Shown: in pieces, positions 1-64,000 of the stretch
Numbering within the stretch: the first letter of the stretch is position 1
Layout of the letters: each line of letters opens with the position of its first letter
Assembly: GCA_049968255.1 (NCBI GenBank)
Contig: JBMFRB010000003.1
Span: forward strand, 256,998 to 320,997
DNA: 64,000 nucleotides
Reading direction: 5' to 3'
DNA from: Candidatus Sumerlaeaceae bacterium
Lineage (GTDB): Bacteria; Sumerlaeota; Sumerlaeia; Sumerlaeales; Sumerlaeaceae
Translations under genes and position numbers: made by a program
Notes under the pieces: generated by a model
The model's input: the letters and a program-made list of their open reading frames with translations, nothing else
Database searches by the model: none
Told to the model about the DNA's origin: nothing

Positions 1-314
1 ATTCGTTCCTTTTGAATCGCCACGAATGCTTGCAGGTGTTTCGCGAGTGTCGGCACGCGGTGCAGCTCTTCCCAGAGATCTGCCCGCAAGCCTAAAGGAT
101 CAGTTGTCCGCCCCTCGCGCTCTAACCACATTCGGCGCCATAGAGGACCATGCCCCCCGCGTATTTGGTCGACCAACCGATCATGTTGCGCCACAGCATT
201 GGAAGCCTCGGCACGACGCTGCGGCTCAGTCACGGGGGGCTGTGCACCGACTGCGATGGTCAAGCTCAGTGCGCCGAGAAAGAGAAATGTCCTCCACGAA
301 TTTCGCTGGTTCAT
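1..314 (-). CDS. Secreted hypothetical protein, 3'-truncated at window edge (absent from ORF track)
   Basis: Manual translation from ATG at 314 gives MNQRNSWRTFLFLGALSLTIAVGAQPPVTEPQ..., open to position 1; Sec-type signal peptide; AGAGGA RBS upstream. Confidence 0.7.
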   Translation of the reverse strand, partial: MNQRNSWRTFLFLGALSLTIAVGAQPPVTEPQRRAEASNAVAQHDRLVDQIRGGHGPLWRRMWLEREGRTTDPLGLRADLWEELHRVPTLAKHLQAFVAIQKER

Positions 315-361
315 GTGCAATGCTTCCTCTCGCCGACTCTTCGGCTTCTTCGTAACAAACG

Positions 362-378
362 AGCACAACGTGTGCCAG
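362..378 (-). promoter_or_regulatory. Putative sigma54 (-24/-12) promoter for the 1..314 gene
   Basis: Minus strand CTGGCAC-ACGTT-GTGCT, exact GG-N10-GC spacing, about 50 bp upstream of the ATG. Confidence 0.55.
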
Positions 379-439
379 CCGAGCTGGTCGGTCTAAGGAG
401 GACAGGGTGGTGGGTTTTCTTGGCGGCTTCAATGGAAAA

Positions 440-853
440 TCAACGCCAGAGATCCGGATCACTCTCCTCGGGCAATCCTTCGATAAGTTGAGTTGCAGCC
501 TCGAGCAGCTCTTGAGAGTCTGTGAGAAGCCCCTCTAGGCGCTCACGAAGTTCTTGCGTGCTGGCGTGCAGAAGGGTGGTGGATATGAAGCCCTGCGTTG
601 TAGGCGAGTGGGCACGAAGTGCCAAAAAACGCATACTCTGGAAACGGGGATCGAATTCCGGATTCATAGCTCGCACGGCCATCTCCAGCACCACTTCCGA
701 TTCGCTGCCGTTGAGCGACGAGCGATGCCTTACGCGCCGCGCGGCTACTAAATCCGGAAACAATCCCGCCTGCGCCACAAACTCGCCGTATTTCGAAACG
801 AGCTCGTGGAGCATCTCCCGGATGGCATTGTTCAGTGTCATCGCTTCCGCCAT
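440..853 (-). CDS. Hypothetical protein (137 aa)
   Basis: ATG start, protein-like composition, divergent from truB; no recognised motif. Confidence 0.6.
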   Translation of the reverse strand: MAEAMTLNNAIREMLHELVSKYGEFVAQAGLFPDLVAARRVRHRSSLNGSESEVVLEMAVRAMNPEFDPRFQSMRFLALRAHSPTTQGFISTTLLHASTQELRERLEGLLTDSQELLEAATQLIEGLPEESDPDLWR

Positions 854-965
854 AAAGCAACAAGCAAATAGGCTGGCGTCTAGTAGCTATTCACAGGCGG
901 GCTGGAACTTTTCTGCTTGTGTGCTGAATGCGAAGCCAGCAGGGCGCGTAAGCTAAACGCGTTCT

Positions 966-2039
966 ATGAAGCGAAACATCAGGCGCCACGAAGCCGAACT
1001 CGCGGGTGTGCTTCCCGTTTGGAAGGAACCAGGGCCAACCTCGCACGATGTGGTGGATATGGTGCGGCGTGCCGCAAAAATGCGGCAGGTCGGCCATACG
1101 GGCACGCTTGACCCGGCTGCCGAAGGACTGCTCGTGCTGTGCCTCGGCCCCTACACCAAGCTTGCGCCCTTTCTTATGGATACCGATAAGGAATACCGCG
1201 GTTATTTTTGCCTCGGCGCGGAAACAGACACCGACGACGTCGAAGGGACAGTGATCCAGCTCGGGCAACTGCAAAACGTGACGGCGCAGCGTTTGCACGA
1301 GACTGCCGATCAATTTTTGGGCGAGATCGAGCAAGTCCCGCCGCGTTTTTCTGCCGTAAAGCGCGACGGCAAAAAGCTCTATGAATTGGCGCGGGCCGGC
1401 AAGGATGTGCACGCCGAGCCGCGGCGCGTGAAAATTTACGAGTTCGAAATCGGACCTCCAGAGCCGTGCGAACTTCCGGCGCAAATGCTCCAGCGCACAA
1501 GCGACGAAACCATGCGTGCGGCACTCGAAAACGTACGGCCGCACCTTGTGCGCGTACCATTTCGTACGCGCGTTTCCAGCGGTACCTACGTCCGATCATT
1601 GGCGCGCGACCTCGGGCGTGCTCTGGGCTGTCGCGCCTTTCTCCTGTCTCTCGAAAGGACCGCCACCGGTGTCTTTACCGTTGAACATGCGCTGCCGATG
1701 CACGAACTTGAATCAGCCACGCCCGAGCAGCTTGACGAATGGCTCGTGCGTGGAATCGAGGTCATCGATCGCAGCAAATATCCTGTACTCCATCTCCTGC
1801 CGGCCTATGCTTCGCGGCTGGCGCAGGGCCAGCCTCTGCTCAACACCATGTTCGAGGAGATGGACGAAGCAGGCGAAGTGCCCAGCGGCATGATCTGCGC
1901 CGTGACCGATGAGGTGGGCGGAATTCTCGCCATGGTCCAGGCACAAAGATTAGAAAAGCTCCAGCGCAAGAATCCTTACGCTGGAGCCAAAATCGCAGGC
2001 TTTCGCCCAATCCGCATTTTTCCCGGCGGATTGCGATAA
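966..2039 (+). CDS. truB: tRNA pseudouridine(55) synthase
   Basis: KEPGPTSHD, VGHTGTLDPAAEG (catalytic Asp), QVPPRFSAVK, SSGTYVRSLARDLG. Confidence 0.96.
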   Translation: MKRNIRRHEAELAGVLPVWKEPGPTSHDVVDMVRRAAKMRQVGHTGTLDPAAEGLLVLCLGPYTKLAPFLMDTDKEYRGYFCLGAETDTDDVEGTVIQLGQLQNVTAQRLHETADQFLGEIEQVPPRFSAVKRDGKKLYELARAGKDVHAEPRRVKIYEFEIGPPEPCELPAQMLQRTSDETMRAALENVRPHLVRVPFRTRVSSGTYVRSLARDLGRALGCRAFLLSLERTATGVFTVEHALPMHELESATPEQLDEWLVRGIEVIDRSKYPVLHLLPAYASRLAQGQPLLNTMFEEMDEAGEVPSGMICAVTDEVGGILAMVQAQRLEKLQRKNPYAGAKIAGFRPIRIFPGGLR

Positions 2040-2095
2040 CTCCCCGCAAACTCTCCGCGGAACTGTCCGGCGGCGACGCCGCCCCTACCTTCACC

Positions 2096-2743
2096 TTAGG
2101 ACGAGGGGAAAGGAACGAAGCGGTCGAACCCCGTGTTCGGGCCGTAAGTAATGTCGCCGTTGCTCACGGTGCCGTTCGTCGGATCATAGGGTGTACCCGA
2201 ATCTGGGCCATCAGCGTCAGGGCCACGGCTGTGGAGACGATAGGGCCCATAATGTTGGGCTGCATACGCGAATGTTGGCGCATGGGGATCCGTCGCCAAC
2301 GCCTGAAGCGCATAGTTCCAGTTGACGTACATGTACTCGCGCACTTCGGGCGGCAGACTTGTCTTGTGGGCTGCGAAGGGATCCGTCGGCATGCTCGTGA
2401 TGTAACCGATCGGCGTAGTCAGTGGATTGCGGCCATCCCACGTTGTGTCAGGCACTCCGAAACCCGTCACTTGCCCGCCAAGGTGAAACTCGAGCGCTGC
2501 CTGGGGCACGTTCGAATAGTGGTAGGTTGGGTAGCCCCCATGGTCCACGGCGTAGGCCTCGAGTGCTGTCACCACTGTCTTCATGTCGGCCTTGGCACGC
2601 GAGGCTTTCGAGCGCACCTGGGCATCGAGGAAATTCACAAGCGCGATACCCGCGAGAATGGAAATGATCGCCACCACAATGAGGAGCTCAATGAGCGTAA
2701 ATGCCCGGCGGCGGCAAAGCGGTTGAAGCCTTTCCTCACGCAT
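2096..2743 (-). CDS. Type II secretion GspG-like pseudopilin / type IV prepilin
   Basis: RRA|FTLIELLIVVAIISILAGIA N-methylation motif; C-terminal SRGPD...YDPTNGTVSNGDI; GGAGGT RBS before ATG 2743. Confidence 0.88.
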   Translation of the reverse strand: MREERLQPLCRRRAFTLIELLIVVAIISILAGIALVNFLDAQVRSKASRAKADMKTVVTALEAYAVDHGGYPTYHYSNVPQAALEFHLGGQVTGFGVPDTTWDGRNPLTTPIGYITSMPTDPFAAHKTSLPPEVREYMYVNWNYALQALATDPHAPTFAYAAQHYGPYRLHSRGPDADGPDSGTPYDPTNGTVSNGDITYGPNTGFDRFVPFPSS

Positions 2744-2819
2744 AATCGTTACCTCCACACTTTGTTTTAGCAACAAAGACGAAATGATGACAACAAAGAT
2801 AGACGGCCGTCAAAGATGA

Positions 2820-3260
2820 CTAAGGAGCAAAACGTGGGCCGAGATGATAGAGCATGAGGTAAATGACTACGCCCGTGACCGACACATAGAGCCAAAGCGG
2901 GGCCAGCCAACGCGCTAAACGCTTGTGTTTTTCGTATTTACATTGAATTGCCCAGATAACCGCCGTGAGAATCAGGGGCACAATCACCGCCGCCAGAACG
3001 GTGTGCGTCAGCAAAATTATCAAATAGAGTGTTCGGATTAGGGACGGTGCCACAAACCGCGTTGTTCCGTGCACGCTGTGATAAGTGAGATAACCGGTCA
3101 GAAACAGGGCAGAGCAGACAAGGGCGGCCACCATGAGTGCAATGTGAGCTTTCCGAACACCACGGCGAATCGCAATCCAGCCACTCACTGCCAAAATGGC
3201 AGATGTCGCGTTGAGACATGCGTTCAAGCCCGGTAAAGAACCAATAAAATTCTCACTCAT
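2820..3260 (-). CDS. DUF420 family membrane protein (CtaM/YozB-like)
   Basis: LNACLN, four TM helices, ILLTHTVLA, HKRLARW..PLWLYVSVTGVVIYLMLY; follows SCO. Confidence 0.88.
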   Translation of the reverse strand: MSENFIGSLPGLNACLNATSAILAVSGWIAIRRGVRKAHIALMVAALVCSALFLTGYLTYHSVHGTTRFVAPSLIRTLYLIILLTHTVLAAVIVPLILTAVIWAIQCKYEKHKRLARWLAPLWLYVSVTGVVIYLMLYHLGPRFAP

Positions 3261-3934
3261 CCAGCAGATTTCTCTTTTCGCAATGCTAAAATGGCCTCTT
3301 GCAGTTTCTTGATCTCGTTGGAATCCAGCCCGTCATAGTAGCCGCGAATTCGGCCCCTGCGATCAATAAGCACAAACTTGCTGCTGTGAATAATGGGTTC
3401 ATTGTCGGGCGCCGCCCCCGGTGCGGGCTGATCCTCGACTCCTAATTTGAACCCTCCGCGTATGAACTTGTAAATCGTCGCCTTGTCGCCTGTGCAGAAG
3501 GACCAGCGCCATGGATCGTAATCGTAGCGCAGCGCGTAGTCCTGCAAAGTGGCGGTGGTGTCGTGTTCCGGATCCACGCTGAGCGAGAAAAGCAACACGT
3601 CGTCAATTTTTTGTTTGTTTAGCCACCGCTGAAGCTCGCGCATTGCCGCTGTCATGCGTGGGCATTGTCCACCGCAGCGCGTGAAGATGAAGTCCGCCAC
3701 CCAAAGCGTACCGCCAAAGGTGCTCTTCGTCACAGGCTCGCCTCGTTCATTGAGAAAGCTAAATTCCGGCACTTCGCCAAAGACTTCGAGCGGTGCTTGC
3801 GTCGGACGGGTGCGTTGTCGGATCGCAGCAGCGAGAAGCAAAGCCAGCACAGCCGCTGCTAGCGTAAGGGCCAGTCCCCATGGAATGGGCACACGGGGCG
3901 GGGTCATTGGTTTGGCGTCGTGGTTCTCCGACAT
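3257..3934 (-). CDS. SCO1/SenC copper chaperone
   Basis: N-terminal TM, FIFTRCGGQCP (CxxxC), SVDPEHDT, IIHSSKFVLID. Confidence 0.93.
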   Translation of the reverse strand: MSENHDAKPMTPPRVPIPWGLALTLAAAVLALLLAAAIRQRTRPTQAPLEVFGEVPEFSFLNERGEPVTKSTFGGTLWVADFIFTRCGGQCPRMTAAMRELQRWLNKQKIDDVLLFSLSVDPEHDTTATLQDYALRYDYDPWRWSFCTGDKATIYKFIRGGFKLGVEDQPAPGAAPDNEPIIHSSKFVLIDRRGRIRGYYDGLDSNEIKKLQEAILALRKEKSAG

Positions 3935-4674
3935 GCCATCCTCCAGGCAAACACAAAACTCAAGATGCCGAATGCAACGAGGAGCACAAGAGGCCCCATC
4001 AGGCTCTGATCTGACGTTATCCCTAACGCGTGTGCCAAAAGCCGGTGGGCATAGCTAAGCGGGTCGAGCGCCATGGCCCACCTAATGAAAGGCGAAGCTC
4101 CGGGAGCCGGGAAAAGAGCTCCTGAAAATAGCCACATCGGGAACAAAACGAGATTCATGATGCCATGGAATCCCGGAATTGAATCAATGCGCCACGCGAA
4201 GCCAACTCCAACAGCCGAAAGAGCCAAGCTTGCCAAAAGCAGCACTCCCGAGACGCTCAAAACGGTGGAAACGTCTAATGTCCCAATGACGGGCAAGGCT
4301 AGCAGCAGGAGCAACACCGATTGGCTGACGGCAAGAAAAGCTCCGCCGAGAACTTTCCCGGCTACCACAGCACCGCGGCTGACCGGTGCAACAAGCACCC
4401 CCTGCAGAAAGCCCTCGCGGCGATCTTCGATGAGCGAGATGGCACCGAAAATTGAGGAGAAAAGCACCACCATGAGAAGGGCACCAGGAAAGAAATAACG
4501 CTGGAATCCTCCCGCTAGGCCCGGCATTTGAAAGGAGGTGCCTAGCCCGGCCCCAAGCACAAGCCAGAACAGCAAGGGCGTCCCGACGGCGGCTGCAACG
4601 CGGCTTCGCTGCCGGAAGAAACCGACGATCTCTCTGTGAGCTAAGGCCCATGTCGCCATCAGGTCGTCTCTCAT
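3904..4674 (-). CDS. ABC-2 type exporter permease
   Basis: About 6 TM helices, DRREGFLQGVLVAPVSR, PMWLFSGALFP; 4-bp overlap with the ATPase. Confidence 0.9.
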   Translation of the reverse strand: MRDDLMATWALAHREIVGFFRQRSRVAAAVGTPLLFWLVLGAGLGTSFQMPGLAGGFQRYFFPGALLMVVLFSSIFGAISLIEDRREGFLQGVLVAPVSRGAVVAGKVLGGAFLAVSQSVLLLLLALPVIGTLDVSTVLSVSGVLLLASLALSAVGVGFAWRIDSIPGFHGIMNLVLFPMWLFSGALFPAPGASPFIRWAMALDPLSYAHRLLAHALGITSDQSLMGPLVLLVAFGILSFVFAWRMACRRTTTPNQ

Positions 4675-5708
4675 GGCGCGTCCTCGCTGTCGGCCTGCTC
4701 AACGTCGCAGGCGCGACCCGTTGCATGGATGAACACATCCTCCAGCGTGGGCTGGGCAAGCATGACAGTGGAAACAAGGCCCCTGTTTTTTTCCACCAAC
4801 TCGACAATAAATCGCGACGAGTGGCCATTCATCGCCTTGGGCAATTCAATACGCAGCCGTCCCTTGATCAACTGTGGCGTCAGTCCCCACGTTGTGCGTA
4901 CTCGCTCGGTGATGAGTGCGGGATCAGAGGACGTTACCCACAAGACGTGGCCGCCTACCTGCGCAATCAGCTCGGCTGGGCGTCCTTGCGCAACAGTCTG
5001 GCCGCGATCTAAAATCACCACCTCATCACAAAGCTCACCTTCATCGAGCAAATGGGTGGTGAGCAGCACACTCAATCGCTCAGCCTCACACAGCCGGCGG
5101 ATGTATTCCAGCAGTTTATGCCGGCTCGTGACGTCCAATCCAGTGGTCGGCTCGTCGAGGACGAGCACGCGGGGCCCAGGAAGGAGCGCCTTGGCGATCT
5201 CCACGCGGCGTTGAAGTCCCCCAGAGAGAGTTCGCACAAATTCGTCGGCGCGATCCGTGATTTCACACACTGCAAGCGCATGTTCAATGCGTTTGGCAAG
5301 TTCCCTGCCGCGTAAACCATAAAGCAGACCGTGATAAGACAAATTCTCTCGCACAGTAAGCCGCTTGTCCAGGCTAGGCGACTGAAAAACCACTCCCAGG
5401 CAGCGCCTCACGTCGCGGGTATGATGGCGCGTGTCGAGGCCGAGCACGCGGATTGTGCCACCCTGTGGGAAATCCAGCGTGGCCACGAGACGGAGCAATG
5501 TGGACTTGCCGCTCCCGTTCGGACCCAACAAACCGCAGAGTTTGCCGGCTGGCAGCGAAAGGGAGAAATTGGAAAAAATACGTCGCTGCCCGTAAGCGAA
5601 TTCTACGGCCTGGGCGGCCACCGCCCATTCCTCCGATACGTGGTCATCGCTGGGTATTCCTGCGCCGCGATGCTGCGTCGCGCTTGCCTGTCTCGCCAAA
5701 TTCATCAT
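4671..5708 (-). CDS. ABC exporter ATP-binding protein (DrrA/NodI-like)
   Basis: GPNGSGKST, LSGG, VLDEPTTGLD, TTH, C-terminal PTLEDVF; start set at the ATGA overlap with ctaB. Confidence 0.92.
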   Translation of the reverse strand: MMNLARQASATQHRGAGIPSDDHVSEEWAVAAQAVEFAYGQRRIFSNFSLSLPAGKLCGLLGPNGSGKSTLLRLVATLDFPQGGTIRVLGLDTRHHTRDVRRCLGVVFQSPSLDKRLTVRENLSYHGLLYGLRGRELAKRIEHALAVCEITDRADEFVRTLSGGLQRRVEIAKALLPGPRVLVLDEPTTGLDVTSRHKLLEYIRRLCEAERLSVLLTTHLLDEGELCDEVVILDRGQTVAQGRPAELIAQVGGHVLWVTSSDPALITERVRTTWGLTPQLIKGRLRIELPKAMNGHSSRFIVELVEKNRGLVSTVMLAQPTLEDVFIHATGRACDVEQADSEDAP

Positions 5709-6622
5709 CCAATACGATCCACAAGCATGAGGGAAAAAAGCAGTGCGTGATAAGCTAGCGAGCCAAAAAAGACCCAGTAGGCGCGTCGAATTGACGGAAG
5801 CCGCATCCAATGCCAGCTCAAGCTGAGTAAACCTAGGCCTAGCACAAGCGCCCCCAACAGATACCACACGCCGCAAAGCTGGGCCACGGCCGGCCCCACG
5901 CTGCTGGCCAGCAAAGCAGCCGAATAAAGCAGAGTCTGACGCGACGACATAGCTCCCGAAGCATCGAACACCGTGAGCATGGGCATGCCCGCCTGGGCAT
6001 AATCGTCGCGATAAATCCAGCCAATGGAAATAAAATGAGGGAGCTGCCAAAAAAACATGATAATAAAGAGACTCATTGCGCCAAAATCGAGGGAATGTTG
6101 GGCAGCTGCCCAGCCAATGAGCGTGGGCATGGCGCCCGGGACTGCGCCAACAATGGTGCTGAGCGACGTAACACGCTTGAGAGGGGTGTAAACGCCCGCG
6201 TACAGGAAAATGGTAAGAGCTAGCAACATGGCAGCGAGGGCATGAGTCGTCACACTAAGCAGCGAGACCCCAGCCGCCGAACTTCCCAGCGCAAAGGCGA
6301 GCGCAAAAGAGGGCGACAGCCGCCCACTAGGCAGAGGGCGATTGCGCGTGCGGTTCATCACGCTATCGAGATCACGCTCAATGTACTGGTTCGCAGCACT
6401 TGCTCCTGCCGCTCCGAGCATGCAGCCCAGCAGCAGAAAGGTAAGCCTCAAATAGTTCACTTCTGCCGGTGAGGCCAGGACAAAGCCCACCCCGGCCGTG
6501 AAAGCTGTGAGCAGAACGATGCGCAGCTTGGCGAGCTCCGCGACGTCCGCAACCAACGTCGCGTGCGCTACGTGGGTCATCGTTTCGGGATTTGGCGCGC
6601 GACCACTCATTCTCACGTACAA
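5705..6622 (-). CDS. ctaB: Protoheme IX farnesyltransferase (heme O synthase)
   Basis: NQYIERDLDSVMNRTRNRPLPSGR, YTPLKR, GAVPGAMP, FFWQLPHF, DDYAQAGMPML; start may be ATG 6610. Confidence 0.95.
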   Translation of the reverse strand: MYVRMSGRAPNPETMTHVAHATLVADVAELAKLRIVLLTAFTAGVGFVLASPAEVNYLRLTFLLLGCMLGAAGASAANQYIERDLDSVMNRTRNRPLPSGRLSPSFALAFALGSSAAGVSLLSVTTHALAAMLLALTIFLYAGVYTPLKRVTSLSTIVGAVPGAMPTLIGWAAAQHSLDFGAMSLFIIMFFWQLPHFISIGWIYRDDYAQAGMPMLTVFDASGAMSSRQTLLYSAALLASSVGPAVAQLCGVWYLLGALVLGLGLLSLSWHWMRLPSIRRAYWVFFGSLAYHALLFSLMLVDRIG

Positions 6623-6627
6623 GTCTC

Positions 6628-7623
6628 CTATGAAGCCGTCCGGCGTGCGACCGGTGCGACACGCCGCAATGCCAACGCTGACAACACTGTCAAAGCGAGA
6701 ATTGCCGCACCCAAAGCCACATGCCCCACGCTCACGCCCACGTGATGCAGACGCGCAAGCTCCGGCTCAGGGCGTGCGCGATTGGCGAAGACGGCTGCCC
6801 CGCCCAAGAGCATCTGGAGAATGACTATCCCGCTCAGCGCCAGCAAAGCGCGCCGAAGAAACCTCAGCTCGGCAAATTGGCCCAGCACTCGGAGCGTTAG
6901 AAAAAAGATAAAACCCGCCACAATGACAGCTCCGGCGATGTGAAAAATCAGATGCGGAGTAAAACCGCTTTGCGAGTGCCGAAGCCCCGCCCCTAATAAC
7001 AGCTGGATAAAAACAAGCCAGGCCGCAACGGTCATTTGCCGGCGAATACTCACGATGTGGGGGAAATGGGAAAGATCCTTCGCCGTTCGCCACCATCGGC
7101 TTGTGACCAGCGCCAACCCCATCATCGTGGCCAGGTAGCTTTGCCCTAAAACTCCGTGCACCACCGACACGTACGGATTGCGCAAGGAATGAATGACAAG
7201 CCCCCCGACGGCAGCCTGCGCCGCAACAAGGGCGACGGCAAACCATGCAAATTTTTTCACCGCGCGCGAGACGTCGGCAAGCGAAAGGGCAATGGCCTGA
7301 AGCAGCGTGGCCAAGCCCGTCACCGCTGCTAAAACTCTATGGGAATCCTCAAAGACAAGGCCACCAATAAAAGTCTCTTTTGTCGGAAAAGGTTGGCCGA
7401 CAAAGGCTGGCCACGTAGGATCCGAAAGAGCAGCCTTCATGCTGGTGACGAGCGAACCGGCCACGAGCAACACATAGGTGAGGATCGCCGTGGATTTCGT
7501 CATGAGCCCCAGCAGACGGGCCTTGTGGTCCCAGGCAAGAGCGACAGACCCACCACCTGGATCGGAGGCGAGTCCAGAACCCGGAATTCTCTCGGAGGCG
7601 AAGGCGGATATCTCACCTCTCAT
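6628..7623 (-). CDS. ctaA: Heme A synthase, COX15/CtaA family
   Basis: About 8 TM helices; EDSHR, VVHGVLGQ, QLLLGAGLRH, FHIAGA, GHVALG His pattern; adjacent to ctaB; start uncertain. Confidence 0.82.
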   Translation of the reverse strand: MRGEISAFASERIPGSGLASDPGGGSVALAWDHKARLLGLMTKSTAILTYVLLVAGSLVTSMKAALSDPTWPAFVGQPFPTKETFIGGLVFEDSHRVLAAVTGLATLLQAIALSLADVSRAVKKFAWFAVALVAAQAAVGGLVIHSLRNPYVSVVHGVLGQSYLATMMGLALVTSRWWRTAKDLSHFPHIVSIRRQMTVAAWLVFIQLLLGAGLRHSQSGFTPHLIFHIAGAVIVAGFIFFLTLRVLGQFAELRFLRRALLALSGIVILQMLLGGAAVFANRARPEPELARLHHVGVSVGHVALGAAILALTVLSALALRRVAPVARRTAS

Positions 7624-7975
7624 CGGCGAGCCTCGCAGACGTAGTTCTTGCGTATCTCGTACGTTCGTGTCGTCGCTGTGTAGACACTTTGAGGAGCCCT
7701 GTCTCAAATCTTGCTCGCGTGGCTCGGGCCATGGGGTGCAACCTAGGAGTTGAGAGCCACGATCGCCGCACTGCGGCAATGTTTATTGTTGACTACAAAA
7801 GAAGATCGTATTTTATCGGTACTATTTTCAAGTCTTCACAAGGTTTGCCTCTTTTTTCTCACCGATCCGGATGTCATGCGCGACGGATTTGGCTGAGAAA
7901 TCCTTTGTCAACGAGAGGATCAGTTTGGGAAATCCACGCCACAACTCATGGAAAATGAATAATCTTAGCCAATTT

Positions 7976-7989
7976 TTGGATCGATCTAA
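7976..7989. promoter_or_regulatory. Possible LacI-family operator upstream of the amylase
   Basis: Near-perfect CG-centred palindrome TTGGATCGATCTAA in the AT-rich divergent intergenic region. Confidence 0.35.
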
Positions 7990-8175
7990 TTTTCTCTTGC
8001 TTTTGAATCTGCCTTTCTGGTTTTATCTGAACGATAGCTTGCCATACGGGGTTCTATCGCGGCGCAAACAGCAGCAGCAATTTTCTTAGGTGGTCGAGAA
8101 AAGCGAGGCTTTGCCCTGCAGCGACGTTCACCGTATCCCAGCTCCAGGTTAAAACGTGAAAGAAAGACCCTAACG

Positions 8176-11154
8176 ATGAAGCTCCAAAGTGCACATTGTC
8201 ACGTGTTTACATTCGCCGTGCATCTTGGTCGGGCTACTGTTGTGAGGATCGGGTTGGCTACTCAACCGATGTGTGTTGTGATGGGAAGCGTCGTGAGTTT
8301 GCTGAGCGTCGCGCTTTGTGCTGCGCCTGTGCAAACATCTTATTTGTGGCATCTGCACCAACCCATCTATTGGCCTGATCAACGTTCCTACGGCACGGAC
8401 CATTACGAGGTGGCGTGGGACTCGATCCAGCAGCAAGATGGTGGACGTCCTCACCCCGCCGAAAATCTTCGCTCAATTTTCGGATTGGACGATCGTATCG
8501 CGGCGTACCAATACCGTCCTCGCGACAGTGTCCAGACCATCCTGGGGTTACCCGACGCGGGTGCCCAGGTCAATTATTCAGGAGCTCTCATCGAGAATGT
8601 CAATTCCTTGAGTGGCAACCTTGCCGGTTACTATTCGGGATGGCAAAACAGTTTCATCCAGGCGCACGGCTGGACCACCAGTGGCGGGAAGCCGCGTATG
8701 GACATTGTCAACTTTACTCATCATCATGCGCTGGCTCCGCTGCATACCACCCGTACGATCGAAATGGAGATTCGGTTGCATCAGTACATCGTGCAGCAGC
8801 GCTTCGGCATCAGCCCGTCGAAAGGGTTCTTCCCCACCGAAATGGCATTTAGCGAGCGGCTCATCCCTGTCCTGAAGTCGCTTGGCATTGATTGGACTGT
8901 CGTGTCGGGTAACCATTTATCTCGAGCATGCTCGGATTTCCCGCTCGTGCTTGGGAGCGGCGGCGAGAACTGCGAGCCACCTAACCTGGCCGACGTGCTC
9001 AACCCCTCGCAGGGCAATTACTTCCGCGCCACGATTGACCGTGGCTGCGCGCCCGCCAACGCTGTGCCCTTCGCCTACACGCCGCACCGGGCCCAATACG
9101 TAAATCCTTATACGGGCCAGGTAGATTCGATCATTGTTGTGCCCAGCGCGATGGAGTACAGCTGGTGGGATGGCTACCGCAATCTCGGCGCCAACGAGCT
9201 CTCGCCCATCGCGACGCTCAACAACCCCTCGCGGCCGATCCTTTTGCTCATGGCTCACGATGGCGACAACGCTTACGGCGGCGGCTATAGCTACTACATG
9301 GAAAGCGTGCAAAATTTTTGCAACGGTGCGGCAGCACTGGGCTACAACCCCACAACCGTCGAGCAATATCTGGCGCAATTCCCTGTGCCCACGAACGACA
9401 TCGTACACGTTGAGGATGGCGCCTGGGTCAATGCCGACAGCGATTTCGGTTCGCCCACATTCATCAACTGGAATTATCCCCTGCTGAATGTGTCTGGCCA
9501 GCCCGACCCGGTCAACGGTTGGCATGAAAAAGCGCGTGAATATGCGATCTACATCGCGACGGAAAATCGCCTCCGAACTGCAGAAGCAGTGCTGGGTCAG
9601 CCTGTGCGCATTCAGGAAGTGCTCAACCCTTCGGCTGGCGCGACAAACGTCGAGCGAGCATGGCATTACTATCTTGGTTCGCTCGACAGCGGCCAAGTCT
9701 ACTATGGCACACCGGGCGACGTTGAGGTACGCGCGACGATCGCCTGCAATCAGGCCGTGCAACGTGCCGACACAGTGCTGGCGGGACAATTCAACGACAC
9801 CGTCGGCCCAACCATCTGGATTCCGCAGCGCTGGCCCTACAACCCAGGCGCTGTGAACTTTGGCGTGGAAACAGGCTATCAGCAAAAAGTTCTAGGGCCG
9901 GATTTCACGGTGTGGACATTCGTCTACGACGTGAGTGGTCTGGCTTCCGTCACGTTGAAATGGCGGGTGGACAATGACGGCCAGAACCCGCTTTCTACGA
10001 CCGAGAACGAAACGTATGCGGGCGGCCCAGGTGTTGGAGCCTGGCAATCGTTGCTGATGAACGGACGCCTCTTTCCCGCCAACAACGTGTACAACAAGCC
10101 GGGAATCGATTACTACGTCTTGCCGCAGTACATTGCGTATCACTACAGCGCGACGATCACTGGTCAGACGAACAAGCTTATTGATTACTACGTCGAGGCT
10201 GTGGATACGCACGGCAACGTCGAGCGCTCGCCGATCATGCACGTCTGGGTAGGCGACCAAAGCGGCGGTAGCAGCGGCACGGGAAACCGCGTGACCCTCT
10301 CGCCCGCCACTCCCACTGCTGGCCAGCCGGTTGGCGTTTCGTACAATCCCGTGGGCGGCCCCCTTCAGGGCGCGACAACCGTGCTCATGCACTGGGGCAT
10401 CAACAACTGGGGCACTGTGCAGCCCGATGTCGCCATGACGTGGAATAGCGGCTCGCAGCACTGGGAGACCACGGTGACCCTGCCCGCCACCGCTACGCAA
10501 CTCGATATGGTCTTCCACAACGGCGCGGGGACGTGGGACAACAATAGCGGTCAGGATTGGCATTTTCCCGTCCAGGCTGGAACCCCACCTCTGTGGACGA
10601 TTGACGGCGTGGCGGAGAGCGACTCCCTGGTGCGCGCTCAAACACCAGGCGGACTCAAGCTCTGGATTGAGCGCGACGGAAACATGCTTTACGTGGCAAC
10701 GCAGGGTGCTGGCAGCGGCCGAGATCATTTTATTTTCATCACGCGTTCGCTCACAACCACCCGCCCGGCGCCATGGGGCAAAGCTGGCACCTGTGTGGCC
10801 TGGGATGCTATGCTTGCCAACGAAGCGGACAACAATTGGAGTGGCTGGTTCGATAAAAATGAGGCGCAAACGCTCGGCGGCTTCACTCAGGGGGCTTCGG
10901 GCGGCCCAGGTGGTGTGCTCGAAGGCACCGTAGACCTTGCTCAGCTCTATCCCAACACTGGCGGGATGATTGCCACAGCTGATGTGCCTAGCCCTATTTA
11001 TGTGGCAGCGGCTGAATACGGAACGAACAACGGCAGTGCGCTCGTAGCCACGACCCAGGTGCCCGCAACGACCAACGGCGATGGCAACCTTGACGCAACG
11101 GAATTCTTCGCCTATGGCCCCGCAGCCGGCGTCGCCGATTGGACGCTTTACTAA
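8176..11154 (+). CDS. Secreted GH119/GH57-fold alpha-amylase-like protein with starch-binding CBM (CBM25/CBM53-like)
   Basis: WHLHQPIYWP, GFFPTEMAFSERLIP (putative nucleophile Glu), AHDGDN (putative acid/base Asp), VHVEDGAW; CBM-like HWGINNW...VFHNGAGTWDNNSGQDW; signal peptide, true start probably 8242-8281. Confidence 0.8.
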   Translation: MKLQSAHCHVFTFAVHLGRATVVRIGLATQPMCVVMGSVVSLLSVALCAAPVQTSYLWHLHQPIYWPDQRSYGTDHYEVAWDSIQQQDGGRPHPAENLRSIFGLDDRIAAYQYRPRDSVQTILGLPDAGAQVNYSGALIENVNSLSGNLAGYYSGWQNSFIQAHGWTTSGGKPRMDIVNFTHHHALAPLHTTRTIEMEIRLHQYIVQQRFGISPSKGFFPTEMAFSERLIPVLKSLGIDWTVVSGNHLSRACSDFPLVLGSGGENCEPPNLADVLNPSQGNYFRATIDRGCAPANAVPFAYTPHRAQYVNPYTGQVDSIIVVPSAMEYSWWDGYRNLGANELSPIATLNNPSRPILLLMAHDGDNAYGGGYSYYMESVQNFCNGAAALGYNPTTVEQYLAQFPVPTNDIVHVEDGAWVNADSDFGSPTFINWNYPLLNVSGQPDPVNGWHEKAREYAIYIATENRLRTAEAVLGQPVRIQEVLNPSAGATNVERAWHYYLGSLDSGQVYYGTPGDVEVRATIACNQAVQRADTVLAGQFNDTVGPTIWIPQRWPYNPGAVNFGVETGYQQKVLGPDFTVWTFVYDVSGLASVTLKWRVDNDGQNPLSTTENETYAGGPGVGAWQSLLMNGRLFPANNVYNKPGIDYYVLPQYIAYHYSATITGQTNKLIDYYVEAVDTHGNVERSPIMHVWVGDQSGGSSGTGNRVTLSPATPTAGQPVGVSYNPVGGPLQGATTVLMHWGINNWGTVQPDVAMTWNSGSQHWETTVTLPATATQLDMVFHNGAGTWDNNSGQDWHFPVQAGTPPLWTIDGVAESDSLVRAQTPGGLKLWIERDGNMLYVATQGAGSGRDHFIFITRSLTTTRPAPWGKAGTCVAWDAMLANEADNNWSGWFDKNEAQTLGGFTQGASGGPGGVLEGTVDLAQLYPNTGGMIATADVPSPIYVAAAEYGTNNGSALVATTQVPATTNGDGNLDATEFFAYGPAAGVADWTLY

Positions 11155-11166
11155 GCAAGTCCGGTC

Positions 11167-12651
11167 TCAGCGAAGTGCCGAACCGTCAACGTGCACGCGC
11201 GCAGCTTGGCGCCTGGCGCGCTCGAGAATCGCTCGAACTTTGGCATCGGCCCCCCGCACCGCCGCCTCAGGCGCTGCTTGCCCCAGCAGCGCCCGCTGGA
11301 TTTCCTGCTGGAGCACTTTGTCGATGCGTTCGCCTCCGAGCACAAGCGGAGACATGATGCCTGCAGGAAATAGCGCGAAAACAGGGCCAAGCATGGGATG
11401 GTCGGCCCAGGGGTTGCCGGTGCTCTTGCGCGAAGGATAGACGTTTTCAAAGCGCAGAACACGCTGGCCCTCGCCGCTAACGAGGAATTTGACAAATTCC
11501 GCGCACAGGCGTCGCTTTTCTGGATCTCGCTGGCGGAACACCACATACGTGCCAAGCCCCGACGAACCCAGCACCGGGGTGGTCCCTGGATCATGCGGAG
11601 GGGCTGCGATGGCGTAGCGAATAGGATTCTCGAGTTCATCAAGACGGCCGGCTGCACGTTTGCGCTCGTTCGTACGTTCGATAGCGGCGTTAGCGACTTC
11701 CACGGCCGTAATGCACCACGCTCCCTGAAATGTCACGGCACAGGTGCGGCTGTCGCGCCAAATGTTCCAACTTTGTTCCTGAGTCATAGCGCCGATCTTC
11801 GGCTGCGCCACTTTGTACTCGCGCTCGAGCGCAATGAGTCGCCGCACTCCCTCCAAAAATGCTGGCGAACCTACGCCCGAGACCACATCGCCCTGCGCGT
11901 TGCGTTCGAGGATGCGGCCACCTGCGTTGAAGATGATCGAATAGGCTTCGTACTCCATCGGGCCAAGATTTGTCACAACGCCATAGTACTGCTTGCAGCG
12001 CCCAGCCAGCTCAGCCGGCGCCAGACCATCGTGTATTTGCCCATCGGGTGTCTCATATTTGGTAAGGGCGCGCATCTTCTGGACAAATTCTGCCCACGTC
12101 CAGCGGCCGTTGCGTGGAGGTTCCACACCAAATTTTTCGAAAAGGTCCAGATTGAGCAACGCCACGTAGCACGCCTTGTACCAGGGGACGGCGTAGATGT
12201 GACCCCCGTAAGAGACGGCTTCGATGTACTCTTCGTGAAAATCCGCAAGCTCATCCTGCAGAAACGCTTCCAGAGGTTCTAGCACTTCCTGCGCGATGAA
12301 ACGGCTCGACACATTCACTTGCCCGCACACGTCGGGAGGTCGGCCGCTATTGACCGCGAGTATGACTTTCTGCTGGCCGTCTTGCCATGGCAATTTCGTG
12401 TAGCGCACCCGCACGCCCTGGTGCGAAGCCTCGAATCGCTGGATTGCTTGCCTCAGGTATTCGTTTGTCTTCGGCAGGTGAGGGAAGTCCCAGAACTCTA
12501 TAAGATAAGTGCCAGGGGCTTCCGCGCGGCCGCGTGCCTCCGGACCGCTGCAGCTGCTCAACACTAAACAAGCGACCGCCGCGACGAATGCTAGCCAAAG
12601 AGCTAAGGTTGCTGTGCAGCGTGAACCACCGGGGGTGGCGCCAAAACTCAT
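11167..12651 (-). CDS. Sugar ABC transporter substrate-binding lipoprotein
   Basis: Lipobox LVLSSC, SGRPPDV, GHIYAVPWY, NLDLFEKFGVEPP..WTWAEF; GAAGG RBS before ATG 12651. Confidence 0.87.
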   Translation of the reverse strand: MSFGATPGGSRCTATLALWLAFVAAVACLVLSSCSGPEARGRAEAPGTYLIEFWDFPHLPKTNEYLRQAIQRFEASHQGVRVRYTKLPWQDGQQKVILAVNSGRPPDVCGQVNVSSRFIAQEVLEPLEAFLQDELADFHEEYIEAVSYGGHIYAVPWYKACYVALLNLDLFEKFGVEPPRNGRWTWAEFVQKMRALTKYETPDGQIHDGLAPAELAGRCKQYYGVVTNLGPMEYEAYSIIFNAGGRILERNAQGDVVSGVGSPAFLEGVRRLIALEREYKVAQPKIGAMTQEQSWNIWRDSRTCAVTFQGAWCITAVEVANAAIERTNERKRAAGRLDELENPIRYAIAAPPHDPGTTPVLGSSGLGTYVVFRQRDPEKRRLCAEFVKFLVSGEGQRVLRFENVYPSRKSTGNPWADHPMLGPVFALFPAGIMSPLVLGGERIDKVLQQEIQRALLGQAAPEAAVRGADAKVRAILERARRQAARVHVDGSALR

Positions 12652-12773
12652 CCTTCGACCCTCTCGCCGCGGATTCGCCGCGAAAAGTTTTGCCTTGTCA
12701 AAAGAAAGCGCATCAGAATTGCCTTGCTGAGACAAGAGTCGCGGCAAAGGAATTCTCGCCGGGATGAGATGGC

Positions 12774-15440
12774 ATGAGTGGGCGCGGGCGATCCTGGGTC
12801 TTGGGCGAAGGAACGTGGCTGGTGCTGATTGCACTTGCGTACGTCCTTGTCGGCGTGTTGCTTTTTGGCCGCGCGCTGGGGCCATGGTCGTACCTGCTCT
12901 ATGGACGGGACACCGTCTCTCACGATTATATCATGCTGCTCTACGGGTGGCAGGAGACTCTGGGGCGGCACTTCCTTCCGCTGTGGTGTCCGTACCTTTT
13001 TGGGGGGGTCCCTCTCATTGGCTCTTTTGCCTTTTGCCCCTTTTATCCCTCGCAATGGCTGTACGCCATTGTGCCGTTCAACACAGCCTTCACGCTGCAA
13101 TATCTACTGGCCATCGCTCTCGGGGGAGTCACCAGTGCGCTGTGGGCACGGCATCTTGGGTGCTCCCGCCTGGGGGCGATGTGTGCTGGCCTACTGTTCT
13201 GCGTTTCAGGCCATTTTCTCACGCTTGTGCACGCCGGTCACCTGCAGAAAGTCATGGCCATTGCGTGGGCGCCGCTCGCCCTCGCCATGGCGCCGAAGCT
13301 TTGCGAGCGTGGTAGCCGTGCGTTGCGTGCCATGCTGGTCGTCGCCGTGGCGTTGGCGATGCAGCTTTTTGCAAGCCACACGCAGATTGCTTATGCGACT
13401 GCGTCGGCAGTGCTTGGTTTCGCCATAGCTTCTTTCCGTGGCCAGCGCTGGAGCCATCCCCTGGTGCTAGTGCGGAATTTTGCCGGGGCTATAGCGCTCA
13501 GTGCGGTCCTCAGTGCTGCGCAATTTTTCCCCGGCATGGAAACCGCGGCACTCTCTAATCGTGCCGACGGAGTGAGCTTTGCCGAGGCGGTCGAGACAAG
13601 CTACCCACCCCGTGAATTGTGGGAATTCGTGATACCTCGTGTTTTCGGCGACAGCGTGTCGGGTAGTCCGGTCCCTTATTTCGGCTCTTGGGGTGAGCGC
13701 ATTGTTAGTGATTTTATCGGTGTTTCAGCCGTGCTTTTGGCGCTCATTGGTCTCTTTGCCGGAAAGGGGCCCTCGCGGAGGATGCTGGCGATCACTACCG
13801 TCATCTCTCTGCTTATTGGACTCGGCCGATACACGCCGATCTATCGCTTTCTTTACGAACATCTGCCTGGCTTCTCGCGATTTCGCTCTCCCGGCACCTT
13901 TATGTTTCTTGCCTCGGTGTGCCTTGTGCAGCTTGCCGCGCTCGGTCTTGAAGTCCTCTGGCGGGGGATTGATGGCGATCCGCTTCGCTTTCCACGCACC
14001 AGAGTGCTCGTTGTCGTGGGGTTTGGGGGCCTGCTCGGCCTGCTCATGACGGCGGCCCCAGCTGCGATTGGCCCCTTGCTTGGCATCGGGACGGCGGAGC
14101 AATGGGCAAAGTTTGGGTCGGTTCTCGGGCAAAACATTCGCGCAGCCGGCATGCAGTTTGTGGCCTCGGCCGCGCTCATTGCGGTCACGGCGATGGCGGT
14201 GCTGGCCTGGGAAAGCTCTCCAGGGGGCCAGCGCTCCCAAGGACGATATCTTTTTTCCAAATTAGCATTTATTGCATTAGTTCTGATGACTGTCCTTGTT
14301 CCCGCGCTTGCAAACCGGTACTTTATTCGATTTGCGCCGTTCGACGACTATCTCTTGTATTTGAGCTCCGAGAAGTCATGTGCGTCGAAATGGACTGACG
14401 AGCCAGCGCCGAGGGATATCGTGTGGCTTGCCAAATTATGCTTCGCGCCTCGGGCGCGCTCTTGGACTTCAGTGCCGAAGCGCATCATGGGGCCCAATCT
14501 TCTCGACAATCGGCCGCTTTTGTCGCGGACGGGGTCCCCCGCGGGTTATCACCCGGTGTTTCTCAAACGTTACGCCGATCTTGTTCAATCGCTTGGCTGG
14601 TATCATCCTCAATTGCTGCGCCAGTACGCCGTACATGAAGTGGCCGCGGATGCGTCGCTGTCGCTCCCGGCCTCAGAATGGGAACAAACGGGATCGAGGG
14701 ATCGCTCTCGGCAATGTTGGCAGCAACGTTTTCCCAAGTATCTGAGCGTCTGTCGACGCTTGGTCGTGTGTGCGACCTCTCAAGAAGTGATGAAAGTTCT
14801 GGCAGCCGATCCACATGCGACCCCGCCACAACGTCCTTTTGTCACTTTGCGATGGGCATCGGAGTTCACCACGAACGGCGTTGACAGTCCACTCGACCAA
14901 TGCGAATGGGCGGTGGTCGAGGCCTCCCGTCTTTGGCGGGCCGGACTACCTGTCTTTTGGATGGCCAACAGTGAGGATTGGTTCATTTGGTTTCCACGAG
15001 CCTATGCCAGGCTGATGAGGGACCAAGTGGAGCTCCGTGCTAGTTGTCCCCAGGGAATTTCACGTGTGCGTCCGTTGGTGACGTTCGACGATTACAGGCC
15101 TGGAGCGATGAAGGTGACACTTTTCTATCACGACCAAGGCATAATTCTTCTTGCCGAGAACTATTGTCCCGGCTGGAAAGTCGCTTCCAAAGGCAGAAAA
15201 CAAGTTACGGTGCTGCCAGTGAATCACGCGCAGCTGGGTATTCTCTTCCGACCTTCGCCTGGTGATTCTCCTCTGTGTTTATTGGAACTCACCTACGCCC
15301 CCTTCAGTTGGCGCCTAGGGCTATTTCTCTCTTTGGTCGCCTGGGCTACGCTTTTCGCTTACGTCCTGGCGCACTTCATGCAAAAAACACGATTTCATGA
15401 TGCATGCAAACACTGGACAATGCCCGCTCTTCACTTTTAG
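12774..15440 (+). CDS. YfhO-like polytopic membrane protein (GT-C fold glycosyltransferase)
   Basis: PLWCPYLFGGVP, FYPS, PGFSRFRSP, C-terminal ENYCPGWKV...NHAQLG...YAPFSWRLGL. Confidence 0.82.
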   Translation: MSGRGRSWVLGEGTWLVLIALAYVLVGVLLFGRALGPWSYLLYGRDTVSHDYIMLLYGWQETLGRHFLPLWCPYLFGGVPLIGSFAFCPFYPSQWLYAIVPFNTAFTLQYLLAIALGGVTSALWARHLGCSRLGAMCAGLLFCVSGHFLTLVHAGHLQKVMAIAWAPLALAMAPKLCERGSRALRAMLVVAVALAMQLFASHTQIAYATASAVLGFAIASFRGQRWSHPLVLVRNFAGAIALSAVLSAAQFFPGMETAALSNRADGVSFAEAVETSYPPRELWEFVIPRVFGDSVSGSPVPYFGSWGERIVSDFIGVSAVLLALIGLFAGKGPSRRMLAITTVISLLIGLGRYTPIYRFLYEHLPGFSRFRSPGTFMFLASVCLVQLAALGLEVLWRGIDGDPLRFPRTRVLVVVGFGGLLGLLMTAAPAAIGPLLGIGTAEQWAKFGSVLGQNIRAAGMQFVASAALIAVTAMAVLAWESSPGGQRSQGRYLFSKLAFIALVLMTVLVPALANRYFIRFAPFDDYLLYLSSEKSCASKWTDEPAPRDIVWLAKLCFAPRARSWTSVPKRIMGPNLLDNRPLLSRTGSPAGYHPVFLKRYADLVQSLGWYHPQLLRQYAVHEVAADASLSLPASEWEQTGSRDRSRQCWQQRFPKYLSVCRRLVVCATSQEVMKVLAADPHATPPQRPFVTLRWASEFTTNGVDSPLDQCEWAVVEASRLWRAGLPVFWMANSEDWFIWFPRAYARLMRDQVELRASCPQGISRVRPLVTFDDYRPGAMKVTLFYHDQGIILLAENYCPGWKVASKGRKQVTVLPVNHAQLGILFRPSPGDSPLCLLELTYAPFSWRLGLFLSLVAWATLFAYVLAHFMQKTRFHDACKHWTMPALHF

Positions 15441-15492
15441 AAATACTCCGTGTCCCGGCACGATCAAAAATGAAAGCTGAGCAAGACCTGAG

Positions 15493-16599
15493 ATGCCAAC
15501 GCTTCCGCTACACGAGCGCATAGCGTGCAATCATCCGCTGGCGCACCACACCACGATTGGAGTCGGCGGGCCGGCGCGCTATTTTCTACCGGCCAGCAGC
15601 GTCGAGGACCTTCGCTACGCCCTGAGGTGGGCTGCAGAGCGCAACCTGCCCGTCTTCGTTCTTGGTGGCGGGAGCAATGTGGTTATTGCCGATACGGGAT
15701 TTCCGGGACTCGTCGTTCAGCTCGCCACGCGCGGTTGGCAGATGGAAGCCCGCGATCGCCAAGCAATTATTTTGCGTGTTGCTGCAGGCGAGCGCTGGGA
15801 CTACGTCGTTGAACACGCTGTGACCGAGGGGTGGGCCGGCATCGAGTGCCTTGCGGGCATTCCCGGCCACGTAGGAGCCACGCCCATTCAGAATGTCGGT
15901 GCTTATGGCCAACAGGTTTCCGAGACCATCGTCGAGGTCAAAGCCATCGAGTTGGCAACGGGTCAAATGGTGACGTTTTCTGCGGCAGACTGTGCTTTCG
16001 GCTATCGCACGAGTCGTTTCAAGACGGTGGATGCTGGCCGCTACGTCGTGGTCGAGGTGGCTTACCGGCTTTTGCGCGATGCGATCCCGACGGTGCGCTA
16101 TGCCGAATTAGCCGCATATCTCGACGAGCAAAACATTCGCAACCCCACGCTTGCCCAGGTGAGAGGTGCAGTTCGTGCCATCCGTGCCCGCAAATCCATG
16201 CTGGCCGATCCGAATGATCCCAATGCGCGCAGCTGTGGATCGTTTTTTGTCAATCCCGTGGTGTCGCGCTCGCAGTTCGAGGAATTGGTCGCAACGGCGC
16301 GTCGAAAAGCCATGGTCGGACCCAACGACTTGCCCCCACACTACGCCAGTGGCGATGAGGTCAAGCTTTCGGCGGCCTGGCTCATTGAGCAAGCTGGCTT
16401 GCGTCGAGGCACACGGCTGGGCACTGCTGCACTGTCGCAAAAACATGCGCTGGCGATCGTGAACCTCGGCGGAGCCAAAGCCCGCGACATCATCGTCCTG
16501 GCCAAACTTGTCCGCACTCAGGTCTTCGACCGCTTTGGTATTCTCCTGCAGCCAGAGCCGGTCTTTGTGGGTTTTGAATCTGATCCTTTGGCGGACTAG
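15493..16599 (+). CDS. murB: UDP-N-acetylmuramate dehydrogenase
   Basis: TTIGVGGPA, LGGGSN, GIPGHVGATPIQNVGAYG, CAFGYRTSRFK, SCGSFFVNP, KHALAIVN, QPEP. Confidence 0.96.
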   Translation: MPTLPLHERIACNHPLAHHTTIGVGGPARYFLPASSVEDLRYALRWAAERNLPVFVLGGGSNVVIADTGFPGLVVQLATRGWQMEARDRQAIILRVAAGERWDYVVEHAVTEGWAGIECLAGIPGHVGATPIQNVGAYGQQVSETIVEVKAIELATGQMVTFSAADCAFGYRTSRFKTVDAGRYVVVEVAYRLLRDAIPTVRYAELAAYLDEQNIRNPTLAQVRGAVRAIRARKSMLADPNDPNARSCGSFFVNPVVSRSQFEELVATARRKAMVGPNDLPPHYASGDEVKLSAAWLIEQAGLRRGTRLGTAALSQKHALAIVNLGGAKARDIIVLAKLVRTQVFDRFGILLQPEPVFVGFESDPLAD

Positions 16600-17582
16600 G
16601 ACTGGCCGCCGGTTTGCGCCTGTTGTTGCTCTTGTTGCAGCTCGATGTATTTACCCATGACCCGAAATTTGCGGTAGCGTAGCTCGAGCAATTCGTTCAC
16701 CGGATAGGGGCGCAACATGGCGAGATTTTTCTCCAGGGCCTCGCCAACGTTCTTGAAAGTCGCTTGCGGATCGCGGTGCGCCCCACCCAGAGGTTCGGGA
16801 ATAATTTCGTCCACGACCTCAAGGGCAATGAGGTCTTTGGCCGTAAGCTTGAGTTGTTCGGCCGCGCGTTCTGCCATGCCGCGGTCCTTCCAAAGGATGG
16901 CTGCGCAGCCTTCGGGCGAGATCACGCAGTACCAGGAATTCTCCAACATGAGGATGCGGTCGCCCACGCCCACACCGAGCGCGCCCCCACTGGCGCCCTC
17001 ACCGATGACAATGCACACAATTGGCACTTGCAGTGTGAACATATCGCGGATGTTGCGCGCGATCGCCTCCGCTTGGCCTCGCTCTTCCGCGCCGATGCCA
17101 GGGAAAGCTCCCGGCGTGTCAATGAAGACGACGATGGGCAGGCCGAACTTGTCGGCAAGGCGCATGGCACGCATAGCCTTGCGATAGCCCTCGGGGTGCA
17201 TCATTCCCCAATTGCGCATGAGGTTTTCTTTCGTGTCGCGGCCTTTTTGCTGGCAAATGACGCAGAGGCGCTCGCCGCGGAAGCGCGCGAATCCGGTCAC
17301 GACAGCCTTGTCGTCGGCGAAAGCACGATCGCCGTGGATCTCCACAAAGTCGGTCATCAGGGCCTGGACAAAATCCAATGCGTGCGGTCGGTCCATGTGG
17401 CGTGCTAGCAGAACGCGCTGCCATGGCGTAAGGTTCTCGAAGATCTCGCGCTGTTTGCGTTCGAGCTCCTCGCGCAGGGCACGAATTGCCTCTTCATCGC
17501 GCGGCTCCTGCTTTTCTCGTTCGAGAAGCTGATTTTCCAACTCGATGATCGGCTTCTCAAAATCGAAGGCAGTGATTGCCAT
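16596..17582 (-). CDS. accA: Acetyl-CoA carboxylase carboxyltransferase alpha subunit
   Basis: FDFEKPI, HGDRAFADD, PEGYRKA, IDTPGAFPGIGAEERGQ, GEGASGGAL, VISPEGCAAILW. Confidence 0.97.
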   Translation of the reverse strand: MAITAFDFEKPIIELENQLLEREKQEPRDEEAIRALREELERKQREIFENLTPWQRVLLARHMDRPHALDFVQALMTDFVEIHGDRAFADDKAVVTGFARFRGERLCVICQQKGRDTKENLMRNWGMMHPEGYRKAMRAMRLADKFGLPIVVFIDTPGAFPGIGAEERGQAEAIARNIRDMFTLQVPIVCIVIGEGASGGALGVGVGDRILMLENSWYCVISPEGCAAILWKDRGMAERAAEQLKLTAKDLIALEVVDEIIPEPLGGAHRDPQATFKNVGEALEKNLAMLRPYPVNELLELRYRKFRVMGKYIELQQEQQQAQTGGQS

Positions 17583-17797
17583 GATCAGTCGTCGACTCCT
17601 CAATAACTCATTACGTAGCTTGCTTCCGGCGCGCATGGTTCACCGGAGCAGCACAGCGCATTTTTCGCCTCTTCACTCTGCTAAATAAAACATGTAGCAA
17701 AGAAGCAACCAGCTGCGGTGCCAAAATTCAAGCAAACATATAGACCAATTCAGCTTCCATTCATCGGCACCTTCAGAAAAGCCACGTCCCAACCAGC

Positions 17798-17831
17798 TGC
17801 GCAAAAAGTGACATCGGGTGCGCAAAAAGTG
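17798..17831. repeat. 13-bp direct repeat, candidate activator (enhancer) sites
   Basis: TGCGCAAAAAGTG at 17798-17810 and 17819-17831, 21-bp period. Confidence 0.6.
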
Positions 17832-17958
17832 CCGGTCACTGGTGAATTCTGAAAAGTTCCTGAGCGAAGAAAGTGCCAGTGATAAAAAATGAGAGTAGTA
17901 CTCAAGCTTTTGCGGTGTTTAGATCGCTCCAAGTTGCATGAAGAAGACCCGCCTGCTG

Positions 17959-17974
17959 TGGTTTAAGTTTTGCA
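17959..17974 (+). promoter_or_regulatory. Putative sigma54 promoter of gltB
   Basis: TGGTTT-AAGTT-TTGCA: GG-N10-GC spacing, good -12 element, imperfect -24 element. Confidence 0.45.
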
Positions 17975-18035
17975 CACACTAACGCCAGCCTACCGATGAG
18001 GTGGCTGGTATTTGCTCATACACAAATGAGGGACG

Positions 18036-21000
18036 ATGCCCATGAACCAGCAGTTTTTGCGGCCGGCACCCCAAGGCCTCTATGACCCACAATTTGAACA
18101 CGACGCCTGTGGCGTTGGGTTTGTGGTCGACATAAAGGGCCGCAAGTCGCACGAAATCGTCGAGCAAGCACTCAGGATTCTTGTCAATCTGAGCCACCGC
18201 GGAGCCTGTGGTTGTGATGCCGAAACGGGCGACGGAGCCGGCATTCTCATTCAAATCCCTCACGAGTTTTTCGCGCGCGAGTGCGCCAGGCTGGGAATCC
18301 AACTTCCTGCGCCAGGCCAATATGGCGTCGGCGTGGCTTTTTTCTCTCCTAACCCGGGACACCGTGAGGCGTGCCAACGACGCATCGAGCAGGTCGTCGC
18401 AGAAGAAGGCCAGGAGTTCCTGGGCTGGCGCGACGTGCCCGTGCAGCCGCAATACATCGGCGAAGTCGCGCGCTCGGTCATGCCCATTATCCGGCAGTTC
18501 TTTATCAAAAAGAAAGGAATCTACGCCGGTCAGGATGTTTTTGAGCGTAAGCTCTACGTCATTCGTAAATGGGCCAATCGCCGCATTAAGGATGAACAGC
18601 TGCCTGGCTTTGAAATGTTCTACATGCCCAGTCTGTCGAGCCGAACAGTGATTTATAAGGGCATGCTCATGGCCAAGCAAATCCCGCTGTTTTATCCCGA
18701 CCTCACAGATCCGCTGGTGACGAGCGCGATCGCCCTAGTGCATTCGCGATTCTCGACAAACACATTCCCGAGCTGGGAACTGGCCCACCCTTACCGCATG
18801 ATTGCCCATAACGGCGAAATTAACACGTTGCGCGGAAACCGCAACTGGATGCGCGCGCGCCAGGCCACGCTCACCAGCGCGCTTTTCGGCGACGAAATTT
18901 ATAAACTTTTCCCCTTGGTGACAGAAACCGGCAGCGACTCGGCCACCTTCGACAATGCCTTGGAGTTCCTCGTCATGGGCGGCCGACCTTTGCCGCAAGC
19001 CGTCATGATGATGATCCCCGAAGCGTGGACGGGCAACCCTTACATGGATCCCGACAAGCGCGCATTCTACGAGTACCACGCCTGTCTCATGGAGCCTTGG
19101 GATGGTCCGGCAGCCATCGCCTTCACCGACGGCGTACGCATTGGAGCTGTGCTCGACCGCAACGGGCTGCGGCCTGGACGCTACTGGGTAACGGCCGACG
19201 ATCGTCTCATCTACGCCTCAGAAACAGGGGTGCTCGACATCCCCATTGAGAACGTGATCTACAAAGGCAAGATGCAGCCCGGTCGCATGTTGCTCGTCGA
19301 CACCGAGCAGGGGCGAATCATTGATGACGAAGAAATCAAGCGCAGCATAGCCACGCGTCATCCTTACCGCGAATGGGTCGCCAAAAATATCGTCGATCTC
19401 GACTCGTTGGCTGCTCCGCCGGAGAATTGCTGTCACGATCTCGACGACGAACAGGTCGTGCGGCTGCAACAAGCCTTTGGCTACACGCTCGAGGACCTGC
19501 GCATGCTCATGGCACCTATGGCCGCCAACGGCGAAGAAGCCATTGGCTCGATGGGCAATGACTCCCCGCTTGCCGTTCTTTCGTCGCGGCCGCACCTGCT
19601 TTACAATTACTTCAAACAGCTTTTTGCCCAGGTCACGAATCCCCCCATTGATAGCATCCGCGAAGAGATGGTGATGTCCACCGTCAATTATCTGGGCAAG
19701 TGGGGCAACATCCTCGATGAAGTGCCGCAGCACGCGCGCATGGTGCGCATTCAGCATCCGCTCATCACGAACGAGCAGCTGGATAAGTTGCGCAACCTAG
19801 ATCACGAACATAATCGGGCTATCACACTCCCCATGCTCTTCAACGTCGAGGCCGGCGAGCAAGGGCTTGAGGCGGCCATGGAAGAGCTTTGCGAACGGGC
19901 AGCGCAGGCGTGCCGCGATGGTTATGCGATACTTATTTTGTCCGACCGCGGCGTGGATGAAAAACATGCTCCTATTCCTGCGCTGTTGGCCACAGCCGGT
20001 GTGCATCACTACCTCATTCGCGAAGGGTTGCGCGGATTCGCCAGCCTTGTCGTAGAGACCGGCGAGGCGCGCGAAGTGCACCATTTCGCGCTGCTCATCG
20101 GGTACGGAGCCGGCGCAATCAACCCCTATTTGGCTTTCGAGACCATTGCCGACATGGTGCGCAATCGCACATTGCCTGCGGAGCTGCTGCCGCCAGTCGG
20201 TCTCACTGTCGAGCAGGCGATCAAAAATTACATCAAGGCCGCCGATAAAGCGATCCTCAAGATCATGGCAAAAATGGGCATCAGCACTATCCAAAGCTAT
20301 CAAGGCGCCCAGATCTTTGAAGCCATTGGCCTCGACAAAAGCGTGGTGGATAAGTACTTCACACACACAGCGTCGCGAGTGGGCGGGGTGAAACTCGACG
20401 CTATCGCGCGCGAGACGCTCATCCGCCATCACAACGCGTTCCACGAGGAGCGTTTTGCGCACGATGAGATCCTCGACTGGGGTGGGCAATATCATTGGCG
20501 TCGCGACGGCGAGCCACATTTGTTTAGCCCCGATGCCATTGCCAAGCTCCAGCATGCTGTGCGCATGAACGACTATGCGACGTTCAAGGAGTACAGCAAG
20601 CTCATCAACGATCAGAGCGAAGCGTTGTGCACGCTGCGTGGGCTTTTCCGCTTCCGCAAAGGCCAGCCGATCCCTATCGAACAAGTTGAGCCAGTTGAAT
20701 CCATCGTCAAGCGCTTCGCCACGGGCGCCATGAGCTTCGGCTCGATCAGCAAGGAGGCGCACGAGACACTTGCCATCGCCATGAACCGGTTGGGCGCAAA
20801 AAGCAACACGGGCGAGGGTGGCGAAGATCCCGAGCGCTTCAAACCAGATCCTAACGGCGATCTGAGGCGCAGCGCTATCAAACAGGTGGCAAGCGGGCGT
20901 TTTGGCGTCACCACGAACTATCTCGTGAATGCCGACGAGTTGCAGATCAAGATGGCTCAGGGCGCGAAACCTGGCGAAGGCGGTCAGTTGCCTGGTCACA

Positions 21001-22625
21001 AGGTGTTCCCGGAGATTGCGCGCGTGCGCCATTCGACGCCGTTCGTCGGGCTCATCTCGCCCCCGCCTCACCACGATATTTACTCAATTGAGGACCTTGC
21101 CCAGCTCATTCACGACCTGAAAAACGTGAATCCCTCCGCGCGCATCAGCGTGAAACTGGTGGCGGAAGTCGGCGTTGGTACTGTGGCTGCTGGCGTGGCC
21201 AAAGCTCACGCGGACGTCGTGCTCATTAGCGGGCACGATGGAGGAACCGGAGCGTCTCCGCTGACGTCGATCAAGCACGCCGGCATCCCCTGGGAGCTTG
21301 GACTGGCTGAGACCCAGCAGGTTCTCGTGCTCAACGATCTGCGCAGTCGCATCATCGTGCAGGTGGATGGTCAGCTCAAAACGGGGCGCGACGTGGCCAT
21401 CGCCGCGCTGCTCGGCGCAGAGGAATATGGCTTTGCCACAGCCGCACTCGTCTCGCTGGGCTGCATCATGATGCGCAAATGTCATTTGAATACCTGTCCA
21501 GTAGGTGTGGCCACTCAAGATCCTCGTTTGCGAGAACGTTTCGCTGGACGTCCCGAGCACGTGATCAATTTCTTCCGTTTTGTGGCTCAGGAGCTGCGCG
21601 AGATTATGGCCGAGCTTGGTTTCCGCACGGTGGACGAAATGATCGGGCAAGTGGACATGCTCGACGTGCAGCCGGCCATTGATCACTGGAAAGCCCGCGG
21701 GCTCGACTTCTCGCAAATCCTTTATCAGCCCCCGCGCAAACCCGGCGTGGAAATTCGCTGCGTCAAGGCGCAGGATCATGGGCTCGAGCAGGCCCTCGAC
21801 CATGAGCTTATCCGCCGCTGTCTCCCGGCGCTTGATCGCCTCGAGCCCGTGGCGTTCGAGATGCCGATTCGCAATGTGAATCGAACGGTAGGCGCCATGC
21901 TCAGTGGCGAAGCCGCCAAGCGCTACGCAGAAGAGGGAATGCCGCCAGAAACCATCCACATCAAGTTCCACGGCTCGGCGGGCCAGAGCTTCGGTGTTTG
22001 GCTCTACAAAGGGATCACCTTCGAGCTCGAGGGCGATGCCAATGATTATTTCGGCAAGGGACTGAGCGGCGGACGACTTATTATTTATCCGCCGCGCAAG
22101 GCGCGCTTCGTGCCCGAGGAAAACATCATTATCGGCAACACCTGCTTTTACGGCGCAACCAGTGGCGAAGCGTATATCCTTGGCCGCGCTGGCGAGCGCT
22201 TCGCCGTTCGCAATAGCGGTGCCAAGTGCGTCGTGGAAGGCGTAGGTGACCACGGCTGCGAGTACATGACAGGCGGTACAGTTGTCGTGATTGGCCCGAC
22301 CGGTCGAAATTTTGCAGCCGGAATGAGTGGCGGCATCGCCTTTGTGCTCAACGAGGATGGAAAATTCGAGCAGCGTTGCAACACCGCAATGGTGGATCTG
22401 GAAAGCGTCGAGGACCCAAAGGATATCGAGCTGCTCGAACTTATGCTTCGCAATCATGCCAAGCTCACCGGCAGCACCGTGGCTCAACGCATTCTTGAGA
22501 ATTTCGAGGACTACTTGCCGCGCTTCGTGAAAATCATGCCGCGCGACTTCCGCCGCGCGCTGCAACAGCTCGACGAGAACGCACGCGCTCAGGCCGAAGC
22601 CAAGCTCGTGCCCATCCCGGCGTAG
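18036..22625 (+). CDS. gltB: Glutamate synthase large subunit
   Basis: EHDACGVGF (catalytic Cys), [49 protein letters not shown] [3Fe-4S], GXGXG domain. Confidence 0.98.
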
Positions 22626-22685
22626 CTTCGGGGCTAAAGCGAAAAAATTCTCGGGCGCAATGTTAGGCCAACACACAGCGAGCAC

Positions 22686-22736
22686 CGTCGCGACGTGCAG
22701 CACGCTCTCGTGGGTCACGTCGCGACGCTTTTTATT
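22686..22736 (+). terminator. Rho-independent terminator after gltB
   Basis: 12-bp stem CGTCGCGACGTG / CACGTCGCGACG followed by CTTTTTATT. Confidence 0.65.
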
Positions 22737-22872
22737 GACGAAGCTCGTTCGCTCCATGTCATGTGAGACTAGGATATTCTGGCGTGCCATGGGCTCCGCT
22801 TGCAGCACCGGGAGGGTGCAGAAAAGGGATTGCCACGGAGGCGGCGCTAGCCAAAAGGGAGGGGCGGCAATC

Positions 22873-23526
22873 ATGATGCAAGCGGAACAGCGCCACAGAA
22901 CTGTCGGTAAGCTTCCCCTGCCACGTGGGGCGCAGCACAAATGCGTGTGGCGAGGGAAGGTTCACTTTCGCTGGTCGTTGGCGCTTGCTACCATTTCTTC
23001 GTTACTTTCCGCATGCTCCATGCTGCGTCCTCCTTTCGATGTGACCAGCCGTGGCCTCAGCGAAACCCTTCGCTTGCCCCCATCTGTCCACGCGACTCTC
23101 CAACGAAAAAGATTTCAGCTGCTACCTTCCGGCGAGGCACGCAAACCAACCAAGGTCTGGTGGTGCGTGCGTCCGGTGAACATCCCCGCTGGGCGGATGG
23201 CAGCCGCTGTCGGCTGGTATCACGAATGGATCCTGGCTCCGGGCTTTGAGAAAGGAGCTGATTTCGCTGGCTCGGATTCCGTTCGCGGCACGTGGCCACC
23301 TTCGCCTTTAGCCTTGCTACAACCGCTCCATGCCAACGAACACAAAGGGGCTGCGCTGGCACCCGAGACATATGCGCGCGAAATCAGGCGTGTGTCGCCT
23401 CAGCTTATACGCAAAGCCGCTGCTAATACGCCGCACGCTGGATTCTTCCCTTTTCCCTTTCACAATTGCAACACATGGGTTCGGAAAGTCATCCGAAAAG
23501 CGTGCACTTACGAGAATCAACTTTAG
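22873..23526 (+). CDS. Putative lipoprotein with permuted papain-like (His...NCN) motif
   Basis: Lipobox LLSAC, GWYHEWI and HNCNTWV; GGGAGG RBS before ATG 22873. Confidence 0.55.
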   Translation: MMQAEQRHRTVGKLPLPRGAQHKCVWRGKVHFRWSLALATISSLLSACSMLRPPFDVTSRGLSETLRLPPSVHATLQRKRFQLLPSGEARKPTKVWWCVRPVNIPAGRMAAAVGWYHEWILAPGFEKGADFAGSDSVRGTWPPSPLALLQPLHANEHKGAALAPETYAREIRRVSPQLIRKAAANTPHAGFFPFPFHNCNTWVRKVIRKACTYENQL

Positions 23527-23600
23527 CACTGGACACCGCGTGTGCCGCAGCGCTACGCTCCCGGGTGAATGTGAACTAACGAAAGGCGACGCTTTCGACA

Positions 23601-24047
23601 ATGTTGCAATTCAGCTCCAGTCCCTTGTGGAAAGTATGGAGACTAGTCGGCGTGCTCGTTGTGGCATTCGCGCTGACCGGCTGTGCGGGGCTTAGCTTCG
23701 GACGACGTTCTCAGCCTGAGTGGGTTGTGGCCTCCGCCACGGCTCCTTACCGCGCCGTCGACGTTCCGGGACGCCAGCGCCGAGAGGCGCAAAATGATGC
23801 GGAAACTCTGGCACGCCGCCAGCTGCTCAACGAAATTGGACGGATGCGGGTGACAGGCAAAAGCACCCTCAACGATCTCATCGCCCGAGATCCCCGGCTC
23901 CGTGCGGCTGTGCTCGACCTCGTCCGCACCGCTGAGGTCTACGATTGGCGGGTGGACGAGACGCGTGGCGAAGTTAGCGTAAGCATTCGCTTAGATCGCA
24001 ATCGCATCTGCGAACTTCTTGCCCCGAATAATGAAACCAGAAAATAG
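23601..24047 (+). CDS. Lipoprotein, LPP20-like
   Basis: Lipobox ALTGC; A..DA...ARRQL...I..MRV....T pattern. Confidence 0.7.
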   Translation: MLQFSSSPLWKVWRLVGVLVVAFALTGCAGLSFGRRSQPEWVVASATAPYRAVDVPGRQRREAQNDAETLARRQLLNEIGRMRVTGKSTLNDLIARDPRLRAAVLDLVRTAEVYDWRVDETRGEVSVSIRLDRNRICELLAPNNETRK

Positions 24048-24906
24048 CGGCGAGGCGACGACGTCGCGCCCCGAAACTGTTCTCATGGAGCCAGCGCACT
24101 GCCGTGTGGTGCTTCACTGTTCAGACATCCACGTGGGGCGGCGCTTTCAGCCTCAACCCGCAGAGGGCCTCATGCGAGCGGCGAAGCGTATCGCTCCTGA
24201 TGCAGTCATCGTTTCAGGCGATCTCACCATGCGGGCGCGCCAAGGTCAATTCCGCCAAGCCCGCGCGTTGCTTGATCGCTTGCCTCACCCCATGGTTGTC
24301 ATTCCGGGGAATCACGATATTCCGCTCTACAATTTGCCCATGCGTCTCCTGATTCCCTTTGCCAACTACAATCGTTGGATTGCGGAACTCGATGATGGCG
24401 TGCTGAATCTTGGCGTATGCGCTGTTTGGGCCGTAAACACGATCAACCCCTTCGTGCATCAGAAGGGGAGAATTCTGGAGCAGGACCTGGAGGCAATTGA
24501 GCGTTGGTCGGGCTCACTCCCCCCCGATCTCTGGCGCGTTCTGGTGGTTCACCAGCACTTCGCCAACACTCCCGACAACCCACGGCCAGGGATTTATCGG
24601 CACGCTCGCGAGTTGCTGGCGCGCCTAGCTCGCGCTGGCGTCCATCTTGTGTTGCACGGACATGTTCACCAATCTGGCTTCCATTTGGCAAGCGAGCTCT
24701 TCGCCGAGTTTCCGCATCCCATGGTGGTTGCGGCTGCCGGCACAGTCTCAAGCGGTCGAACCCGCGGTGGGGAGCGACTTTATCAATTCAATTTGCTAAC
24801 ATTTGAGTACGAAAAGTTTTCTGTTCAGATCTGGAATTGGAATGCGGCACGAGGCGAGTTCGAGGCCGGCGAATGGCGAGAATTCCCACGAGCAATGTTT
24901 AGCTGA
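24019..24906 (+). CDS. Calcineurin-like metallophosphoesterase (CpdA/Icc-like)
   Basis: SDIH, SGDLT, PGNHD, HQH, LHGHVH; start may be ATG 24030 or 24085. Confidence 0.9.
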   Translation: MPRIMKPENSGEATTSRPETVLMEPAHCRVVLHCSDIHVGRRFQPQPAEGLMRAAKRIAPDAVIVSGDLTMRARQGQFRQARALLDRLPHPMVVIPGNHDIPLYNLPMRLLIPFANYNRWIAELDDGVLNLGVCAVWAVNTINPFVHQKGRILEQDLEAIERWSGSLPPDLWRVLVVHQHFANTPDNPRPGIYRHARELLARLARAGVHLVLHGHVHQSGFHLASELFAEFPHPMVVAAAGTVSSGRTRGGERLYQFNLLTFEYEKFSVQIWNWNAARGEFEAGEWREFPRAMFS

Positions 24907-24919
24907 CGCGGAGCACACC

Positions 24920-25657
24920 ATGCCCATCCTGACATATCACCACATTGGAGAGCTTCCGCCCACGGAGCGGGAGCATGCCGGTCTGTGGGTGAGCGCAGAA
25001 AACTTCGCGCAGCAGCTGGCATGGTTGCGTGCGAAAGGATTCGTCGGTTTGCGTGTGAGCGAACTTGCGCGTGTGCTGCGCGAGGGGCGCAAAGTGCCGG
25101 TCCGTTGGGTAGCTATCACGTTCGACGACGGATGGCGCGACAATTTTACGACGGCCTGGCCTCTCTTGCGCGAGTTTCGATTCCCCGCCACGATTTTTGT
25201 GACCACGCAGAAGCTGCGCTCTGGTGCCGTGGGCGACTCGCCCTTCGAGATGATGTCCGCCGATGAGCTCACTGAGTTGGCGGCGCATGGCATGGAGATC
25301 GGGAGTCACACGCGCACGCACCCGAAGCTTACGCGCTTGCCAGACGATGCTGCGCGCGAAGAGATCGCTGGCTCACGCGAAGACCTACGTCAGCTGCTTG
25401 GCGTGGCGCCCTCAAGCTTCGCCTATCCCTATGGTGCCCACTCGGCACGCATTGAGCGCCTCGTGCGCGAGGCCGGCTATTTCGCCGCTGTGAGCACTAT
25501 TCGCGATAATCGAGTTCACCCCGACCAGTTGTTTCATATGCCGCGCGTCATGGTCATGCGCACGACGTCGCTCCGGCGCTTCGCCTACATGTTCTCGTTC
25601 GCTTATCATGCTGTGCACAGTTGGAAGAATCTGAGTCGGTGGAGAGACGGCCGATGA
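24920..25657 (+). CDS. Polysaccharide deacetylase (CE4/NodB)
   Basis: PILTYHH, ITFDDG, IGSHTRTH, FAYPYG. Confidence 0.92.
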   Translation: MPILTYHHIGELPPTEREHAGLWVSAENFAQQLAWLRAKGFVGLRVSELARVLREGRKVPVRWVAITFDDGWRDNFTTAWPLLREFRFPATIFVTTQKLRSGAVGDSPFEMMSADELTELAAHGMEIGSHTRTHPKLTRLPDDAAREEIAGSREDLRQLLGVAPSSFAYPYGAHSARIERLVREAGYFAAVSTIRDNRVHPDQLFHMPRVMVMRTTSLRRFAYMFSFAYHAVHSWKNLSRWRDGR

Positions 25658-26766
25658 AGGTACTCCACACCAATTTCCTTCGCGGCTGGGGTGGCCAATC
25701 GAACCGCATCCTCACAGAATGCGTGGGGCTGGCAGCGCGTGGCTGGCAAGTACTACTCAGCGTGCCGCCTGGCAGCGAGCTGGCGAAGCGCGCACGCACC
25801 GCTGGCCTCGCTGTGGACGAATCCATCAGTTACGGCCCGCTCGTGAGGGCCCTCTTGGCCGGCGATGTGCGAAACTTCACCGCTCTGGTCGAACGTTTTC
25901 AGCCCGACATCATCCATTTGCACGGCGGACGCGACTCGTGGATCGCGGCCCTCGCGCTGGGCTGGCGCCAAAAGCGCCCTCTCATCCTTCGCACGAAGCA
26001 CAACGTCTTCCCTATCATCGGACACCCGCTAAACCGATGCCTTTATGGGCGTTTCTTCGATGGCATCGTGTGCATATCCTCGTCTATCGTGAAGCAGTGC
26101 GCCGACACCCGCTACATTTCGCCGGAAAAGCTGGTTCTCATCCCGAGCGCCTGCGACGCGGAGCGATTTGCCCGCGCTACCGAAGCCCGCGAGAAAAAGC
26201 GCGAGGAATTTGGTTTCCACCCAAGCGATGTGGTCATCGTCATGTCTGGTCGCTTCCGCCCAGAGAAGGGGCACGATATTCTTCTGGCAGCAGCGCCGCA
26301 TATTCTCGAGGCGCTACCCAACGTAAAATTTCTGCTGCTTGGAAGCGGTTCGCTGCAAGGGACCGTCGAAGCACGGCTGCGCGCGCAAGGTTTGTTCGGA
26401 TCGATTGTGCTAGCTGGGTTTCGCTCAGACGTTGCAGAGTGTCTTGCCGCTGCCGATCTTGCCGTGCAGCCATCCCGCTCAGAGGGGCTCGGAACAGCGG
26501 TGCTTGAAGCAAGTGCGATCGGCTTGCCTGTCGTGGCCACGGCGGTGGGCGGAATCCCAGATATTGTCGTGCATGGTGAGACGGGCCTTCTCGTTCCACC
26601 CGAAGATCCCGAGGCCCTCGCGCAGGCGCTTATTCAACTTGCCCAAAATCCCGAGCAGCGAGCTGCTCTTGGTCGCGCAGCACAGCAGCGTGTCGCCACT
26701 CTGTTTTCGGTCGAGCGCCTTATCGAATTGACCGACAACTACTACCGTCGTCTTCTCGGACTCTGA
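25654..26766 (+). CDS. GT4 glycosyltransferase
   Basis: WGGQ, GRFRPEKG, PSRSEGLGTAVLEA, GGIPDIV; ATGA overlap with the deacetylase. Confidence 0.93.
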   Translation: MKVLHTNFLRGWGGQSNRILTECVGLAARGWQVLLSVPPGSELAKRARTAGLAVDESISYGPLVRALLAGDVRNFTALVERFQPDIIHLHGGRDSWIAALALGWRQKRPLILRTKHNVFPIIGHPLNRCLYGRFFDGIVCISSSIVKQCADTRYISPEKLVLIPSACDAERFARATEAREKKREEFGFHPSDVVIVMSGRFRPEKGHDILLAAAPHILEALPNVKFLLLGSGSLQGTVEARLRAQGLFGSIVLAGFRSDVAECLAAADLAVQPSRSEGLGTAVLEASAIGLPVVATAVGGIPDIVVHGETGLLVPPEDPEALAQALIQLAQNPEQRAALGRAAQQRVATLFSVERLIELTDNYYRRLLGL

Positions 26767-26917
26767 AGTCACCCTTGTGCGTGCTTATCAACAATGCCCA
26801 ACGCCGAAAATGGCCCTGCATGCACGAACACTTGCCACGAGTAGATTGTTTCCTTCAAGCTAGGTTCACACAGATGCACAGTGCACCTGTTGAAGGTTAG
26901 CCGATGGAAAAGAACAT

Positions 26918-29608
26918 ATGAGCACAACGCCCCCATCGCCCGGTGGCACCCATTATCAACTCGATCTTGATCGCGTGCGTCGTCAGGAATTTCTCGCAAG
27001 CGCCAACGAGCAACTTCGCCAAGCGCGCGAACAGCATATCAAAGCGTGCCTTCGACGGGGCGGCATGCAAGCTTCCCAAGAGCTCGCGGCTGCCATGGAC
27101 GCCTTGCTCGTTCGCATTGCGGAGTGGGTCGTGCGAGAGGCAGGGCTCGGTCGCGCGGACTACGGGCGCGTGGCCATTGTGGCGCAGGGTGGCTACGGGC
27201 GAGGTCAGCTCAATCTTTTCTCGGATGTGGATTTGCTCCTGCTGCTTCCGGATAAGCCGACGCCCACAGAGCAAGCCTTCGCGACCAGTTTTCTTTACAT
27301 GCTTTGGGATTTGCGAGGCATTGAGCTGGGCCACGCAGCCAAACGAGTGGAGGAAGCGCTGAGTGCGGCGGGGAGCGATCTCGATTCCACGACCACGCTC
27401 ATTCACACGCGACTTGTCTTTGGCAATGCAGAGCTGCTCGAATCTCTACAGAAGGAGCTTGCTGCACGCCTGCAGGGGGCAAAGCGTCGCTGGTTTGTCG
27501 AGGCAGTCCTCGAATCTGCGCGCGCGCGTCACGAAAAATACGGCCGTTCCATCTACCTGCTCGAGCCGAATATCAAAGAAGGCGAAGGCGGACTGCGCGA
27601 CACTCATGCCCTGCTCTGGCTCAGCTACGCGCTGCTTGGCAGCGCAGAGTCGCACATGCTCGTTGGCCACGGCGTGCTAGAACCGAACGAACTTCTTGCC
27701 ATGGCCGACGCAGTGGATTTCCTCCTCTGCGTGCGGAGCCTTCTCCATGAGCTCGAAGGCCGCAAAGCTGACACTCTGACGCAAGGACGTCAGCCCGTCA
27801 TCGCGAAAAAACTGCATTATCGCTCCGACCCGGTGCTTCTCGCGGAGGAGCGCATGATGAAGGATTACTACCTACGCGCCCGGTCAATAGACCGCTACTC
27901 GCGCAAAGCCACACGCCTGCTCACCACCAAAGCACGAGGACTCTTCGCAACAGTATTCGACTCGATGCGCGAACGCTCGCTCGATGAACATTATGCGGCG
28001 CGGGGCGACATGCTTTATCTCAAAAAGCCCGACATTGCGTTTTTCCTCGAAGATCCACCACGCATCATGGAATGCTTCTGGCTAGCCGCGAGCACGGGGC
28101 TCACACTGAGCGATGAATTGAAGGACATCATGGTCCAGTCACGCACAGCCACGGCCACAGATCAATTCCGCGGCTCGCCGCGCTGCCGCGATGCGTTCAT
28201 GCGCATTCTCGCGCTCAAAAACGGCGCCGCCAGTGCGCTTCACCAGATGCACGAAACGCACGTGCTCATGGATTACATCCCGGAATTTCAGAAACTCTTC
28301 TGCCTCGTGCGTGTGGATTACTATCATCGCTATACGGTGGACGAGCACTCAATCAAAGCAATCGAAGTAGCGGAAGAACTCATCTCTGGCCGGGCCAAGG
28401 TGCCCCCCGATCTTTACGACGCTGCGCGAGCTATCCAGAGGTGGGACCTCCTCAACCTTGCGCTGCTGCTCCACGACATCGGAAAGGGCGAAGGGCATGG
28501 CCATGTTCTTCGCGGTGCTGGCATGTCCAAGCAGATTACACAACGCATGGGGCTGGCTCCTGAGGATCAGGAAGTCGTGCGCCTGCTTGTGGGACAGCAT
28601 TTGAAAATGGTGCATATTTCACAACGCCGTGATCTCAGCGACCCCGCCGTCATTCAAGACATGGCCAATGCCGTGGGCGACGAACAGCTCCTGGCAATGC
28701 TCTATGTGCTCTCGTATTGCGACACAAGCGCAGTAGGGCCAGAGGTATGGACGGATTGGAAAGCCGCGCTTTTGTCCGAACTCTATCGGCGCACTTGTCA
28801 GCTGCTGGCAGGCCACGAGCTCAAGCTTGAGCTCGACCCCGAAGAGCACGCTCAGCTCGTCGAGCAATTGGCCGCCACGCTGGGCGAACATGCAACACCC
28901 AGTGAGGTGCGCACTTTTCTCGACAACATGCCACCAAAGTATCTCAACACTGTACCGGTGGAGAAAATGGCGCAGCACTTTCTCATGCGGCGCGAGCTCG
29001 ATGATCACAATCGGGTCGTGTGGACAACGCACGATCCCGTGGGCATGAATTACACCGAGCTCACTGTGGTTGCGCGTGACGTTCCCGGTTTGCTCAGTGT
29101 CTTGTGCGGCGCGCTCAGCTCGCGAAAAATTAACATCCTTAGCGTGCAGGTTTACTCAACAAAGGATGGCTATGCCATTGACACCTTCCAAGTGACCGAT
29201 TTGCGCGGACATCGTTTGCCTCAGGGAATGCGGCTTGATCGCCTGCGACACGAAGTAAACCGTGTGCTGTGCGGTCAGGCCAAAGCGTCCGAACTCTTCC
29301 AGCATGTCGTGCCGAGGGTGCGTCCGAGATCCGAGGTGGAGGTCGTCAAGCCGCCGCAGATTCTCATCGATAACGACACCTCGCCAGCTTACACGATTGT
29401 TGAGGTGAAAACTTATGATCGCCCCGGGCTGCTTTACGATATCACCTCGATTTGCGCCGCTATGGGCTTCAATATCCATCTCGCCCTCATCACGACCGAA
29501 GCGTATCGCGTGGTGGATGTCTTTTATCTCACTGATACCGACAATAATAAGCTTACAGAACAGCGCATATTGAAGAAGCTCACGGACGCCCTCAAGCAGG
29601 TGGTATAA
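26918..29608 (+). CDS. glnD: [Protein-PII] uridylyltransferase / uridylyl-removing enzyme
   Basis: AQGGYGRG..SDVDL, EPNIKEGEGGLRD, HRYTVDEH, LLHDIGKG (HD), two ACT domains (DVPGLL, DRPGLLY). Confidence 0.96.
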   Translation: MSTTPPSPGGTHYQLDLDRVRRQEFLASANEQLRQAREQHIKACLRRGGMQASQELAAAMDALLVRIAEWVVREAGLGRADYGRVAIVAQGGYGRGQLNLFSDVDLLLLLPDKPTPTEQAFATSFLYMLWDLRGIELGHAAKRVEEALSAAGSDLDSTTTLIHTRLVFGNAELLESLQKELAARLQGAKRRWFVEAVLESARARHEKYGRSIYLLEPNIKEGEGGLRDTHALLWLSYALLGSAESHMLVGHGVLEPNELLAMADAVDFLLCVRSLLHELEGRKADTLTQGRQPVIAKKLHYRSDPVLLAEERMMKDYYLRARSIDRYSRKATRLLTTKARGLFATVFDSMRERSLDEHYAARGDMLYLKKPDIAFFLEDPPRIMECFWLAASTGLTLSDELKDIMVQSRTATATDQFRGSPRCRDAFMRILALKNGAASALHQMHETHVLMDYIPEFQKLFCLVRVDYYHRYTVDEHSIKAIEVAEELISGRAKVPPDLYDAARAIQRWDLLNLALLLHDIGKGEGHGHVLRGAGMSKQITQRMGLAPEDQEVVRLLVGQHLKMVHISQRRDLSDPAVIQDMANAVGDEQLLAMLYVLSYCDTSAVGPEVWTDWKAALLSELYRRTCQLLAGHELKLELDPEEHAQLVEQLAATLGEHATPSEVRTFLDNMPPKYLNTVPVEKMAQHFLMRRELDDHNRVVWTTHDPVGMNYTELTVVARDVPGLLSVLCGALSSRKINILSVQVYSTKDGYAIDTFQVTDLRGHRLPQGMRLDRLRHEVNRVLCGQAKASELFQHVVPRVRPRSEVEVVKPPQILIDNDTSPAYTIVEVKTYDRPGLLYDITSICAAMGFNIHLALITTEAYRVVDVFYLTDTDNNKLTEQRILKKLTDALKQVV

Positions 29609-29609
29609 T

Positions 29610-31502
29610 ATGGCGGACGCACCTCAGTTCTCACCAGCGGCGGGCGGCGATCACTCCCGCGCCGCGCCGGAGTCGTTTACCGCTACCTTTGTGCTCGGCC
29701 TGATTGTGGGACTCACGGCTGCTGCCCTCTACCTTCCAACGCTGCGCTATGGCTTCGTGTGGGACGACGTGTATTTTGTTGTCAAAAATACAACAATTCG
29801 CACCTGGAGCACGTGGCGCGATGACTTCACGACGTCCACGGCCTATGCAGCGATGGTGAATGCCGCTATGTTTCGACCCGCGCGCAACTGGAGCTATCGC
29901 CTCGATTGGATGCTAGCTGGTCTCAACCCTGTTTGGTGGCACGCACACAACGTCCTCCTTCATGCGGTAAACTCTATGCTTGTCTTCACTTGGCTGCTTA
30001 GTCTTCTCAAGTGGCTTCATCTGCAACAGGCAGATAGCGGCAATGACTATCGGCGGCCTTTGGCGTTTATCGCCGCTCTTGTGTGGGCCGTTCATCCTGT
30101 CCACACCGAAGCTGTTTGCTGGATCAAGGACCGCGACGAGCTGCTCTTTACGTTTTTTTCATTGCTCGGTCTCCTCCTCACCGTTGCTGAGGCAAGGCGC
30201 AAGGCGCCGCGTATGTGGGCGAGAGTTGGCATCTTGCTTTTCACGAGCCTGGCCCTCCTCAGCAAAGAAATGGCCGCCAGCTTGCCACTTCTCGTCGGGC
30301 TCCTTGCCATATTTGCTCCCCGTGGGTGCACAAAGCGACCATATTTTGGGGGCATCATGACTTTTCAGATCGCCGTTGTTGTGGCTTACATGTTTCTGCG
30401 CCACCGAGCGCTCGGAGGAACGGCTCAATGCGGTTACCTTTCCGGAGCGTTTCTCACAGAGATGTTCACAATGGTCCGCGCTGCCGCGCACTACGTGGTT
30501 CTTACGTTATGGCCCGCTCGTCTAGTCGCGGACTACAGCCATTTCGAATCCACACGCACTCTCTTTGAGCTGCGATGGTGGCTGGCCCTTGGCGTTGTCC
30601 TCGCCACATTTCTGTTCGCTCTCATTGCACGCCGGCGTGCGCCGCTTTGTACGTTTGGAATCTTATGGTTTTGGCTCGCCCTTCTCCCCGTCTCGAACGT
30701 CATTCCCACTATGCAGTTCTTGGCAGAGCGTTTTCTCTATTTTCCCCTCATCGGAGCTGCCCTCGCCCTTGCCGGTGTTTGTCGTGCGGCACTTGCGCAT
30801 CGTCACACGGTTGGCACGGAAGTATTGGCCTGGCGGAGAGCATTTGCTGGTCGGATTGCGCTGCGCACACCGCGCCACACCCAGCTAGCGCTGGTCATGG
30901 CCTTGATTATCACGGCGCTTGTTGCGCGAAGTGTTTTGCGCATCGGCGTGTGGCGCGAGGAGGTAACTCTCTATGCGGCCACACTTCGTGATGCGCCCCG
31001 CAACGGCCGTGCCTTCATCAATGTGGTCATAACTCTTGCCAACCGCGGGGATGCGGTGACCGCCTCGAATATGATCACGCGCTTTTATGCCAGCACCGAC
31101 CCTGTGTTGCGCAGTGTGAATCCGCAGATGCTTTTGCGCGCCGAAGCAGCTGTGGCCACGCGTCTCGGGGAATTTGCCAAGGCCGCAGAACTTTGGCGCC
31201 GTGCCCTACAAACTGCACCCGCGGACGTGGATGCCCTGTTCGCGCTTGGGATTTGCGAGGGAAATCTTGGAAACCATGAAAGTGCCTTGCGCTGTTTCAT
31301 CGAAGCGGCGCGCCAGGATCCTTATCTTCCAAATCTTCGCCGCAATATGTTCTTGGCGCTGCAAAATCTTGGGCGCCACGCGGAAGCGAATGCCTTGGCG
31401 CGTGGCGCCTTAAGTATAAGCGATCTTGCAACGACCTCGTCAGCCCCCATGCCGACACGGCCATTATCCACTAGTCGCGGGGCCAAACAAGACGCAAAGT
31501 GA
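29610..31502 (+). CDS. TMTC-like GT-C membrane protein with C-terminal TPRs
   Basis: GFVWDD, FRP, HNVLLH, AVHPVHTEAV, LALLSKE, LAERFLYFP, TPR tail. Confidence 0.85.
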   Translation: MADAPQFSPAAGGDHSRAAPESFTATFVLGLIVGLTAAALYLPTLRYGFVWDDVYFVVKNTTIRTWSTWRDDFTTSTAYAAMVNAAMFRPARNWSYRLDWMLAGLNPVWWHAHNVLLHAVNSMLVFTWLLSLLKWLHLQQADSGNDYRRPLAFIAALVWAVHPVHTEAVCWIKDRDELLFTFFSLLGLLLTVAEARRKAPRMWARVGILLFTSLALLSKEMAASLPLLVGLLAIFAPRGCTKRPYFGGIMTFQIAVVVAYMFLRHRALGGTAQCGYLSGAFLTEMFTMVRAAAHYVVLTLWPARLVADYSHFESTRTLFELRWWLALGVVLATFLFALIARRRAPLCTFGILWFWLALLPVSNVIPTMQFLAERFLYFPLIGAALALAGVCRAALAHRHTVGTEVLAWRRAFAGRIALRTPRHTQLALVMALIITALVARSVLRIGVWREEVTLYAATLRDAPRNGRAFINVVITLANRGDAVTASNMITRFYASTDPVLRSVNPQMLLRAEAAVATRLGEFAKAAELWRRALQTAPADVDALFALGICEGNLGNHESALRCFIEAARQDPYLPNLRRNMFLALQNLGRHAEANALARGALSISDLATTSSAPMPTRPLSTSRGAKQDAK

Positions 31503-34221
31503 CAATCTTTTTCGGCCCCACGGCGAGATCCAGCCGCCGTCCTCCATCCTGTAATTCGAGAGTTTCTTCCAAAAGCTCCTCGAGCGAGAGGCGTTCGGCG
31601 CGCACGAGTGGCAGGCCGAAGTACAATCGCGCAATTTGTTGGCGCTCCGTGGCGTTCCAAAACCGCAGGACCATGCCCTCGCCGTTTTCGGCGAGTTTGA
31701 TTCCACTCATGATAAGCTGGTCGCCATCGAGTCGGACAAAGCTCGCCTGTCGCGGTAAGGGGCCGTGTGTCGGAGCCGAGAGCAATGCCTGCAGCGGGGC
31801 CACAAGCGTCGCCACGTGTTCGAATACTCGGCTCTCGCTCCACCCATCGCGGTGCGGGTAAAGAAGAAAACGGTAGACGTGATCGCCAAGGCATTGTGCA
31901 CCCGGGGTAGGGCGCCCGAACACGAAAGTCCCAAAGGCGCGGAGCAGCGTAATGGCGATCGTGCGCGCCGCGTCGTCTATCACTTCGTACTCGATAAGGC
32001 CGTCGTTGATCACGGCAAGCCCTTGTGTACCGTCGTTCACCTCCACCCAGTGCCACATGGGCTGCGTCGGATAGGGCGGTTCTTTCCATCCCGTGGCATC
32101 GGGAAGTTTGATGGGGCGTCGTAACACATCGAACTGGCCATCTGCTGTGGAAAACTCAGCACGACCCAGTCCCGACGGAAAAAGAATTCGTAGGCGGTGG
32201 TTCTCCGCAAGGTTTCTAAGGCGAAGCTCCACACGTGCGAAATCGGCCTTGCGCTCGAGCGCCACACGCAGCGAGATCGGCAATTTGGCCTTCTCGCGGG
32301 TCCGAGTGCCCGCTGGGCTTTTCCCCTTTGGCACAGGAAACTCGTAGCTCACCTCGATCTCGCCGTAGAGCGGTCCGCGCTCGACGATGCGCATCTGTGC
32401 GCGGCGGCGCACATTCGAGTAAATCGGTTTGTCGCCGGGCGGCACCACGCGATTCCAAGGATCACCAAATTCTGCACTGTCCTCGAGCACGCCAAGATTT
32501 TCAAATCGGCGGCCGAGGCGCTTATCGACGAGTGTGAAAGTCCCGTCGTCGTGGAGCTCGACCCGTAGCGCGTCATTCTCCAGCGTCCGCTCGTCGCGCA
32601 CAATATCGGGCGAGCTCGCAGCGTGGGGCTTTTTGTCGCGGCGTACCGTCAACACCTCATAGCCGAACGCCGGCACATTGTCGAGCTCTAGCCGCGTGTA
32701 GAAACGCTGCACGGGAAAAGTCATCGTCAGCTCGTAGCCGCTCTCGATCGTCGCTGTGTAGTTTTCGCGGCGCACAATTTGCATCGGCACAGGACTGCCG
32801 TCGGCGCGCTCCACAGCGAACATCACATTCTCCTGATCGCTCGGAATATCGATGATGAATTCGCTAATGAGGTTGCGACGGTAGGGGAGAGGATTGAAAA
32901 GCGTAAGCTGAAGGTCAGTGGGTGCGATCGCCGACCCATCCACGCGCAGCGCCACATCGCGCATGGAGCGGCGGCAGATTTCGTCGCTGATCGTCTCAAC
33001 TTCACCCCACCGCGCCTGCATTTCCACATGCACGCGATCCACGCTGCAGCCGCCCACCGCGTCGTGTGCCTGATTCACCAACAAGCGCTTCCAAACCTGG
33101 TCAAAGAATGGCGTGGGATAAGTCGAGCCAGTGATCCTCGCCATTGCGGCCAGTGGCTCACTTCCGTAGAGAACCTTAGCACAAATTCGCGCGTTCTGCT
33201 GCTTGAGATAGGTGCGGCACGAAAGGATGAGCGCCATGAGGTTCGTCCAAAGTCCCTCTTTTAGAGTGTGGCGCATCTCGCCCTCGAGCACCTGCAACTC
33301 GCTCGCCTCCTTGCGGAACTCAGTCAGATACTGCGCAAACGTCGAATGAAAGATCTCTTCATCGCGCGTTACGCATCGTTTCGCCAGCGCCTCGAGCAAG
33401 TCTAATTCCTCTTCCGCGGCAAAGGAATGATCGTGCCCCATCATGTAGAGGAGCTGGCTGGTTGTGGCGTCGGCCGCTGTGTGGCGCAAGGCATCGTCCA
33501 GCGCCGTTTCGAGCATGTCTTCATGCACGCGCAAAGTCAGCGCACCATAGCCGTATTGCCTGTCCTGCGACTGCTCGTTGGCCACGTGGAATGGAATTTC
33601 CGCGGGGTTCCAGTGATATTCGCGATCGCGCACCGTGCGCCCTAGAAGCCCTGGACGATAGAGCAGGTAATAGTAGTTATAGCGCGCGTAGTCGCCGAAG
33701 CGCAAGGCGAAGATCTGTGTGCCATCGGCGCCGCGCCAGAGAAATTCGGACTTGGCCACGTGCTTGCCAACGCCGCGGTAGAACAGGCAGTGGTCAATGC
33801 CGAAACCCATGTAGAGCTGGGGCAGCTGGGAAATCTGGCCGTTCGAGAACGGGGTGTAGCCAATCTTCTGCACTCGGCCAAGCTCTCGGGCTACACGGTG
33901 ACCGCGCAGGAGATTGCGCACGAGCGCCTCGCCTGGGCACGCCCACATGTCCGGAAGACTATACCACGGCCCCATCTGGAGGCGGTCACTCTGAACCAGA
34001 CGCTTCACACGCTCAGTGTTTTCAGGGCGAATTTCAAGATAGTCTTCTACAATAACAGCCTGGCTATCGAGATAAAAAGCGCGATACTCCGCTCGCTGCT
34101 CGAGAAGATCCAGCAAACGGTCCATCATCTCAACCAGGTCCATACGGTAAGCCTGGAACGGATATCGCCATTCGCGGTCCCAGTGTGTGTTGGAAATCAC
34201 GTGGCAATGCCATTTTTTCAT
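31471..34221 (-). CDS. GH38 alpha-mannosidase (MngB-like)
   Basis: HVISNTHWDREW, YLDSQ, QMGPWY, EALVRNL, QLPQL, NQAHDAVGGCSVD; AAGGA RBS before ATG 34221. Confidence 0.92.
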   Translation of the reverse strand: MKKWHCHVISNTHWDREWRYPFQAYRMDLVEMMDRLLDLLEQRAEYRAFYLDSQAVIVEDYLEIRPENTERVKRLVQSDRLQMGPWYSLPDMWACPGEALVRNLLRGHRVARELGRVQKIGYTPFSNGQISQLPQLYMGFGIDHCLFYRGVGKHVAKSEFLWRGADGTQIFALRFGDYARYNYYYLLYRPGLLGRTVRDREYHWNPAEIPFHVANEQSQDRQYGYGALTLRVHEDMLETALDDALRHTAADATTSQLLYMMGHDHSFAAEEELDLLEALAKRCVTRDEEIFHSTFAQYLTEFRKEASELQVLEGEMRHTLKEGLWTNLMALILSCRTYLKQQNARICAKVLYGSEPLAAMARITGSTYPTPFFDQVWKRLLVNQAHDAVGGCSVDRVHVEMQARWGEVETISDEICRRSMRDVALRVDGSAIAPTDLQLTLFNPLPYRRNLISEFIIDIPSDQENVMFAVERADGSPVPMQIVRRENYTATIESGYELTMTFPVQRFYTRLELDNVPAFGYEVLTVRRDKKPHAASSPDIVRDERTLENDALRVELHDDGTFTLVDKRLGRRFENLGVLEDSAEFGDPWNRVVPPGDKPIYSNVRRRAQMRIVERGPLYGEIEVSYEFPVPKGKSPAGTRTREKAKLPISLRVALERKADFARVELRLRNLAENHRLRILFPSGLGRAEFSTADGQFDVLRRPIKLPDATGWKEPPYPTQPMWHWVEVNDGTQGLAVINDGLIEYEVIDDAARTIAITLLRAFGTFVFGRPTPGAQCLGDHVYRFLLYPHRDGWSESRVFEHVATLVAPLQALLSAPTHGPLPRQASFVRLDGDQLIMSGIKLAENGEGMVLRFWNATERQQIARLYFGLPLVRAERLSLEELLEETLELQDGGRRLDLAVGPKKIVTLRLVWPRD

Positions 34222-34475
34222 AAAACGCCATTCCTTTCGTCGGCCACACTCGTTCGCGCAGTCCCGCGCGTTTTGACGCTGAAAACAACCGCCTTGAGTT
34301 GCATAATACTCTTGTGCTTTGTTTAGGCAGTTTACGGGGTCCTTGCACAGAAATTTTGCTGATCCGTCAAACGTAATTTTAGTATTGTGAAAAAGCACTG
34401 CTTTGTGCTTCTTCTTCGATGCCAAAAGCAGAACAACCTCAATTCGACCAAACAGAAAGGTGATGCAAGAAGCTT

Positions 34476-35471
34476 ATGATTCCCGATTACATACCGGGGC
34501 TTGGCGAGATCGGTGCTGAGTGTCGAGATGATTTCGAGTCGCTTTCGGTTGGAGCACAGGGACGCTTTCAAGTCGGCCGCGAAGGCGTCAAAGCCATCCT
34601 TGTGCCAAAAGATAAGAAAAGTGAGTTTATTATCTTCGCGGATAAGACTCTTGTTTTTATTCGTTCCGCGCTCGGCTATCCTGCAATCTATCCTCTCAAT
34701 GAGGTCCGATTCGAACCACCTGTGAAAGCCGTGCTCATGGACCTCGACGGCACGAGTGTGCGCAGCGAAGACATGTGGATGTGGATTATCGAGCGGACGG
34801 TGGCCACCTTGCGCCACGATCCCGATTTTCATTTCGTGCCCGAGGATCTTCCGCACGTGGCCGGCCACAGCGTGAGCGAGCACCTCAACTACTGCATCGA
34901 AAAATACTGCCCCTCGGCCACGCTGGAGGATGCCCGCAACGTTTACTTCCAGCTCGTGGCTCACGAGATGAAGGAAATCGAAGAAGGACGCGGGCATGCC
35001 GAAGCGTTTCATCCGGCACCTGGCCTAAAGGAATTCTTGCTTGAGCTCAAGGCGCACGGTGTGAAAATCGGCCTCGTTACTTCCGGCCTTTTCGAAAAAG
35101 CTTGGCCAGAAATTCTTGCAGCATTCCGCACCATGGGGCTCGGCAATCCGCTCGAATTCTACGATTCAATTATTTCGGCAGGCACCCCCTTGCGTAAAGG
35201 GCAGGTAGGCACGCTTGGCGAACTAGAACCGAAACCTCACCCATGGCTTTATGCAGAGACCGCCGCCGTCGGGCTCAACATCGCACCCGAAGATCGCTGC
35301 CATGTCGTCGGCATGGAAGATTCTTCGGCTGGAGTTCTCGCAATCCGGTTGGCTGGTTTCTTCACTATTGGTGTGGCAGGCGGTAACTATGCGGCGGGAG
35401 GGATGCGCGCACTCGTCAACAGCGAGTGCGACAAGCTTACCGACGCTCTTCCGCTCCTTCTGGGAAAATAA
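34476..35471 (+). CDS. HAD-superfamily phosphatase with N-terminal extension
   Basis: MDLDGT, LVTSG, KPHP, GMEDSSAG. Confidence 0.88.
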   Translation: MIPDYIPGLGEIGAECRDDFESLSVGAQGRFQVGREGVKAILVPKDKKSEFIIFADKTLVFIRSALGYPAIYPLNEVRFEPPVKAVLMDLDGTSVRSEDMWMWIIERTVATLRHDPDFHFVPEDLPHVAGHSVSEHLNYCIEKYCPSATLEDARNVYFQLVAHEMKEIEEGRGHAEAFHPAPGLKEFLLELKAHGVKIGLVTSGLFEKAWPEILAAFRTMGLGNPLEFYDSIISAGTPLRKGQVGTLGELEPKPHPWLYAETAAVGLNIAPEDRCHVVGMEDSSAGVLAIRLAGFFTIGVAGGNYAAGGMRALVNSECDKLTDALPLLLGK

Positions 35472-35748
35472 CGCGGGGCGAGAGATGGGTTTTTGGCCGT
35501 GTCGGGCTCGTCGCGCCACCCTTTCTTGGCAACCGAATTATGGCGGGGGAGTCAACATCGCCATCAGGGGCGACCAGCGCCAATTTCGAAAAACTTGACT
35601 CCGGATCGAAGTGCCATCGGCCCACGCGCGAAAGAAAGTCATATTCGCGAATAGTTGTTACCAGTAAGCTCATAAGATAAGAGCGAAGCGCATAGCCACA
35701 GCAACTGAGCCACAGCGATCGCCCTGCACTGCCTCCCGGCGTATGCGC

Positions 35749-36792
35749 TTACTCGGTTTCTTGGCCGTGTTCGTGATGGGCGCGGACCCGTTCCACCCAT
35801 TGTCCTGCCGCCCACTCCATCGCTGGCTCGTTGCGGAGCATTGCGTCGTAGAGTGTCCCGATGACGTAAAGGGCCTGCCCCGGTGTTCCCGGGCTCATAT
35901 CCTCAGCGATTTCTTCTGCATTGAGCACGCCGAGAAGGATCGGGATCACGTAAGGGTTAGCCTCGAGGGCGCTGTCCAAAACTTCCAACGCCTCGTCCTC
36001 ATGACCAAGACGGTGGTGAGCTATCATCCGGGCGTACTGAAAAACTGGGCCATCGTCGGCCTCATAGCGCTCGTCCATCAGCGCCAAAGCCTTGTCAGTT
36101 TGCTCCGCGGCGAGGTAGTAGCCAGCAAGATAATCGCGCACACCGATGTGATCTTGTGGACATAGCTCCAGCATGCCCTCGGCCTCGGCAATGGCGCCGT
36201 CGTAGTCCTTCATGGCACCCAACGCCACCATGAGAGCTTGGCGTGCTCGCAAGTAGGGGCGGGTTTCCGGATCTACGTAAAATTCGCCGCGTTTTGTCTC
36301 GAAATACGCTGGCCCGAGGTTAGCTTCGGCATTGCGCACGATCTCCCGCAAACGCCTTGCCTCATTGGCCGGCGTGTCTGCTCCGATAAGCAGCACTTGG
36401 GCATCCAAATTGTGGGGATCAATTTCTAGCGCCTCGCGCAAAAGCGACTCCGCTTCTTCATCCGTTTGTGCTAAGCCGACTTGCGCCACTAGAAGAAGTG
36501 ACTTTTCCTGAGGGGTCAATTCGAGCTCGTTGAAAACGTCATCGGCGCCTCTTTCGGCAAGCAGGGCCTCGAAGCGACGCGAGCCTTCCTCAGCATTGGC
36601 GAATTTGCCCTCCCGCACCATGCGGTTGAGCACCCGTTCGAGGATTTCGAGCTGGCGGGCACGCACCGAATAAGGCATGTCGCCCTCTTCATGGTCGTGA
36701 TGACCGCCGCAGCAGTCGTGGCCGTGTCCGCCACAGCAGCCGAAGTCGCTCTCGTCCGGCTGCTCGTCGTGGGAATGGTGTTTAGGGGTCAA
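35749..36792 (-). CDS. TPR (ST7-like) protein with His/Cys-rich N-terminus
   Basis: ETRPYLRAR...LELCPQDHIGVRDYL helical repeats; TTG start 36792 with AAGGA RBS; GCCGGHGHDCCGGHHDH. Confidence 0.78.
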   Translation of the reverse strand: MTPKHHSHDEQPDESDFGCCGGHGHDCCGGHHDHEEGDMPYSVRARQLEILERVLNRMVREGKFANAEEGSRRFEALLAERGADDVFNELELTPQEKSLLLVAQVGLAQTDEEAESLLREALEIDPHNLDAQVLLIGADTPANEARRLREIVRNAEANLGPAYFETKRGEFYVDPETRPYLRARQALMVALGAMKDYDGAIAEAEGMLELCPQDHIGVRDYLAGYYLAAEQTDKALALMDERYEADDGPVFQYARMIAHHRLGHEDEALEVLDSALEANPYVIPILLGVLNAEEIAEDMSPGTPGQALYVIGTLYDAMLRNEPAMEWAAGQWVERVRAHHEHGQETE

Positions 36793-36920
36793 AATCGTGG
36801 TTCCTTGTGAAGTGAAATGATTCTCTTTGAAAGGTCTAAACGCGGCATGAGAGGAAATTCGATTCGCGATGTCTTTTTTCCCCTGCGAGTGCCTTGCTAG
36901 CAAATTCCGCGCAGGGCAAC

Positions 36921-38312
36921 TTAGAGCTCGACCGGCACGCCGTATTCGGGAATCTCCGGAGTGAGACCGTAGCGCTCCCGGATAAGCTTGGCCAAGGGCT
37001 CTTGTGCTCGCGGTTCGCCATGGGTCAGCAACACACGGGGGCGAAGCGGCGCGGCGCATCCTAGCCAATTCACAAGTTCGCTTTGGCCAGCGTGAGCGCT
37101 AAAACCGTTTAGCGTGTGGATCGTGGCGCGCACGACAATTTCCTCGCCGTAAATGTGCACCTTCTGGCGCCCCTCCACGAGCTGACGCCCCAGCGTCCCT
37201 TCCGCTTGATAGCCCACAATAAGGACATGTGTTTCAGGCCGCCAGAGATTATGGCGCAGATGATGAAGAATGCGCCCACCCGTGCACATGCCTGAGCCAG
37301 CCATGATCATGAGCGGCCCCTCGAGGTTGTTCAACGCCATGGATTCCTCTGCCGTACGGCAGAATTTCACCGCGGAAAAGTCGCGTTCCAGCTGGCCCGT
37401 GCGGTGCAATTCCATCGCTTCTTCGTCGAAAAGCTCAACGTGGCGCAAGTAAAGGCGCGTAGCCTCCTCGGCCATTGGGCTATCCAGATAGATCGGAAAA
37501 TGCGCAAGGACACCGCTACGAAACAGTGCCGAGAGATGATAGATGAGCGTTTGCGTGCGGCCGATCGCAAAAGCAGGCACAAGGATCTTTCCGCGCCGCT
37601 TGAGCGCCGTATTGATGACGATGCGCGTTTCCTCGAGTGTTTCCGCTAGCGAGCGATGATCGCGGTCACCGTAAGTGGACTCCATGAAGATCGAGTCTGC
37701 CCCGCAGAAGCGCTCCGGATCGCGCACCACCGGCGCCCCCAGATGGCCGATATCGCCAGAAAAAATCGCAACATGGCGACGCCCATTTTCCTCAAGGATA
37801 AGCTCAATACTGGCCGAGCCAAGGATATGGCCAGCCTCTACCCATCGTGCCGTGATACCGGAGGCCACGCGGGTCGGCGTGTTGTATTCGGCGCTCCGAA
37901 ACAGCGTCATGGTCTCAGCCACATCCTCCGGCGTGTAGAGCACTTCGAGCAAGTCGAGTCCGGCGCGCAAGCGTCGGCGATTGATACGAGCAAGGTCTTG
38001 GGCCTGTACTTTCGCCGCGTCGTGCAGAACGAGCGAAGTCAGTTCGACTGTGGCGGGTGTGGCGTAGATGGGACCACGATAGCCAGCCTTCCACAGTAGC
38101 GGCAGGCGCCCGCAGTGATCGAGGTGGCCGTGCGTCAGCACGACGGCATCGAGCGCTTTCACGTCGAGCTGCGGCGGCACCTTGTTCGCCCCATCATGAT
38201 TGTCGTGGCCTTGCATCATGCCAAAATCGACGAGAATTTTTGCACCTGCCGTTTCCACAAGGTAAGCTGAACCCGTAACTGTCCGGGCTGCGCCGAAAAG
38301 TGTCACCCTCAT
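36921..38312 (-). CDS. MBL-fold beta-CASP ribonuclease (Ysh1/TTHA0252-like)
   Basis: GAARTVTGS, THGHLDHCG, AGHILGS, SGDIG, MESTYG, PAFAIGRTQ, FSAHAG, THGE. Confidence 0.93.
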   Translation of the reverse strand: MRVTLFGAARTVTGSAYLVETAGAKILVDFGMMQGHDNHDGANKVPPQLDVKALDAVVLTHGHLDHCGRLPLLWKAGYRGPIYATPATVELTSLVLHDAAKVQAQDLARINRRRLRAGLDLLEVLYTPEDVAETMTLFRSAEYNTPTRVASGITARWVEAGHILGSASIELILEENGRRHVAIFSGDIGHLGAPVVRDPERFCGADSIFMESTYGDRDHRSLAETLEETRIVINTALKRRGKILVPAFAIGRTQTLIYHLSALFRSGVLAHFPIYLDSPMAEEATRLYLRHVELFDEEAMELHRTGQLERDFSAVKFCRTAEESMALNNLEGPLMIMAGSGMCTGGRILHHLRHNLWRPETHVLIVGYQAEGTLGRQLVEGRQKVHIYGEEIVVRATIHTLNGFSAHAGQSELVNWLGCAAPLRPRVLLTHGEPRAQEPLAKLIRERYGLTPEIPEYGVPVEL

Positions 38313-38517
38313 GTCTACTCGATTCCTTTCAGTAAGTCCTTGTGTCACCCGCGCAATGGCTTTAGTCAACGGTGGAGACAAAACAGTTTCACTGGCGCCC
38401 TTCCGCGCGTGAGCGGCCTGCCCAATGATGCCCGACGAATCGGCTTGCGCCGCATCAAGCCCTTGCCGAGAATCACCCCTTATTGCGTGGCAACTCGATG
38501 AACAGGAGTGCATGGCC

Positions 38518-39912
38518 ATGTCGCTACTCGTGCGCAACGGACGAATCGTGACTGCGACAGATGACTACATAGCCGACGTCTACATTCAGGGTGAAACAGT
38601 CACGCTTATCGGGAAAAACCTCGAAGTTCCGGCCGACGAGGTCATCGATGCAACGGGCAAACTCGTTTTGCCGGGCGGCGTAGATCCACACGTTCATCTG
38701 GATCTTCCCGTCGGTGCGGTGATTTCCAGCGACGATTACGAAACCGGCACGCGGGCCGCAGCTTGTGGCGGAACCACGACAGTGCTCGACTTCCCCACCC
38801 AGGAGCGCGGCCGATCGCTGTTCGAAGCGCTCGACCTTTGGCATCAAAAAGCTGCTGGCAAGGCGTGTGTGGATTACGGCTTCCACATGATCGTATGCGA
38901 CATGTCCCCCGAGCGCGAAGATGAGCTTGTCAAATTAGTCGAGCAAGGCATACCCAGCTTCAAACTCTTCACAGCGTATCCCGATCGCCTCTACGTTGAC
39001 GATGGCACACTTTACCGTGTGATGAAACGCGCCGCCGAGCTGCGAGCCGTAGTGATGATGCATGCTGAAAACGGCATCGTCATTGACGAAATCGTGCGAG
39101 CGGCATGTGCGCAGGGCCACACAGAGCCGCAGTGGCATGCGCTGACGCGGCCAGCCCTCATGGAAGGCGAAGCCGTGCATCGCTGTGTCGCGATTGCCCA
39201 GGTCGCAGGAGCTGTACTTTACGTCGTTCACATGTCGTGTGCCGCAGCGCTCGAGCCGCTGCGCGTGGCGCGCGACCGCGGGCAGCTCGTCTTCGGCGAA
39301 ACGTGCCCCCAATATCTCTTGCTCGATCACAGCCAATACGAGAAAGAAGGCTTCGAAGGCGCAAAGTGGGTGATGACGCCGCCGCTGCGCACGAAGGCCG
39401 ATCAAGCCGAGCTGTGGCAGGCCTTGCGGATGGGCGACATTCAAACCATCGGCACAGATCATTGCCCCTTCACCTTGGCGGACAAGGCGCGCGGCCGCGA
39501 CAGCTTCGTAAAAATTCCTAATGGCGCTCCAGGGATCGAAAACCGAATGGCGCTTCTCTATCACGCCGGCGTGCGTTCGGGCGCTCTCACGCTCAATCGC
39601 TTCGTGGAACTCACCAGCACAAACGCCGCGAAGATTTTTGGACTCTTTCCACGCAAAGGAACTATCGCCGTCGGGAGTGATGGCGACCTCGTTATTTTCG
39701 ACCCTAACCGCGAAGAAACAATCAGTGTCCACAATCCGCGTACGCACCACATGCGCGTGGACTACAGCGCCTACGAAGGATTAACGGTGCACGGCTATCC
39801 CGAAACGGTTGTGCTGCGAGGGCACGTTATCGTGCGCGACGGAGAATTTGTTGGCAGGCCAGGTAGGGGACAGTTTCTTGTGCGCCGGCCCTTCGACGAG
39901 CCTGTAGTCTGA
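38518..39912 (+). CDS. hydA: Dihydropyrimidinase / D-hydantoinase
   Basis: PGGVDPHVH, SFKLF, HAENG, YVVHMS, GETCPQYL, TDHCPF, KIPNGAPGIE; AGGAG RBS. Confidence 0.93.
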   Translation: MSLLVRNGRIVTATDDYIADVYIQGETVTLIGKNLEVPADEVIDATGKLVLPGGVDPHVHLDLPVGAVISSDDYETGTRAAACGGTTTVLDFPTQERGRSLFEALDLWHQKAAGKACVDYGFHMIVCDMSPEREDELVKLVEQGIPSFKLFTAYPDRLYVDDGTLYRVMKRAAELRAVVMMHAENGIVIDEIVRAACAQGHTEPQWHALTRPALMEGEAVHRCVAIAQVAGAVLYVVHMSCAAALEPLRVARDRGQLVFGETCPQYLLLDHSQYEKEGFEGAKWVMTPPLRTKADQAELWQALRMGDIQTIGTDHCPFTLADKARGRDSFVKIPNGAPGIENRMALLYHAGVRSGALTLNRFVELTSTNAAKIFGLFPRKGTIAVGSDGDLVIFDPNREETISVHNPRTHHMRVDYSAYEGLTVHGYPETVVLRGHVIVRDGEFVGRPGRGQFLVRRPFDEPVV

Positions 39913-39989
39913 GGCTTGCTCCCGCAAATGGTTGCAACGTGCTTTGAGGGAAGTTCCTTGCCCCTGCTCTGGTGCTACATTCGGCCATC

Positions 39990-40442
39990 ATGAAAACAGA
40001 AATCGCTCTTTCTCATTCAGATAGAGAAGGCGACATTCTGAGCGCCGAAGGTCAGCATTCCCCATCGCCTCGTTTCACGCGTTGGATTACGCTCTGTGAT
40101 GAACTCTCACTGGCGCTGCTCGAAGCGGCACGCGAGGCGCTCCGGCAAAGCACCCAGCCGCTTGACCGGGTGGACGCACTAAAGGAAATTGTCACCGTGG
40201 GGCATCGACTCTTTACCCTCGAACGCGCCCTCGCGATCACACCACGGCTTGCCGGTGAGCAGGAATCTACCTCGAACCCTGCGATCCTGGCTCAACGTTT
40301 CGAGGAGTTCCTACGCATGACACGAGATTTTCGCGAGTCCAGCACAAGTGCCGAAGCAAAAGAAGAGACGGAAGCGAACGATCTGAAGCTCTTCCCGGCG
40401 GATGCCGCGGGTGCTTCCACGATGTTCATGCATGAGCCGTAA
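39990..40442 (+). CDS. Hypothetical helical protein
   Basis: ATG just downstream of an extended -10-like TGCTACATT; fills the gap before the tRNA; no certain motif. Confidence 0.55.
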   Translation: MKTEIALSHSDREGDILSAEGQHSPSPRFTRWITLCDELSLALLEAAREALRQSTQPLDRVDALKEIVTVGHRLFTLERALAITPRLAGEQESTSNPAILAQRFEEFLRMTRDFRESSTSAEAKEETEANDLKLFPADAAGASTMFMHEP

Positions 40443-40535
40443 ACGAACCGAGGCAAAGGCGACGAATAAGAAATTCTCTGCAAGGTAACAACTCGACGAA
40501 AAGGCGCAAATTTCTTCTGCGCGCTACCTCAACGA

Positions 40536-40611
<76 letters not shown>

Positions 40612-40840
40612 TTTTTCTTTTTTCCCCATGTTTCGTTTGGGGCGCACTTTCGTAGTGGCGCATGGGCTTCAGAGCATTGCGCCCCGGCTTCATCTGCGCG
40701 CAATGCCACTAGGTTTGCCCACGGCTCATGAGGATGTGTTCCGCCGCTAAAAGCAAACCGAACGAATCCGCGGTGGACCGGTAGAAATTTCTCACGCCGG
40801 CGTGGTAGAGAAGAGCGTAGGTAACGAGCGCGAAGACACC

Positions 40841-42190
40841 ATGACTGGGATAACGAACCTTCTAACGCCAGAGCAGCGCTACCGCGTTTATATAGAGACC
40901 TACGGCTGCACCTTCAATACCTCGGACAGCGAGGTGATGGCCGGCCTGCTCGAACGCGCCGGCTATGAGGTTGTTCCTGCCGCCGAGCAGGCGGACATTG
41001 TGATTATCAACAGTTGCATCGTGAAGGAGCGCTCGTATCTAGACCTTCGCAAGCGCATCGGCGAACTCGTAACACCTACGTCGGCACTGTCTAAGCGTCC
41101 CATTGTCGTGCTGGCTGGTTGTGCGCCAAAGGTGCCACAGCACGGTGCCGAGTTTCATCATCTTCCTCAGATCGGCCCCGACAACGTTAGCGCGATCGTT
41201 GAAGTCGTCGAGCATGCCTTGGCCGGCAAGCTTCTTCATCGGGTAGAGCGTGAGCACATGCAGCGTCTGACGCTGCCGAAGCGGCGCCGAAATCCCGCCA
41301 TTGAAATCGTCCCTATCTCAAAGGGCTGCCTTGGCAAGTGCACCTTCTGCCAGACCGTCCTTGCGCGTGGCAAACTTTACTCATTTTCGGAAGACGAAAT
41401 CGAAGCAGCGGTGCGCGCAGCTCTCGCCGATGGGGTGCGCATGATCTGGCTCACTTCCCAGGATTGCGGGGCGTATGGCCAGGATTTCGGCAGCAGTTTA
41501 CCCATGCTTCTGCGCCGCCTTGTGCGGTTACCAGGTGATTTCAAGATTCGTCTCGGCATGGTGAACCCCGATTGGGCAAAACGTTTTATCGACGAATTAG
41601 CAGAAATCCTAGCGCATCCGCGATTTTTCCGCTTTGCGCACCTTCCCGTTCAGTCCGGCTCCGATGCCGTGCTTCGCGCCATGCGTCGTGAGTATAGCGT
41701 CGAGGATTTCCTCACGGTGTGTTCCAAGCTGCGAGCTGTTGTGCCTGACGTCTCCCTCGCCACTGACATTATCGCCGGTTTTCCCACGGAAACGGATGAG
41801 GACTGGGTCGCCACCTTGGAGTTGCTTCGCAAAACAGAGCCAGCGGTCGTGAACCGATCTCGCTTTTCACCGCGACCAGGCACCGCAGCAGCGCGCCTCA
41901 AGCCCTTGCCGTCGGCCGTGGTAGCCAAGCGCTCCCGCGAGCTTTACTACTGTACAGCGACGCTTGTGGCCAAGCGTTTGCATCAGTCCGTCGGAGCGGT
42001 TCGCGAAGTGATCGTCGAAGAATGTCCCAAGCCGGGCACCGCGGTCGCCCGCGACCCCGTCTACGCTCCAATCGTGCTCAAGGGAAACTTTGCCCCCGGT
42101 GCGCGCTTGCAGGTCAAATTGGAAAGCGTCGAAGGATTCCACCTGCGCGGCAACGTTGTGCATGCGTGTGCAACCGCGAGCGAACTCTAA
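40841..42190 (+). CDS. Radical SAM tRNA methylthiotransferase, CDKAL1/e-MtaB-like
   Basis: UPF0004 Cys triad (TYGC, NSC, AGC), CLGKCTFC, IWLTSQDCGAYG, IRLGMVNP, HLPVQSGSD, TDIIAGFPTE, TRAM-like end. Confidence 0.88.
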   Translation: MTGITNLLTPEQRYRVYIETYGCTFNTSDSEVMAGLLERAGYEVVPAAEQADIVIINSCIVKERSYLDLRKRIGELVTPTSALSKRPIVVLAGCAPKVPQHGAEFHHLPQIGPDNVSAIVEVVEHALAGKLLHRVEREHMQRLTLPKRRRNPAIEIVPISKGCLGKCTFCQTVLARGKLYSFSEDEIEAAVRAALADGVRMIWLTSQDCGAYGQDFGSSLPMLLRRLVRLPGDFKIRLGMVNPDWAKRFIDELAEILAHPRFFRFAHLPVQSGSDAVLRAMRREYSVEDFLTVCSKLRAVVPDVSLATDIIAGFPTETDEDWVATLELLRKTEPAVVNRSRFSPRPGTAAARLKPLPSAVVAKRSRELYYCTATLVAKRLHQSVGAVREVIVEECPKPGTAVARDPVYAPIVLKGNFAPGARLQVKLESVEGFHLRGNVVHACATASEL

Positions 42191-42211
42191 GCGATAGGGG
42201 GGCGCGGCGCG

Positions 42212-42832
42212 TTATTGGGCGGGCGAGACCGTTGCGTTGGGATCAAAGCGGTCAGGATTCGCCACGTCGAGAGTTCGCTGAAGCTGTTCTTCGTACTGAC
42301 GCCGTAGTTCTGAAGGAAGCACGTATTCGCGCTGCAGCGAAAACCAGATAATTCCGACACTTATTATCCACGCAGCCACAAGCGCGAGCGCCAGTCGGGT
42401 GGTGTCGCGTGCACCGCAACGCACACGCACAGCCGAGTAAAGAAAAAGCCCGAGCGGCATGAGGAACAGCGTGCCCACAAACCACTTCTTCGGTGTGCTG
42501 TAAGCATGCGACGCCACGTCCAGCCGCTTGGCATCAACAGCGACAAGAATCGCGACGGCGAGATGAGCCACGACAAGCAGCCCAACGAAATAAGGAATAC
42601 GCGGCGCAAGAGGGCTCAAACGCCAAATGCCCAGCCACAAGGCAACCGTGCTAAGTGTCATCACGGCATAAGCTGCAGTGATAAGCTTGTCGCCGGGCAG
42701 AGCCAGAGGCGTAGGAAGCGTTTTTGCCTCCTCTTGTGTATCCACAAGAATACTGCCGCAGAAAAGGCATTTACGCTGCCCCTCCGGAATTGTTGCCTGG
42801 CAAAGCGGACACTGTTGCACGCCCTCGTTCAT
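42212..42832 (-). CDS. Zinc-ribbon membrane protein
   Basis: CPLC-x9-CLFC followed by four TM helices. Confidence 0.75.
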   Translation of the reverse strand: MNEGVQQCPLCQATIPEGQRKCLFCGSILVDTQEEAKTLPTPLALPGDKLITAAYAVMTLSTVALWLGIWRLSPLAPRIPYFVGLLVVAHLAVAILVAVDAKRLDVASHAYSTPKKWFVGTLFLMPLGLFLYSAVRVRCGARDTTRLALALVAAWIISVGIIWFSLQREYVLPSELRRQYEEQLQRTLDVANPDRFDPNATVSPAQ

Positions 42833-43032
42833 TGCTCATACCGTTTTTGCCGTGTTCACTGCATTCTGCGGCTGGCATCAGCAAAAGTGATAATCAACTG
42901 TCATTTCACGTCGCGGGGAGCCGAACTGACACCGCAAACGCTTGCTCTGTGCCAACCTTCGTGGAAAAACTCCCTTGCACGATTGCGCCGGACTCAATTG
43001 GCTCAGCATCCATACACCAGCAAAAATGATCG

Positions 43033-43800
43033 ATGAATATCGAAGAATACCATAAAATGCGCGCATTGGAAAGCACCTACTGGTGGTTTCAGGCGCGCCG
43101 TAAAATGATCTTGGCCATGTTGCGTGATGTGATCGCACGCCACTGGCCTGAGCCTCGCCGCTTGCGAATTGTGGACCTTGGCTGCGGCACGGGCTTGCTC
43201 ATGGAAGACCTTCAGTCGCTGGGTTGGGTGTGTGGCCTGGATTTTTCTCCTGTGGCTCTGAGCTATTGTCGGCAGCGTGGGCTCACAGAGCTGGTGCGCG
43301 CTAATGTGGAAAAACTTCCGCTGTCCGACGGCTGCGCCGATCTTGTCACAGCCCTCGATCTGGTCGAACACGTCCCCGACGACCACGCACTTGTGCACGA
43401 AATGTTTCGCATTCTCAGCGCAGGGGGAGTTGCGCTCATCACGGTTCCTGCGCACCCGAAGCTTTGGAGCATGCACGACGTCGCGCTCCATCACCAGCGC
43501 CGGTATGAAAAGAAGCAGTTTCAGCGATTGGTCGTGGAGGCTGGCTTCACGCTGCAAAAGTATTCCTACATGATGATGAGCATCTATCCAGCCGCTGCGA
43601 GCTTTCGCTGGGCAAAGCGCGCCCTCATGCGCGAGAGCACGGCTAGTCCGCACACCGACGAATTTCCATTGCCGCCGTGGTTCAACGCGATGTTGCGTAC
43701 CGCCGTAGGGGCCGAAGCAGTGCTGCTCCGTCGTTGGAACTTGCCGTTTGGACTCTCGCTCCTGGCCGTAGCTCAAAAGCCTGCCACCACGTCGCGATAG
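43033..43800 (+). CDS. Class I SAM-dependent methyltransferase
   Basis: YWWFQARR, DLGCGTG, DLVEH, ITVPA..LWS.HD...HHQRRY. Confidence 0.9.
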   Translation: MNIEEYHKMRALESTYWWFQARRKMILAMLRDVIARHWPEPRRLRIVDLGCGTGLLMEDLQSLGWVCGLDFSPVALSYCRQRGLTELVRANVEKLPLSDGCADLVTALDLVEHVPDDHALVHEMFRILSAGGVALITVPAHPKLWSMHDVALHHQRRYEKKQFQRLVVEAGFTLQKYSYMMMSIYPAAASFRWAKRALMRESTASPHTDEFPLPPWFNAMLRTAVGAEAVLLRRWNLPFGLSLLAVAQKPATTSR

Positions 43801-43835
43801 CAAAGCTTCGCGCGAGCGACGAGACGATTGATCCT

Positions 43836-44714
43836 TTAGTCCACCATCACGCCATCACGCGGGGCGCGGCGGCGAAATTCCTCGAGCAGTTGTCGGAACA
43901 CCGGGCCGGGACGTCCCTCGCCAATTGTGCGACCATCCACTTTGACAACAGGCACTAACTCAGCTGCCGTCCCCGTGAGAAAGATCTCATCGGCATCGTA
44001 CACTTCGTATAAGGTAAACGGCTCTTCTCGGATGTTCAGCCCTTGCTCGCGCGCAATCTCGATCACGGCGTCGCGTGTGATGCCGCGTAGTGCGCCAAGA
44101 TAAACTGGCGGCGTCGTGACGATGCCGCTGCGCACAACAAAAATGTTGTCCGCCGTGCACTCGACCACGAAGCCCCGGAGATCGAGAATGATCGCCTCAT
44201 GCGCTCCAGCATTGTTGGCCTCAATGCGTGCTAAGATGTTATTCAGATAATTTAGCGATTTCACACGCGGGTTGAGAGCACTCACCGGTTGGCGCTGGAC
44301 AGCCGCACTAATAACCTCAATTCCGTTCTCGTAGAGTTCTTGGGGAAAAAGGCGGATTTGATCCGCGATAATGAAGACGGTCGGGTGAGGGCAATTGTTC
44401 GGGTTCAGGCCGAGATCGCCTTCGCCGCGTGTAACGACCACGCGAATGTAGCCATTGCGCAGGCCATTGGCACGCACAGTCTCCACGACCGCCCGGCGCA
44501 TTTCATCACGAGAAAGTGGAATAGTCAGCTTCAGGTATTTCGCCGACGACCAGAGGCGCTCGAGATGTTGGTCCAGGCGATAAATACATCCGTCATAAAT
44601 ACGAATGCCTTCGAACACGCCGTCGCCGTAAAGCAAACCATGGTCGAAGACGCTGATCTTTGCGTCCTGCTTTTCCACCAATTGGCCGTCGATCCAGATT
44701 TTCATAGGGTTCAT
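43836..44714 (-). CDS. ilvE: Branched-chain amino acid aminotransferase
   Basis: DHGLLYGDGVFEGIR, KSLNYLNN, LRGITR, DEIFLTGTAAE. Confidence 0.96.
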   Translation of the reverse strand: MNPMKIWIDGQLVEKQDAKISVFDHGLLYGDGVFEGIRIYDGCIYRLDQHLERLWSSAKYLKLTIPLSRDEMRRAVVETVRANGLRNGYIRVVVTRGEGDLGLNPNNCPHPTVFIIADQIRLFPQELYENGIEVISAAVQRQPVSALNPRVKSLNYLNNILARIEANNAGAHEAIILDLRGFVVECTADNIFVVRSGIVTTPPVYLGALRGITRDAVIEIAREQGLNIREEPFTLYEVYDADEIFLTGTAAELVPVVKVDGRTIGEGRPGPVFRQLLEEFRRRAPRDGVMVD

Positions 44715-44738
44715 CCTTGTTAGAACGTTCTAAACGCG

Positions 44739-45245
44739 CTACAGCGCTTCGGATTGAATGCTTCGATTTCGGTGACCTGCGGCTGGTCTCTGCGGAACGA
44801 ACAGCTCGCCCGAGTCGAGGACGATTGTGACCGGCCCCCAATTGCAAAGTCGCACCTCCATCATGGCCTGGAACACACCTGTGGCAACGTGCGGGCAAAG
44901 CTGCCGAAGTCTTTCGACAAATCGATCAAATAGCGCCGCAGCCACTTGGGGAGGCGCAGCGCCGACAAAGCTCGGACGACGTCCTTTGCGGCAATCCGCA
45001 AACAGCGTGAACTGACTCACGACAAGCAGCTCGCCGCCGACCTCCAGCAGCGAGCAGTTCATTTTGCCGGCGTCGTCCTCGAAGATACGCAAATTGACGA
45101 TCTTCTGCGCCATCGTTTCAAGCACTGCATCCGAGTCGTCGGACGCCATACCAGCCAGCACCAGAAGCCCTTTTCCAATGGCGCCAACAACTTTGCCGTC
45201 AACGCTCACGCTCGCTTCTTTCACGCGCTGCAAAACAGCTTTCAT
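44739..45245 (-). CDS. dtd: D-aminoacyl-tRNA deacylase
   Basis: [33 protein letters not shown]. Confidence 0.96.
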
Positions 45246-45308
45246 CGCCTTCTCCTCGGCAAACCTTGAGTTCCCGTGGGCCTTGATACGCTAGCTTCAG
45301 TGGCTGGA

Positions 45309-47186
45309 TTACGGACCTGGTGCATAGCGTGCCACCACTCGCCCAACGAAAAACGGGCCAAGCGACTGAATATATTCTGACGTTTGCCGGCTCTTGCGCA
45401 TTTCCTGAACGAGGCGCGAAAGCCTGTGCAAGTTCGTTCCGACTAGCCCCACCACGAATTCGTTGTCGTTGCGGTCAAGTCCATAACAAGCTAATCTGAT
45501 ATCATGCGCATAGTCACATTCGCCGTAGACCCGCCCCATCATCGCGTGCTCCATGAGGATCCGTCTTTGCTCTTCTTTGCTCAGGCGTTCGAAATCTGGC
45601 TTACGCCTCAGCGGGTACCACACGGCCCAGTTCCACTCCGTATTCAACAAATAGCGGTACGGGCGCTCAAAAAGCGTGTCCATCAAGTCCGGCTCGCGTC
45701 CGCTCGAATAAGTCCGGCCATACATCGTGCGCTCGATGTCCAGTTCACATTCACACATCGGTGCCGTCTCTGATACCGCTCGCATGAAATCCATGAGAGC
45801 TTCCGGCGCCTCGTTCCACGCCGCGATAGCAAAGGCTCGTGGAAACACAGCGTCGAGATAGAGCACCCAGGGCTGCTTGGGATAGAGTTCGGCTCCCAGT
45901 TTCTCGAGCGCATGGCGGATCTCAGCGACATCGGCCATCCCTTCAAAGGCCAGAATATGCAAGTAGAGACGCCTATCCACGGCCTGAACGACGCCGCCCA
46001 CCGGGCTGCCGAGCTCGCGCACATCACGCGGATCATCGGGGCAATACAGGTCGCGGTTCGGCTCAATACCCCAGCGCTTTGCTGTTTCCCAGTGATAGTC
46101 CCGCATCGGCCATTGATCTGGCTGCGGCGGCCCAAGATATTGCGGCGAGGCGCCCTTGAGCGCCATGCAGCCAGTATTGTCGCCTAACTGCGCGATTTCA
46201 GACACCTCATCGGGCGCCAGGGGCTGGAGGTTCAGCACACCCGCCAATTCCTCTAGGAGCGCCTCGATTGGTTTTGCGTCCGGCATGGCTTCCTGAATCA
46301 ACGTTGGCACAACACTTTCCACCGCCGGCTGTTCCAAGGTCCAGCTGCACGCCAACTGCAGCAGCGTCATGCCGCGCCCATCGGCAATATCGCGCATGCG
46401 CTGGAGTTTCGGTTGCGCAGCTTCAATCCAACCGGCCGGGCGAAACGCACGGTGGTCCGAGCGCGCCAGCCGATCTCCAGGCCGCAGACCGTCCAGAAAC
46501 AATCCTCCGTGGTCCACGACACGGGCCAAGACCTTAATCTGATGCTCTAGAGCTGCGGGCAGCACGAGTCGGCTGGGCCACGGTTCCAAAGGATTGAGAA
46601 TCAGCATGGCCCAATCAATCAGCGAGTGGTAACGGTCGAAGGCGTAAAGAATGTCGAGTGTGAAACCATTGGCCGGGCCAGGGGCAATGCCAAGCAGGCG
46701 CGTCAGCCCGCTTTCCATGAGTTCGCCCATTCCCTCCCATACGTCTTCGCTAGTGTAGCCAATTGAGTCGGGATTGTGTAGGAGGAGGACGTCGAAGTTG
46801 TCCACGCCCAGCCGCTCAAGGGATTTCTCCGCCGCCATGCGCAAATAGGCTCCATACTCATCTGGGCCGCGCAGCGTCGGATCGGTGAAGCGCGGAAAGC
46901 CTTTTTCGCCCGCGCGCTTGCCAAAGTAAAAATCGTGCCCTATCGCGCCGATCAGAGCATATTCGTCGCGTGGCACGCCCTCGAGCGCTTTGCCGAGCAG
47001 GCGGTCCGCCTCGCCACAACCGTAAACGTCTGCGGTGACAAAAGTACGAACCCCGAGTTCGTACGCACGCTGGAAAAGCGCGATGAAGCGCTGCTGCCCG
47101 ATATCCTGACCAAAATGCATAAATCGGCCGCCGCTCCACGTTCCAAGCGCAAGCGGCATGGGATCACGTCCGAGCTGTTCTGTCAT
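45309..47186 (-). CDS. Aldo/keto reductase fused to a chlorite dismutase/ChdC-like heme domain
   Basis: N-terminal LGTW, TADVYG, SLERLG.D.FD.LLLHNPD; C-terminal WYPLRR...EEQRRILMEH..MG, YGLD..DNEFVVGL, MRK, GPFFVG; single uninterrupted ORF. Confidence 0.82.
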   Translation of the reverse strand: MTEQLGRDPMPLALGTWSGGRFMHFGQDIGQQRFIALFQRAYELGVRTFVTADVYGCGEADRLLGKALEGVPRDEYALIGAIGHDFYFGKRAGEKGFPRFTDPTLRGPDEYGAYLRMAAEKSLERLGVDNFDVLLLHNPDSIGYTSEDVWEGMGELMESGLTRLLGIAPGPANGFTLDILYAFDRYHSLIDWAMLILNPLEPWPSRLVLPAALEHQIKVLARVVDHGGLFLDGLRPGDRLARSDHRAFRPAGWIEAAQPKLQRMRDIADGRGMTLLQLACSWTLEQPAVESVVPTLIQEAMPDAKPIEALLEELAGVLNLQPLAPDEVSEIAQLGDNTGCMALKGASPQYLGPPQPDQWPMRDYHWETAKRWGIEPNRDLYCPDDPRDVRELGSPVGGVVQAVDRRLYLHILAFEGMADVAEIRHALEKLGAELYPKQPWVLYLDAVFPRAFAIAAWNEAPEALMDFMRAVSETAPMCECELDIERTMYGRTYSSGREPDLMDTLFERPYRYLLNTEWNWAVWYPLRRKPDFERLSKEEQRRILMEHAMMGRVYGECDYAHDIRLACYGLDRNDNEFVVGLVGTNLHRLSRLVQEMRKSRQTSEYIQSLGPFFVGRVVARYAPGP

Positions 47187-47220
47187 GATGCAAAAATTAT
47201 GAATTGGTGCTAAAAAGCGG

Positions 47221-48252
47221 TCAATAACTCATCTTGTCCAGTTTCACTTTTCCGCGGAAAACCCAATAAATCACAGAGGTATAGCCGAGCACAAAAGGCA
47301 TGCCGATGGCGGCGATGATCGCCATGATGGCCAACGTCTTTTGCGACGAGGCTGCCGTGTAGGCCGTCAGACTGTATTTGGGATCAATCGAGCTAATAAT
47401 CAAATTCGGGAAAAGGGCGATGCCAAAAAGGAAAATCAAGCCTGCCATCGTGCAGCCAGAGCTGATTAGCGCGCGAACTGGATAACCAAGATACACAGCA
47501 CGCGGGATGTTGGCAATGGCGAGCACCGTGAGAATGACCATAGCCCAAACCCACGGGAAGTAGCGGAAATTGTATGTGGCGTTGGGCACTGTAGCCAGTG
47601 TCACGATCGTCGTCAGGATGTAAAAGAACAAAAATGTGCCGAACGCTCGCCAAATCCAGCCGCGAATGCGCTCCTGCAGTTCCCCTTCCGTTTTCATGTA
47701 CAGGTAAATTGCACCGTGCAGGGCAAACATCGAGACGTTGAACACGCCGACGAGAATGGGATACAGGGTCAATAAATCAAAAAAGGTCCCTTTATAATCT
47801 CCATCTGCTCCGATGGGAAGGCCTTGCATCATGTTTCCGACAGCCACACCAAAAAGGAAAGACGACAGAAAGCTGGAGAGGAAAAACGCGACGTCCCACA
47901 TTTGCCGCCACCACGGCCACGGTTGCTTGCTGCGAAATTCAAGCGCAACGGCCCGAAAGATGAGGGCGCATAGCAACAACATGAAGGCAAGATAGAACCC
48001 CGAGAAGGCTGTGGCATAGGCTTTCGGAAATGCCGCGAACAATGCCCCTCCCGCTGTCACAAGCCAAACCTCGTTGCCATCCCACACGGGACCAATCGAG
48101 TTCATCAAAATTCGTCGCTCGACATCCTTTTTGACAAAGAGGTGGAGCGTTCCCACCCCAAGATCAAAACCATCAAGGACGGCGTAGCCAGTGAGCAGCA
48201 CGCCAATAAGGAAATACCAAAGCAGGTTCAGGTCGAGCCATTCGGGTGTCAT
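47221..48252 (-). CDS. cydB: Cytochrome bd quinol oxidase subunit II
   Basis: YAVLDGFDLGVG, IGPVWDGNEVWL, FAAFP, FRAVALEFR, YWVFRGKV; GGAGG RBS. Confidence 0.97.
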   Translation of the reverse strand: MTPEWLDLNLLWYFLIGVLLTGYAVLDGFDLGVGTLHLFVKKDVERRILMNSIGPVWDGNEVWLVTAGGALFAAFPKAYATAFSGFYLAFMLLLCALIFRAVALEFRSKQPWPWWRQMWDVAFFLSSFLSSFLFGVAVGNMMQGLPIGADGDYKGTFFDLLTLYPILVGVFNVSMFALHGAIYLYMKTEGELQERIRGWIWRAFGTFLFFYILTTIVTLATVPNATYNFRYFPWVWAMVILTVLAIANIPRAVYLGYPVRALISSGCTMAGLIFLFGIALFPNLIISSIDPKYSLTAYTAASSQKTLAIMAIIAAIGMPFVLGYTSVIYWVFRGKVKLDKMSY

Positions 48253-48256
48253 GGTC

Positions 48257-49672
48257 TCATGCCTCCTCCAAAGATGCGGGTTTTTTGATCTCTGCCGCCA
48301 CGTCCAGCAACGAACTTTTCGCCGGACCCGTGTGTATCTCCGCCGTTTCGTCAGGCCCGTGTTGGATTTTGTCATTCATCACATAGAGCCACACCAACAG
48401 CAGCCACGCGTAAATGAAAGCAAAGAGGCCTATGGATATGGCGATCTCCGTTGCACTCACTGCCTTCGACACACTATCGCTCGTGCGCAGAAGACCGTAA
48501 ACCACCCAAGGTTGGCGGCCGACCTCAGCAGCTACCCAGCCAAGCTGATTCGCCGCGTAAGCCGCCAGAATAGCGAAGACGAAAATCCAAAGCAACCATC
48601 GCTGTTCGAACAGCTTTCCACGCCAACGTAAGAACGACGCAAGCAGTGTGATGCCGATAAAGAACATGCCAAGTGCCACCATCGCGTGATACGAATGAAA
48701 TGTGAGCGCAACGGGCGGCCGATCCTCCGGCTTGACCTTGTCAAGACCGTCCACGGGCTTGTTCCAGTCAAAATGCACGAGAAAGCTGAGCATTCCCGGA
48801 ATAGCTATGCCATATTTCACCCGCTCCTCCTGCGGATCGGGATGCCCAAAAAGATAAAGCGGAGCGCCGCCCTGGGGAGTCTTGAATAACCCTTCAAAGG
48901 CAGCTAGCTTTGCGGGCTGAGTGAACGCCACCTGCCGCGCACTCGCGTGACCCGACACAAGTTGCATCAGCGAGGCGATCGTGGCCACCACCAGCGCTAC
49001 GGTGAAAGAACGCTTAGCGCCATCCAGATGCTTGCCGTGGAGGATGTACCACGCACACACGCTCATCACAAAGAACGAACCGAGAATGAAAGCAGCAAGA
49101 ACAGTGTGCGTGAGGCGATTCATGCTCGATGGGTTGAACACAACCGCCCAGAAGTCCGTGATCTCCGCTCGTTGGCTGCCCATGTGTTCCACAATGTGAA
49201 AACCGGCGGGCGTCTGTTGCCAAGAATTGGCGACAATGATCCACACAGCCGAGAAAATCGAACCTAGGCAGACCATCAGCGTCGAAAAGAAGTGCATGCG
49301 CGGCGAAACGCGATCCCAACCGAACACGAGGACAGCTAAGAAGCCCGACTCGAGGAAAAACGCAAAAATGCCCTCCGCGGCGAGAGCCGAACCGAAAACG
49401 TCGCCCACGAAACGCGAGTAAGTTGCCCAGTTCGTCCCAAACTGAAACTCCATCACGATTCCCGACGCCACACCCATCGCGAAGGTCACCGCGAAAAGGC
49501 GCGTCCAAAAACGAGCCATGTTTTCGTAAACCTTGAGGCCCGTCTTGAGATACATGCCTTCGATGATCACCATAATGAGACCTAAGCCGATTGACAACGG
49601 CACAAAAAGGTAGTGGAAGGCCACTGTCAGTGCAAACTGGAGCCTGCTGAGCGTCACGGCGTCAAAGCTCAT
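48257..49672 (-). CDS. cydA: Cytochrome bd quinol oxidase subunit I
   Basis: [53 protein letters not shown]; GAGGAG RBS. Confidence 0.97.
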
Positions 49673-49686
49673 AGCCATTCTCCTCA

Positions 49687-49704
49687 TTGTGAGTTATTTC
49701 ACGA
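49687..49704. promoter_or_regulatory. Rex-like (or CRP/FNR-family) operator upstream of cydA
   Basis: TTGTGAG-TTAT-TTCACGA matches 12/14 of TTGTGAA-N4-TTCACAA and abuts the cydA RBS. Confidence 0.65.
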
Positions 49705-50026
49705 ACTAGACAATAAGGCGTCCATTTCAAGTACAAAATCGGTACCGCAAACTTCTGCCCACCCACTTCCCAGTAGACATTATAGAGATAATTGTGGGCA
49801 AAAGCCCCTTCGAGACATCTGCCGTGGAGTCTCTCAAGAAAACAAATTCTGGAGCTGGCACGCCGCTCCTGCCGAGCGTTGTAACTTAGTCACATCGCCT
49901 ATCCAGCGGGCACAAAAAATCACCCACGAATCCTACCCAAATCGTGTGTCGACCACACAAAAAACAATCAGGCAGAAAGGTAGCCCAGCGAAAGCTGAAT
50001 AGGCCAGATGAGGACGAGTATGGTAC

Positions 50027-50035
50027 TGTTATAAT
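50027..50035 (+). promoter_or_regulatory. Extended -10 sigma70 promoter
   Basis: Perfect TGnTATAAT (TGTTATAAT) 22 bp upstream of ATG 50058. Confidence 0.6.
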
Positions 50036-50057
50036 GCGCAAGCGAGCAACAGAACGC

Positions 50058-50465
50058 ATGCGGCTAAGACAATTCCTCTGCCTTTGCATGCTCTGGGCTC
50101 TGGTGCAGCTGGCGGCCGGATGGTATTCCACAGCTGGCCCGCAGGCCTCCTGTTCGACATTGCCGTGCGCCTTTGCCTGTTGTGCAACATGTGATGGTTG
50201 TTGCACCAGCGACGACCCAAAAGGTTGTGACATCTCCGAAACGCAAGACTGCCGCTGTAGCTGCTCGCTTCCCGTCAGCAGCGACCAGTCTGCTCTCCCA
50301 TTTCAGCGCAAGTATTCCTTCCAGACGCGGGTGGAAAGGGCACTAGTCGCCGTCCTTGACGATGTGGTGCCGATTGTGGCCCGCGGAGCAATGCGCGACG
50401 CCCACTTTGGCCACAACTGGAGTTCCCTCCCACGGTATCTTTTGAATAGGGTTCTACGGAATTGA
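50058..50465 (+). CDS. Cys-rich DUF2946/CruR-like putative leader protein (135 aa)
   Basis: Basic then hydrophobic N-terminus, 11-Cys cluster (CC, CC, CxCxC), C-terminal LPRYLLNRVLRN. Confidence 0.65.
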   Translation: MRLRQFLCLCMLWALVQLAAGWYSTAGPQASCSTLPCAFACCATCDGCCTSDDPKGCDISETQDCRCSCSLPVSSDQSALPFQRKYSFQTRVERALVAVLDDVVPIVARGAMRDAHFGHNWSSLPRYLLNRVLRN

Positions 50466-50606
50466 TCTCGTGGCAGCGTTGTGACCACCGCGCGTTGCGA
50501 GCACACGCTGCCTGTGATGAGGATGGGCCACCCCCTCTGGGTGCCCTGTGCGCTCGAGAGGTCCGCAATACGATTACGAACCCTCAGATTTCAAGGAGTA
50601 ACACCC

Positions 50607-50813
50607 ATGTTGAAGAACCTCGCGATGGCGTTGACTGCCATCACCCTCATGGCCGCACCAGTGGTCTCGTTTGCCCAGACTTGTGGCGGGTCGAAAGATT
50701 CCATGCCCAAGTGCGAGTGCAAAGATGGAAAATGCGGCTGCAAGGACGGCAACTGCAGTTGTGGGAAAGACTGCAAATGCGAAAAGTGCGGTCATTCCAG
50801 CGACAAGAAGTAA
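50607..50813 (+). CDS. Exported metallothionein-like protein (68 aa)
   Basis: AAGGAG RBS; signal peptide ending VSFA; 45-aa mature part has 10 Cys with four CxC, Lys/Gly/Asp-rich, no Phe/Tyr/Trp. Confidence 0.8.
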   Translation: MLKNLAMALTAITLMAAPVVSFAQTCGGSKDSMPKCECKDGKCGCKDGNCSCGKDCKCEKCGHSSDKK

Positions 50814-50859
50814 CCTTAGCTGACGTGACTTGAACGTCACGCTTGCAGCATGACATCTT

Positions 50860-50915
50860 GGGAAGCTGCTCGGTAACGGCATACAGCCGAGACTTGCAGC
50901 TTCCCTTCTTTTTTT
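50860..50915 (+). terminator. Probable Rho-independent terminator
   Basis: GGGAAGCTGC / GCAGCTTCCC stem with inner CTCGG/CCGAG, then TTCTTTTTTT. Confidence 0.6.
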
Positions 50916-51441
50916 CTCACTTCTCGATGTGGTAGAGATCTGCGTGATCGCAAAGGTGTTTTTGGTTGAGAACGACCATCCCGCGAACATGAGTTTGCCC
51001 TTCGTCCGAGCCGCTCTACCCACATCCCTAATACCTCACCCTGCAGGGTTCAGCTCAGAGAACTACGGTGGTGACGTCAAAAACTTGCACAAAACGATTG
51101 GAAAACGCGAAGCGGACTCTCGTTCTCGTGCGATGCAGCGTCCGGCTGTTCCATCATCCATTGGGGGGCGAGTTGCGCTGTCAAGCCGCGCGATACTCAT
51201 AGACCGATGCGTCATTTTGTCATTAACATGTTCATGTGAGATCTTCCCAAATTGTTAGATGACGTCCTGACCATGACCGCATGGCAGGGATGAGCGTAGC
51301 CCTATAGACGTGCAGTGCGACATTCAGATTCTGAGGTCATCCGCAAAAGCAAAGTAGCACGCATCTTTGCGGTGAGCAGCGGTCACGCCAGGTTTCCATG
51401 CACCGAAAATGCAGGCTGTGCCAACGATAGCCGACACTTCG

Positions 51442-54036
51442 TCACTCTGGTGGCTGTGGCTCCGGTCCTTTTTTCCCCCCGCGAATCCAAGCCTGGCGTG
51501 CTAGCAAGTATTGGCGTCGCTTCTCGAGCTCAGTTAGATGTTTTGGCCCGCTCGACGCAGCTACGCCAGCGGGACTCCCCGCCGCGCCATCCGGTTTGTC
51601 ATTAGCCGCGCCCCCCTCTCCACCCACCGGTTTTGCATCTGGCGGCGGAGCCAGGAGCTTTTCGACAAGTACGCGCGCCGCCCCATCGAGCGCACCCGTG
51701 GCGAGCAACTGCTCAAGTCTTTCTTTGAGCGGCGAGCGGCGCGGACCAAGACGCCGCAGAACGTCGACGACCTTTTGCCGCATGACTGGAGTCCCTAACT
51801 GAAGCGCATGAAGCAGCTCAGCGTGGAGGCGTTCTAAGACGGCCGGTGTGACTGGGGCTCTGGCAAAATCCATGAGCGCCGTTGCTGCCGCCGCTGCAAC
51901 AATTGCGTCCTTGTCTATCACGTGTTCGACGATCTTCGGCAACGCTGCGACAGTTTTCTTTTTGGCCAAGCCAGCCATTGCAGCCACACGTCGCGCGCGC
52001 CGTTTCGTCGCCAGCAAAAACCTCGCCTCCAGATCGTGCAGCCATTGCGTTTCCTCGTGCGAGAGCACAGTCGCCGTGGAAATCTCAGCCTGGCCTTCCT
52101 GCGTTTCTGCCGCAGCGCCCGGGAAGACGCCGAACATCCCTTCACCCCCACGTTTCTGCCCCACCTTCATGTAGGCCTGCATGAGGACGTCTGCCGTTTC
52201 TTTTCCAGGGCGAGGAAGTCGGCCACTGCGCACCTCCTCGAAAAGTTCCGCCAGCAGCTCATCAGCTTCCTCGCTAGGGATTTTGCTCACGGCGTAAACA
52301 AGTGCGCTCAGCACTTTGTCGCGCGTGATCTCAGAGCGTTCCTCAGTTCCCGGTTCGAGGATCGTCTCTCGCTGGTAGGGTGTTTTGGGTTTGTCATCGT
52401 GCAGAAACGTATTGGTAATGAGCTGGCGTAGGACGGGTAGCGTGGCGGGATCGGCCAGCTTTGCATAAAGCTCCGCCAGAGCGAGGTAGGCACCGGAAAA
52501 TGTTTTTGCGTGATGCAAAGCCACGCTGTTGATCGTGGCGAGAGCGTGAGGCGCAACACGTTCCAACAGCTCAATGAGCGGCTGGCGGAAGCCTAGAGGC
52601 GCCGTTCTGCCTTGACGCGCCAATTCGGGACGGTCCACGTGCCAAAGCGCTTGTGTGGCAATGGTGGCTGCCCACGTCAATAGCTCGGGATCTAACTTGT
52701 CGAGCGGTCCTTGCAAGAAAGCCAGCGCTGTGCGCATCGCCAACTCGTGATCGCCGGGTGGTAACATTTTCACCACGCGCTTCATAAGCTGCGATCGCTG
52801 CGCACCGTCGAGCGTGCGTGCCGCGCGCCCCAAAGCGTGAAGCACCGCAATCGCATCGCGTCGCGGCGGCCCCGTGAGCACCTTCTCGCGCAAGCATGAC
52901 TGCAGCACCTTCAAGAGCACATCGATTGCTTCTTGTGTGCCGATGCTTCCCAGTGCCGCAAGCGCTTCAGCTCGCACGTCGAGCTGCGGCTCCTCGATCC
53001 ATTTTGCCAACCAGCGCACGCCGGCCGGGTTTCGGAAAAGGCCAATCGTCTCCACAATGGCGGCCGCGATTTTCTTGTTCCAGATGGCCTCAGTCACAAA
53101 GCGCACATAGCTCTCCCACACCGGAGATGCTGCACCAACCTGGGCGAACGTCTTTGTCGCGACAATGCGGGCGGTGCGCCCCAACGACGCGTAAAGCCGT
53201 TGCTCGACACCGGCCAGCGCGCTCGTTGTCGAGAGCTCCTTCGGCACGAATTCCACAAATAGCGCTGTTGCCTCATAATAGCGTTCCCAACGCGGAGAGG
53301 TCAGGCACACAGCAACGATGGCGCGAATGGCCCGCAAAAATCTCTCGAGCTCGTCTTCATTCGGCTCGTGAAGCGCCATGCGATCAGGGAGAAAACGCGC
53401 GAGCTCCACAACTGCTTGGGTGTGCTCGACGCGCATCGCACTGGCCGGCGCCGTCTCGCGTCGATAGGCAGCCGCCCCTGAGCGCTCGTACTCCTCCAGC
53501 ATCGCCACAGCTGCTTGGCCATCGAGCCCTAGTTCGGACGCCGAGCGAGCTAATTGCCGAACAAAACTGGCCGCGCGTTCCTTCTCTGCGACAAGCCCTC
53601 CAAGCAGATTGCCAATCTGCCGCGCGCGCTGCACGCGCTCATCGGGCGTGAATGCCGTGTCGATCAGACTTCGGGCGAGCGCAAATGCACGCTTGAGTTC
53701 ATTTGCCTTTACGGCGCCACGGAACTCGTCCGTCAGGCGCTCATGTGCGATGCGTGCAAGACGCTCCCGCCACTCGTGAAACAGGTCCAAGTCGTGGCGA
53801 AGCGGATCCAGGACAGTATCACCAGCTGGCCCCAGCGCTGGAACTATCTCCTCCTCGAATCGCACGGCCGGCCACACGCGCCACTGATCCCGGTAAAGCT
53901 TGGTCAGCTGCCCAGCGGCTTGCGCTTGATTCGACGCAGCGTGTGGCGAGCGCACAAGCAAGTCCTCGGCGATTGCAAGTGCTTGCGCAATGCGTCCCTC
54001 TTCGAGAGCAATCCAGAGATGTTCCAACGTCGCCAT
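51442..54036 (-). CDS. Large HEAT-repeat alpha-solenoid protein
   Basis: VRAEALAALGSIG.QEAIDVLL and IVAAAAATALMD repeats; 864 aa, no TM. Confidence 0.8.
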   Translation of the reverse strand: MATLEHLWIALEEGRIAQALAIAEDLLVRSPHAASNQAQAAGQLTKLYRDQWRVWPAVRFEEEIVPALGPAGDTVLDPLRHDLDLFHEWRERLARIAHERLTDEFRGAVKANELKRAFALARSLIDTAFTPDERVQRARQIGNLLGGLVAEKERAASFVRQLARSASELGLDGQAAVAMLEEYERSGAAAYRRETAPASAMRVEHTQAVVELARFLPDRMALHEPNEDELERFLRAIRAIVAVCLTSPRWERYYEATALFVEFVPKELSTTSALAGVEQRLYASLGRTARIVATKTFAQVGAASPVWESYVRFVTEAIWNKKIAAAIVETIGLFRNPAGVRWLAKWIEEPQLDVRAEALAALGSIGTQEAIDVLLKVLQSCLREKVLTGPPRRDAIAVLHALGRAARTLDGAQRSQLMKRVVKMLPPGDHELAMRTALAFLQGPLDKLDPELLTWAATIATQALWHVDRPELARQGRTAPLGFRQPLIELLERVAPHALATINSVALHHAKTFSGAYLALAELYAKLADPATLPVLRQLITNTFLHDDKPKTPYQRETILEPGTEERSEITRDKVLSALVYAVSKIPSEEADELLAELFEEVRSGRLPRPGKETADVLMQAYMKVGQKRGGEGMFGVFPGAAAETQEGQAEISTATVLSHEETQWLHDLEARFLLATKRRARRVAAMAGLAKKKTVAALPKIVEHVIDKDAIVAAAAATALMDFARAPVTPAVLERLHAELLHALQLGTPVMRQKVVDVLRRLGPRRSPLKERLEQLLATGALDGAARVLVEKLLAPPPDAKPVGGEGGAANDKPDGAAGSPAGVAASSGPKHLTELEKRRQYLLARQAWIRGGKKGPEPQPPE

Positions 54037-54161
54037 GTGCTATTCCTGTTCTTTTCTCCGTTGTCCGAAATTACAGAACTGTTGTTGAAATCTCTTGTGG
54101 GCAAGCCCAGACACTAGCTAAGTTGTTCACCGCAAAGATATGACGAAATGGAGACCGCGAC

Positions 54162-54506
54162 ATGGCGGATTGCCTCTTTTGCTCCATCATTGAGGGCAAA
54201 ATTCCCGCGGCGAAAATTTACGAGGATGAGTGGTGCGTGGCTTTCCGCGACATAAAGCCACAGGCGCCGACCCACGTTCTCATCGTGCCGCGCAAACATA
54301 TTCCCACACTCAATGATCTCACGGCTGAGGATGCGGAGCTCGTCGGGCGACTCTTCCTTGCTGCGAAAAAGATCGCGGCCGACGAAGGGGTAGCCCAAGC
54401 AGGCTATCGCACAGTTTTCAATTGTAATGCCGCAGCCGGTCAGGCCGTCTTCCATATTCATCTGCACCTCCTTGGCGGGCGCAACCTTGCCTGGCCCCCC
54501 GGATGA
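54162..54506 (+). CDS. hinT: Histidine triad nucleotide-binding protein
   Basis: DCLFC, DIKPQAPTHVLIVP, GQAVFHIHLHLLGGR, WPPG; GGAG RBS. Confidence 0.95.
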   Translation: MADCLFCSIIEGKIPAAKIYEDEWCVAFRDIKPQAPTHVLIVPRKHIPTLNDLTAEDAELVGRLFLAAKKIAADEGVAQAGYRTVFNCNAAAGQAVFHIHLHLLGGRNLAWPPG

Positions 54507-56704
54507 TGCTACCTCATTTGGTTCCAAAGAAAGGTGATCTTAGGACACGAGATAACCGGCACGCGGCTGCCGCGATTGTTTTGCTCGCCGTTGCGCTCGT
54601 TTTAGTCAGTTCCTCGGGGCCACCAGCGTTGTCCTTTCTCATCCAGCGGATCGAGCAGATTGCCATTGCCGCTTGGGTGCCAGTGGCAATTCTGACCGTG
54701 GCAGGCATCGCGGGGCTAACCTTGGTCCCGCGCGAGGCCGCACGCTGGCTAACAGGCGTCGAATGCCTCATTTTTGGGGCTCTCGCCGTTCTCAGCGGAC
54801 TTTCCATCCTCACAATCCTCGCAGGGATTTTTGGTCATCCTTCCCGCGAAGGAATGCTCGTCATGCTTGCCGCAATCGGCGGCTGGGGAATTTGGCGATG
54901 GAAGCGAAGGGGCGGGGTGGGAGGTGGGCAGATTCCTTGGGCGGGCGAACCTTGGAGTCGCTCTGCAAGCCTGCTCTTTGCTTTATTCTTGCTTGCTCTT
55001 GTCCCTGTTGTGACAAGCGCGTTTGCACCGCCTCTCCTTTACGACGTCACGGAGTATCACCTCGGCGCCTTCTGCGATTACTTTCGTTTCGACAAGCTGC
55101 ACTTTTACCCCATGCACCACAACTTTTACGCGCGCTTCCCCTTCCCCGTAGAGGCGCTTTATTACCTCGGTCTCGTTTTGGAGCATCCCCAGGATTTCGC
55201 GCCGAAACTTCTGAATCTGGTGAGCGTTGGGGGATTGCTTGCCTTGTCGTGGCAGTGGCTAAGGCGATGGGGCGTGCGGCGGGTCTTCCGATTCCTTGCT
55301 GTGTTGGTAATCCTTTGCCATCCCGTTCTCCTCGAAGTCTCCCTTGATGCTTATATTGACGCGCCTGTTGCGCTACTGGTTCTCACAGCGCTCTACGGAC
55401 TTGAGCTTGCGATCACTGCCGATTTGCTTCGGACGCAAGCGTCCGCAGGTCTCAGCCTCCTGCCGCTCATTGCATGGATTGCCGGCACAGCTTGCGTTAG
55501 CAAATACACGGCGGCACAATTCTATGGCATTCCCGTCGCGCTGATCTATGCTCTCCCGCTTTGGAAAATGCGAAGGGCTTTTTCCGGGCGGCAAATCGTC
55601 ACGACACTCATTTGTTTTTTCTTGCCCATCGTGGTGTGGCTCGGGAAAAACGTTTATTTTTACGGCAACCCGCTCGAACCTTTTTTTACTTGGCTTTTTT
55701 CGCGCAACGATCCGGCGGCAGTTGCGCGTGAAAAATTTTACATTGAATCGCACTATCCACAGCCGCCATGGACGTTGGGTTACTGGGCCACCCTTTTGCC
55801 TCGTTTTGATGCCGTCGGCTGGCTTATCGCAGCTCCGCTTGTCGGTCTTCCACTGGTACGTCGGCGCCCCGACGTCGGACGCCTCTTGGGCGTATGCGTT
55901 GGGAGCTATCTTTTATGGAACGGTATTCGCTACAGTCAGGACCGTTTTCTCCTGCCAACAATTATTCTTGTTATCATCCTGTCAGTCTCTGTTTTGAATG
56001 AACTCCCGACTGCTCTCAGTCGAGGGGTCGGAGCTGGGACGTTCCTCCTCGTGGCAATGTGCGGAATCATCCCTCACACCATCCGCGTGGCGGGAGGGGG
56101 AGAATTCGGCTATCTGGGAGATTTCGTGGCGATGCCCGCGAGCGACAACGCTCCTTACCGAACCGCTTTCTACGAAAAGAACCTTGGCGCACTTGGCAAG
56201 GCCCTAACGTCCATGGATCGGGCAGGGATTCGAGGGCAGTCCGTTCTCCTGATTTACGAAGCCCGTCCGTACCTTTTTCGCCACATGCCCGCTGTGTACA
56301 ACACGGTGTTCGACGAAAGCGAACTCCTGCGTCTTGCGGGTGGAGCCCGCTCAGCCGACGAGGTTACATCTGCGCTCTATGCAGCTGGCATTCGCTGGGT
56401 TTTGGTAAATATGGAGGAGCTACGCCGCTTTATCGATCAGTACGCCCGCCCCGACCAATTGCGCCAGCGGGGCATCCGCCAGCCGATGCGCGAATTCTCC
56501 CGGATTAAGGACCCTGAGGATCTCTACCCGCCTTTCTATCGCTCGCCGGATTGGCCCAGCATGCGCGAACCTGTGCTAGCCTGGCTTCGTGGTCTGCGAG
56601 CGAAAGCCGTAGTGATCGAGGGAAGTGAGATCGCGCCCGTGTTCATCGCGCCACTCGAGCCGCCACCAATCCGCGAGAAACTCGTCAGGGCCGAGCGTCG
56701 CTAA
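54503..56704 (+). CDS. Polytopic GT-C-like (ArnT/PMT-related) membrane protein
   Basis: PPLLYDVTEYHL, YIDAP, SKYT, KNVYFYGNPL, RFLLP; more than 10 TM helices. Confidence 0.75.
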   Translation: MMLPHLVPKKGDLRTRDNRHAAAAIVLLAVALVLVSSSGPPALSFLIQRIEQIAIAAWVPVAILTVAGIAGLTLVPREAARWLTGVECLIFGALAVLSGLSILTILAGIFGHPSREGMLVMLAAIGGWGIWRWKRRGGVGGGQIPWAGEPWSRSASLLFALFLLALVPVVTSAFAPPLLYDVTEYHLGAFCDYFRFDKLHFYPMHHNFYARFPFPVEALYYLGLVLEHPQDFAPKLLNLVSVGGLLALSWQWLRRWGVRRVFRFLAVLVILCHPVLLEVSLDAYIDAPVALLVLTALYGLELAITADLLRTQASAGLSLLPLIAWIAGTACVSKYTAAQFYGIPVALIYALPLWKMRRAFSGRQIVTTLICFFLPIVVWLGKNVYFYGNPLEPFFTWLFSRNDPAAVAREKFYIESHYPQPPWTLGYWATLLPRFDAVGWLIAAPLVGLPLVRRRPDVGRLLGVCVGSYLLWNGIRYSQDRFLLPTIILVIILSVSVLNELPTALSRGVGAGTFLLVAMCGIIPHTIRVAGGGEFGYLGDFVAMPASDNAPYRTAFYEKNLGALGKALTSMDRAGIRGQSVLLIYEARPYLFRHMPAVYNTVFDESELLRLAGGARSADEVTSALYAAGIRWVLVNMEELRRFIDQYARPDQLRQRGIRQPMREFSRIKDPEDLYPPFYRSPDWPSMREPVLAWLRGLRAKAVVIEGSEIAPVFIAPLEPPPIREKLVRAERR

Positions 56705-56788
56705 TCGCTTGATTTCCCTCGCCATGGCGGCATAGACCAACTGCTCAGAAGTTAGAGCAAATCACGGCATGACATAGAAGGGCCTGTC

Positions 56789-57109
56789 ATGATCATTACA
56801 ACCACCCCGACCATTGAAGGGAAAACGATTGTGGATTATCGCGGAATAGTGACGGGCGATGCCGTCATGGGGGCCAATGTGTTGCGCGATATTGCTGCCT
56901 CGCTTCGCGATATTTTTGGCGGACGAGCGAAAGCTTACGAGGACGTTTTCGGCGAAGCCCGCGAGGAAGCCTTGCGCGAAATGGCCCACCAGGCGGAGCT
57001 GCTCGGTGCTAATGCGGTGGTCGGTGTGGATATTGATTATGAAACCCTGGGACCTAAAGGCTCAATCCTCATGGTCTCGGTCACGGGCACGGCCGTTGTC
57101 GTCCGTTAG
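56789..57109 (+). CDS. YbjQ/UPF0145 family protein
   Basis: [46 protein letters not shown]. Confidence 0.94.
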
Positions 57110-57365
57110 CTCCCCTCACTGTTGAATCGACCAGGCCAGAGAATCTTTGACCATTCGCGTCGAAGGACGCATAACGGACGGAAAGAAAACAACCAAGGTT
57201 TTGTGGGGGGCACGCAACACTCAACGGTGCACACTGTCGGCTTGGACTTAGCATCAAGCATCGCATTGTTCATCGACCCCTTGCCTAAGCGAAAGGAATG
57301 GGCACCCTTGAGTCCAAGCCCCGCGCTGCGGAGCAACGTGCTGTTGCCCTCGGGGAAAAACAACG

Positions 57366-57441
57366 TGGTGGAGGCAAGGGGATTCGAACCCCTGACCCTC
57401 AGACTGCCAGCCTGATGCTCTCCCAACTGAGCTATGCCCCC
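57366..57441 (-). tRNA. tRNA-Ala (GGC)
   Basis: GGGGGCATAGCTCAGTTGGGAGAGC...CT-GGC-AG...GGTTCGAATCCCCTTGCCTCCACCA; G3:U70 pair; 76 nt. Confidence 0.98.
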
Positions 57442-57773
57442 ACCATGAGGTGGTTGGCCTGTGATCTCACTTTCGAGTGCACAGGCCAGCAATGTTTACA
57501 CGGCATGGCAATGATTATTCCGTTTTCTTCTCGCTGGGCGAATTGCTGGGCATGCGCGCGGCGGGCACCTCCGTCCGAGCACGGCAGCACCGCAGAGGAG
57601 TCCAGCTATCCGCACCATCCAGGGCGTACGCTTCATCAGGCCTCCGGGCCATTCACACCTGCAACTTGCCATTCCCCTTTTCTTATTGCGAAAGATTGTT
57701 TCTCTGCACCAAAAGCTCTTAGCGGACGCGCTACCTGCGCGATTTGCACCATGACGATGAGACGGTAACAGCA

Positions 57774-58892
57774 ATGGCACAGCAGCAAACGAATTGGTAT
57801 CTGGAGGGAGCTCTTACCGAAGACGGGCCCGTCACGCGATTCAATGTGAGAGAAAAACCGGTCATGGTTGGCCGGCAAGCAGGGATGGATCTCGTCCTGC
57901 GCAACGACGGAGTGTCGCGCCGCCACGCCCAACTCTACGTGGAAGGCGACTGCCTCTGGATTCGCGACCTAGGCAGCAGCAATGGCACCTTTGTCAATCG
58001 TCAGCGCATCAGCGAACCGACGGCGCTGCGCGCCGGCGACGTCGTCCATTTTGCTGGAATCGAATTTATTGTCGGCTGCGACGAAAACATTCATTCCTCG
58101 TCCGGCCTCGACACGCTTGCCATGTCCAGCATCTTGCCCGAGAACTATCCCACGGTTAGCGCGCGCCTCGTCGAGATGATCCGCGACGTGCGGGTCCACT
58201 GCCACTACGAGCCAATTGTGATGGCTGGCACACAGCAGGTGTGGGCGTACGAAGCTTTGGGGCGTGGTGCGCTCGACGGCTTACCCGAGTCGCCACTCGA
58301 ACTCTTCGCCCTCGCCGCGCCGCTGGGACTTCAGGCAGAGCTTAGTCGCGTCTTCCGCACGGTGAGCATTCGCGAGGTGCCCTCCCTTACGCCTGAGGGC
58401 GGCCTTTTTCTCAATATCCATCCTGCAGAGATGGAGGATACAGCCACGCTTGTCGCCTCTCTGCGTGCGGTGCGCTCTCTTGCGCCTAGTTTGCCGCTCG
58501 TTGTGGAAATTCCAGAAATGCTCGTCACGAATGATGCTGCTCTGTCAGCCCTCCGTGAGCGTTTGGGAGAGCTCAACATCCAGCTCGCTTACGACGATTT
58601 TGGCGCCGGCCAGGCGCGTCTTGTCGAGCTGACCCGCGTGCCGCCTGAGTATCTCAAATTCGATAAGGTGCTGGTGGGTGATCTTGCCAAACCTGGTCTG
58701 CGGGTGCGTACTATCTTGGAGATGCTCATCACCTTCGCGCACGATCTGGGCGTGAAATGTGTGGCCGAAGGAGTCGCCAGCCATGAGGTCGCCGCAGCCG
58801 CTTGTGATGTAGGATTTGACCTCCTCCAAGGCCACTTTTTCAGCAAGGCGTCCGCACTTTCTACGGTCACACCGCTACAGCCGTTTGGCTAG
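57774..58892 (+). CDS. FHA-EAL c-di-GMP phosphodiesterase
   Basis: FHA: VGR, VSRRHA, DLGSSNGTFVN; EAL: YEALGR, LNIHP, VEIPE, YDDFGAG, LKFD, AEGV, QGHFF. Confidence 0.9.
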   Translation: MAQQQTNWYLEGALTEDGPVTRFNVREKPVMVGRQAGMDLVLRNDGVSRRHAQLYVEGDCLWIRDLGSSNGTFVNRQRISEPTALRAGDVVHFAGIEFIVGCDENIHSSSGLDTLAMSSILPENYPTVSARLVEMIRDVRVHCHYEPIVMAGTQQVWAYEALGRGALDGLPESPLELFALAAPLGLQAELSRVFRTVSIREVPSLTPEGGLFLNIHPAEMEDTATLVASLRAVRSLAPSLPLVVEIPEMLVTNDAALSALRERLGELNIQLAYDDFGAGQARLVELTRVPPEYLKFDKVLVGDLAKPGLRVRTILEMLITFAHDLGVKCVAEGVASHEVAAAACDVGFDLLQGHFFSKASALSTVTPLQPFG

Positions 58893-58914
58893 CGGCGGCG
58901 CATTGAGCCGCCTA

Positions 58915-59781
58915 TCAGTGCGCTGCTTTCAGCGACTGCTTCGCAAATCCTTCTGGAATTTCGATCGTCGCGAGTTCGGGCGAGCGCGGCTGGTCGAGCC
59001 GCACCTCGCTTAGGCGCACAAGAAAGGCTCCACCCTTCGCGTTTTCAATGGCGAACTCCACAGGCACGACTGAGTTTCCGTCCGCCACTTGTTCGTAAGC
59101 CCAGAAACGGATTTCGCCCATTTTGCGGCGCCCCTGCCACATCGTCAGGCGCTCAACAAGCAGATCGCGCCGGCGCACGACAAATTCTTGTTCGCGCATT
59201 TGCCGCTCGTTGCGAAACCAAAAGTGAAGGCGGTCGCGAGCAGGATAGAACTCAGCCGGATCACTCTCGAGTCGGCGAAGCAACAAAGCCTCCACGTCCA
59301 CAGCGTCGAACACTTGCGTGGGCGCCATCCCGCCCAGAATTTCTGGTGCACGTTCGAGCTCAGCCAGCGGGCCTGTCACCACCATTTTCTCGGGGATGAT
59401 CACAGCAGTCGCGAACCCATCTTTTACCAGCAAATCGAACACTCCAGCACCGCTTTGGCTAGCGCGAACACGCAAAAAATCAGGTGGATCGACATAAGCT
59501 AAGGCATCGAAGCGCTGGCGCGGCGAGCGACGGCCGCCTCTCCCGATAAAAATCTCAGCACGTGCTCGCAGGCCCCGAATAGCACGAGCACGCTTCGCCA
59601 ACACGTCGCGCACGTCGTGTGGCGAGCGAATCTCTCCCTTCACGGGAGCGAGAGGCGAGCGAAATTCGAGGTCGTAATCTGGTCGGCCCTGGCGTGCTGT
59701 CAGCCCTTGGCAACCGCTGAAAAGGGCAACAGCGAAAAGCAACCACAACAGACTCGCGGCAAGGCGCGTCCGCTTAGCCAC
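58915..59781 (-). CDS. Lipoprotein, LolA/LolB-like (DUF4292-like) fold
   Basis: GTG start with GGAG RBS overlapping the hpt stop; lipobox LFSGC; beta-rich, ends IEIPEGF. Confidence 0.65.
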   Translation of the reverse strand: MAKRTRLAASLLWLLFAVALFSGCQGLTARQGRPDYDLEFRSPLAPVKGEIRSPHDVRDVLAKRARAIRGLRARAEIFIGRGGRRSPRQRFDALAYVDPPDFLRVRASQSGAGVFDLLVKDGFATAVIIPEKMVVTGPLAELERAPEILGGMAPTQVFDAVDVEALLLRRLESDPAEFYPARDRLHFWFRNERQMREQEFVVRRRDLLVERLTMWQGRRKMGEIRFWAYEQVADGNSVVPVEFAIENAKGGAFLVRLSEVRLDQPRSPELATIEIPEGFAKQSLKAAH

Positions 59782-60349
59782 CGTAGATCTCCGGCTTGAG
59801 CACGCCGATGCACGACAGATTGCGATAGCGCTCGCCGTAATCCAAACCGTAGCCGACGACAAAATCGTCTGGAATCTCGAAGCCGACGTATCGCAACGGT
59901 TGACGCAACTCGCGCTCGCGCACGCGCCGCTTGTTCAGCAGACAGCAGATCTCCAGACTTGCGGGCCCCTGGATACGCAAGAGCTCGCACACCACGTTGA
60001 GCGTGTGGCCCGTATCCAGGATATCCTCGACAATCAGCACGTGCTTACCGCGCAGATCAAGCTCAGCATCCTTCGTGATAATGACTTTGCCAGACGAGCT
60101 CGCCCCGCCGCGATAGCTCGACGCTCCAACGAGATCAAAAGCATGCGGAATCGTGATCGAGCGCATGAGATCGCTCAGAAACACAATTCCCCCCTTGAGT
60201 ATGCTGATGAGAACCAAGGGTTTGCCGCGGTAATCCTCAGAAATCTGCCGGCCAAGCTCGGCCACGCGTTTCGCAATCTCCTCGCGTGTGAAAAGCACGC
60301 GTTCAAGATCCTGGTACAGCTCGTTTTCGTGATCGGACGGAAAATGCAA
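59774..60349 (-). CDS. hpt: Hypoxanthine phosphoribosyltransferase
   Basis: ILKGG, SSY, VLIVEDILDTGHTL, FVVGYGLDY..YRNL; TTG start with GGAGGA RBS. Confidence 0.96.
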   Translation of the reverse strand: MHFPSDHENELYQDLERVLFTREEIAKRVAELGRQISEDYRGKPLVLISILKGGIVFLSDLMRSITIPHAFDLVGASSYRGGASSSGKVIITKDAELDLRGKHVLIVEDILDTGHTLNVVCELLRIQGPASLEICCLLNKRRVRERELRQPLRYVGFEIPDDFVVGYGLDYGERYRNLSCIGVLKPEIYGG

Positions 60350-60525
60350 GGCGATCCTCCGGAATGAAAGCTTGTTTTCTCGGACAACGATTATCAGCGT
60401 CGCTTGGCGCAGCCGATGCGCAACAAAAAACCAGCCCCCTGGTAGTTTACTCAAGAAAAGCGCTCACGACCGACGTTTTATCCAGAGCTCTTGGCCATGG
60501 GCCAGAAGGACATGGAGAAATGAAA

Positions 60526-61050
60526 ATGCAGCGATTACACAAATGGCTGGCAACAGCCCTGCTCGTGGCATTACCGACCCTCGTGCTGGCTCAGCTTACC
60601 GAGATCGGCGGCATCGGCAATATCTTCGAAAAACGTGCCTCGTCGAAGACCGAGACGAAGAAAAACACCAGAGCCACGCCGACGCCGAAAGCAAGTCCGA
60701 CGCCCCCCGCGCAAGGTCAGCGTGCGCAAGGGGCACCCCAACCTGGCCAACCTGGCACCGTAAAACCAGGCCAGCCAAGGTCGGTTCCTGCTCAGGGACA
60801 AGCGCAAGCAAAACCAGCAGCCAAACCCGGCAGCGGCGCAGTGCAGGCGCCAGCCAACACAGGCCAGCTCCGCATCGTCACGAAGGATTTGGCCGAATCG
60901 GTAAAAACTCGCCTCGTCGAATATGACGAGGATGCCTTACGCACGTCCGGAACAGCTATCATTTTAAGTCCCCGGCGTTACAAGCCGGAACTCTCCTCTG
61001 AGAGACAGAGCGGAAACTCCTCAAACCTGCGCAGCGTCTCGGGTTTGTAA
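60526..61050 (+). CDS. Secreted Pro/Gln/Ala-rich hypothetical protein
   Basis: GGAG RBS; signal peptide ending LVLA|Q; low-complexity centre. Confidence 0.65.
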   Translation: MQRLHKWLATALLVALPTLVLAQLTEIGGIGNIFEKRASSKTETKKNTRATPTPKASPTPPAQGQRAQGAPQPGQPGTVKPGQPRSVPAQGQAQAKPAAKPGSGAVQAPANTGQLRIVTKDLAESVKTRLVEYDEDALRTSGTAIILSPRRYKPELSSERQSGNSSNLRSVSGL

Positions 61051-61163
61051 ACAAGTCAATATGTAATCCCTTCCGGCACGGGTGCACAAATCTATCTCAC
61101 ACACGGTGCCCTGCAGCTTTGCCCCACCCAACGAACAGCTTACGCTTGCGACAACCCCGCGCC

Positions 61164-63917
61164 TCAGAAGCTTGAGCCTCGCATCGCACCCAGCGCGCAT
61201 AGGGCGTAGCCAAAGACAATCAGGACTACACCCACCCACAGAGCAGGTATCGCCACTGGTAGCATTGCCAACGCACTTTGGGCCACACGGGGTAAGACGA
61301 CCATCGCCACCCCCAAAACGATGAGGGCAGGACCCACGAGCCGTCGCGAGGTCGCACTCACGAGAAGAGCGACCGCGCAACCAAGCCCAACATAGCTCAG
61401 CAGGAGAGCTCTGGTTTCTTCTGGCAAAGGCAATCGTCCCATCGCAGCTGCGATAAACGCTCCGCCAGGCAATCGGTCGCCAAGCCACGCCCTGAGGAAG
61501 GGCAACATCATGGCCAGTCCGAGAATTGCCCGGCCGAGGCGAAAAGGCGTGCCAACGAGCCCCATCCGCACTAGCCCGCTCTTTCGCTTCTTCGCAAAGG
61601 GATCCTCGTATTTCACGCGATCCTTGGCCCCCACGGTCGTTTTGATTTCCGTGAGGATAACGGTTGCAGCGTCCTGCGCTTTGCGTTGCGCTTCCTCTTC
61701 CGACATTCCTTGCGCAGCGAGCCGTTTTGCTTCCACCTTGGCCAACTGCTTGACCTCGCGGGCTTCGCGCCGACGCCGCTCGATCTCGTCCAGCCAGCGG
61801 ATGATCGGATCGCGCCAAGGTGCATAGTGCTTGCGCCGCTGCACCTGCTCCGCTGCTGTCACCTTACCGCGCGCCAACACGAGGGCCTCGTAGCCAAACA
61901 GGTCCTCGAATAGTTCTTCCCACTCCTCGCCAGCGAAGCGTGCCACAAAATCCTGGACGGCCTCTTCCGGCATTCCCCGCACGCGCAGCTCTTTTAGCAT
62001 TTTGATGAGGTCCTTCAGCACTTGAACACGCTCGGCCCGGAGCCGCCGCAGCACACCAAATTCATAGCCGATGGCCAACGCCAGCGAAACGAGCAGGCTC
62101 GCCACCACAGTGAGGAAAAGGCCGACCTGAAAAGTGCCGGCGATGGCAAGCGCACCGGCAAAGATCGTTTTCACCCAGTCGATCAGCGCCATGCCAAACG
62201 CAGCCGACCGCAGACGCCGGAGGAAGTAGGAACGGGAGATAAGCCCATCCACAAGAACGGTCAGTACTGGTGTCAGTGCAAGGGTGAGCAGGAAAAATAA
62301 GCCTATCCGCGGTGCGCCCAGGACGAATGTCAGCAGAGCGAGAATGGCCGCAGCGCCCGCAAAGACCTTCGGCACAAGTTTCTGTAGGCGGCGCGTGGGT
62401 GCACCATAGTATCGCTTCTGCGCTTCTTCGAGAATCGCCAAATGAATCTCACGAGGCCGGAAGATGCCCTTGTCGCTTTCAATGCCAAGGTAAGCCTCGA
62501 GGTCGCGGATGACCTCACCCATGTCGGCATAACGGTCCTCGGGCGATTTTGCCAGCATCCGCTGAATGATGACTTTGAGCGTCTGCGGCACTCCACGCAC
62601 GTGTGTCTCTAGCGGCGGAACCGGTTCGTTGAGTTGCTTTGTGATGATCTCGTAGGCGGTTGTGCCCGAGAATGGCGGGCTGCCCGTGACGAGGTAATAA
62701 AGCGTGCATCCTAAGGCGTACTGGTCGGCACGCGCGTCCACGTTTGCTGCATCGCGAGCCTGCTCCGGCGCCATGTAGGCCGGCGTCCCCATCGCCACCG
62801 CCTTCAAAGTGATATCGCTTGCTGCCACCTTGCTCAGGGCCTGCTTGTCACTCGAGCTGCTGCTCCCACTTTCACTTTCAATCCGTGGATGCTCGAATTT
62901 CGCCAGCCCCAAATCTGCCACTTTCACCACGCCGAGATCATTGAGTAACAGGTTGTCCGGCTTAATGTCGCGATGGATAATTCCGTGATCGTGGGCGTAC
63001 TTGAGCGCTCGAGCGGCTTGAACTACATAGCCGACCGCATCGTCAATGTTGAGACGCCCATCGCGACGCACCATCTCGCCAAGGTTCGTGCCTCGTACGT
63101 ACTCCATAGCGATAAAATGCGTGTCGTTTTCGCTGCCCACGTCGTACACTTGCACCACATTGTGGTGAGTAAGCTGGGCAGCAGCTAGGGCCTCGCGGGT
63201 GAAGCGAGCTAAGAATTCTGGATTCCCCGCCATCTCCGCTGGGAGCACTTTGAGCGCTACATCCCGGTCCAGCGATTTCTGGCGAGCTAGATAGACGGTG
63301 CCCATTCCGCCTCGCCCGAGCGTGGCCTTAATTTCATAACCCCCCAGCTCCACACCCGTGAGATCGGCCCCGTGGGTAGTCCTTGGCTGCGTGGCTGAGC
63401 GCGGGGCGCCCGCGCTTGCAGGCGATTTTTGCGAGGGTTTCGGCGCAGCGGGCCGTTGCGGCGGCGACAGTATGGTTGCCCCCTCAGTATCCAGCTGGGA
63501 TTGCGGCCCAACGCCAGAGGGCTCTTCGATGACCGTTTTATCGTCATATCGCGAGGAGGCGTGAGATGGCTTGCTTTCACCGGCCGAAGGCGTGCTGGCT
63601 AATGGTGGGGCGGTTTTGCCTCGTGCTTGGGGAAAAACCCCAAGGTTGGTCGGCGAGTCTCCGCTAAGGTAGCCTGCACTCGTAGCGTTCTCCGCCTTCG
63701 CATCAAGAATCGTAGGGAGCTCATGAATGTTTGGCGGTTCCGGCGCCACCTGGGGTTTAGTCGGACTTGTGGGCCTAGCCTCGTTCTGGGCGTTGGCATC
63801 GGCCCTTGCAACGATCACGGGAAAAACAGCAAAGCATTCCGGACACTGCACCAGCCCTTGGCTCAAGCTGTCGTCAGATTCCCATGTGGCGCCGCATTTT
63901 TTGCAGGTGAACTTCAC
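61164..63917 (-). CDS. Membrane Hanks-type Ser/Thr kinase with N-terminal zinc ribbon
   Basis: CKKC...CPEC, GRGGMGTV, VALK, HRDIKPDN, DLGLAK, GTPAYMAPE, two TM bundles; GTG start with GGAG RBS. Confidence 0.94.
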   Translation of the reverse strand: MKFTCKKCGATWESDDSLSQGLVQCPECFAVFPVIVARADANAQNEARPTSPTKPQVAPEPPNIHELPTILDAKAENATSAGYLSGDSPTNLGVFPQARGKTAPPLASTPSAGESKPSHASSRYDDKTVIEEPSGVGPQSQLDTEGATILSPPQRPAAPKPSQKSPASAGAPRSATQPRTTHGADLTGVELGGYEIKATLGRGGMGTVYLARQKSLDRDVALKVLPAEMAGNPEFLARFTREALAAAQLTHHNVVQVYDVGSENDTHFIAMEYVRGTNLGEMVRRDGRLNIDDAVGYVVQAARALKYAHDHGIIHRDIKPDNLLLNDLGVVKVADLGLAKFEHPRIESESGSSSSSDKQALSKVAASDITLKAVAMGTPAYMAPEQARDAANVDARADQYALGCTLYYLVTGSPPFSGTTAYEIITKQLNEPVPPLETHVRGVPQTLKVIIQRMLAKSPEDRYADMGEVIRDLEAYLGIESDKGIFRPREIHLAILEEAQKRYYGAPTRRLQKLVPKVFAGAAAILALLTFVLGAPRIGLFFLLTLALTPVLTVLVDGLISRSYFLRRLRSAAFGMALIDWVKTIFAGALAIAGTFQVGLFLTVVASLLVSLALAIGYEFGVLRRLRAERVQVLKDLIKMLKELRVRGMPEEAVQDFVARFAGEEWEELFEDLFGYEALVLARGKVTAAEQVQRRKHYAPWRDPIIRWLDEIERRRREAREVKQLAKVEAKRLAAQGMSEEEAQRKAQDAATVILTEIKTTVGAKDRVKYEDPFAKKRKSGLVRMGLVGTPFRLGRAILGLAMMLPFLRAWLGDRLPGGAFIAAAMGRLPLPEETRALLLSYVGLGCAVALLVSATSRRLVGPALIVLGVAMVVLPRVAQSALAMLPVAIPALWVGVVLIVFGYALCALGAMRGSSF

Positions 63918-64000
63918 CCCAAGCACTCCCTGAGAAAATCGCAACGCTCGCGTTGTTGCTGGAGATTTTATAACAATGGTCTGCGGTGTCAAGTGAGAGC

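Follow-up and report, generated by a model that had tools for sequence, protein, structure and literature searches.

Textbooks describe three routes to heme. In the coproheme decarboxylases (ChdC, or HemQ), the catalytic Tyr is the radical site, and DyP-type peroxidases carry an Asp and an Arg on the distal side of the heme. The last two enzymes of the siroheme-dependent (AHB) route, AhbC (12,18-didecarboxysiroheme deacetylase) and AhbD (heme synthase), are radical-SAM/SPASM proteins. The relevant passages of a 2026 review give this route as AhbA/B, AhbC and AhbD only and call it oxygen-independent (PMC13564367). The closest described system is that of Haloferax volcanii, which follows the AHB route and, as far as the available text of one report goes, relies on the ChdC fusion PitA in air and on AhbD under anaerobic conditions (PMC5746218). 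PitA is archaeal, and haloarchaea retain AhbC, according to an excerpt of a further paper (PMC8305020).

Here we analyze a bacterial protein that resembles PitA in joining a ChdC-type domain to a second domain, in coming from an organism predicted to make coproheme through the AHB route and in occurring together with an AhbD-like gene. The partner differs: in PitA it is a C-terminal ABM-like heme-binding domain attached through a His-rich linker, as described in the accessible part of the same report (PMC5746218), whereas in our protein it is an N-terminal aldo-keto reductase (AKR) barrel, and Pfam returned no ABM family match. The reactions that we propose are the last two steps of the AHB pathway, as for AhbC and AhbD; nevertheless, a TIM barrel followed by a ferredoxin-like barrel has no sequence or fold relation to these radical-SAM/SPASM enzymes, and the proposed chemistry would tolerate or depend on oxygen, so that the likeness is one of function and not of membership.

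Results

The fusion gene lies directly behind cydAB

The gene is located in a 64,000-nucleotide stretch of DNA from a Candidatus Sumerlaeaceae bacterium (the window; contig JBMFRB010000003.1 of GCA_049968255.1). Its single ORF (P0001; 45309..47186, minus strand) encodes 625 aa and was defined from the ORF list, Pfam and an AF2 model. An earlier note on this DNA had described an AKR barrel with a Cld/ChdC-like C-terminus beginning 34 nt after cydB, and the Pfam matches, fold models and coordinates all agree with that description.

Upstream on the same strand are the genes for cytochrome bd oxidase subunits I (cydA, 48257..49687, minus strand; Cyt_bd_oxida_I, E 2.4e-168) and II (cydB, 47221..48252, minus strand; Cyt_bd_oxida_II, E 1.9e-102). 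The listed cydB ORF extends over 47221..48375, but translation probably starts at M42 (48252), right after the cydA stop, and within the long ORF the Cyt_bd_oxida_II match begins at residue 49. The cydB stop TGA (47221-47223) and the fusion ATG (47184-47186) are separated by a 34-nt spacer (47187..47220, minus strand), in which neither a Shine-Dalgarno motif nor a terminator-like hairpin was found. A promoter-like TTGACC-17-CATAAT is present in this gap at 47224..47196, and such sites occur at chance level in the scanned region (4 found vs 3.0 expected). The spacer length and GCATCATG are kept in two relatives; the -10 element is not. Downstream by 63 nt is dtd (D-Tyr-tRNA deacylase by Pfam; 44739..45245, minus strand), which has its own ribosome-binding site GAGGAGA and belongs to a block that is syntenic in Sumerlaeota and ends with an ilvE-like class IV aminotransferase gene (43836..44714, minus strand).

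The linkage of the fusion to cydAB is lineage-specific. It is found in all four Sumerlaeota carriers, with a same-strand spacing of 19-34 nt behind cydB that is kept across two genera, and in none of the 11 fused loci from other phyla when cydA and cydB were sought within about 10 kb; the same search around 67 free C-clade loci and 76 free-AKR loci found neither gene. The linkage to cydAB in other genomes that the earlier note had made a test of its idea thus stood within the Sumerlaeota and failed elsewhere, and the cytochrome bd-specific role proposed there draws weak support from the former and none from the latter.

The N-terminal module has an AKR fold and an incomplete catalytic tetrad

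The AKR-fold module comprises residues 1-375 (46062..47186, minus strand), including a conserved C-terminal extension. Aldo_ket_red (PF00248) matches residues 12-296 in Pfam (E 6.8e-27, 94.7 bits vs a cut-off of 24), and all clusters from a protein-cluster search with this module are labelled 'putative aldo/keto reductase'. The AF2 model of the full-length protein (pLDDT 90.7, pTM 0.88) has AKRs as its best PDB matches in Foldseek, such as MtmW (6ow0_A, E 1.5e-17, TMt 0.75). A (beta/alpha)8 AKR-type barrel is confirmed by matches to MtmW (6OVQ/6OW0) and the AKR11-14 type, with the AKR11 matches and MtmW at TMt 0.75-0.78.

In the alignment to MtmW, the tetrad of the module reads V50/Y55/A81/H137. 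Tyr55 and His137 are thus aligned with their counterparts, but the catalytic Asp and Lys are replaced by Val50 and Ala81, in columns that are variable across 46 fused homologues, and identity to MtmW and the AKR11-14 type is only 20-24%. In P0125, a divergent fusion protein with 39% identity, Tyr55, His137 and the DHR motif are missing too, which speaks against acid-base catalysis in at least some of the AKR modules. The label 'NAD(P)H-linked', which the earlier note attached to the enzyme, is therefore not supported. In contrast, a sister type of the AKR clade retains the full Asp-Tyr-Lys-His tetrad. We also considered whether Met194, in place of Gln in the nicotinamide pocket, points to a loss of cofactor binding, and dropped the idea, since MtmW has Met there too.

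Unlike MtmW and the AKR11-14 type, the clade has a 20-residue PRFTD insertion, a DHRxFR loop and an 80-residue C-terminal extension with the conserved sequence LKGxxxQYxGxPQxDQWP. Its specific invariants include D53, H84-D85, PRFTD, GPANGF, NPLEPWP and DHRxFR, and in the model most of the invariant residues lie on the C-terminal side of the barrel, at the strand ends that form the active site in AKRs. Homologues that consist of this module alone (about 375-390 aa) align with residues 8-380 of the fusion.

The C-terminal module has a complete ChdC fold with an unusual distal pair

The ChdC-like module (residues 376-625; 45312..46061, minus strand) consists of two ferredoxin-like halves. Chlor_dismutase (PF06778) matches residues 516-617 in Pfam (E 1.6e-15, 57.7 bits vs a cut-off of 25), and this match spans only profile positions 92-188 of 189, that is, the C-terminal half. 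The predicted structure of residues 376-625 (pLDDT 86.3) nevertheless aligns with coproheme decarboxylases over 223-244 columns (TMt 0.72-0.76, with 0.75 to 9miq_B and 0.76 to 6xuc_E). With TMt of 0.65-0.76 to solved ChdC structures, the model represents a complete Cld/ChdC fold with both ferredoxin-like halves, the C-terminal one being the heme-binding half in this family; chlorite dismutases rank lower in the fold search, from 40 downward, at 14% identity. Structure prediction, called for in the earlier note, accordingly supports both folds.

Residues were assigned by HMM alignment to the ChdC of Listeria monocytogenes (LmChdC, 6fxj_A numbering). Y524 (45615-45617, minus strand) aligns with Tyr147, with WYPLRRK on FYPMSKK, so that the YP(M/L)xK/R Tyr motif is present, and H547 (45546-45548, minus strand) aligns with the proximal His174; both had been recognized in the earlier note. 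Its by-eye placement of an Asp at the distal Gln/Arg position also holds, because D562 (45501-45503, minus strand) aligns with Gln187. Two residues further on is R564 (45495-45497, minus strand). All 81 of 81 clade members, whether fused or free, carry these four residues unchanged, and, judging from residue alternation along the strand, D562 and R564 probably both face the heme. The minus-strand orientation, R564 and the incomplete AKR tetrad are absent from the earlier note.

Taken together, the module shares with ChdC/HemQ (L. monocytogenes 5LOQ/6FXJ, S. coelicolor 9MIQ, C. diphtheriae 6XUC) the whole-length fold, the proximal His and the Tyr, and the ChdC substrate, coproheme, is a predicted intermediate of heme synthesis in the Sumerlaeaceae genome. 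It differs in its low identity (17-21%) and in reaching no equivalog cut-off: the fusion scored 39.1 bits vs 235 for NF042928 (HemQ_actino) and 31.8 bits vs 253 for NF008913 (PRK12276). Moreover, it sits behind an AKR barrel and would act after AhbAB instead of CgoX/CpfC. On the distal side it has Asp562 with Arg564 at +2, where ChdCs have Gln (Firmicutes) or a distal His (Actinobacteria), as given in the available part of PMC7611857. An acidic residue and an Arg on the distal heme side, a possible peroxide-cleaving pair, are also a feature of DyP-type peroxidases, which belong to the same CDE structural superfamily; Pfam found no DyP family match in the fusion protein.

The Sumerlaeaceae genome is predicted to make heme through siroheme and coproheme

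The genome (95.75% complete) encodes HemA (405 bits), ALAD (HemB; 494 bits), HemC (235 bits), SirC (siroheme-synthase N-domain, cysG_Nterm; 138 bits vs a cut-off of 62), AhbA (166.7 vs 140) and AhbB (166.8 vs 125). Ferrochelatase (PF00762), whether of the protoporphyrin or the coproporphyrin type, has no match in it. HemY was not found (best score 43.2 bits vs a cut-off of 97.85), and neither was HemE, the only URO-D match being MtaA/CmuA-like. As read from this gene content, heme is made via siroheme and coproheme, and coproheme is an obligatory intermediate, because HemA/B/C, SirC, AhbA and AhbB are present and ferrochelatase, HemY and HemE are absent. PF06778 occurs once in the genome, in the fusion gene, which therefore has the context of a ChdC: a coproheme-producing pathway, a single PF06778 gene, and no ferrochelatase, HemY or HemE found. 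The earlier suggestion of a part in heme supply is borne out in the form of heme b synthesis, given siroheme-route coproheme and a sole ChdC-like gene; oxidant detoxification, the other function suggested at that time, is doubtful, and nothing here speaks for it.

An AhbC/NirJ1-like protein (603 bits) and a TIGR04053 radical-SAM protein (422 bits vs a cut-off of 395), which is the genome's best AhbD match (292 bits), are encoded outside the fusion locus, elsewhere in the genome. The fusion protein has no radical-SAM family match.

The fusion is widespread but patchy and is not linked to heme genes

Both domains occur on one protein in 74 of the 120 protein clusters listed, from several phyla. 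The fusion is thus neither an artefact nor a one-off, in answer to a doubt raised in the earlier note. It is present in 4 of 75 Sumerlaeota species genomes, and among 151 Planctomycetota only 5 gave matches. Longer 'fusions' (ClpC+AKR, GGDEF+AKR, Clp_N+Cld) were set aside as apparent run-on gene calls or unrelated proteins.

ORF clustering of the neighbours around 80 C-domain and 80 AKR loci revealed no heme genes, only lineage-specific neighbours such as chorismate synthase, an ABC-2 transporter, DUF420, ClpC, DisA and molybdopterin oxidoreductase, among others. When these 160 loci were searched by tblastn with AhbA, AhbB, AhbC, the AhbD-like protein, SirC and HemA of the Sumerlaeaceae genome and one canonical ChdC, the sole match was a gene in L025 recognized by both the AhbD-like and the AhbC queries; no operon-level link to AhbA, AhbB, AhbC, SirC or HemA was seen, and the canonical ChdC query had no match. 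Literature searches found no paper on a chlorite dismutase/aldo-keto reductase fusion, only aldoxime, aldolase and unrelated matches for didecarboxysiroheme or coproheme with aldo-type enzymes, and nothing relevant on siroheme decarboxylase/HemQ in Verrucomicrobia or on the ChdC clade.

The AKR clade occurs with AhbAB and a ChdC-type protein

Through these loci, 44 genomes were reached: 13 with the fusion, 13 with a free AKR and 18 with a free C-clade protein only; the genomes compared are mostly MAGs whose completeness is not established. AhbAB is present in 25 of the 26 AKR-bearing genomes and ferrochelatase in two; where a free C-clade protein occurs alone (18 genomes), the counts are 1 and 14, respectively. 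Since most free C-clade proteins are found in genomes with ferrochelatase, specificity for the AHB route is not a property of the C-module. Every free-AKR genome (13/13) has a canonical full-length ChdC elsewhere, and in 11 of the 13 a search at E<=1e-40 found no AhbC/AhbD-like radical-SAM gene; AhbC/D-like genes are kept in 10 of the 13 fused genomes. A predicted complex of the free AKR and the canonical ChdC of one genome scored 0.00, and no verdict is given on it.

A second, independent sample comprised 151 Verrucomicrobiota, 44 of them AhbAB-positive. ChdC is encoded in 11 of these 44, and the AKR clade is present in all 11 of them vs none of the 33 that lack ChdC (Fisher p 1.3e-10, related genomes not being independent); one of the 33 has a generic AKR without the clade motifs. 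Three of the 11 AKRs are of the derived type and eight of the sister type, with the DHRxxR, GPAxG and NxLE motifs in common. AhbC is absent in 9 of the 11 ChdC-positive genomes vs 1 of the 33 ChdC-negative ones. AhbAB, the AKR and ChdC are retained together in two genomes of 0.9 Mb. Because 10 of the 13 fused genomes keep AhbC/D-like genes, the AKR tracks the presence of ChdC no less closely than it tracks a missing AhbC. Most genomes with AhbAB, ChdC and the AKR also lack radical-SAM AhbC and AhbD.

Discussion

On balance, we favour the reading that the fusion is a two-module enzyme that finishes heme b by the AHB route in the presence of oxygen, with moderate confidence. The C-terminal module would bind coproheme and, with H2O2 (or O2 plus electrons), convert propionates 2 and 4 to vinyls via a Tyr524 radical, and Asp562/Arg564 on the distal strand may provide acid-base catalysis of peroxide cleavage, comparable to the DyP Asp/Arg. 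The AKR module would act in the same pathway; phyletic patterns place it there, because its clade, fused or free, occurs with AhbAB and a ChdC-type protein and without ferrochelatase. More tentatively, it may perform, or be needed for, the conversion of 12,18-didecarboxysiroheme to coproheme, the step before ChdC, in place of AhbC. The oxygen-labile AhbC would then be replaced by the AKR, and the fusion would join two consecutive steps. In the Sumerlaeaceae bacterium, the AhbC-like and AhbD-like radical-SAM pair would serve anoxic growth and the fusion behind cydAB oxic or micro-oxic growth, as with AhbD and PitA in H. volcanii. Against a heme-finishing role, AhbC-like and AhbD-like genes are already in the genome, so that the fusion would not be strictly required; the lack of a ChdC equivalog score, the incomplete AKR tetrad, the absence of ahb operon linkage and the patchy occurrence also argue against it.

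It is conceivable, though rather unlikely in our view, that the C-module is a coproheme decarboxylase and the AKR module only a helper, which supplies or controls oxidant or electrons, or docks, delivers or receives the tetrapyrrole in the way proposed for the PitA ABM domain. Oxidant supply is an option, as CgoX, a source of H2O2, is missing from the AHB route. The AhbC step of AhbC-less genomes would in that case be done by some other enzyme, which leaves a gap to be filled in 11 of 13 free-AKR, 3 of 13 fused and 9 of 11 Verrucomicrobiota genomes. That the AKR clade follows ChdC in 11 of 11 Verrucomicrobiota, including two that retain AhbC, and that AhbC/D-like genes persist in most fused genomes (10/13) fit a helper, as do the loss of the catalytic Asp and Lys (and of Tyr and His in P0125), the concentration of invariant parts in loops and the C-terminal extension, and the confident two-domain model (pTM 0.88), which suits a docked unit. 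An accessory heme-binding domain also has a precedent in PitA, as far as the available text describes it (PMC5746218). Nevertheless, the invariant residues lie mostly at the C-terminal strand ends of the barrel and look like a catalytic site, and the sister type retains the full Asp-Tyr-Lys-His tetrad.

Readings that place the fusion outside heme synthesis, or tie it to one oxidase, fare less well. A stress enzyme, in which a heme peroxidase with a DyP-like Asp/Arg and a carbonyl reductase are co-expressed with cytochrome bd and clear peroxides and reactive aldehydes in air, would make use of the invariant D562 and R564 on the distal strand, of the cydAB genes next to all four Sumerlaeota copies and of the missed ChdC equivalog score. 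We regard it as improbable, since it does not account for an AKR clade that tracks AhbAB and ChdC and avoids ferrochelatase, nor for free-AKR genomes that pair the AKR with a canonical ChdC; moreover, the ChdC-specific Tyr is invariant, the AKR is without the residues needed for carbonyl reduction, and the cydAB linkage is missing in all 11 fused loci of other phyla. A factor dedicated to maturing cytochrome bd, by making, modifying (heme d) or inserting the oxidase hemes, would fit the close same-strand spacing behind cydB (19-34 nt, two genera) and a cydB-fusion gap that is free of terminator-like sites. Such a factor is very unlikely, given that neither cyd gene lies within about 10 kb of the 11 fused loci outside Sumerlaeota, the 67 free C-clade loci or the 76 free-AKR loci, that the gap contains a promoter-like site and that the syntenic dtd and ilvE-like genes downstream are unrelated to respiration. 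Least credible of all is a chlorite dismutase that detoxifies chlorite, to which the Pfam name Chlor_dismutase and an Arg (R564) near the distal position might point: the catalytic distal Arg position (LmChdC Gln187) holds Asp562, the best structural matches are ChdCs, with Clds from rank 40 downward at 14% identity, and the module has the Tyr of ChdCs. In the cases covered by the available part of PMC7611857, Cld-like proteins in which the distal Arg is missing proved to be ChdCs.

AhbAB and ChdC occur together, without ferrochelatase and the radical-SAM enzymes, in many aerobic-type genomes, and this combination is tracked by one conserved uncharacterised AKR-fold protein. It is possible, if speculative, that the DHRxFR AKR clade, fused or free, is an oxygen-tolerant didecarboxysiroheme-to-coproheme enzyme and that, with AhbAB and a ChdC-type protein, it constitutes a fourth, aerobic and radical-SAM-free route to heme. 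Users of such a route would include Verrucomicrobiota, Thermoleophilia, Planctomycetota, Latescibacterota, Sumerlaeota and the reduced 0.9-Mb genomes, and the fusion would be one polypeptide for the last two steps. Should the AKR module fill the AhbC step, it would be an enzyme of new chemistry, the removal of acetate side chains on a TIM barrel, and the annotation of heme pathways would have to be revised in several large phyla. A more modest reading would extend to bacteria the haloarchaeal PitA/AhbD arrangement of an aerobic versus an anaerobic last step, and even then one clade of ChdCs stands out by its distal Asp/Arg pair.

Results

The protein under study (625 aa; 45309..47186, minus strand) carries an AKR module (residues 1-375) fused to a C-terminal module (residues 376-625). 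Pfam Chlor_dismutase matched the latter at residues 516-617 (E 1.6e-15), over only the second half of the profile. No NCBIfam equivalog was reached by the fusion; the two ChdC models scored 39 and 32 bits (cut-offs 235 and 253), and filing under an established ChdC equivalog was rejected. A separate structure model of residues 376-625 (pLDDT 86.3) resembled coproheme decarboxylases in PDB fold comparison over almost all of its own length (S. coelicolor, C. diphtheriae, L. monocytogenes and Geobacillus; TMt 0.65-0.76), with chlorite dismutases ranking below them (14% identity). Because this model matches the decarboxylases nearly end to end, the C-module is a complete two-lobed ChdC-type domain and not a fragment.

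Profile alignment with L. monocytogenes ChdC (6fxj numbering) paired Y524 with Tyr147, H547 with His174 and D562 with Gln187, bearing out the by-eye alignment of the earlier note, and put R564 two residues beyond D562 on the same strand. All four residues are invariant in 81/81 members of the clade (13 fused loci, the window's protein and 67 free proteins). The fusion was not filed as a chlorite dismutase, since its distal position does not hold Arg. Judging from the i, i+2 strand spacing, Asp562 and Arg564 would both face the heme, and by analogy with DyPs the pair may take part in peroxide cleavage.

The AKR module matched Pfam Aldo_ket_red at residues 12-296 (E 6.8e-27), and the top PDB matches of the full-length AF2 model (46 homologues; pLDDT 90.7, pTM 0.88) were AKRs, including MtmW and AKR11A/B (TMt 0.75-0.78). 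The AKR catalytic tetrad is Asp-Tyr-Lys-His. Alignment with MtmW revealed that Tyr55 and His137 are retained, the catalytic Asp is replaced by Val50 and the catalytic Lys by Ala81; the Asp and Lys columns vary across the 46 fused homologues. With the tetrad incomplete, a working aldo-keto reductase was rejected as the identity of the fusion. Invariant instead are D53, H84-D85, PRFTD, HNPD, GPANGF, NPLEPWP and DHRxFR, most of which the model places at the C-terminal strand ends of the barrel.

When the 120 top-ranking clusters formed at 90% identity were inspected, 74 contained both Pfam domains (590-680 aa, 50-100% identity), from sources named as Sumerlaeota, Planctomycetota, Gemmatimonadota, Latescibacterota and Verrucomicrobiota, demonstrating that the fusion is genuine and neither an assembly artefact nor a one-off. 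The remaining 46 clusters were AKR-only (375-403 aa, 57-64% identity to residues 1-380). After 50% clustering, only P0122 and the divergent P0125 spanned both modules among the best 150 representatives. The fused P0125 (591 aa, 39% identity) lacks Tyr55, His137 and the DHR motif in its AKR module and retains the GPANG and NPLEPWP loops, the C-terminal extension and all ChdC hallmarks; in its lineage the barrel may be purely structural. Among species-representative genomes, the whole-protein alignment scan kept 80 loci (4 fused, 76 free AKR) and the C-module scan 80 (13 fused, 67 free proteins of about 235-270 aa), with four loci of the two sets on identical contigs. The fusion occurs in 4/75 Sumerlaeota species genomes (the window's included), and 5/151 Planctomycetota genomes gave matches, four fused and one weak.

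Upstream of the fusion ORF, on the same strand, lie cydA (48257..49687) and then cydB (listed as 47221..48375); the Pfam match of cydB starts at residue 49 of the listed ORF, and its start is likely Met42 at 48252. The gap from the cydB stop to the fusion ATG measured 34 nt, as the earlier note had reported, and neither a Shine-Dalgarno motif nor a terminator-like hairpin was found in it. A promoter-like TTGACC-17-CATAAT (47196-47224, minus strand) lies within this gap and overlaps the cydB stop, its -10 element ending 9 nt upstream of the ATG; if used, it would yield a nearly leaderless fusion mRNA. Such sites occur at chance frequency in the scanned region and the -10 element is unconserved in relatives; GCATCATG and the 34-nt spacing are kept in two relatives. 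Downstream, after a 63-nt gap, comes dtd with a strong ribosome-binding site, followed by a gene for a class IV aminotransferase. Nearby ORFs encode an 864-aa HEAT-repeat protein (51442-54036, minus) and three further long frames (36921-38537, minus; 38425-39912, plus; 40802-42190, plus).

The cydA-cydB-fusion-dtd-ilvE block is present at loci L082 and L083, and in 3/3 other fusion-bearing Sumerlaeota genomes, one of them from a different genus (68% identity). Neither cydA nor cydB was found in the flanks (about 10 kb) of fused loci from other phyla (0/11), of the 67 free C-module loci or of the 76 free-AKR loci. The proposed linkage to cydAB thus held in all other Sumerlaeota carriers but not in other phyla; it is a trait of one small lineage and not family-wide.

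The fusion is the single Cld-family gene of the window's genome (95.75% complete), which gave no ferrochelatase match, nothing above threshold for HemY and, as its sole URO-D-like match, an MtaA/CmuA-like protein. HemA, HemB, HemC and a siroheme-synthase N-domain are present, AhbA and AhbB score above the cut-offs of their equivalog models, and 603 bits were obtained for an AhbC/NirJ1-like radical-SAM protein. The best AhbD match is a radical-SAM/SPASM protein that reaches the TIGR04053 equivalog (422 vs 395 bits; AhbD model, 292 vs 500), encoded next to ispG (G000:C3:395442-396461). Because the Ahb set is present and ferrochelatase, HemY and HemE-type genes were not found, gene content indicates that heme must be made here via siroheme, didecarboxysiroheme and coproheme. 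Coproheme is the substrate of ChdC. Most fused genomes contain proteins akin to the AhbD-like one, with scores of about 290-315 bits.

We compared 44 genomes: 13 fused, 18 with only a free C-clade protein (a relative of the C-module) and 13 with a free AKR. Ferrochelatase was present in 1/13, 14/18 and 1/13, and AhbAB in 13/13, 1/18 and 12/13, respectively. AhbC/D-like radical-SAM genes (E<=1e-40) occurred in 10/13 fused versus 2/13 free-AKR genomes. At another site, each of the 13 free-AKR genomes encodes a full-length, canonical ChdC (152-237 bits), of Firmicute (FYPMxK, Gln) or actinobacterial type. The derived AKR, the clade of the fusion's AKR module, was found in 0/18 C-only genomes; two that lack ferrochelatase, G024 and G025, have a sister-type AKR, and three ferrochelatase-positive ones examined have generic AKRs only.

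In an independent sample of 151 Verrucomicrobiota genomes, the derived AKR occurred in 3 and AhbAB in 44, of which 34 had an AhbC-like protein, 11 ChdC and 12 an AKR match (E<=3e-25). Every ChdC-positive genome of these 44 carries the AKR clade (11/11; three derived, eight sister type); the one match in a ChdC-negative genome (G048) lacks the clade motifs. The sister type (about 30% identity) retains the canonical tetrad and shares DHRxxR, GPAxG and NxLE. AhbC is absent from 9/11 ChdC-positive versus 1/33 ChdC-negative genomes, the latter being G076, where the AhbAB match is doubtful. Fisher tests gave p about 1e-10, for related, non-independent genomes and possibly incomplete MAGs.

Two 0.9-Mb genomes of this phylum (L183, G134:C1:315500-335499; L184, G158) hold fused AhbAB, the sister-type AKR and ChdC in a stretch of 18 kb, not in an operon. 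Their ChdC is of Firmicute type (250.5 bits, cut-off 253), the three genes are interspersed with those of the ATP synthase operon, and both genomes carry a type III secretion SctV gene.

Discussion

Our data demonstrate that a genome with coproheme on its sole route to heme encodes a ChdC-type domain, and that the AKR clade is the genomic companion of AhbAB and ChdC without ferrochelatase. A general role of the fusion in heme synthesis is reasonably probable: it would finish heme b when oxygen is present, a task that would fall to the radical-SAM pair when oxygen is absent. Haloferax volcanii, which depends on the ChdC fusion PitA to grow aerobically and on AhbD to grow anaerobically, offers a precedent for a ChdC-type enzyme acting on AHB-derived coproheme (PMC5746218; PMC8305020).

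What the AKR module contributes is a matter of tentative proposals. It may replace AhbC, as otherwise 11/13 free-AKR, 3/13 fused and 9/11 ChdC-positive Verrucomicrobiota genomes would have no enzyme from didecarboxysiroheme to coproheme; the AKR invariants line the active-site face of the barrel, and consecutive enzymes are commonly fused. UROD is an acetate decarboxylase with a TIM-barrel fold that works without a cofactor. That the AKR tracks ChdC even where AhbC is present points instead to a helper of ChdC, through oxidant or electron supply or tetrapyrrole hand-off, as does the loss of Asp and Lys and, in P0125, also of Tyr and His. CgoX yields H2O2, and this pathway lacks CgoX, which would suit oxidant or electron supply. 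We hold both options with low confidence and place the replacement of AhbC slightly ahead.

We file the fusion as a heme synthase of ChdC type whose architecture and pathway context are new. The consulted sections of a 2026 heme-biosynthesis review give the AHB route as AhbA-D only and count AhbC and AhbD among the radical-SAM enzymes (PMC13564367), and those of a 2020 review of the fold describe four ChdC clades and mention no fusions (PMC7611857). No report of the AKR-ChdC combination was found in the main texts of the openly accessible literature.

AhbA and AhbB matches fall mostly in one 329-460-aa open frame (G032-G044, G048 and others), which suggests a fusion; the frames of Solirubrobacterales-type genomes (452-718 aa) suggest an extra fused domain or run-on frames. 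At L025, the only one of 160 loci with a heme-gene neighbour, an AhbD-like radical-SAM gene (41% identity to the window genome's TIGR04053 protein) is divergent from the free AKR (8721-9764, minus; 10001-11095, plus).

The distal Asp/Arg pair of the C-clade is absent from the portions of the literature on this fold that were examined. The free C-clade protein (L091-L161; invariant Tyr, His and Asp-x-Arg) is the sole Cld-family match in 17/18 genomes, mostly co-occurs with ferrochelatase and may be the ChdC of its diderm phyla. Its gene directly precedes chorismate synthase in 23 loci, and in 15 it has DUF420, HEAT-repeat and ABC-2 genes as neighbours.

Follow-up and report, generated by a model that had tools for sequence, protein, structure and literature searches.

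A unit of two genes in a Candidatus Sumerlaeaceae bacterium, occupying less than 900 nt with its terminator included, encodes an exported-looking, Cys-rich leader protein followed by a small metallothionein-like peptide. We tentatively propose, at a strength that stays short of probable, that the two form a translational switch which acts in cis, as CutF does, but arose independently. The leader ends in a conserved peptide directly before its stop codon, and the codons for this peptide are complementary to the Shine-Dalgarno (SD) region of the second gene in both genomes compared. The unit lies within a window of 64,000 nt, which is the whole stretch of DNA analyzed here (assembly GCA_049968255.1, contig JBMFRB010000003.1, positions 256,998 to 320,997 of the forward strand); all coordinates below are those of the window.

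Organization and conservation of the two-gene unit

The unit and its signals consist of the following features.

49996 to 50027, forward strand: conserved upstream block, TGAATAGG ... AGTATGGTACT, a candidate promoter or operator.
50027 to 50035, forward strand: extended -10 element of the preliminary description, TGTTATAAT, present in the sequence and doubtful as the promoter of the leader ORF.
50034 to 50465, forward strand: leader gene (gene 1), 143 aa, or 135 aa from the ATG at 50058, encoding a Cys-rich protein that looks exported and has no family assignment.
50607 to 50813, forward strand: gene 2, encoding a metallothionein-like peptide of 68 aa, predicted to be exported.
50860 to 50916, forward strand: intrinsic terminator, GGGAAGCUGC ... 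GCAGCUUCCC, followed by a U-run, with the hairpin at 50860 to 50905.

The comparison at the DNA level covers two loci, the window and L002, a locus from a Candidatus Sumerlaeota metagenome-assembled genome; since these loci are orthologous and syntenic, they count as a single observation in evolutionary terms. The leader family has three members, the third of which, P0005, is known as a protein only. The window and L002 share the order cydA, leader, a spacer of about 142 nt, metallothionein-like gene, terminator, and HEAT-repeat gene. Synonymous sites are saturated between the two loci (pS of 0.76 for cydA, the protein of which is 92% identical), and the frames of both the leader and gene 2 are nevertheless open in L002, with in-frame indels only. 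The L002 leader orthologue (139 aa) shows 39% identity, with a 12-nt in-frame gap as its sole indel, and the gene 2 orthologue (71 aa) shows 83% identity, also with in-frame indels. pN is lower than pS for both ORFs, with values of 0.417 and 0.736, respectively, for the leader. A self-contained, conserved transcription unit of a Sumerlaeota-like bacterium is the best explanation of this pattern, and the proposal of such a unit in the preliminary description holds, since both ORFs, the ribosome binding site (RBS), and the terminator recur at the same place in L002, in the same arrangement from cydA to the HEAT-repeat gene. The flanking genes are cydAB and the gene for the HEAT-repeat protein. 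No metal homeostasis gene adjoins the unit, and SCO1, CtaA, and CtaB are 43 to 47 kb distant.

A perfect AAGGAG at 50593 to 50598 lies 8 nt upstream of the gene 2 ATG, which agrees with the strong RBS described before, and SD cores are rare in the window, being found within 20 nt upstream of 5 of the 23 long ATG-initiated ORFs. The terminator noted in the preliminary description is a GC-rich hairpin with a T-run; it folds with a z score of -4.65, a stability that none of 200 shuffles reaches, and it contains a 10-nt inverted repeat with 100% complementarity. Its counterpart in L002 has a z score of -3.83 and a different stem sequence. A simple terminator scanner misses both terminators because the stem has an inner branch. 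A search of Rfam over 49600 to 51500 at an E value of ≤1 gave ssnA as the sole match, which lies opposite the terminator on the minus strand and was rejected as subthreshold (17.5 bits versus 37.3).

Upstream of the leader, the block at 49996 to 50027, which includes the 11-nt palindrome AGTA-TGG-TACT at 50017 to 50027, stands out as a conserved island, while the rest of the cydA-leader intergenic region has diverged between the window and L002. This block may be read as a -35 element (TGAATA) and a -10 element (TATGGT) with a near-leaderless ATG. The ATG at 50034 aligns with the L002 ATG at 1617, and since the L002 orthologue has no other ATG in frame, the leader probably starts at 50034, giving 143 aa rather than the 135 aa obtained from the ATG at 50058. 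Thus, the previously described 135-aa ORF does exist (50058 to 50465, with 11 Cys downstream of a hydrophobic N terminus and with the end PRYLLNRVLRN), but its start is more likely to be the upstream one. TGTTATAAT is in place at 50027 to 50035, and TGNTATAAT occurs three times in the window, compared with 0.27 expected. The extended -10 promoter with a short leader does not hold up as well. A consensus promoter scan of 49600 to 51500 found no sigma-70-like site, and no consensus promoter was called in the L002 locus. The L002 counterpart of TGTTATAAT is ACTATTGAAAT, so that the TATAAT box is not conserved, and in the window this box overlaps the conserved ATG at 50034, which makes the extended -10 reading doubtful.

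The leader protein and its conserved C terminus

Three parts of the leader are shared by the members of its family.

50034 to 50120, forward strand: predicted N-terminal export signal, with a charged n-region followed by the hydrophobic core FLCLCMLWALVQLAAG.
50151 to 50273, forward strand: Cys cluster, with 11 Cys in residues 40 to 77, ending in the conserved CRCSCSLP (residues 73 to 80).
50418 to 50465, forward strand: conserved C-terminal peptide W-x3-P-x-YLL-N-RVLRN, followed by UGA.

P0005 is a distant homologue of the window leader, with 32% identity and an E value of 3.3e-5. All three leaders begin with a hydrophobic signal, carry a Cys cluster that closes with CRCxCSxP, and, after a gap of 57 or 58 residues, finish with YLLxRVLRN directly before the stop. 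In the window leader, the 12-residue Kyte-Doolittle hydropathy peaks at 2.29 from residue 15, and AlphaFold2 places a helix at residues 2 to 28; the layout of the signal is alike in the window, L002, and P0005, suggesting that the leader is exported. The Cys columns and CRC.CS.P are invariant in all three proteins. The last Cys of CRCxCSxP and YLL are separated by 57, 57, and 58 residues across a linker that has otherwise diverged, and conservation outside the Cys columns and the C terminus is poor. The AlphaFold2 model, which counts as weak evidence since only three sequences were aligned, has a pLDDT of 45 and shows no fold in the stretch that separates the signal helix from a short helix at residues 134 to 140.

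W, P, YLL, and RVLRN are invariant in the C termini of the three leaders (SLPRYLLNRVLRN, APPLYLLNRVLRN, and APPLYLLHRVLRN), and P0005 ends in YLLHRVLRN. Between the window and L002, 5 of the last 9 sense codons carry synonymous changes and none carries an amino acid change, which shows that selection acts on this peptide at the protein level. The degenerate DNA motif for the C terminus occurs once in the window, compared with 0.00 expected. No RAPP, PPP, or poly-Pro motif is present in the three C termini, and the absence of RAPP noted in the preliminary description extends to the whole family, with no RAPP or PPP in any of the three leaders. Two of the three have PP 12 residues from the end, where the window protein has a single Pro.

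The leader belongs to none of the families searched. An hmmscan of Pfam-A at an E value of ≤10 found no family for the window leader in its 135-, 143-, and 173-aa forms, for the L002 orthologue, or for P0005; NCBIfam at the same cutoff gave no match for any leader form, and a PDB profile search with the leader gave none. The suspected relationship to DUF2946 is therefore not borne out for any of the three leaders. The suggested kinship with CzcI and HYC_CC_PP fares no better, with no Pfam or NCBIfam match at all, on the basis of library-wide scans rather than searches with the named models. In word-index protein searches, the leader (P0001) retrieved only P0003, which is 99% identical, and P0002 retrieved only its window-encoded form, P0004. 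An exhaustive search of representatives at an E value of ≤0.001 gave three matches: the near-identical P0003; P0005, a true homologue; and P0006, a repetitive Cys-rich protein of 1557 aa that is matched in 15 stretches and was rejected as compositional. The P0005 cluster has three member sequences. When 204 candidates were scored with a profile of P0001 and P0005, no cluster other than these two emerged, a pattern search for related loci gave 155 matches and no relative, and tblastn against plasmids gave no match. Scanning genome contigs for the C-terminal motif yielded six loci, among which only L002 is real: in L004 and L006, the motif is out of frame inside an ORF for a 678-aa carboxylase, the open frames of L001 and L003 extend over 12 and 6 codons, respectively, and L005 reads YFFHRVFRN. 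Among the titles listed in a literature search on RVLRN, none dealt with this motif.

The metallothionein-like peptide

The second ORF, at 50607 to 50813, corresponds to the 68-aa Cys-rich protein of the preliminary description; it has a hydrophobic N terminus and a 45-aa tail with 10 Cys. The predicted signal covers residues 1 to 23 (50607 to 50675), is hydrophobic, and ends in VSFA|Q. The mature part in the window contains 45 aa, with 10 Cys (22%), 1 His, and no aromatic residue, and that of the L002 orthologue contains 48 aa, with 15 Cys (31%), no His, and no aromatic residue. The Cys residues of the mature peptide are spaced as CxC, CxxC, and CC in a Lys/Asp/Gly-rich sequence. Metallothioneins are small proteins with at least about 20% Cys in CxC, CxxC, and CC arrangements and with no or few aromatic residues, and the mature peptides of the window and L002 both agree with this description in size, Cys content, and aromatic content. 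Profile searches indicate that the gene 2 peptide is only weakly metallothionein-like: the window peptide matches the Pfam model Metallothio_Euk with an E value of 0.002 and 18.5 bits, which is under the cutoff of 22, the L002 orthologue matches none of the curated metallothionein models of Pfam and NCBIfam, and no bacterial metallothionein model of either library matches the gene 2 peptide. In the ESM Atlas, the closest clusters bear the name "Metallothionein family protein," with scores of 0.87 and 0.86, which can be taken as a lead only.

Complementarity between the leader end and the gene 2 SD region

The last codons of the leader and the initiation region of gene 2 contain the two strands of a predicted long-range helix.

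50439 to 50456, forward strand: 5' strand of the helix, with the Leu-Leu-Asn codons at 50439 to 50446 as a candidate anti-SD and GGGUUCUA at 50449 to 50456 as the second stem.
50575 to 50598, forward strand: 3' strand of the helix, with UA.GAACCC (50575 to 50583) and UUC.AAGGAG (50590 to 50598), the latter including the SD AAGGAG; its letters are GAACCC / UUCAAGGAG.

The GAACCC box and the SD block, AAGGAGTAACA, are the only conserved islands of the spacer, which is 141 nt long in the window and 144 nt long in L002. In the RNAalifold consensus, the Leu-Leu-Asn codons pair with UUC/G.AAGGAG, and GGGUUCU pairs with the GAACCC box. All 16 pairs of helices 1 and 2 are kept in both genomes, with two compensatory changes and two GU/GC changes. 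A third stem of the consensus (50457 to 50460 with 50562 to 50565) has a probability of 0.0 in L002 and was dropped. When 20 pairs of the consensus are tested, all 20 are kept and 3 are compensatory, whereas slid controls are 33% to 61% paired with no compensatory change; the observed values are reached by 50 of 500 pair-count shuffles, a control that is underpowered with two loci. Five of the six nucleotide differences in the last nine codons fall at positions of the 20-pair consensus, all five keep pairing, and three of these are compensated on the opposite strand, one of them in the weak third stem. In a joint duplex scan of 146 aligned blocks of 36 columns over the leader and spacer, the seven best partners of the gene 2 initiation region overlap the last codons of the leader, and the summed duplex energy seen here is attained in only 0.15% of 2000 column shuffles.

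The helix differs in strength between the two genomes. In L002, helices 1 and 2 have a probability of about 1.0, and when the peptide was recoded synonymously 2000 times, only 0.35% of the variants paired equally well. In the window, the consensus helix is weak, and its pair probabilities do not exceed 0.08 in helix 1 and 0.19 in helix 2. Structures with this helix come no closer than 5.7 kcal/mol to the minimum free energy, and 13% of the synonymous variants match the pairing of the actual sequence. The minimum-free-energy structure of the window pairs leader codons at 50437 to 50452 with the AUG region of gene 2, and the SD guanines are about 70% unpaired in the ensemble. When the footprint of a ribosome at the stop codon is masked, the SD guanines are still mostly paired, with a nearby CCCU in the window and in helix 1 in L002, so that thermodynamics alone does not show unmasking. 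The spacer hairpins that had been thought to be part of the unit are not special, since the spacer folds with a z score of -0.73 and 40 of 200 shuffles are equally stable. The cis-acting switch suggested in the preliminary description thus gains the complementarity of leader codons and SD and the compensatory changes in both genomes, while it is held back by the small sample of two orthologous loci and the weakness of the helix in the window.

Possible mechanism and alternative explanations

In the proposed mechanism, the SD and start codon of gene 2 would be masked in the resting mRNA by the 3' end of gene 1, and translation of the last codons of gene 1, probably with a pause of the ribosome there, would melt this pairing and thereby permit gene 2 translation. 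How long the ribosome dwells would depend on the invariant C-terminal peptide, as a nascent-chain element that causes pausing or arrest at the stop codon or close to it. The ribosomal tunnel holds approximately 30 to 40 residues, to which the span of SecY is added, and by this estimate the Cys cluster, about 66 residues back, would have just emerged from the translocon when the ribosome is at the stop codon. The pause would then become longer or shorter depending on whether the cluster binds metal or forms disulfides, which would follow the logic of CutF with an unrelated sequence. The sequences themselves show the ORFs with their synteny and in-frame conservation, the selection on the C terminus, the fixed spacing, the complementarity with its compensatory changes, and the terminator, and we infer export, pausing, metal sensing, metal binding by the gene 2 product, and the direction of regulation. 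A more specific version, which is speculative and as a whole unlikely, is that YLLxRVLRN-UGA is a proline-free arrest peptide acting at or near the stop codon, independent of DUF2946, and that it lets the half-exported Cys cluster report the metal or redox state outside the membrane and so switch on a Sec-exported metallothionein through the melting of an anti-SD helix, which spans 141 nt and has the coding sequence of the arrest peptide as one of its strands. Literature searches gave no description of such control of an exported metallothionein-type peptide.

Other explanations can account for parts of these observations. The two genes may form an ordinary operon for secreted Cys-rich partner proteins, such as a periplasmic metal-binding/chaperone pair, in which the pairing provides stoichiometric coupling and the C terminus is an interaction, sorting, or membrane motif without nascent-chain sensing. 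The length of the leader (143 aa) and its 11 Cys at conserved positions, which are beyond the need of a sensor motif, fit such an operon, as do the exported look of both products, the amphipathic-looking character of the short modelled helix at residues 134 to 140, and the long-distance RBS masking reportedly known in phage MS2. However, the leader is only 39% identical in a genome pair in which cydA is 92% identical and is modelled as foldless (pLDDT of 45), and a fixed gap of 57 to 58 residues with conservation right up to the stop is a hallmark of arrest leaders and not of folded partners, which makes the operon somewhat unlikely. It is distinctly unlikely that there is no regulatory link at all, with complementarity resulting from Leu-Leu codons (CUN CUN resembles an anti-SD) and chance, gene 2 being constitutive, and the leader being a lineage-specific secreted hypothetical protein. 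The low helix probability and largely unpaired SD guanines in the window, the 13% of its recodings that pair equally, the covariation shuffle that is not significant with two loci, and the whole-spacer fold that is no better than shuffles all favor this view. It is at odds with the finding that the only conserved islands of the spacer are the exact partners of the last codons of the leader, with the retention of pairing at all five paired differences, three via the other strand, with the rank of the leader 3' end as first of 146 blocks as a joint partner, and with the rarity of equally pairing recodings in L002.

The remaining alternatives concern the nature of the products. Gene 2 might encode a disulfide-rich secreted peptide with a signaling, antimicrobial, or structural role, in a unit that answers redox or envelope state instead of metals. 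An exported Cys-rich peptide would, from general knowledge, meet an oxidizing compartment, the Pfam match is below the cutoff with none for the L002 orthologue, and the available portion of one review treats bacterial metallothioneins as cytosolic and the exported store Csp1 as no metallothionein (PMC7558416). The classic metallothionein composition of both orthologues, without aromatic residues, and the names of the nearest Atlas clusters, which are a lead only, speak against this explanation; so does the change from 10 to 15 Cys between orthologues, which is fine for metal-thiolate clusters but awkward for a fixed disulfide knot, and we consider it very unlikely. That one or both ORFs are chance open frames is hardly credible. 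Their codon usage scores of -0.075 and -0.121 are below those of all 22 training genes (0.095 to 0.347), for which the odd Cys-rich composition may be the cause, and word-index searches returned nothing beyond the proteins themselves. Against this, both frames are open in L002 with in-frame indels at saturated synonymous sites, pN is below pS in both, and a third protein of the leader family is known. Antisense ORFs that overlap gene 2, such as that at 50574 to 51023, were rejected as well: the differences in ORF68 fall at sense third positions, which are antisense first positions, so the antisense frame is not what selection acts on.

Comparison with known systems

In the coat-replicase region of phage MS2, a downstream RBS is reportedly masked by upstream coding sequence and opened by translating ribosomes; this system differs from the present unit in being viral and in having no nascent-peptide element and no export. 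CutF of Rhodobacter capsulatus (cutFOG, DUF2946-like), in the available parts of its description, resembles the leader in being shorter than 150 aa, in its predicted export, Cys motif, and conserved C terminus, and in being encoded by the first gene of the operon. The SD of the next gene is shielded by mRNA pairing in the CutF system and would be shielded likewise here. According to the same parts, CutF is an exported Cys-motif leader, the translation of which unmasks the SD of cutO, in that stalling melts the shielding stem-loop, and its sensing domain is outside the membrane while the C terminus is still inside the ribosome (PMC9973294; 10.1101/2025.02.05.636593). With no Pfam or NCBIfam match for any of the three leaders, a sequence relationship to CutF is not supported: CutF has one CxxxC and a C terminus with PPP, whereas the leader described here has 11 Cys and YLLxRVLRN-stop. 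The mask is a local intergenic stem-loop in CutF, but here the mask strand would be formed by the last codons of the leader across a 141-nt loop. The target is a multicopper oxidase in the former and an exported-looking metallothionein-like peptide in the latter.

CruR of Bordetella pertussis (bp2923, DUF2946/PF11162), as presented in the accessible sections of its report, is also encoded by a first gene, has 145 aa and a predicted export signal, and carries a Cys motif the distance of which to the C-terminal motif is conserved, the latter being three residues off the end; the intergenic region that follows is long, with 162 bp there and 141 to 144 nt here (PMC9426467). In DUF2946, those sections place CXXC and RAPP 45 (±1 to 2) residues apart, while CRCxCSxP and YLLxRVLRN are 57 to 58 residues apart (PMC9426467). 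Judged by these motifs, the fixed distance from Cys to C terminus is analogous to the CXXC-RAPP spacing and is not the same feature. CruR further differs, in the same sections, in acting via Rho-dependent termination, in sensing cytoplasmic Cu without a need for the signal peptide, and in having a TonB-dependent transporter as its target (PMC9426467). The CutF/CruR-like layout recognized in the preliminary description is supported in terms of the export signal, Cys motif, fixed spacing, invariant C terminus, and position of the leader gene, which comes first and precedes a long spacer. Until now, the sensing of extracytoplasmic metals by nascent chains has been linked to a single family (DUF2946, with CutF and CruR) and to proline-based stalling. 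If the proposed switch is real, an unrelated leader with the same architecture would suggest that this control logic evolved more than once, and its more specific version would amount to a second, convergent invention of transmembrane nascent-chain metal sensing.

The rule filters of a CutF-seeded (jackhmmer) survey, in the portion of its description available, select proteins of <150 aa with an N-terminal signal, PP in the last 15 residues, and a downstream same-strand gene. All three leaders are shorter than 150 aa and have a hydrophobic N terminus, by inspection, hydropathy, and the AlphaFold2 helix; a downstream same-strand gene follows at 141 and 144 nt in both loci with DNA, and PP is present in two of the three leaders but not in that of the window. 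Since the leader lacks the motifs used for finding such leaders, it would imply, if the switch is real, that leaders of this kind escape motif-based surveys with RAPP or PP filters. Export-monitoring arrest peptides, according to the sections available, resemble the leader in that a localization signal at the N terminus is joined by a linker of variable sequence to a short, conserved motif at the C terminus, and their arrest opens a downstream RBS, in some cases with the stop codon in the A site, as with NSP-stop, NAP-stop, and DGMK-stop (PMC10987492). They differ, in the same sections, in being located upstream of secA, secDF, or yidC, in having other motifs, and in having no Cys cluster (PMC10987492). 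If the proposed pausing occurs, YLLxRVLRN would be a new candidate arrest motif for ribosome studies.

The gene 2 product resembles bacterial metallothioneins (SmtA/BmtA and MymT) in being small and Cys-rich with CxC and CxxC spacing, and it differs from the SmtA type, treated as cytosolic in the part of the review available, in its predicted Sec-type signal and 45-aa unstructured tail (PMC7558416). Csp1 indicates, in the same part, that Cys-based metal storage outside the cytoplasm exists, although Csp1 is a Tat-exported four-helix bundle and not a metallothionein (PMC7558416). A Sec-exported metallothionein-like peptide would, if confirmed, represent an uncommon form of metal buffering outside the cytoplasm.

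Organization and synteny of the locus

The leader and the following gene, ORF68 (gene 2), which encodes an exported-looking, metallothionein-like peptide, lie between divergent cydAB and a convergent HEAT-repeat gene.

Features of the leader-ORF68 region (positions in the window)
47221-49687, minus strand: cydAB, divergent from the leader (Pfam)
50027-50035, plus strand: TGTTATAAT, the extended -10 of the preliminary description (present in the sequence)
50058-50465, plus strand: leader ORF, 135 aa, ending PRYLLNRVLRN (ORF translation)
50590-50702 (2164-2276 in L002): excess synonymous conservation, from the SD to ORF68 codon 32
50593-50598, plus strand: AAGGAG (SD) ahead of ORF68 (sequence)
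50607-50813, plus strand: ORF68, 68 aa (ORF translation)
50860-50905, plus strand: hairpin then T-run, 3' of ORF68 (fold z -4.65; 0/200 shuffles as good)
51442-54036, minus strand: HEAT-repeat gene, 864 aa, convergent (Pfam)

The preliminary description had a strong RBS ahead of ORF68 and a terminator behind it, and both are borne out, by the AAGGAG and by the hairpin with its T-run. The synteny that it proposed to check is also found: both ORFs recur in L002, the orthologous locus of a Candidatus Sumerlaeota MAG, where the order is cydA (minus strand), a 139-aa ORF ending PPLYLLNRVLRN, a 144-nt spacer, a 71-aa ORF (MLKNLAMAFAAITLMAAPVASFAQTCGG..., 15 Cys), a terminator (fold z -3.83), and the HEAT-repeat gene.

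The two loci also share blocks upstream of cydA, TCATTGTGAGTTAYTTCAC and ATTTCAAGNACAAAATCNGTAC (window 49688-49780; L002 ~1289-1360), which, judged from sequence, may belong to a 5' UTR of cydA or to an element that regulates it. Just downstream of cydB, a 625-aa ORF (45309-47186, minus strand) fuses an aldo/keto reductase to a chlorite-dismutase-family domain, an unusual fusion to lie beside a heme-containing oxidase. The genes at 3257-7779 (minus strand), encoding SCO1/SenC, an ABC-2 transporter pair, a UbiA-family prenyltransferase (CtaB-like), and COX15/CtaA, are a heme-copper oxidase assembly cluster 43 to 47 kb from the leader and ORF68, indicating that the organism handles copper for respiration.

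Homologs of the two ORFs and selection on the leader peptide

The codon-usage scores of the leader (-0.075) and ORF68 (-0.121) are low versus those of 22 long window genes (0.095 to 0.347); of the three frames, the annotated one wins clearly for the leader and is narrowly ahead of the second for ORF68 (-0.121 versus -0.137). A word-index search of 5.8 billion proteins matched the leader only to a 99%-identical record and ORF68 only to the form encoded in the window itself. That leader record, P0003 (JGI, 1.76-Mb contig), matches 50058-50465 with one residue changed (QLAPG for QLAAG), which shows that a near-identical strain exists. Exhaustive HMMER searching of 1.84 billion representatives gave one real relative, the 145-aa protein P0005 (E 3.3e-5, 32% identity), which shares CRC[ST]CSLP and the end P.YLL.RVLRN with the leader; a third match, P0006, was discounted as a repetitive Cys-rich protein. 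Cys-motif patterns found no relative in 185,579 species genomes. Back-translated PxYLLxRVLRN-stop hit six loci, one being L002; the other five are chance matches, two out of frame in a carboxylase gene and three with frames of 6 to 21 codons. A single 36-nt stretch, reading PAYLLRRVLRN-stop, occurs in three Comamonadaceae, namely, a Variovorax MAG (L001, 2001-2036) and two Comamonadaceae MAGs (L004 and L006). In the latter two it falls within a 678-aa carboxylase gene, in another frame, and the L001 flanks do not align with theirs; the recurrence probably reflects chance or a short repeat.

Between the window and L002, cydA has 92% protein identity and a pS of 0.76, which indicates that synonymous sites are saturated; same-amino-acid degenerate codons are identical at 151/369 positions in cydA and 119/291 in the HEAT gene (0.41 in both). 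Despite this saturation, the leader and ORF68 are open in both genomes, with all indels multiples of three. The leader itself retains 39% identity (pN 0.417, pS 0.736), most of the conserved positions being Cys columns or part of the C terminus. Its last nine sense codons carry synonymous changes in five codons and no amino acid change, which argues that the peptide YLLNRVLRN, and not merely the nucleotides, is selected. The distance from the last Cys of CRCxCSxP to YLL is 57, 57, and 58 residues in the three leader members, and the linker sequence is unconserved. The only elements modeled by AlphaFold2 are a helix at the N terminus and a short one at 134-140 (mean pLDDT, 45), a weak indication, from an alignment of three sequences only, that the leader may be disordered elsewhere.

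Leader start and upstream elements

ATG 50034 aligns with 1617, the sole in-frame ATG of the L002 leader ORF, and in both genomes two conserved blocks (window 49996-50027), TGAATAGG and the palindrome AGTATGGTACT, lie just ahead of it, so the leader is taken as 143 aa. These blocks could be a promoter or operator shared with divergent cydAB. The extended -10 of the preliminary description survives as a sequence, TGTTATAAT, and fails as a promoter call: its TATAAT overlaps ATG 50034 and is unconserved, and a consensus promoter scan of 49600-51500 returned nothing, as did that of L002. If a -10-like TATGGT nine bases 5' of the ATG served as the promoter element, the mRNA would have almost no 5' leader. 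TGNTATAAT occurs three times in the window versus 0.27 expected. One of the other two matches (12925-12933, minus strand) is 40 nt 5' of where a solute-binding-protein gene (11167-12885) starts, and the other (29601-29609, plus strand) runs right up to ATG 29610 of a TPR gene, a hint that starts may be leaderless or misassigned. An SD core precedes 5 of the 23 long ATG-ORFs in the window, so that a leader ORF without one is typical of this genome, in which gene 2 stands out for its perfect SD.

Candidate pairing between the leader end and the gene 2 SD

The spacer hairpins of the preliminary description are not upheld, since the 141-nt spacer shows no unusual degree of structure (fold z -0.73), and an Rfam search around the two ORFs gave a single, subthreshold match. 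In the DNA alignment, the spacer has diverged from that of L002 save for two islands, a GAACCC box (50578-50583) and a block around the SD. RNAalifold analysis of window 50425-50625 aligned with L002 1996-2199, the two loci being orthologous to each other and the whole basis of the RNA comparison, pairs the Leu-Leu-Asn codons (50439-50446) with UUC.AAGGAG (50590-50598) in stem 1 and GGGUUCUA (50449-50456) with UA.GAACCC (50575-50583) in stem 2. Stem 3, of four pairs, was rejected as unsupported in L002 thermodynamics. All 20 pairs of the full structure are standard in both genomes, with three changed on both sides and two G-U/G-C switches, versus 33 to 61% paired and no compensatory change when the partner strand is slid by 1 to 3 columns; in a pair-count shuffle control, 50/500 reached the observed values, and two sequences cannot give significance. 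The last nine leader codons differ at six nucleotides, five of them at helix positions, and pairing is retained at each of these five. In a joint scoring of 146 aligned 36-column blocks, drawn from leader and spacer, against the gene 2 initiation region, the seven best all overlapped the leader's last codons, and 0.15% of 2000 column shuffles reached the observed summed energy.

The thermodynamics of the helix are uneven. Stems 1 and 2 have probabilities of about 1.0 in L002 versus ≤0.08 and 0.19 in the window, and synonymous recodings pair as well in 0.35% and 13% of cases, respectively. The best stem-containing structure of the window lies 5.7 kcal/mol above the MFE, in which the AUG region is the partner of the same leader codons. 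In silico, a ribosome footprint masked at the stop codon was not enough by itself to free the SD. A cis-acting switch is the favored, tentative reading, somewhat short of an even chance. Plain translational coupling of two cofunctioning secreted proteins is less likely, and the absence of any regulatory link between the leader and gene 2 is more doubtful still. Under a cis-acting switch, the leader would be exported, sense metal, and arrest translation.

Gene 2 peptide and its initiation region

In the window, the mature peptide is 45 aa long; its 10 Cys are spaced as CxC/CxxC, and it contains 1 His but lacks aromatic residues. The L002 counterpart has 48 aa with 15 Cys. The window peptide scored below the cutoff against Metallothio_Euk, and its nearest Atlas clusters are auto-named metallothionein (0.86 to 0.87; a lead only), so that evidence for a metallothionein family is weak. 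The signal peptide (50607-50690) weakly matches the N terminus of the NCBIfam "His-rich protein BRANT" (E 0.012; 16.7 bits; cutoff, 44), which may hint at a signal type common to small exported metal-binding peptides.

Synonymous-site conservation in the first 32 ORF68 codons exceeds every reference: 19/26 same-amino-acid codons are identical versus 9.8 expected (P about 0.00015), and nucleotide identity is 0.896, the highest value among 745 32-codon windows from cydA and the HEAT gene being 0.865. The excess suggests a further RNA-level constraint around the initiation region, possibly from RNA structure, sRNA or regulator binding, or signal-peptide codon constraints. Two small hairpins are kept in both genomes, UAACA/UGUUG (50599-50612), enclosing the ORF68 AUG, and GAUGGCG...UGCCAUC (50624-50642) in codons 6 to 12, the latter closed by G-U in the window and by A-U in L002.

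Comparison with known leaders

No description of the YLLxRVLRN motif or of the leader-gene 2 pairing was found in the open-access literature searched. CutF is an exported Cys-motif leader with copper-dependent stalling at a C-terminal PPP, which melts a stem-loop shielding the cutO SD (PMC9973294; 10.1101/2025.02.05.636593). In CruR, a DUF2946 protein, 45 residues separate CXXC from RAPP, and a spacer of 162 bp comes next (PMC9426467). Arrest peptides acting with a stop codon in the A site are also known (PMC10987492). The DUF2946 relationship of the preliminary description is not supported, the leader failing every DUF2946 sequence criterion. The present unit resembles such leaders in architecture and, through its candidate helix, in the SD-masking logic of CutF, and is therefore filed as a CutF-like nonmember, one that may work like CutF without belonging to DUF2946.

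Follow-up and report, generated by a model that had tools for sequence, protein, structure and literature searches.

The closest described systems in which a short upstream ORF controls its neighbour are CruR of Bordetella and CutF, encoded by the first gene of the Rhodobacter cutFOG operon. CruR is reported to sense copper via a CXXC motif and a RAPP arrest motif, and to control Rho termination (PMC9426467). CutF is described as being exported co-translationally and binding copper via CxxxC, whereupon its proline-rich end stalls and a stem masking the Shine-Dalgarno sequence opens (PMC9973294; bioRxiv 10.1101/2025.02.05.636593). Cysteine-rich CutF-like genes mostly lie ahead of copper-homeostasis genes (PMC9973294), and CzcI-type members of the group are reported to have no proline motif (PMC9973294; bioRxiv 10.1101/2025.02.05.636593). 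The word "metallothionein" does not occur in the main texts of the three CutF and CruR papers.

Small thiol-rich metal binders form the second point of comparison. Metallothioneins are small and very cysteine-rich, with CxC and CxxC motifs and few or no aromatic residues; one of them, SmtA, is controlled by the SmtB repressor. MymT is listed as cytoplasmic (PMC11672702), and PmtA is described as surface-located without a signal peptide, its reported phenotypes being antioxidant rather than Zn- or Cd-detoxifying (PMC11237414). Csp1 and Csp2 are described as Tat-exported Cys-thiolate Cu(I) stores (PMC5171941; PMC11672702); they form rigid four-helix-bundle tetramers, and the rigid bundle together with Tat export is considered to avert oxidation (PMC5171941). 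Bufferins, by comparison, are Sec-exported peptides with an enzymatically modified, Cys-rich core (PMC11626156). Within this group the Buf_EGKCG peptides, or oxazolins, carry EGKCG motifs in 17-residue repeats or in an EF-hand fusion, and sizeable proportions of bufferin-type precursors are reported to be unlinked to MNIO genes (PMC12452194).

The gene studied here (gene 2; 50607..50813, + strand) lies in the window, by which we mean the whole 64-kb stretch of DNA that was analysed. Its translation gives a 68-aa precursor of a metallothionein-like miniprotein, and the 45 residues that follow residue 23 (50676..50810, +), 10 of them Cys, are the mature sequence quoted in the earlier note. A Shine-Dalgarno sequence, AAGGAG (50593..50598, +), is positioned 8 nt upstream of the ATG. 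Codon usage weakly favours the gene 2 frame (+0.03 bits per codon), the shifted frames scoring -0.24 and -0.21 and the reverse strand -0.02. When all window ORFs of at least 45 aa were scored, a density of at least 10 Cys per 45 residues was reached by two, gene 2 and its upstream neighbour, gene 1. The highest Cys densities in the window thus belong to two adjoining genes.

Gene 1 (50058..50465, +) is a Cys-rich, signal-bearing leader ORF of 135 aa with 13 Cys. Its most plausible start is 50058, the in-frame starts at 50034 and 49944 overlapping or preceding the promoter element. The N-terminus is signal-like in a rule-based test, both a CxxC and a CxxxC motif are present, and the protein ends in ...LPRYLLNRVLRN. 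An extended -10 element, TGnTATAAT, with a poor -35 (50027..50035, +), was read from the sequence at the head of the two genes; this motif occurs three times in the 64 kb, both strands counted. Gene 1 is separated from gene 2 by a 141-nt intergenic spacer (50466..50606, +), a candidate regulatory RNA. Past the gene 2 stop codon lies an intrinsic-terminator-like hairpin with a U-tract (50860..50918, +), formed by an inverted repeat with a 10-bp perfect outer stem; the hairpin itself (50860-50905) is predicted at -30.0 kcal/mol and the U-tract comes next. Neither the promoter element nor the terminator was listed by the promoter/terminator scan, because that scan required a -35 match and limited loops to 8 nt. 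Promoter element, Shine-Dalgarno sequence and terminator bracket exactly genes 1 and 2. Gene 2 is the second gene of a two-gene unit behind gene 1, in a cassette of ~0.9 kb overall. The earlier note dealt with gene 2 by itself, and to that extent was incomplete: it missed the co-transcribed Cys-rich leader ORF, which is the most informative feature of the locus.

Family models and database searches returned little for either gene. Gene 1 matched nothing in Pfam or NCBIfam, and a protein search with it retained 1 of 29 candidates, namely gene 1 itself. In the ESM Atlas it reached 0.96 to unnamed clusters, all 30 of 30 matches lacking a common Pfam family and the commonest taxa being Planctomycetota and Thermodesulfobacteriota, so that it belongs to a broad, unnamed protein type. 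The miniprotein retrieved only itself, both in a word-indexed protein search (1/1 candidate) and when HMMER was run in full against 1.84 billion representatives (one match). It had no match among PDB sequences, nor by tblastn, with the low-complexity filter on, in plasmids and phages. Its ESM Atlas leads were clusters auto-named "Metallothionein family protein" (82-86 aa, commonest in Myxococcota), whose scores of 0.86-0.87 lie below the trusted 0.9 and make them leads only.

A scan of GTDB genomes with the Cys skeleton of the miniprotein (6 Cys + Gly) returned at least 120 loci. Long flanks were available for 80 of the 120 listed loci, and at least 700 nt of upstream sequence for 76 of the 121 matches when the window is included. 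The listed skeleton matches were mostly off-frame Gln/Ala/Pro repeats. Among the 121 matches listed (120 loci and the window), 33 fell in a started ORF of at most 120 aa, seven of these ORFs had a loosely signal-like start, and inspection left only two as both signal-bearing and metallothionein-like, the window and one further locus, L012. Candidates set aside as exported metallothionein-like proteins were L001 and L120, which are off-frame Leu/Cys runs, L097, which owes its signal score to a false start upstream, and two Cys-rich ORFs of other types, L066 and L098.

The L012 cassette (L012:3397-4057, +) is found in a Pirellulales MAG (JAXMBI010000004.1) and pairs a leader with a peptide. The leader has 142 aa, a signal and 13 Cys, with CxxC and CxxxC both present; the peptide, encoded 67 nt downstream of it, is signal-bearing, has 54 aa and 13 Cys, lacks a basic n-region in the rule-based signal test, and its gene is followed by a strong hairpin. 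A leader-like ORF directly upstream was seen in 2 of the 121 matches listed, L012 and the window. The background expectation is 0.005 such ORFs per 310 nt (19 in 1.26 million strand-bases), an optimistic figure because both leaders were already known when the cut-offs defining "leader-like" were chosen. Similarity between the two cassettes is slight: the leaders align marginally (E = 0.036), and the peptides share 8 of 14 residues in a region that was selected by the search pattern itself. Searches of plasmids with the window leader and the L012 leader found none. A profile built from the two peptides returned 1/1 candidate, the miniprotein, and did not recover the L012 peptide, which shows that these protein searches are insensitive to such peptides. 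The comparison shows that the window and L012 share a recurring architecture (n = 2), common descent of the two not being established. Recurrence of the pairing in a second, unrelated bacterium suggests an undescribed extracytoplasmic metal-buffering module.

Given these observations, gene 2 is very probably a real gene. That it might be an unexpressed chance ORF could be argued from the protein searches, which returned no homologue; its Shine-Dalgarno sequence, terminator, signal, Cys density and frame preference, and the existence of a second cassette, make this a very remote prospect.

Several other ORFs came to light in the same scan. Three Bacteroidota MAGs carry signal-less metallothionein-like ORFs of 37-40 aa (L079:3944-4057, +; L089:295-408, -; L097:295-417, -) with the common pattern C-x4-CxC-x2-CxCG-x2-CxC-x2-C. 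None of the three matches Pfam or NCBIfam, and no leader was found upstream of L079, the one with long flanks. By their sequence, they are a possible unannotated family of cytoplasmic metallothioneins. A rumen MAG contains a 260-aa ORF (L033:3617-4399, +) whose start is signal-like and whose long central part, rich in Cys and Lys, resembles a metallothionein; it has no family match and no upstream leader. In a Planctomycetaceae MAG, a 136-aa signal-bearing ORF rich in Cys and Tyr (L017:4399-4809, -) passed the leader filter but is of a different type.

Gene 1 resembles CutF and CruR in its first position, size, signal-like N-terminus, Cys motifs and long spacer. Both the window leader and the L012 leader pass three of the four filters by which CutF-like genes were described (PMC9973294), being shorter than 150 aa with a signal-like N-terminus and a same-strand neighbour within 1 kb. 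At the Cys density of these leaders, CxxC and CxxxC motifs arise easily. Unlike CutF and CruR, gene 1 has neither PP/RAPP nor DUF2946, and it has far more Cys: PP in the last 15 residues and RAPP are absent from both leaders, and neither leader matches the DUF2946 profile. The targets also differ, CutF and CruR controlling an oxidase, an efflux pump or a TonB receptor, whereas the target of gene 1 would be a tiny chelator.

RNA folding gave different pictures for the two cassettes. The window spacer folds with a z of -0.12 and has no Rfam match beyond one chance-level hit. Opening its ribosome-binding site (RBS) is predicted to cost 5.4-6.3 kcal/mol in the free RNA and 4.1-7.1 kcal/mol with a modelled ribosome, so that an RBS switch opened by a ribosome at the leader end is not predicted in the window. 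Pairing of the leader tail with the RBS was also considered as a switch, and was rejected because the duplex lies within background (7% of 11,618 background windows and 14% of 2,000 synonymous recodings). In L012, 33 nt across the leader stop codon are predicted to pair with the RBS (-25.2 kcal/mol), a duplex reached in 0.6% of 7,884 background windows, as the best of a scan and uncorrected for multiple testing. The cost of opening the L012 RBS falls from 11.7-13.7 to 5.1-7.4 kcal/mol once a ribosome blocks the leader stop. A Shine-Dalgarno-masking stem at the leader stop, like that of the cutF-cutO arrangement, is thus predicted in L012 and not in the window. Within gene 1, the stretch 50270-50329 is weakly folded and C-rich, with a C/G ratio of 1.92 that falls between the 95th (1.67) and 99th (2.16) percentiles; it could serve as a Rho (rut) site of the CruR type.

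These results bear on whether the leader regulates at all. Genes 1 and 2 might merely be co-transcribed exported Cys-rich metal binders, gene 1 having no cis-regulatory role, as would fit a leader that lacks PP and RAPP, a window in which no RBS switch is predicted, and 13 leader Cys where a single-CxxC sensor would need far fewer. Against that reading stand the first position, the 67-141-nt spacer and the size, all of which match the published leader class, along with an anti-RBS sequence in L012 that spans the leader stop codon, and we regard it as unlikely, though the most serious of the alternatives. By analogy with CutF and CruR, we place a metal sensor acting in cis on gene 2 slightly above even as the role of gene 1.

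Export of the gene 2 product is likely. Residues 1-23 form a predicted Sec/SPI signal peptide (50607..50675, +; rule-based), with Lys3, a hydrophobic core, Pro at -6 and an S-F-A cleavage site, and with neither a lipobox nor a twin-Arg motif in this N-terminus. The signal peptide proposed in the earlier note is upheld by the rule-based test, which was passed by 7 of the 398 ATG-started window ORFs of 45-120 aa; gene 2 is the only one of the seven with more than four Cys. Residues 1-28 also match the N-terminus of NF047414 weakly (E = 0.012, below the cut-off). The public record of gene 2 has its start at Met7, and a start there, or a hydrophobic N-terminus left uncleaved, would yield a cytoplasmic or membrane-anchored peptide, as the signal-less Bacteroidota ORFs L079, L089 and L097 with the same Cys skeleton might suggest. 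The AAGGAG, however, is correctly spaced to Met1 and therefore favours the Met1 start over Met7, and with basic n-region, hydrophobic core and S-F-A site all in place, this alternative appears highly improbable.

The mature miniprotein has the composition of a metallothionein. Cys makes up 22% of its residues, in four CxC and one CxxC motifs with spacings of 9,1,4,1,4,1,3,1,2, and it contains 10 Lys, 7 Asp/Glu, 1 His and no aromatics. Two adjoining CxCKDG(K/N) units (50712..50753, +) had been described as a 21-bp duplication from which the sequence was built. The two seven-residue units, CECKDGK and CGCKDGN, are indeed there, yet only 15 of 21 nt are identical, and the codons for Lys, Asp and Gly each differ at the third position. 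To call the peptide "built from" them is an overstatement given this identity, the fact that TRF reported no tandem array at these units, and their coverage of only 14 of the 45 mature residues. In profile searches, the full precursor scored against Pfam Metallothio_Euk (PF12749) at E = 0.002, with 18.5 bits against a gathering cut-off of 22, while the mature miniprotein alone gave no match to that model; none of the prokaryotic metallothionein models in Pfam and NCBIfam matched the miniprotein at E of at most 1. A single-sequence structural model (pLDDT 65) shows a run of short beta-hairpins and no helix, and fold searches with it gave a best E of 8.1 in Foldseek and a best Z of 3.2 in the other search.

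Like the miniprotein, SmtA/BmtA/PmtA and MymT are small and Cys-rich, with CxC motifs and presumed thiolate metal clusters; they differ in having no signal peptide, whereas the miniprotein has a signal-like N-terminus. No SmtB-like repressor gene was seen in the window. A metallothionein-like exported peptide, as the earlier note had it, is still the best reading, with which composition and the L012 example agree; "metallothionein" proper is a putative label, the sole family match being Metallothio_Euk, short of its cut-off. Its remark that an exported metallothionein would be unusual carries less surprise in view of two precedents, Tat-exported Csp1/2 and surface-located PmtA. By titles and abstracts, the open-access literature yielded no description of a signal-peptide-bearing bacterial metallothionein, nor of a cassette joining a leader ORF to a metallothionein.

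Export also raises one of the main doubts about a sensor-and-buffer reading, the others being the lack of an arrest motif, the negative RNA result for the window and n = 2: an unstructured, Sec-exported peptide with 10 Cys would tend to oxidise, and the even Cys count is compatible with five disulfides. The product might then be a secreted miniprotein knotted by disulfides, or else a thiol redox buffer; neither would carry metal physiologically, and a connection with the divergent cytochrome bd operon is conceivable. Such a product would fit the Sec route into an oxidising compartment, the even number of Cys, the short beta-hairpins of the predicted model (pLDDT 65), the antioxidant phenotypes reported for PmtA (PMC11237414) and the divergent cydAB genes 340 nt away. 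With no aromatics and almost no aliphatics to build a core, and with a CxC-dominated spacing, the miniprotein makes a poor candidate for it, and the L012 peptide has an odd number of Cys (13) and no cyd neighbour; we consider this explanation improbable. On composition, a metal-binding role for the miniprotein is reasonably probable, and copper specifically is a tentative choice of metal.

Bufferins and the Buf_EGKCG peptides or oxazolins (HvfA type) are likewise small, Sec-exported, Cys-containing peptides and serve in copper stress. They are distinguished by MNIO and DUF2063 modification, DUF2282, and cores with 6 or 12 Cys or EGKCG repeats, none of which was found with the miniprotein. DGKCG, raised earlier as a hint of a RiPP, does not bear that weight: it occurs once, EGKCG does not occur, there are no 17-residue repeats, and no MNIO is encoded nearby. 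The accompanying statement that the window has no DUF692 gene is borne out by a profile scan of 64 window ORFs (61 of them at least 180 aa), which found none, nor any DUF2063; the miniprotein has no DUF2282 match. The scanned L012 ORFs likewise include no MNIO, and the L012 peptide has no xGKCG. A bufferin or oxazolin reading is unsupported, then, because DUF692 is missing nearby and EGKCG is absent. Modification in trans is possible, since stand-alone bufferin precursors are reported to exist, and gene 2 could encode the precursor of a RiPP, with an MNIO (DUF692) encoded elsewhere modifying its Cys to give a bufferin- or oxazolin-type copper chelator. A Cys-rich core behind a Sec signal is also what bufferins have (PMC11626156), sizeable proportions of precursors are unlinked to MNIO genes (PMC12452194), and one DGKCG is present; the lack of EGKCG, of a 17-residue repeat and of DUF2282 in the miniprotein, together with the lack of an MNIO among the 64 window ORFs and the scanned L012 ORFs and of xGKCG in the L012 peptide, renders such a precursor a doubtful proposition.

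No metal efflux, multicopper oxidase or metal-sensor families were found among the 64 window ORFs scanned, and no metal transporter, oxidase or sensor was found flanking either cassette. The neighbours of L012 are unrelated peptidases, with no cyd gene adjoining. Divergent from the window cassette are cydA-cydB and, behind them, an aldo-keto reductase/chlorite dismutase-family fusion of 625 aa (window:45309-49687, -), and a minus-strand TATAAT is present at about 49784. Convergent with the cassette lies a gene for an 864-aa HEAT-repeat protein (window:51442-54036, -). A YbjQ-family protein, termed "putative heavy-metal-binding" in Pfam, is encoded 6 kb downstream (window:56789-57109, +), with no link to the cassette shown, and an FHA-EAL fusion protein (window:57744-58892, +) adjoins a tRNA-like stretch at about 57320-57400. 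Genes for CtaA/COX15, a UbiA-family (CtaB-like) protein, an ABC transporter and SCO1/SenC (window:3257-7779, -), a cluster for haem-copper oxidase assembly, lie 43-47 kb from the cassette; the SCO1, CtaA and UbiA-family genes suggest that the host assembles a haem-copper oxidase.

The reading we prefer is an exported thiolate metal buffer under a cis-acting metal-sensing leader, which taken as a whole we hold to be evenly poised. One promoter would give a transcript of gene 1 and then the miniprotein, ending at the intrinsic terminator. The nascent gene 1 leader, under translation and export, may bind metal with its Cys cluster, by analogy with CutF and CruR; the bound metal would alter how long the ribosome dwells at the C-terminal end of the leader, and gene 2 expression would be switched. 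Because gene 2 would yield a peptide that sequesters metal, its expression is likely to be induced when envelope metal, probably Cu, is in excess. The miniprotein would be exported by Sec and cut after Ala23, and the 45-aa product, located in the cell envelope, would hold several soft metal ions in a Cys-thiolate cluster, from its composition most likely Cu(I) and possibly Ag, Zn or Cd. Wider still, and rather unlikely as it stands, is an unrecognised, multi-phylum class in which Sec-exported true metallothioneins, acting through unmodified Cys-thiolate clusters beyond the cytoplasm, are joined to a new kind of proline-free metal-sensing leader or arrest peptides with a C-terminus approximating (R)xL(L/Y)xxxLx, both genes having been largely missed by annotation and profile searches.

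Should the preferred reading be true, an unmodified, Sec-exported metallothionein would join MNIO-modified bufferins and Tat-exported Csps as a third way of buffering copper in the envelope, and would raise the testable question of how thiolates escape oxidation once outside the cytoplasm. Leaders without PP/RAPP fell outside the published CutF survey through its filter, and the ~0.9-kb cassette offers a minimal test system for Cys-rich leader-like ORFs of this kind, which make up a large, unnamed group. Biosorption or biosensors are possible uses for a secreted 45-aa chelator that brings its own metal switch. The miniprotein may be likened to Csp1 and Csp2 as an exported, unmodified Cys-thiolate Cu(I) store, a role proposed for it from sequence; Csp1 and Csp2 are Tat-exported helical bundles, whereas the miniprotein has 45 aa, a Sec-type signal and no helix in its predicted model. 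The cassette is outside each of the compared families where membership was tested, and what it appears to do is combine known kinds, a proposed metallothionein- or Csp-like chemistry with a proposed control like that of cutF and cruR.
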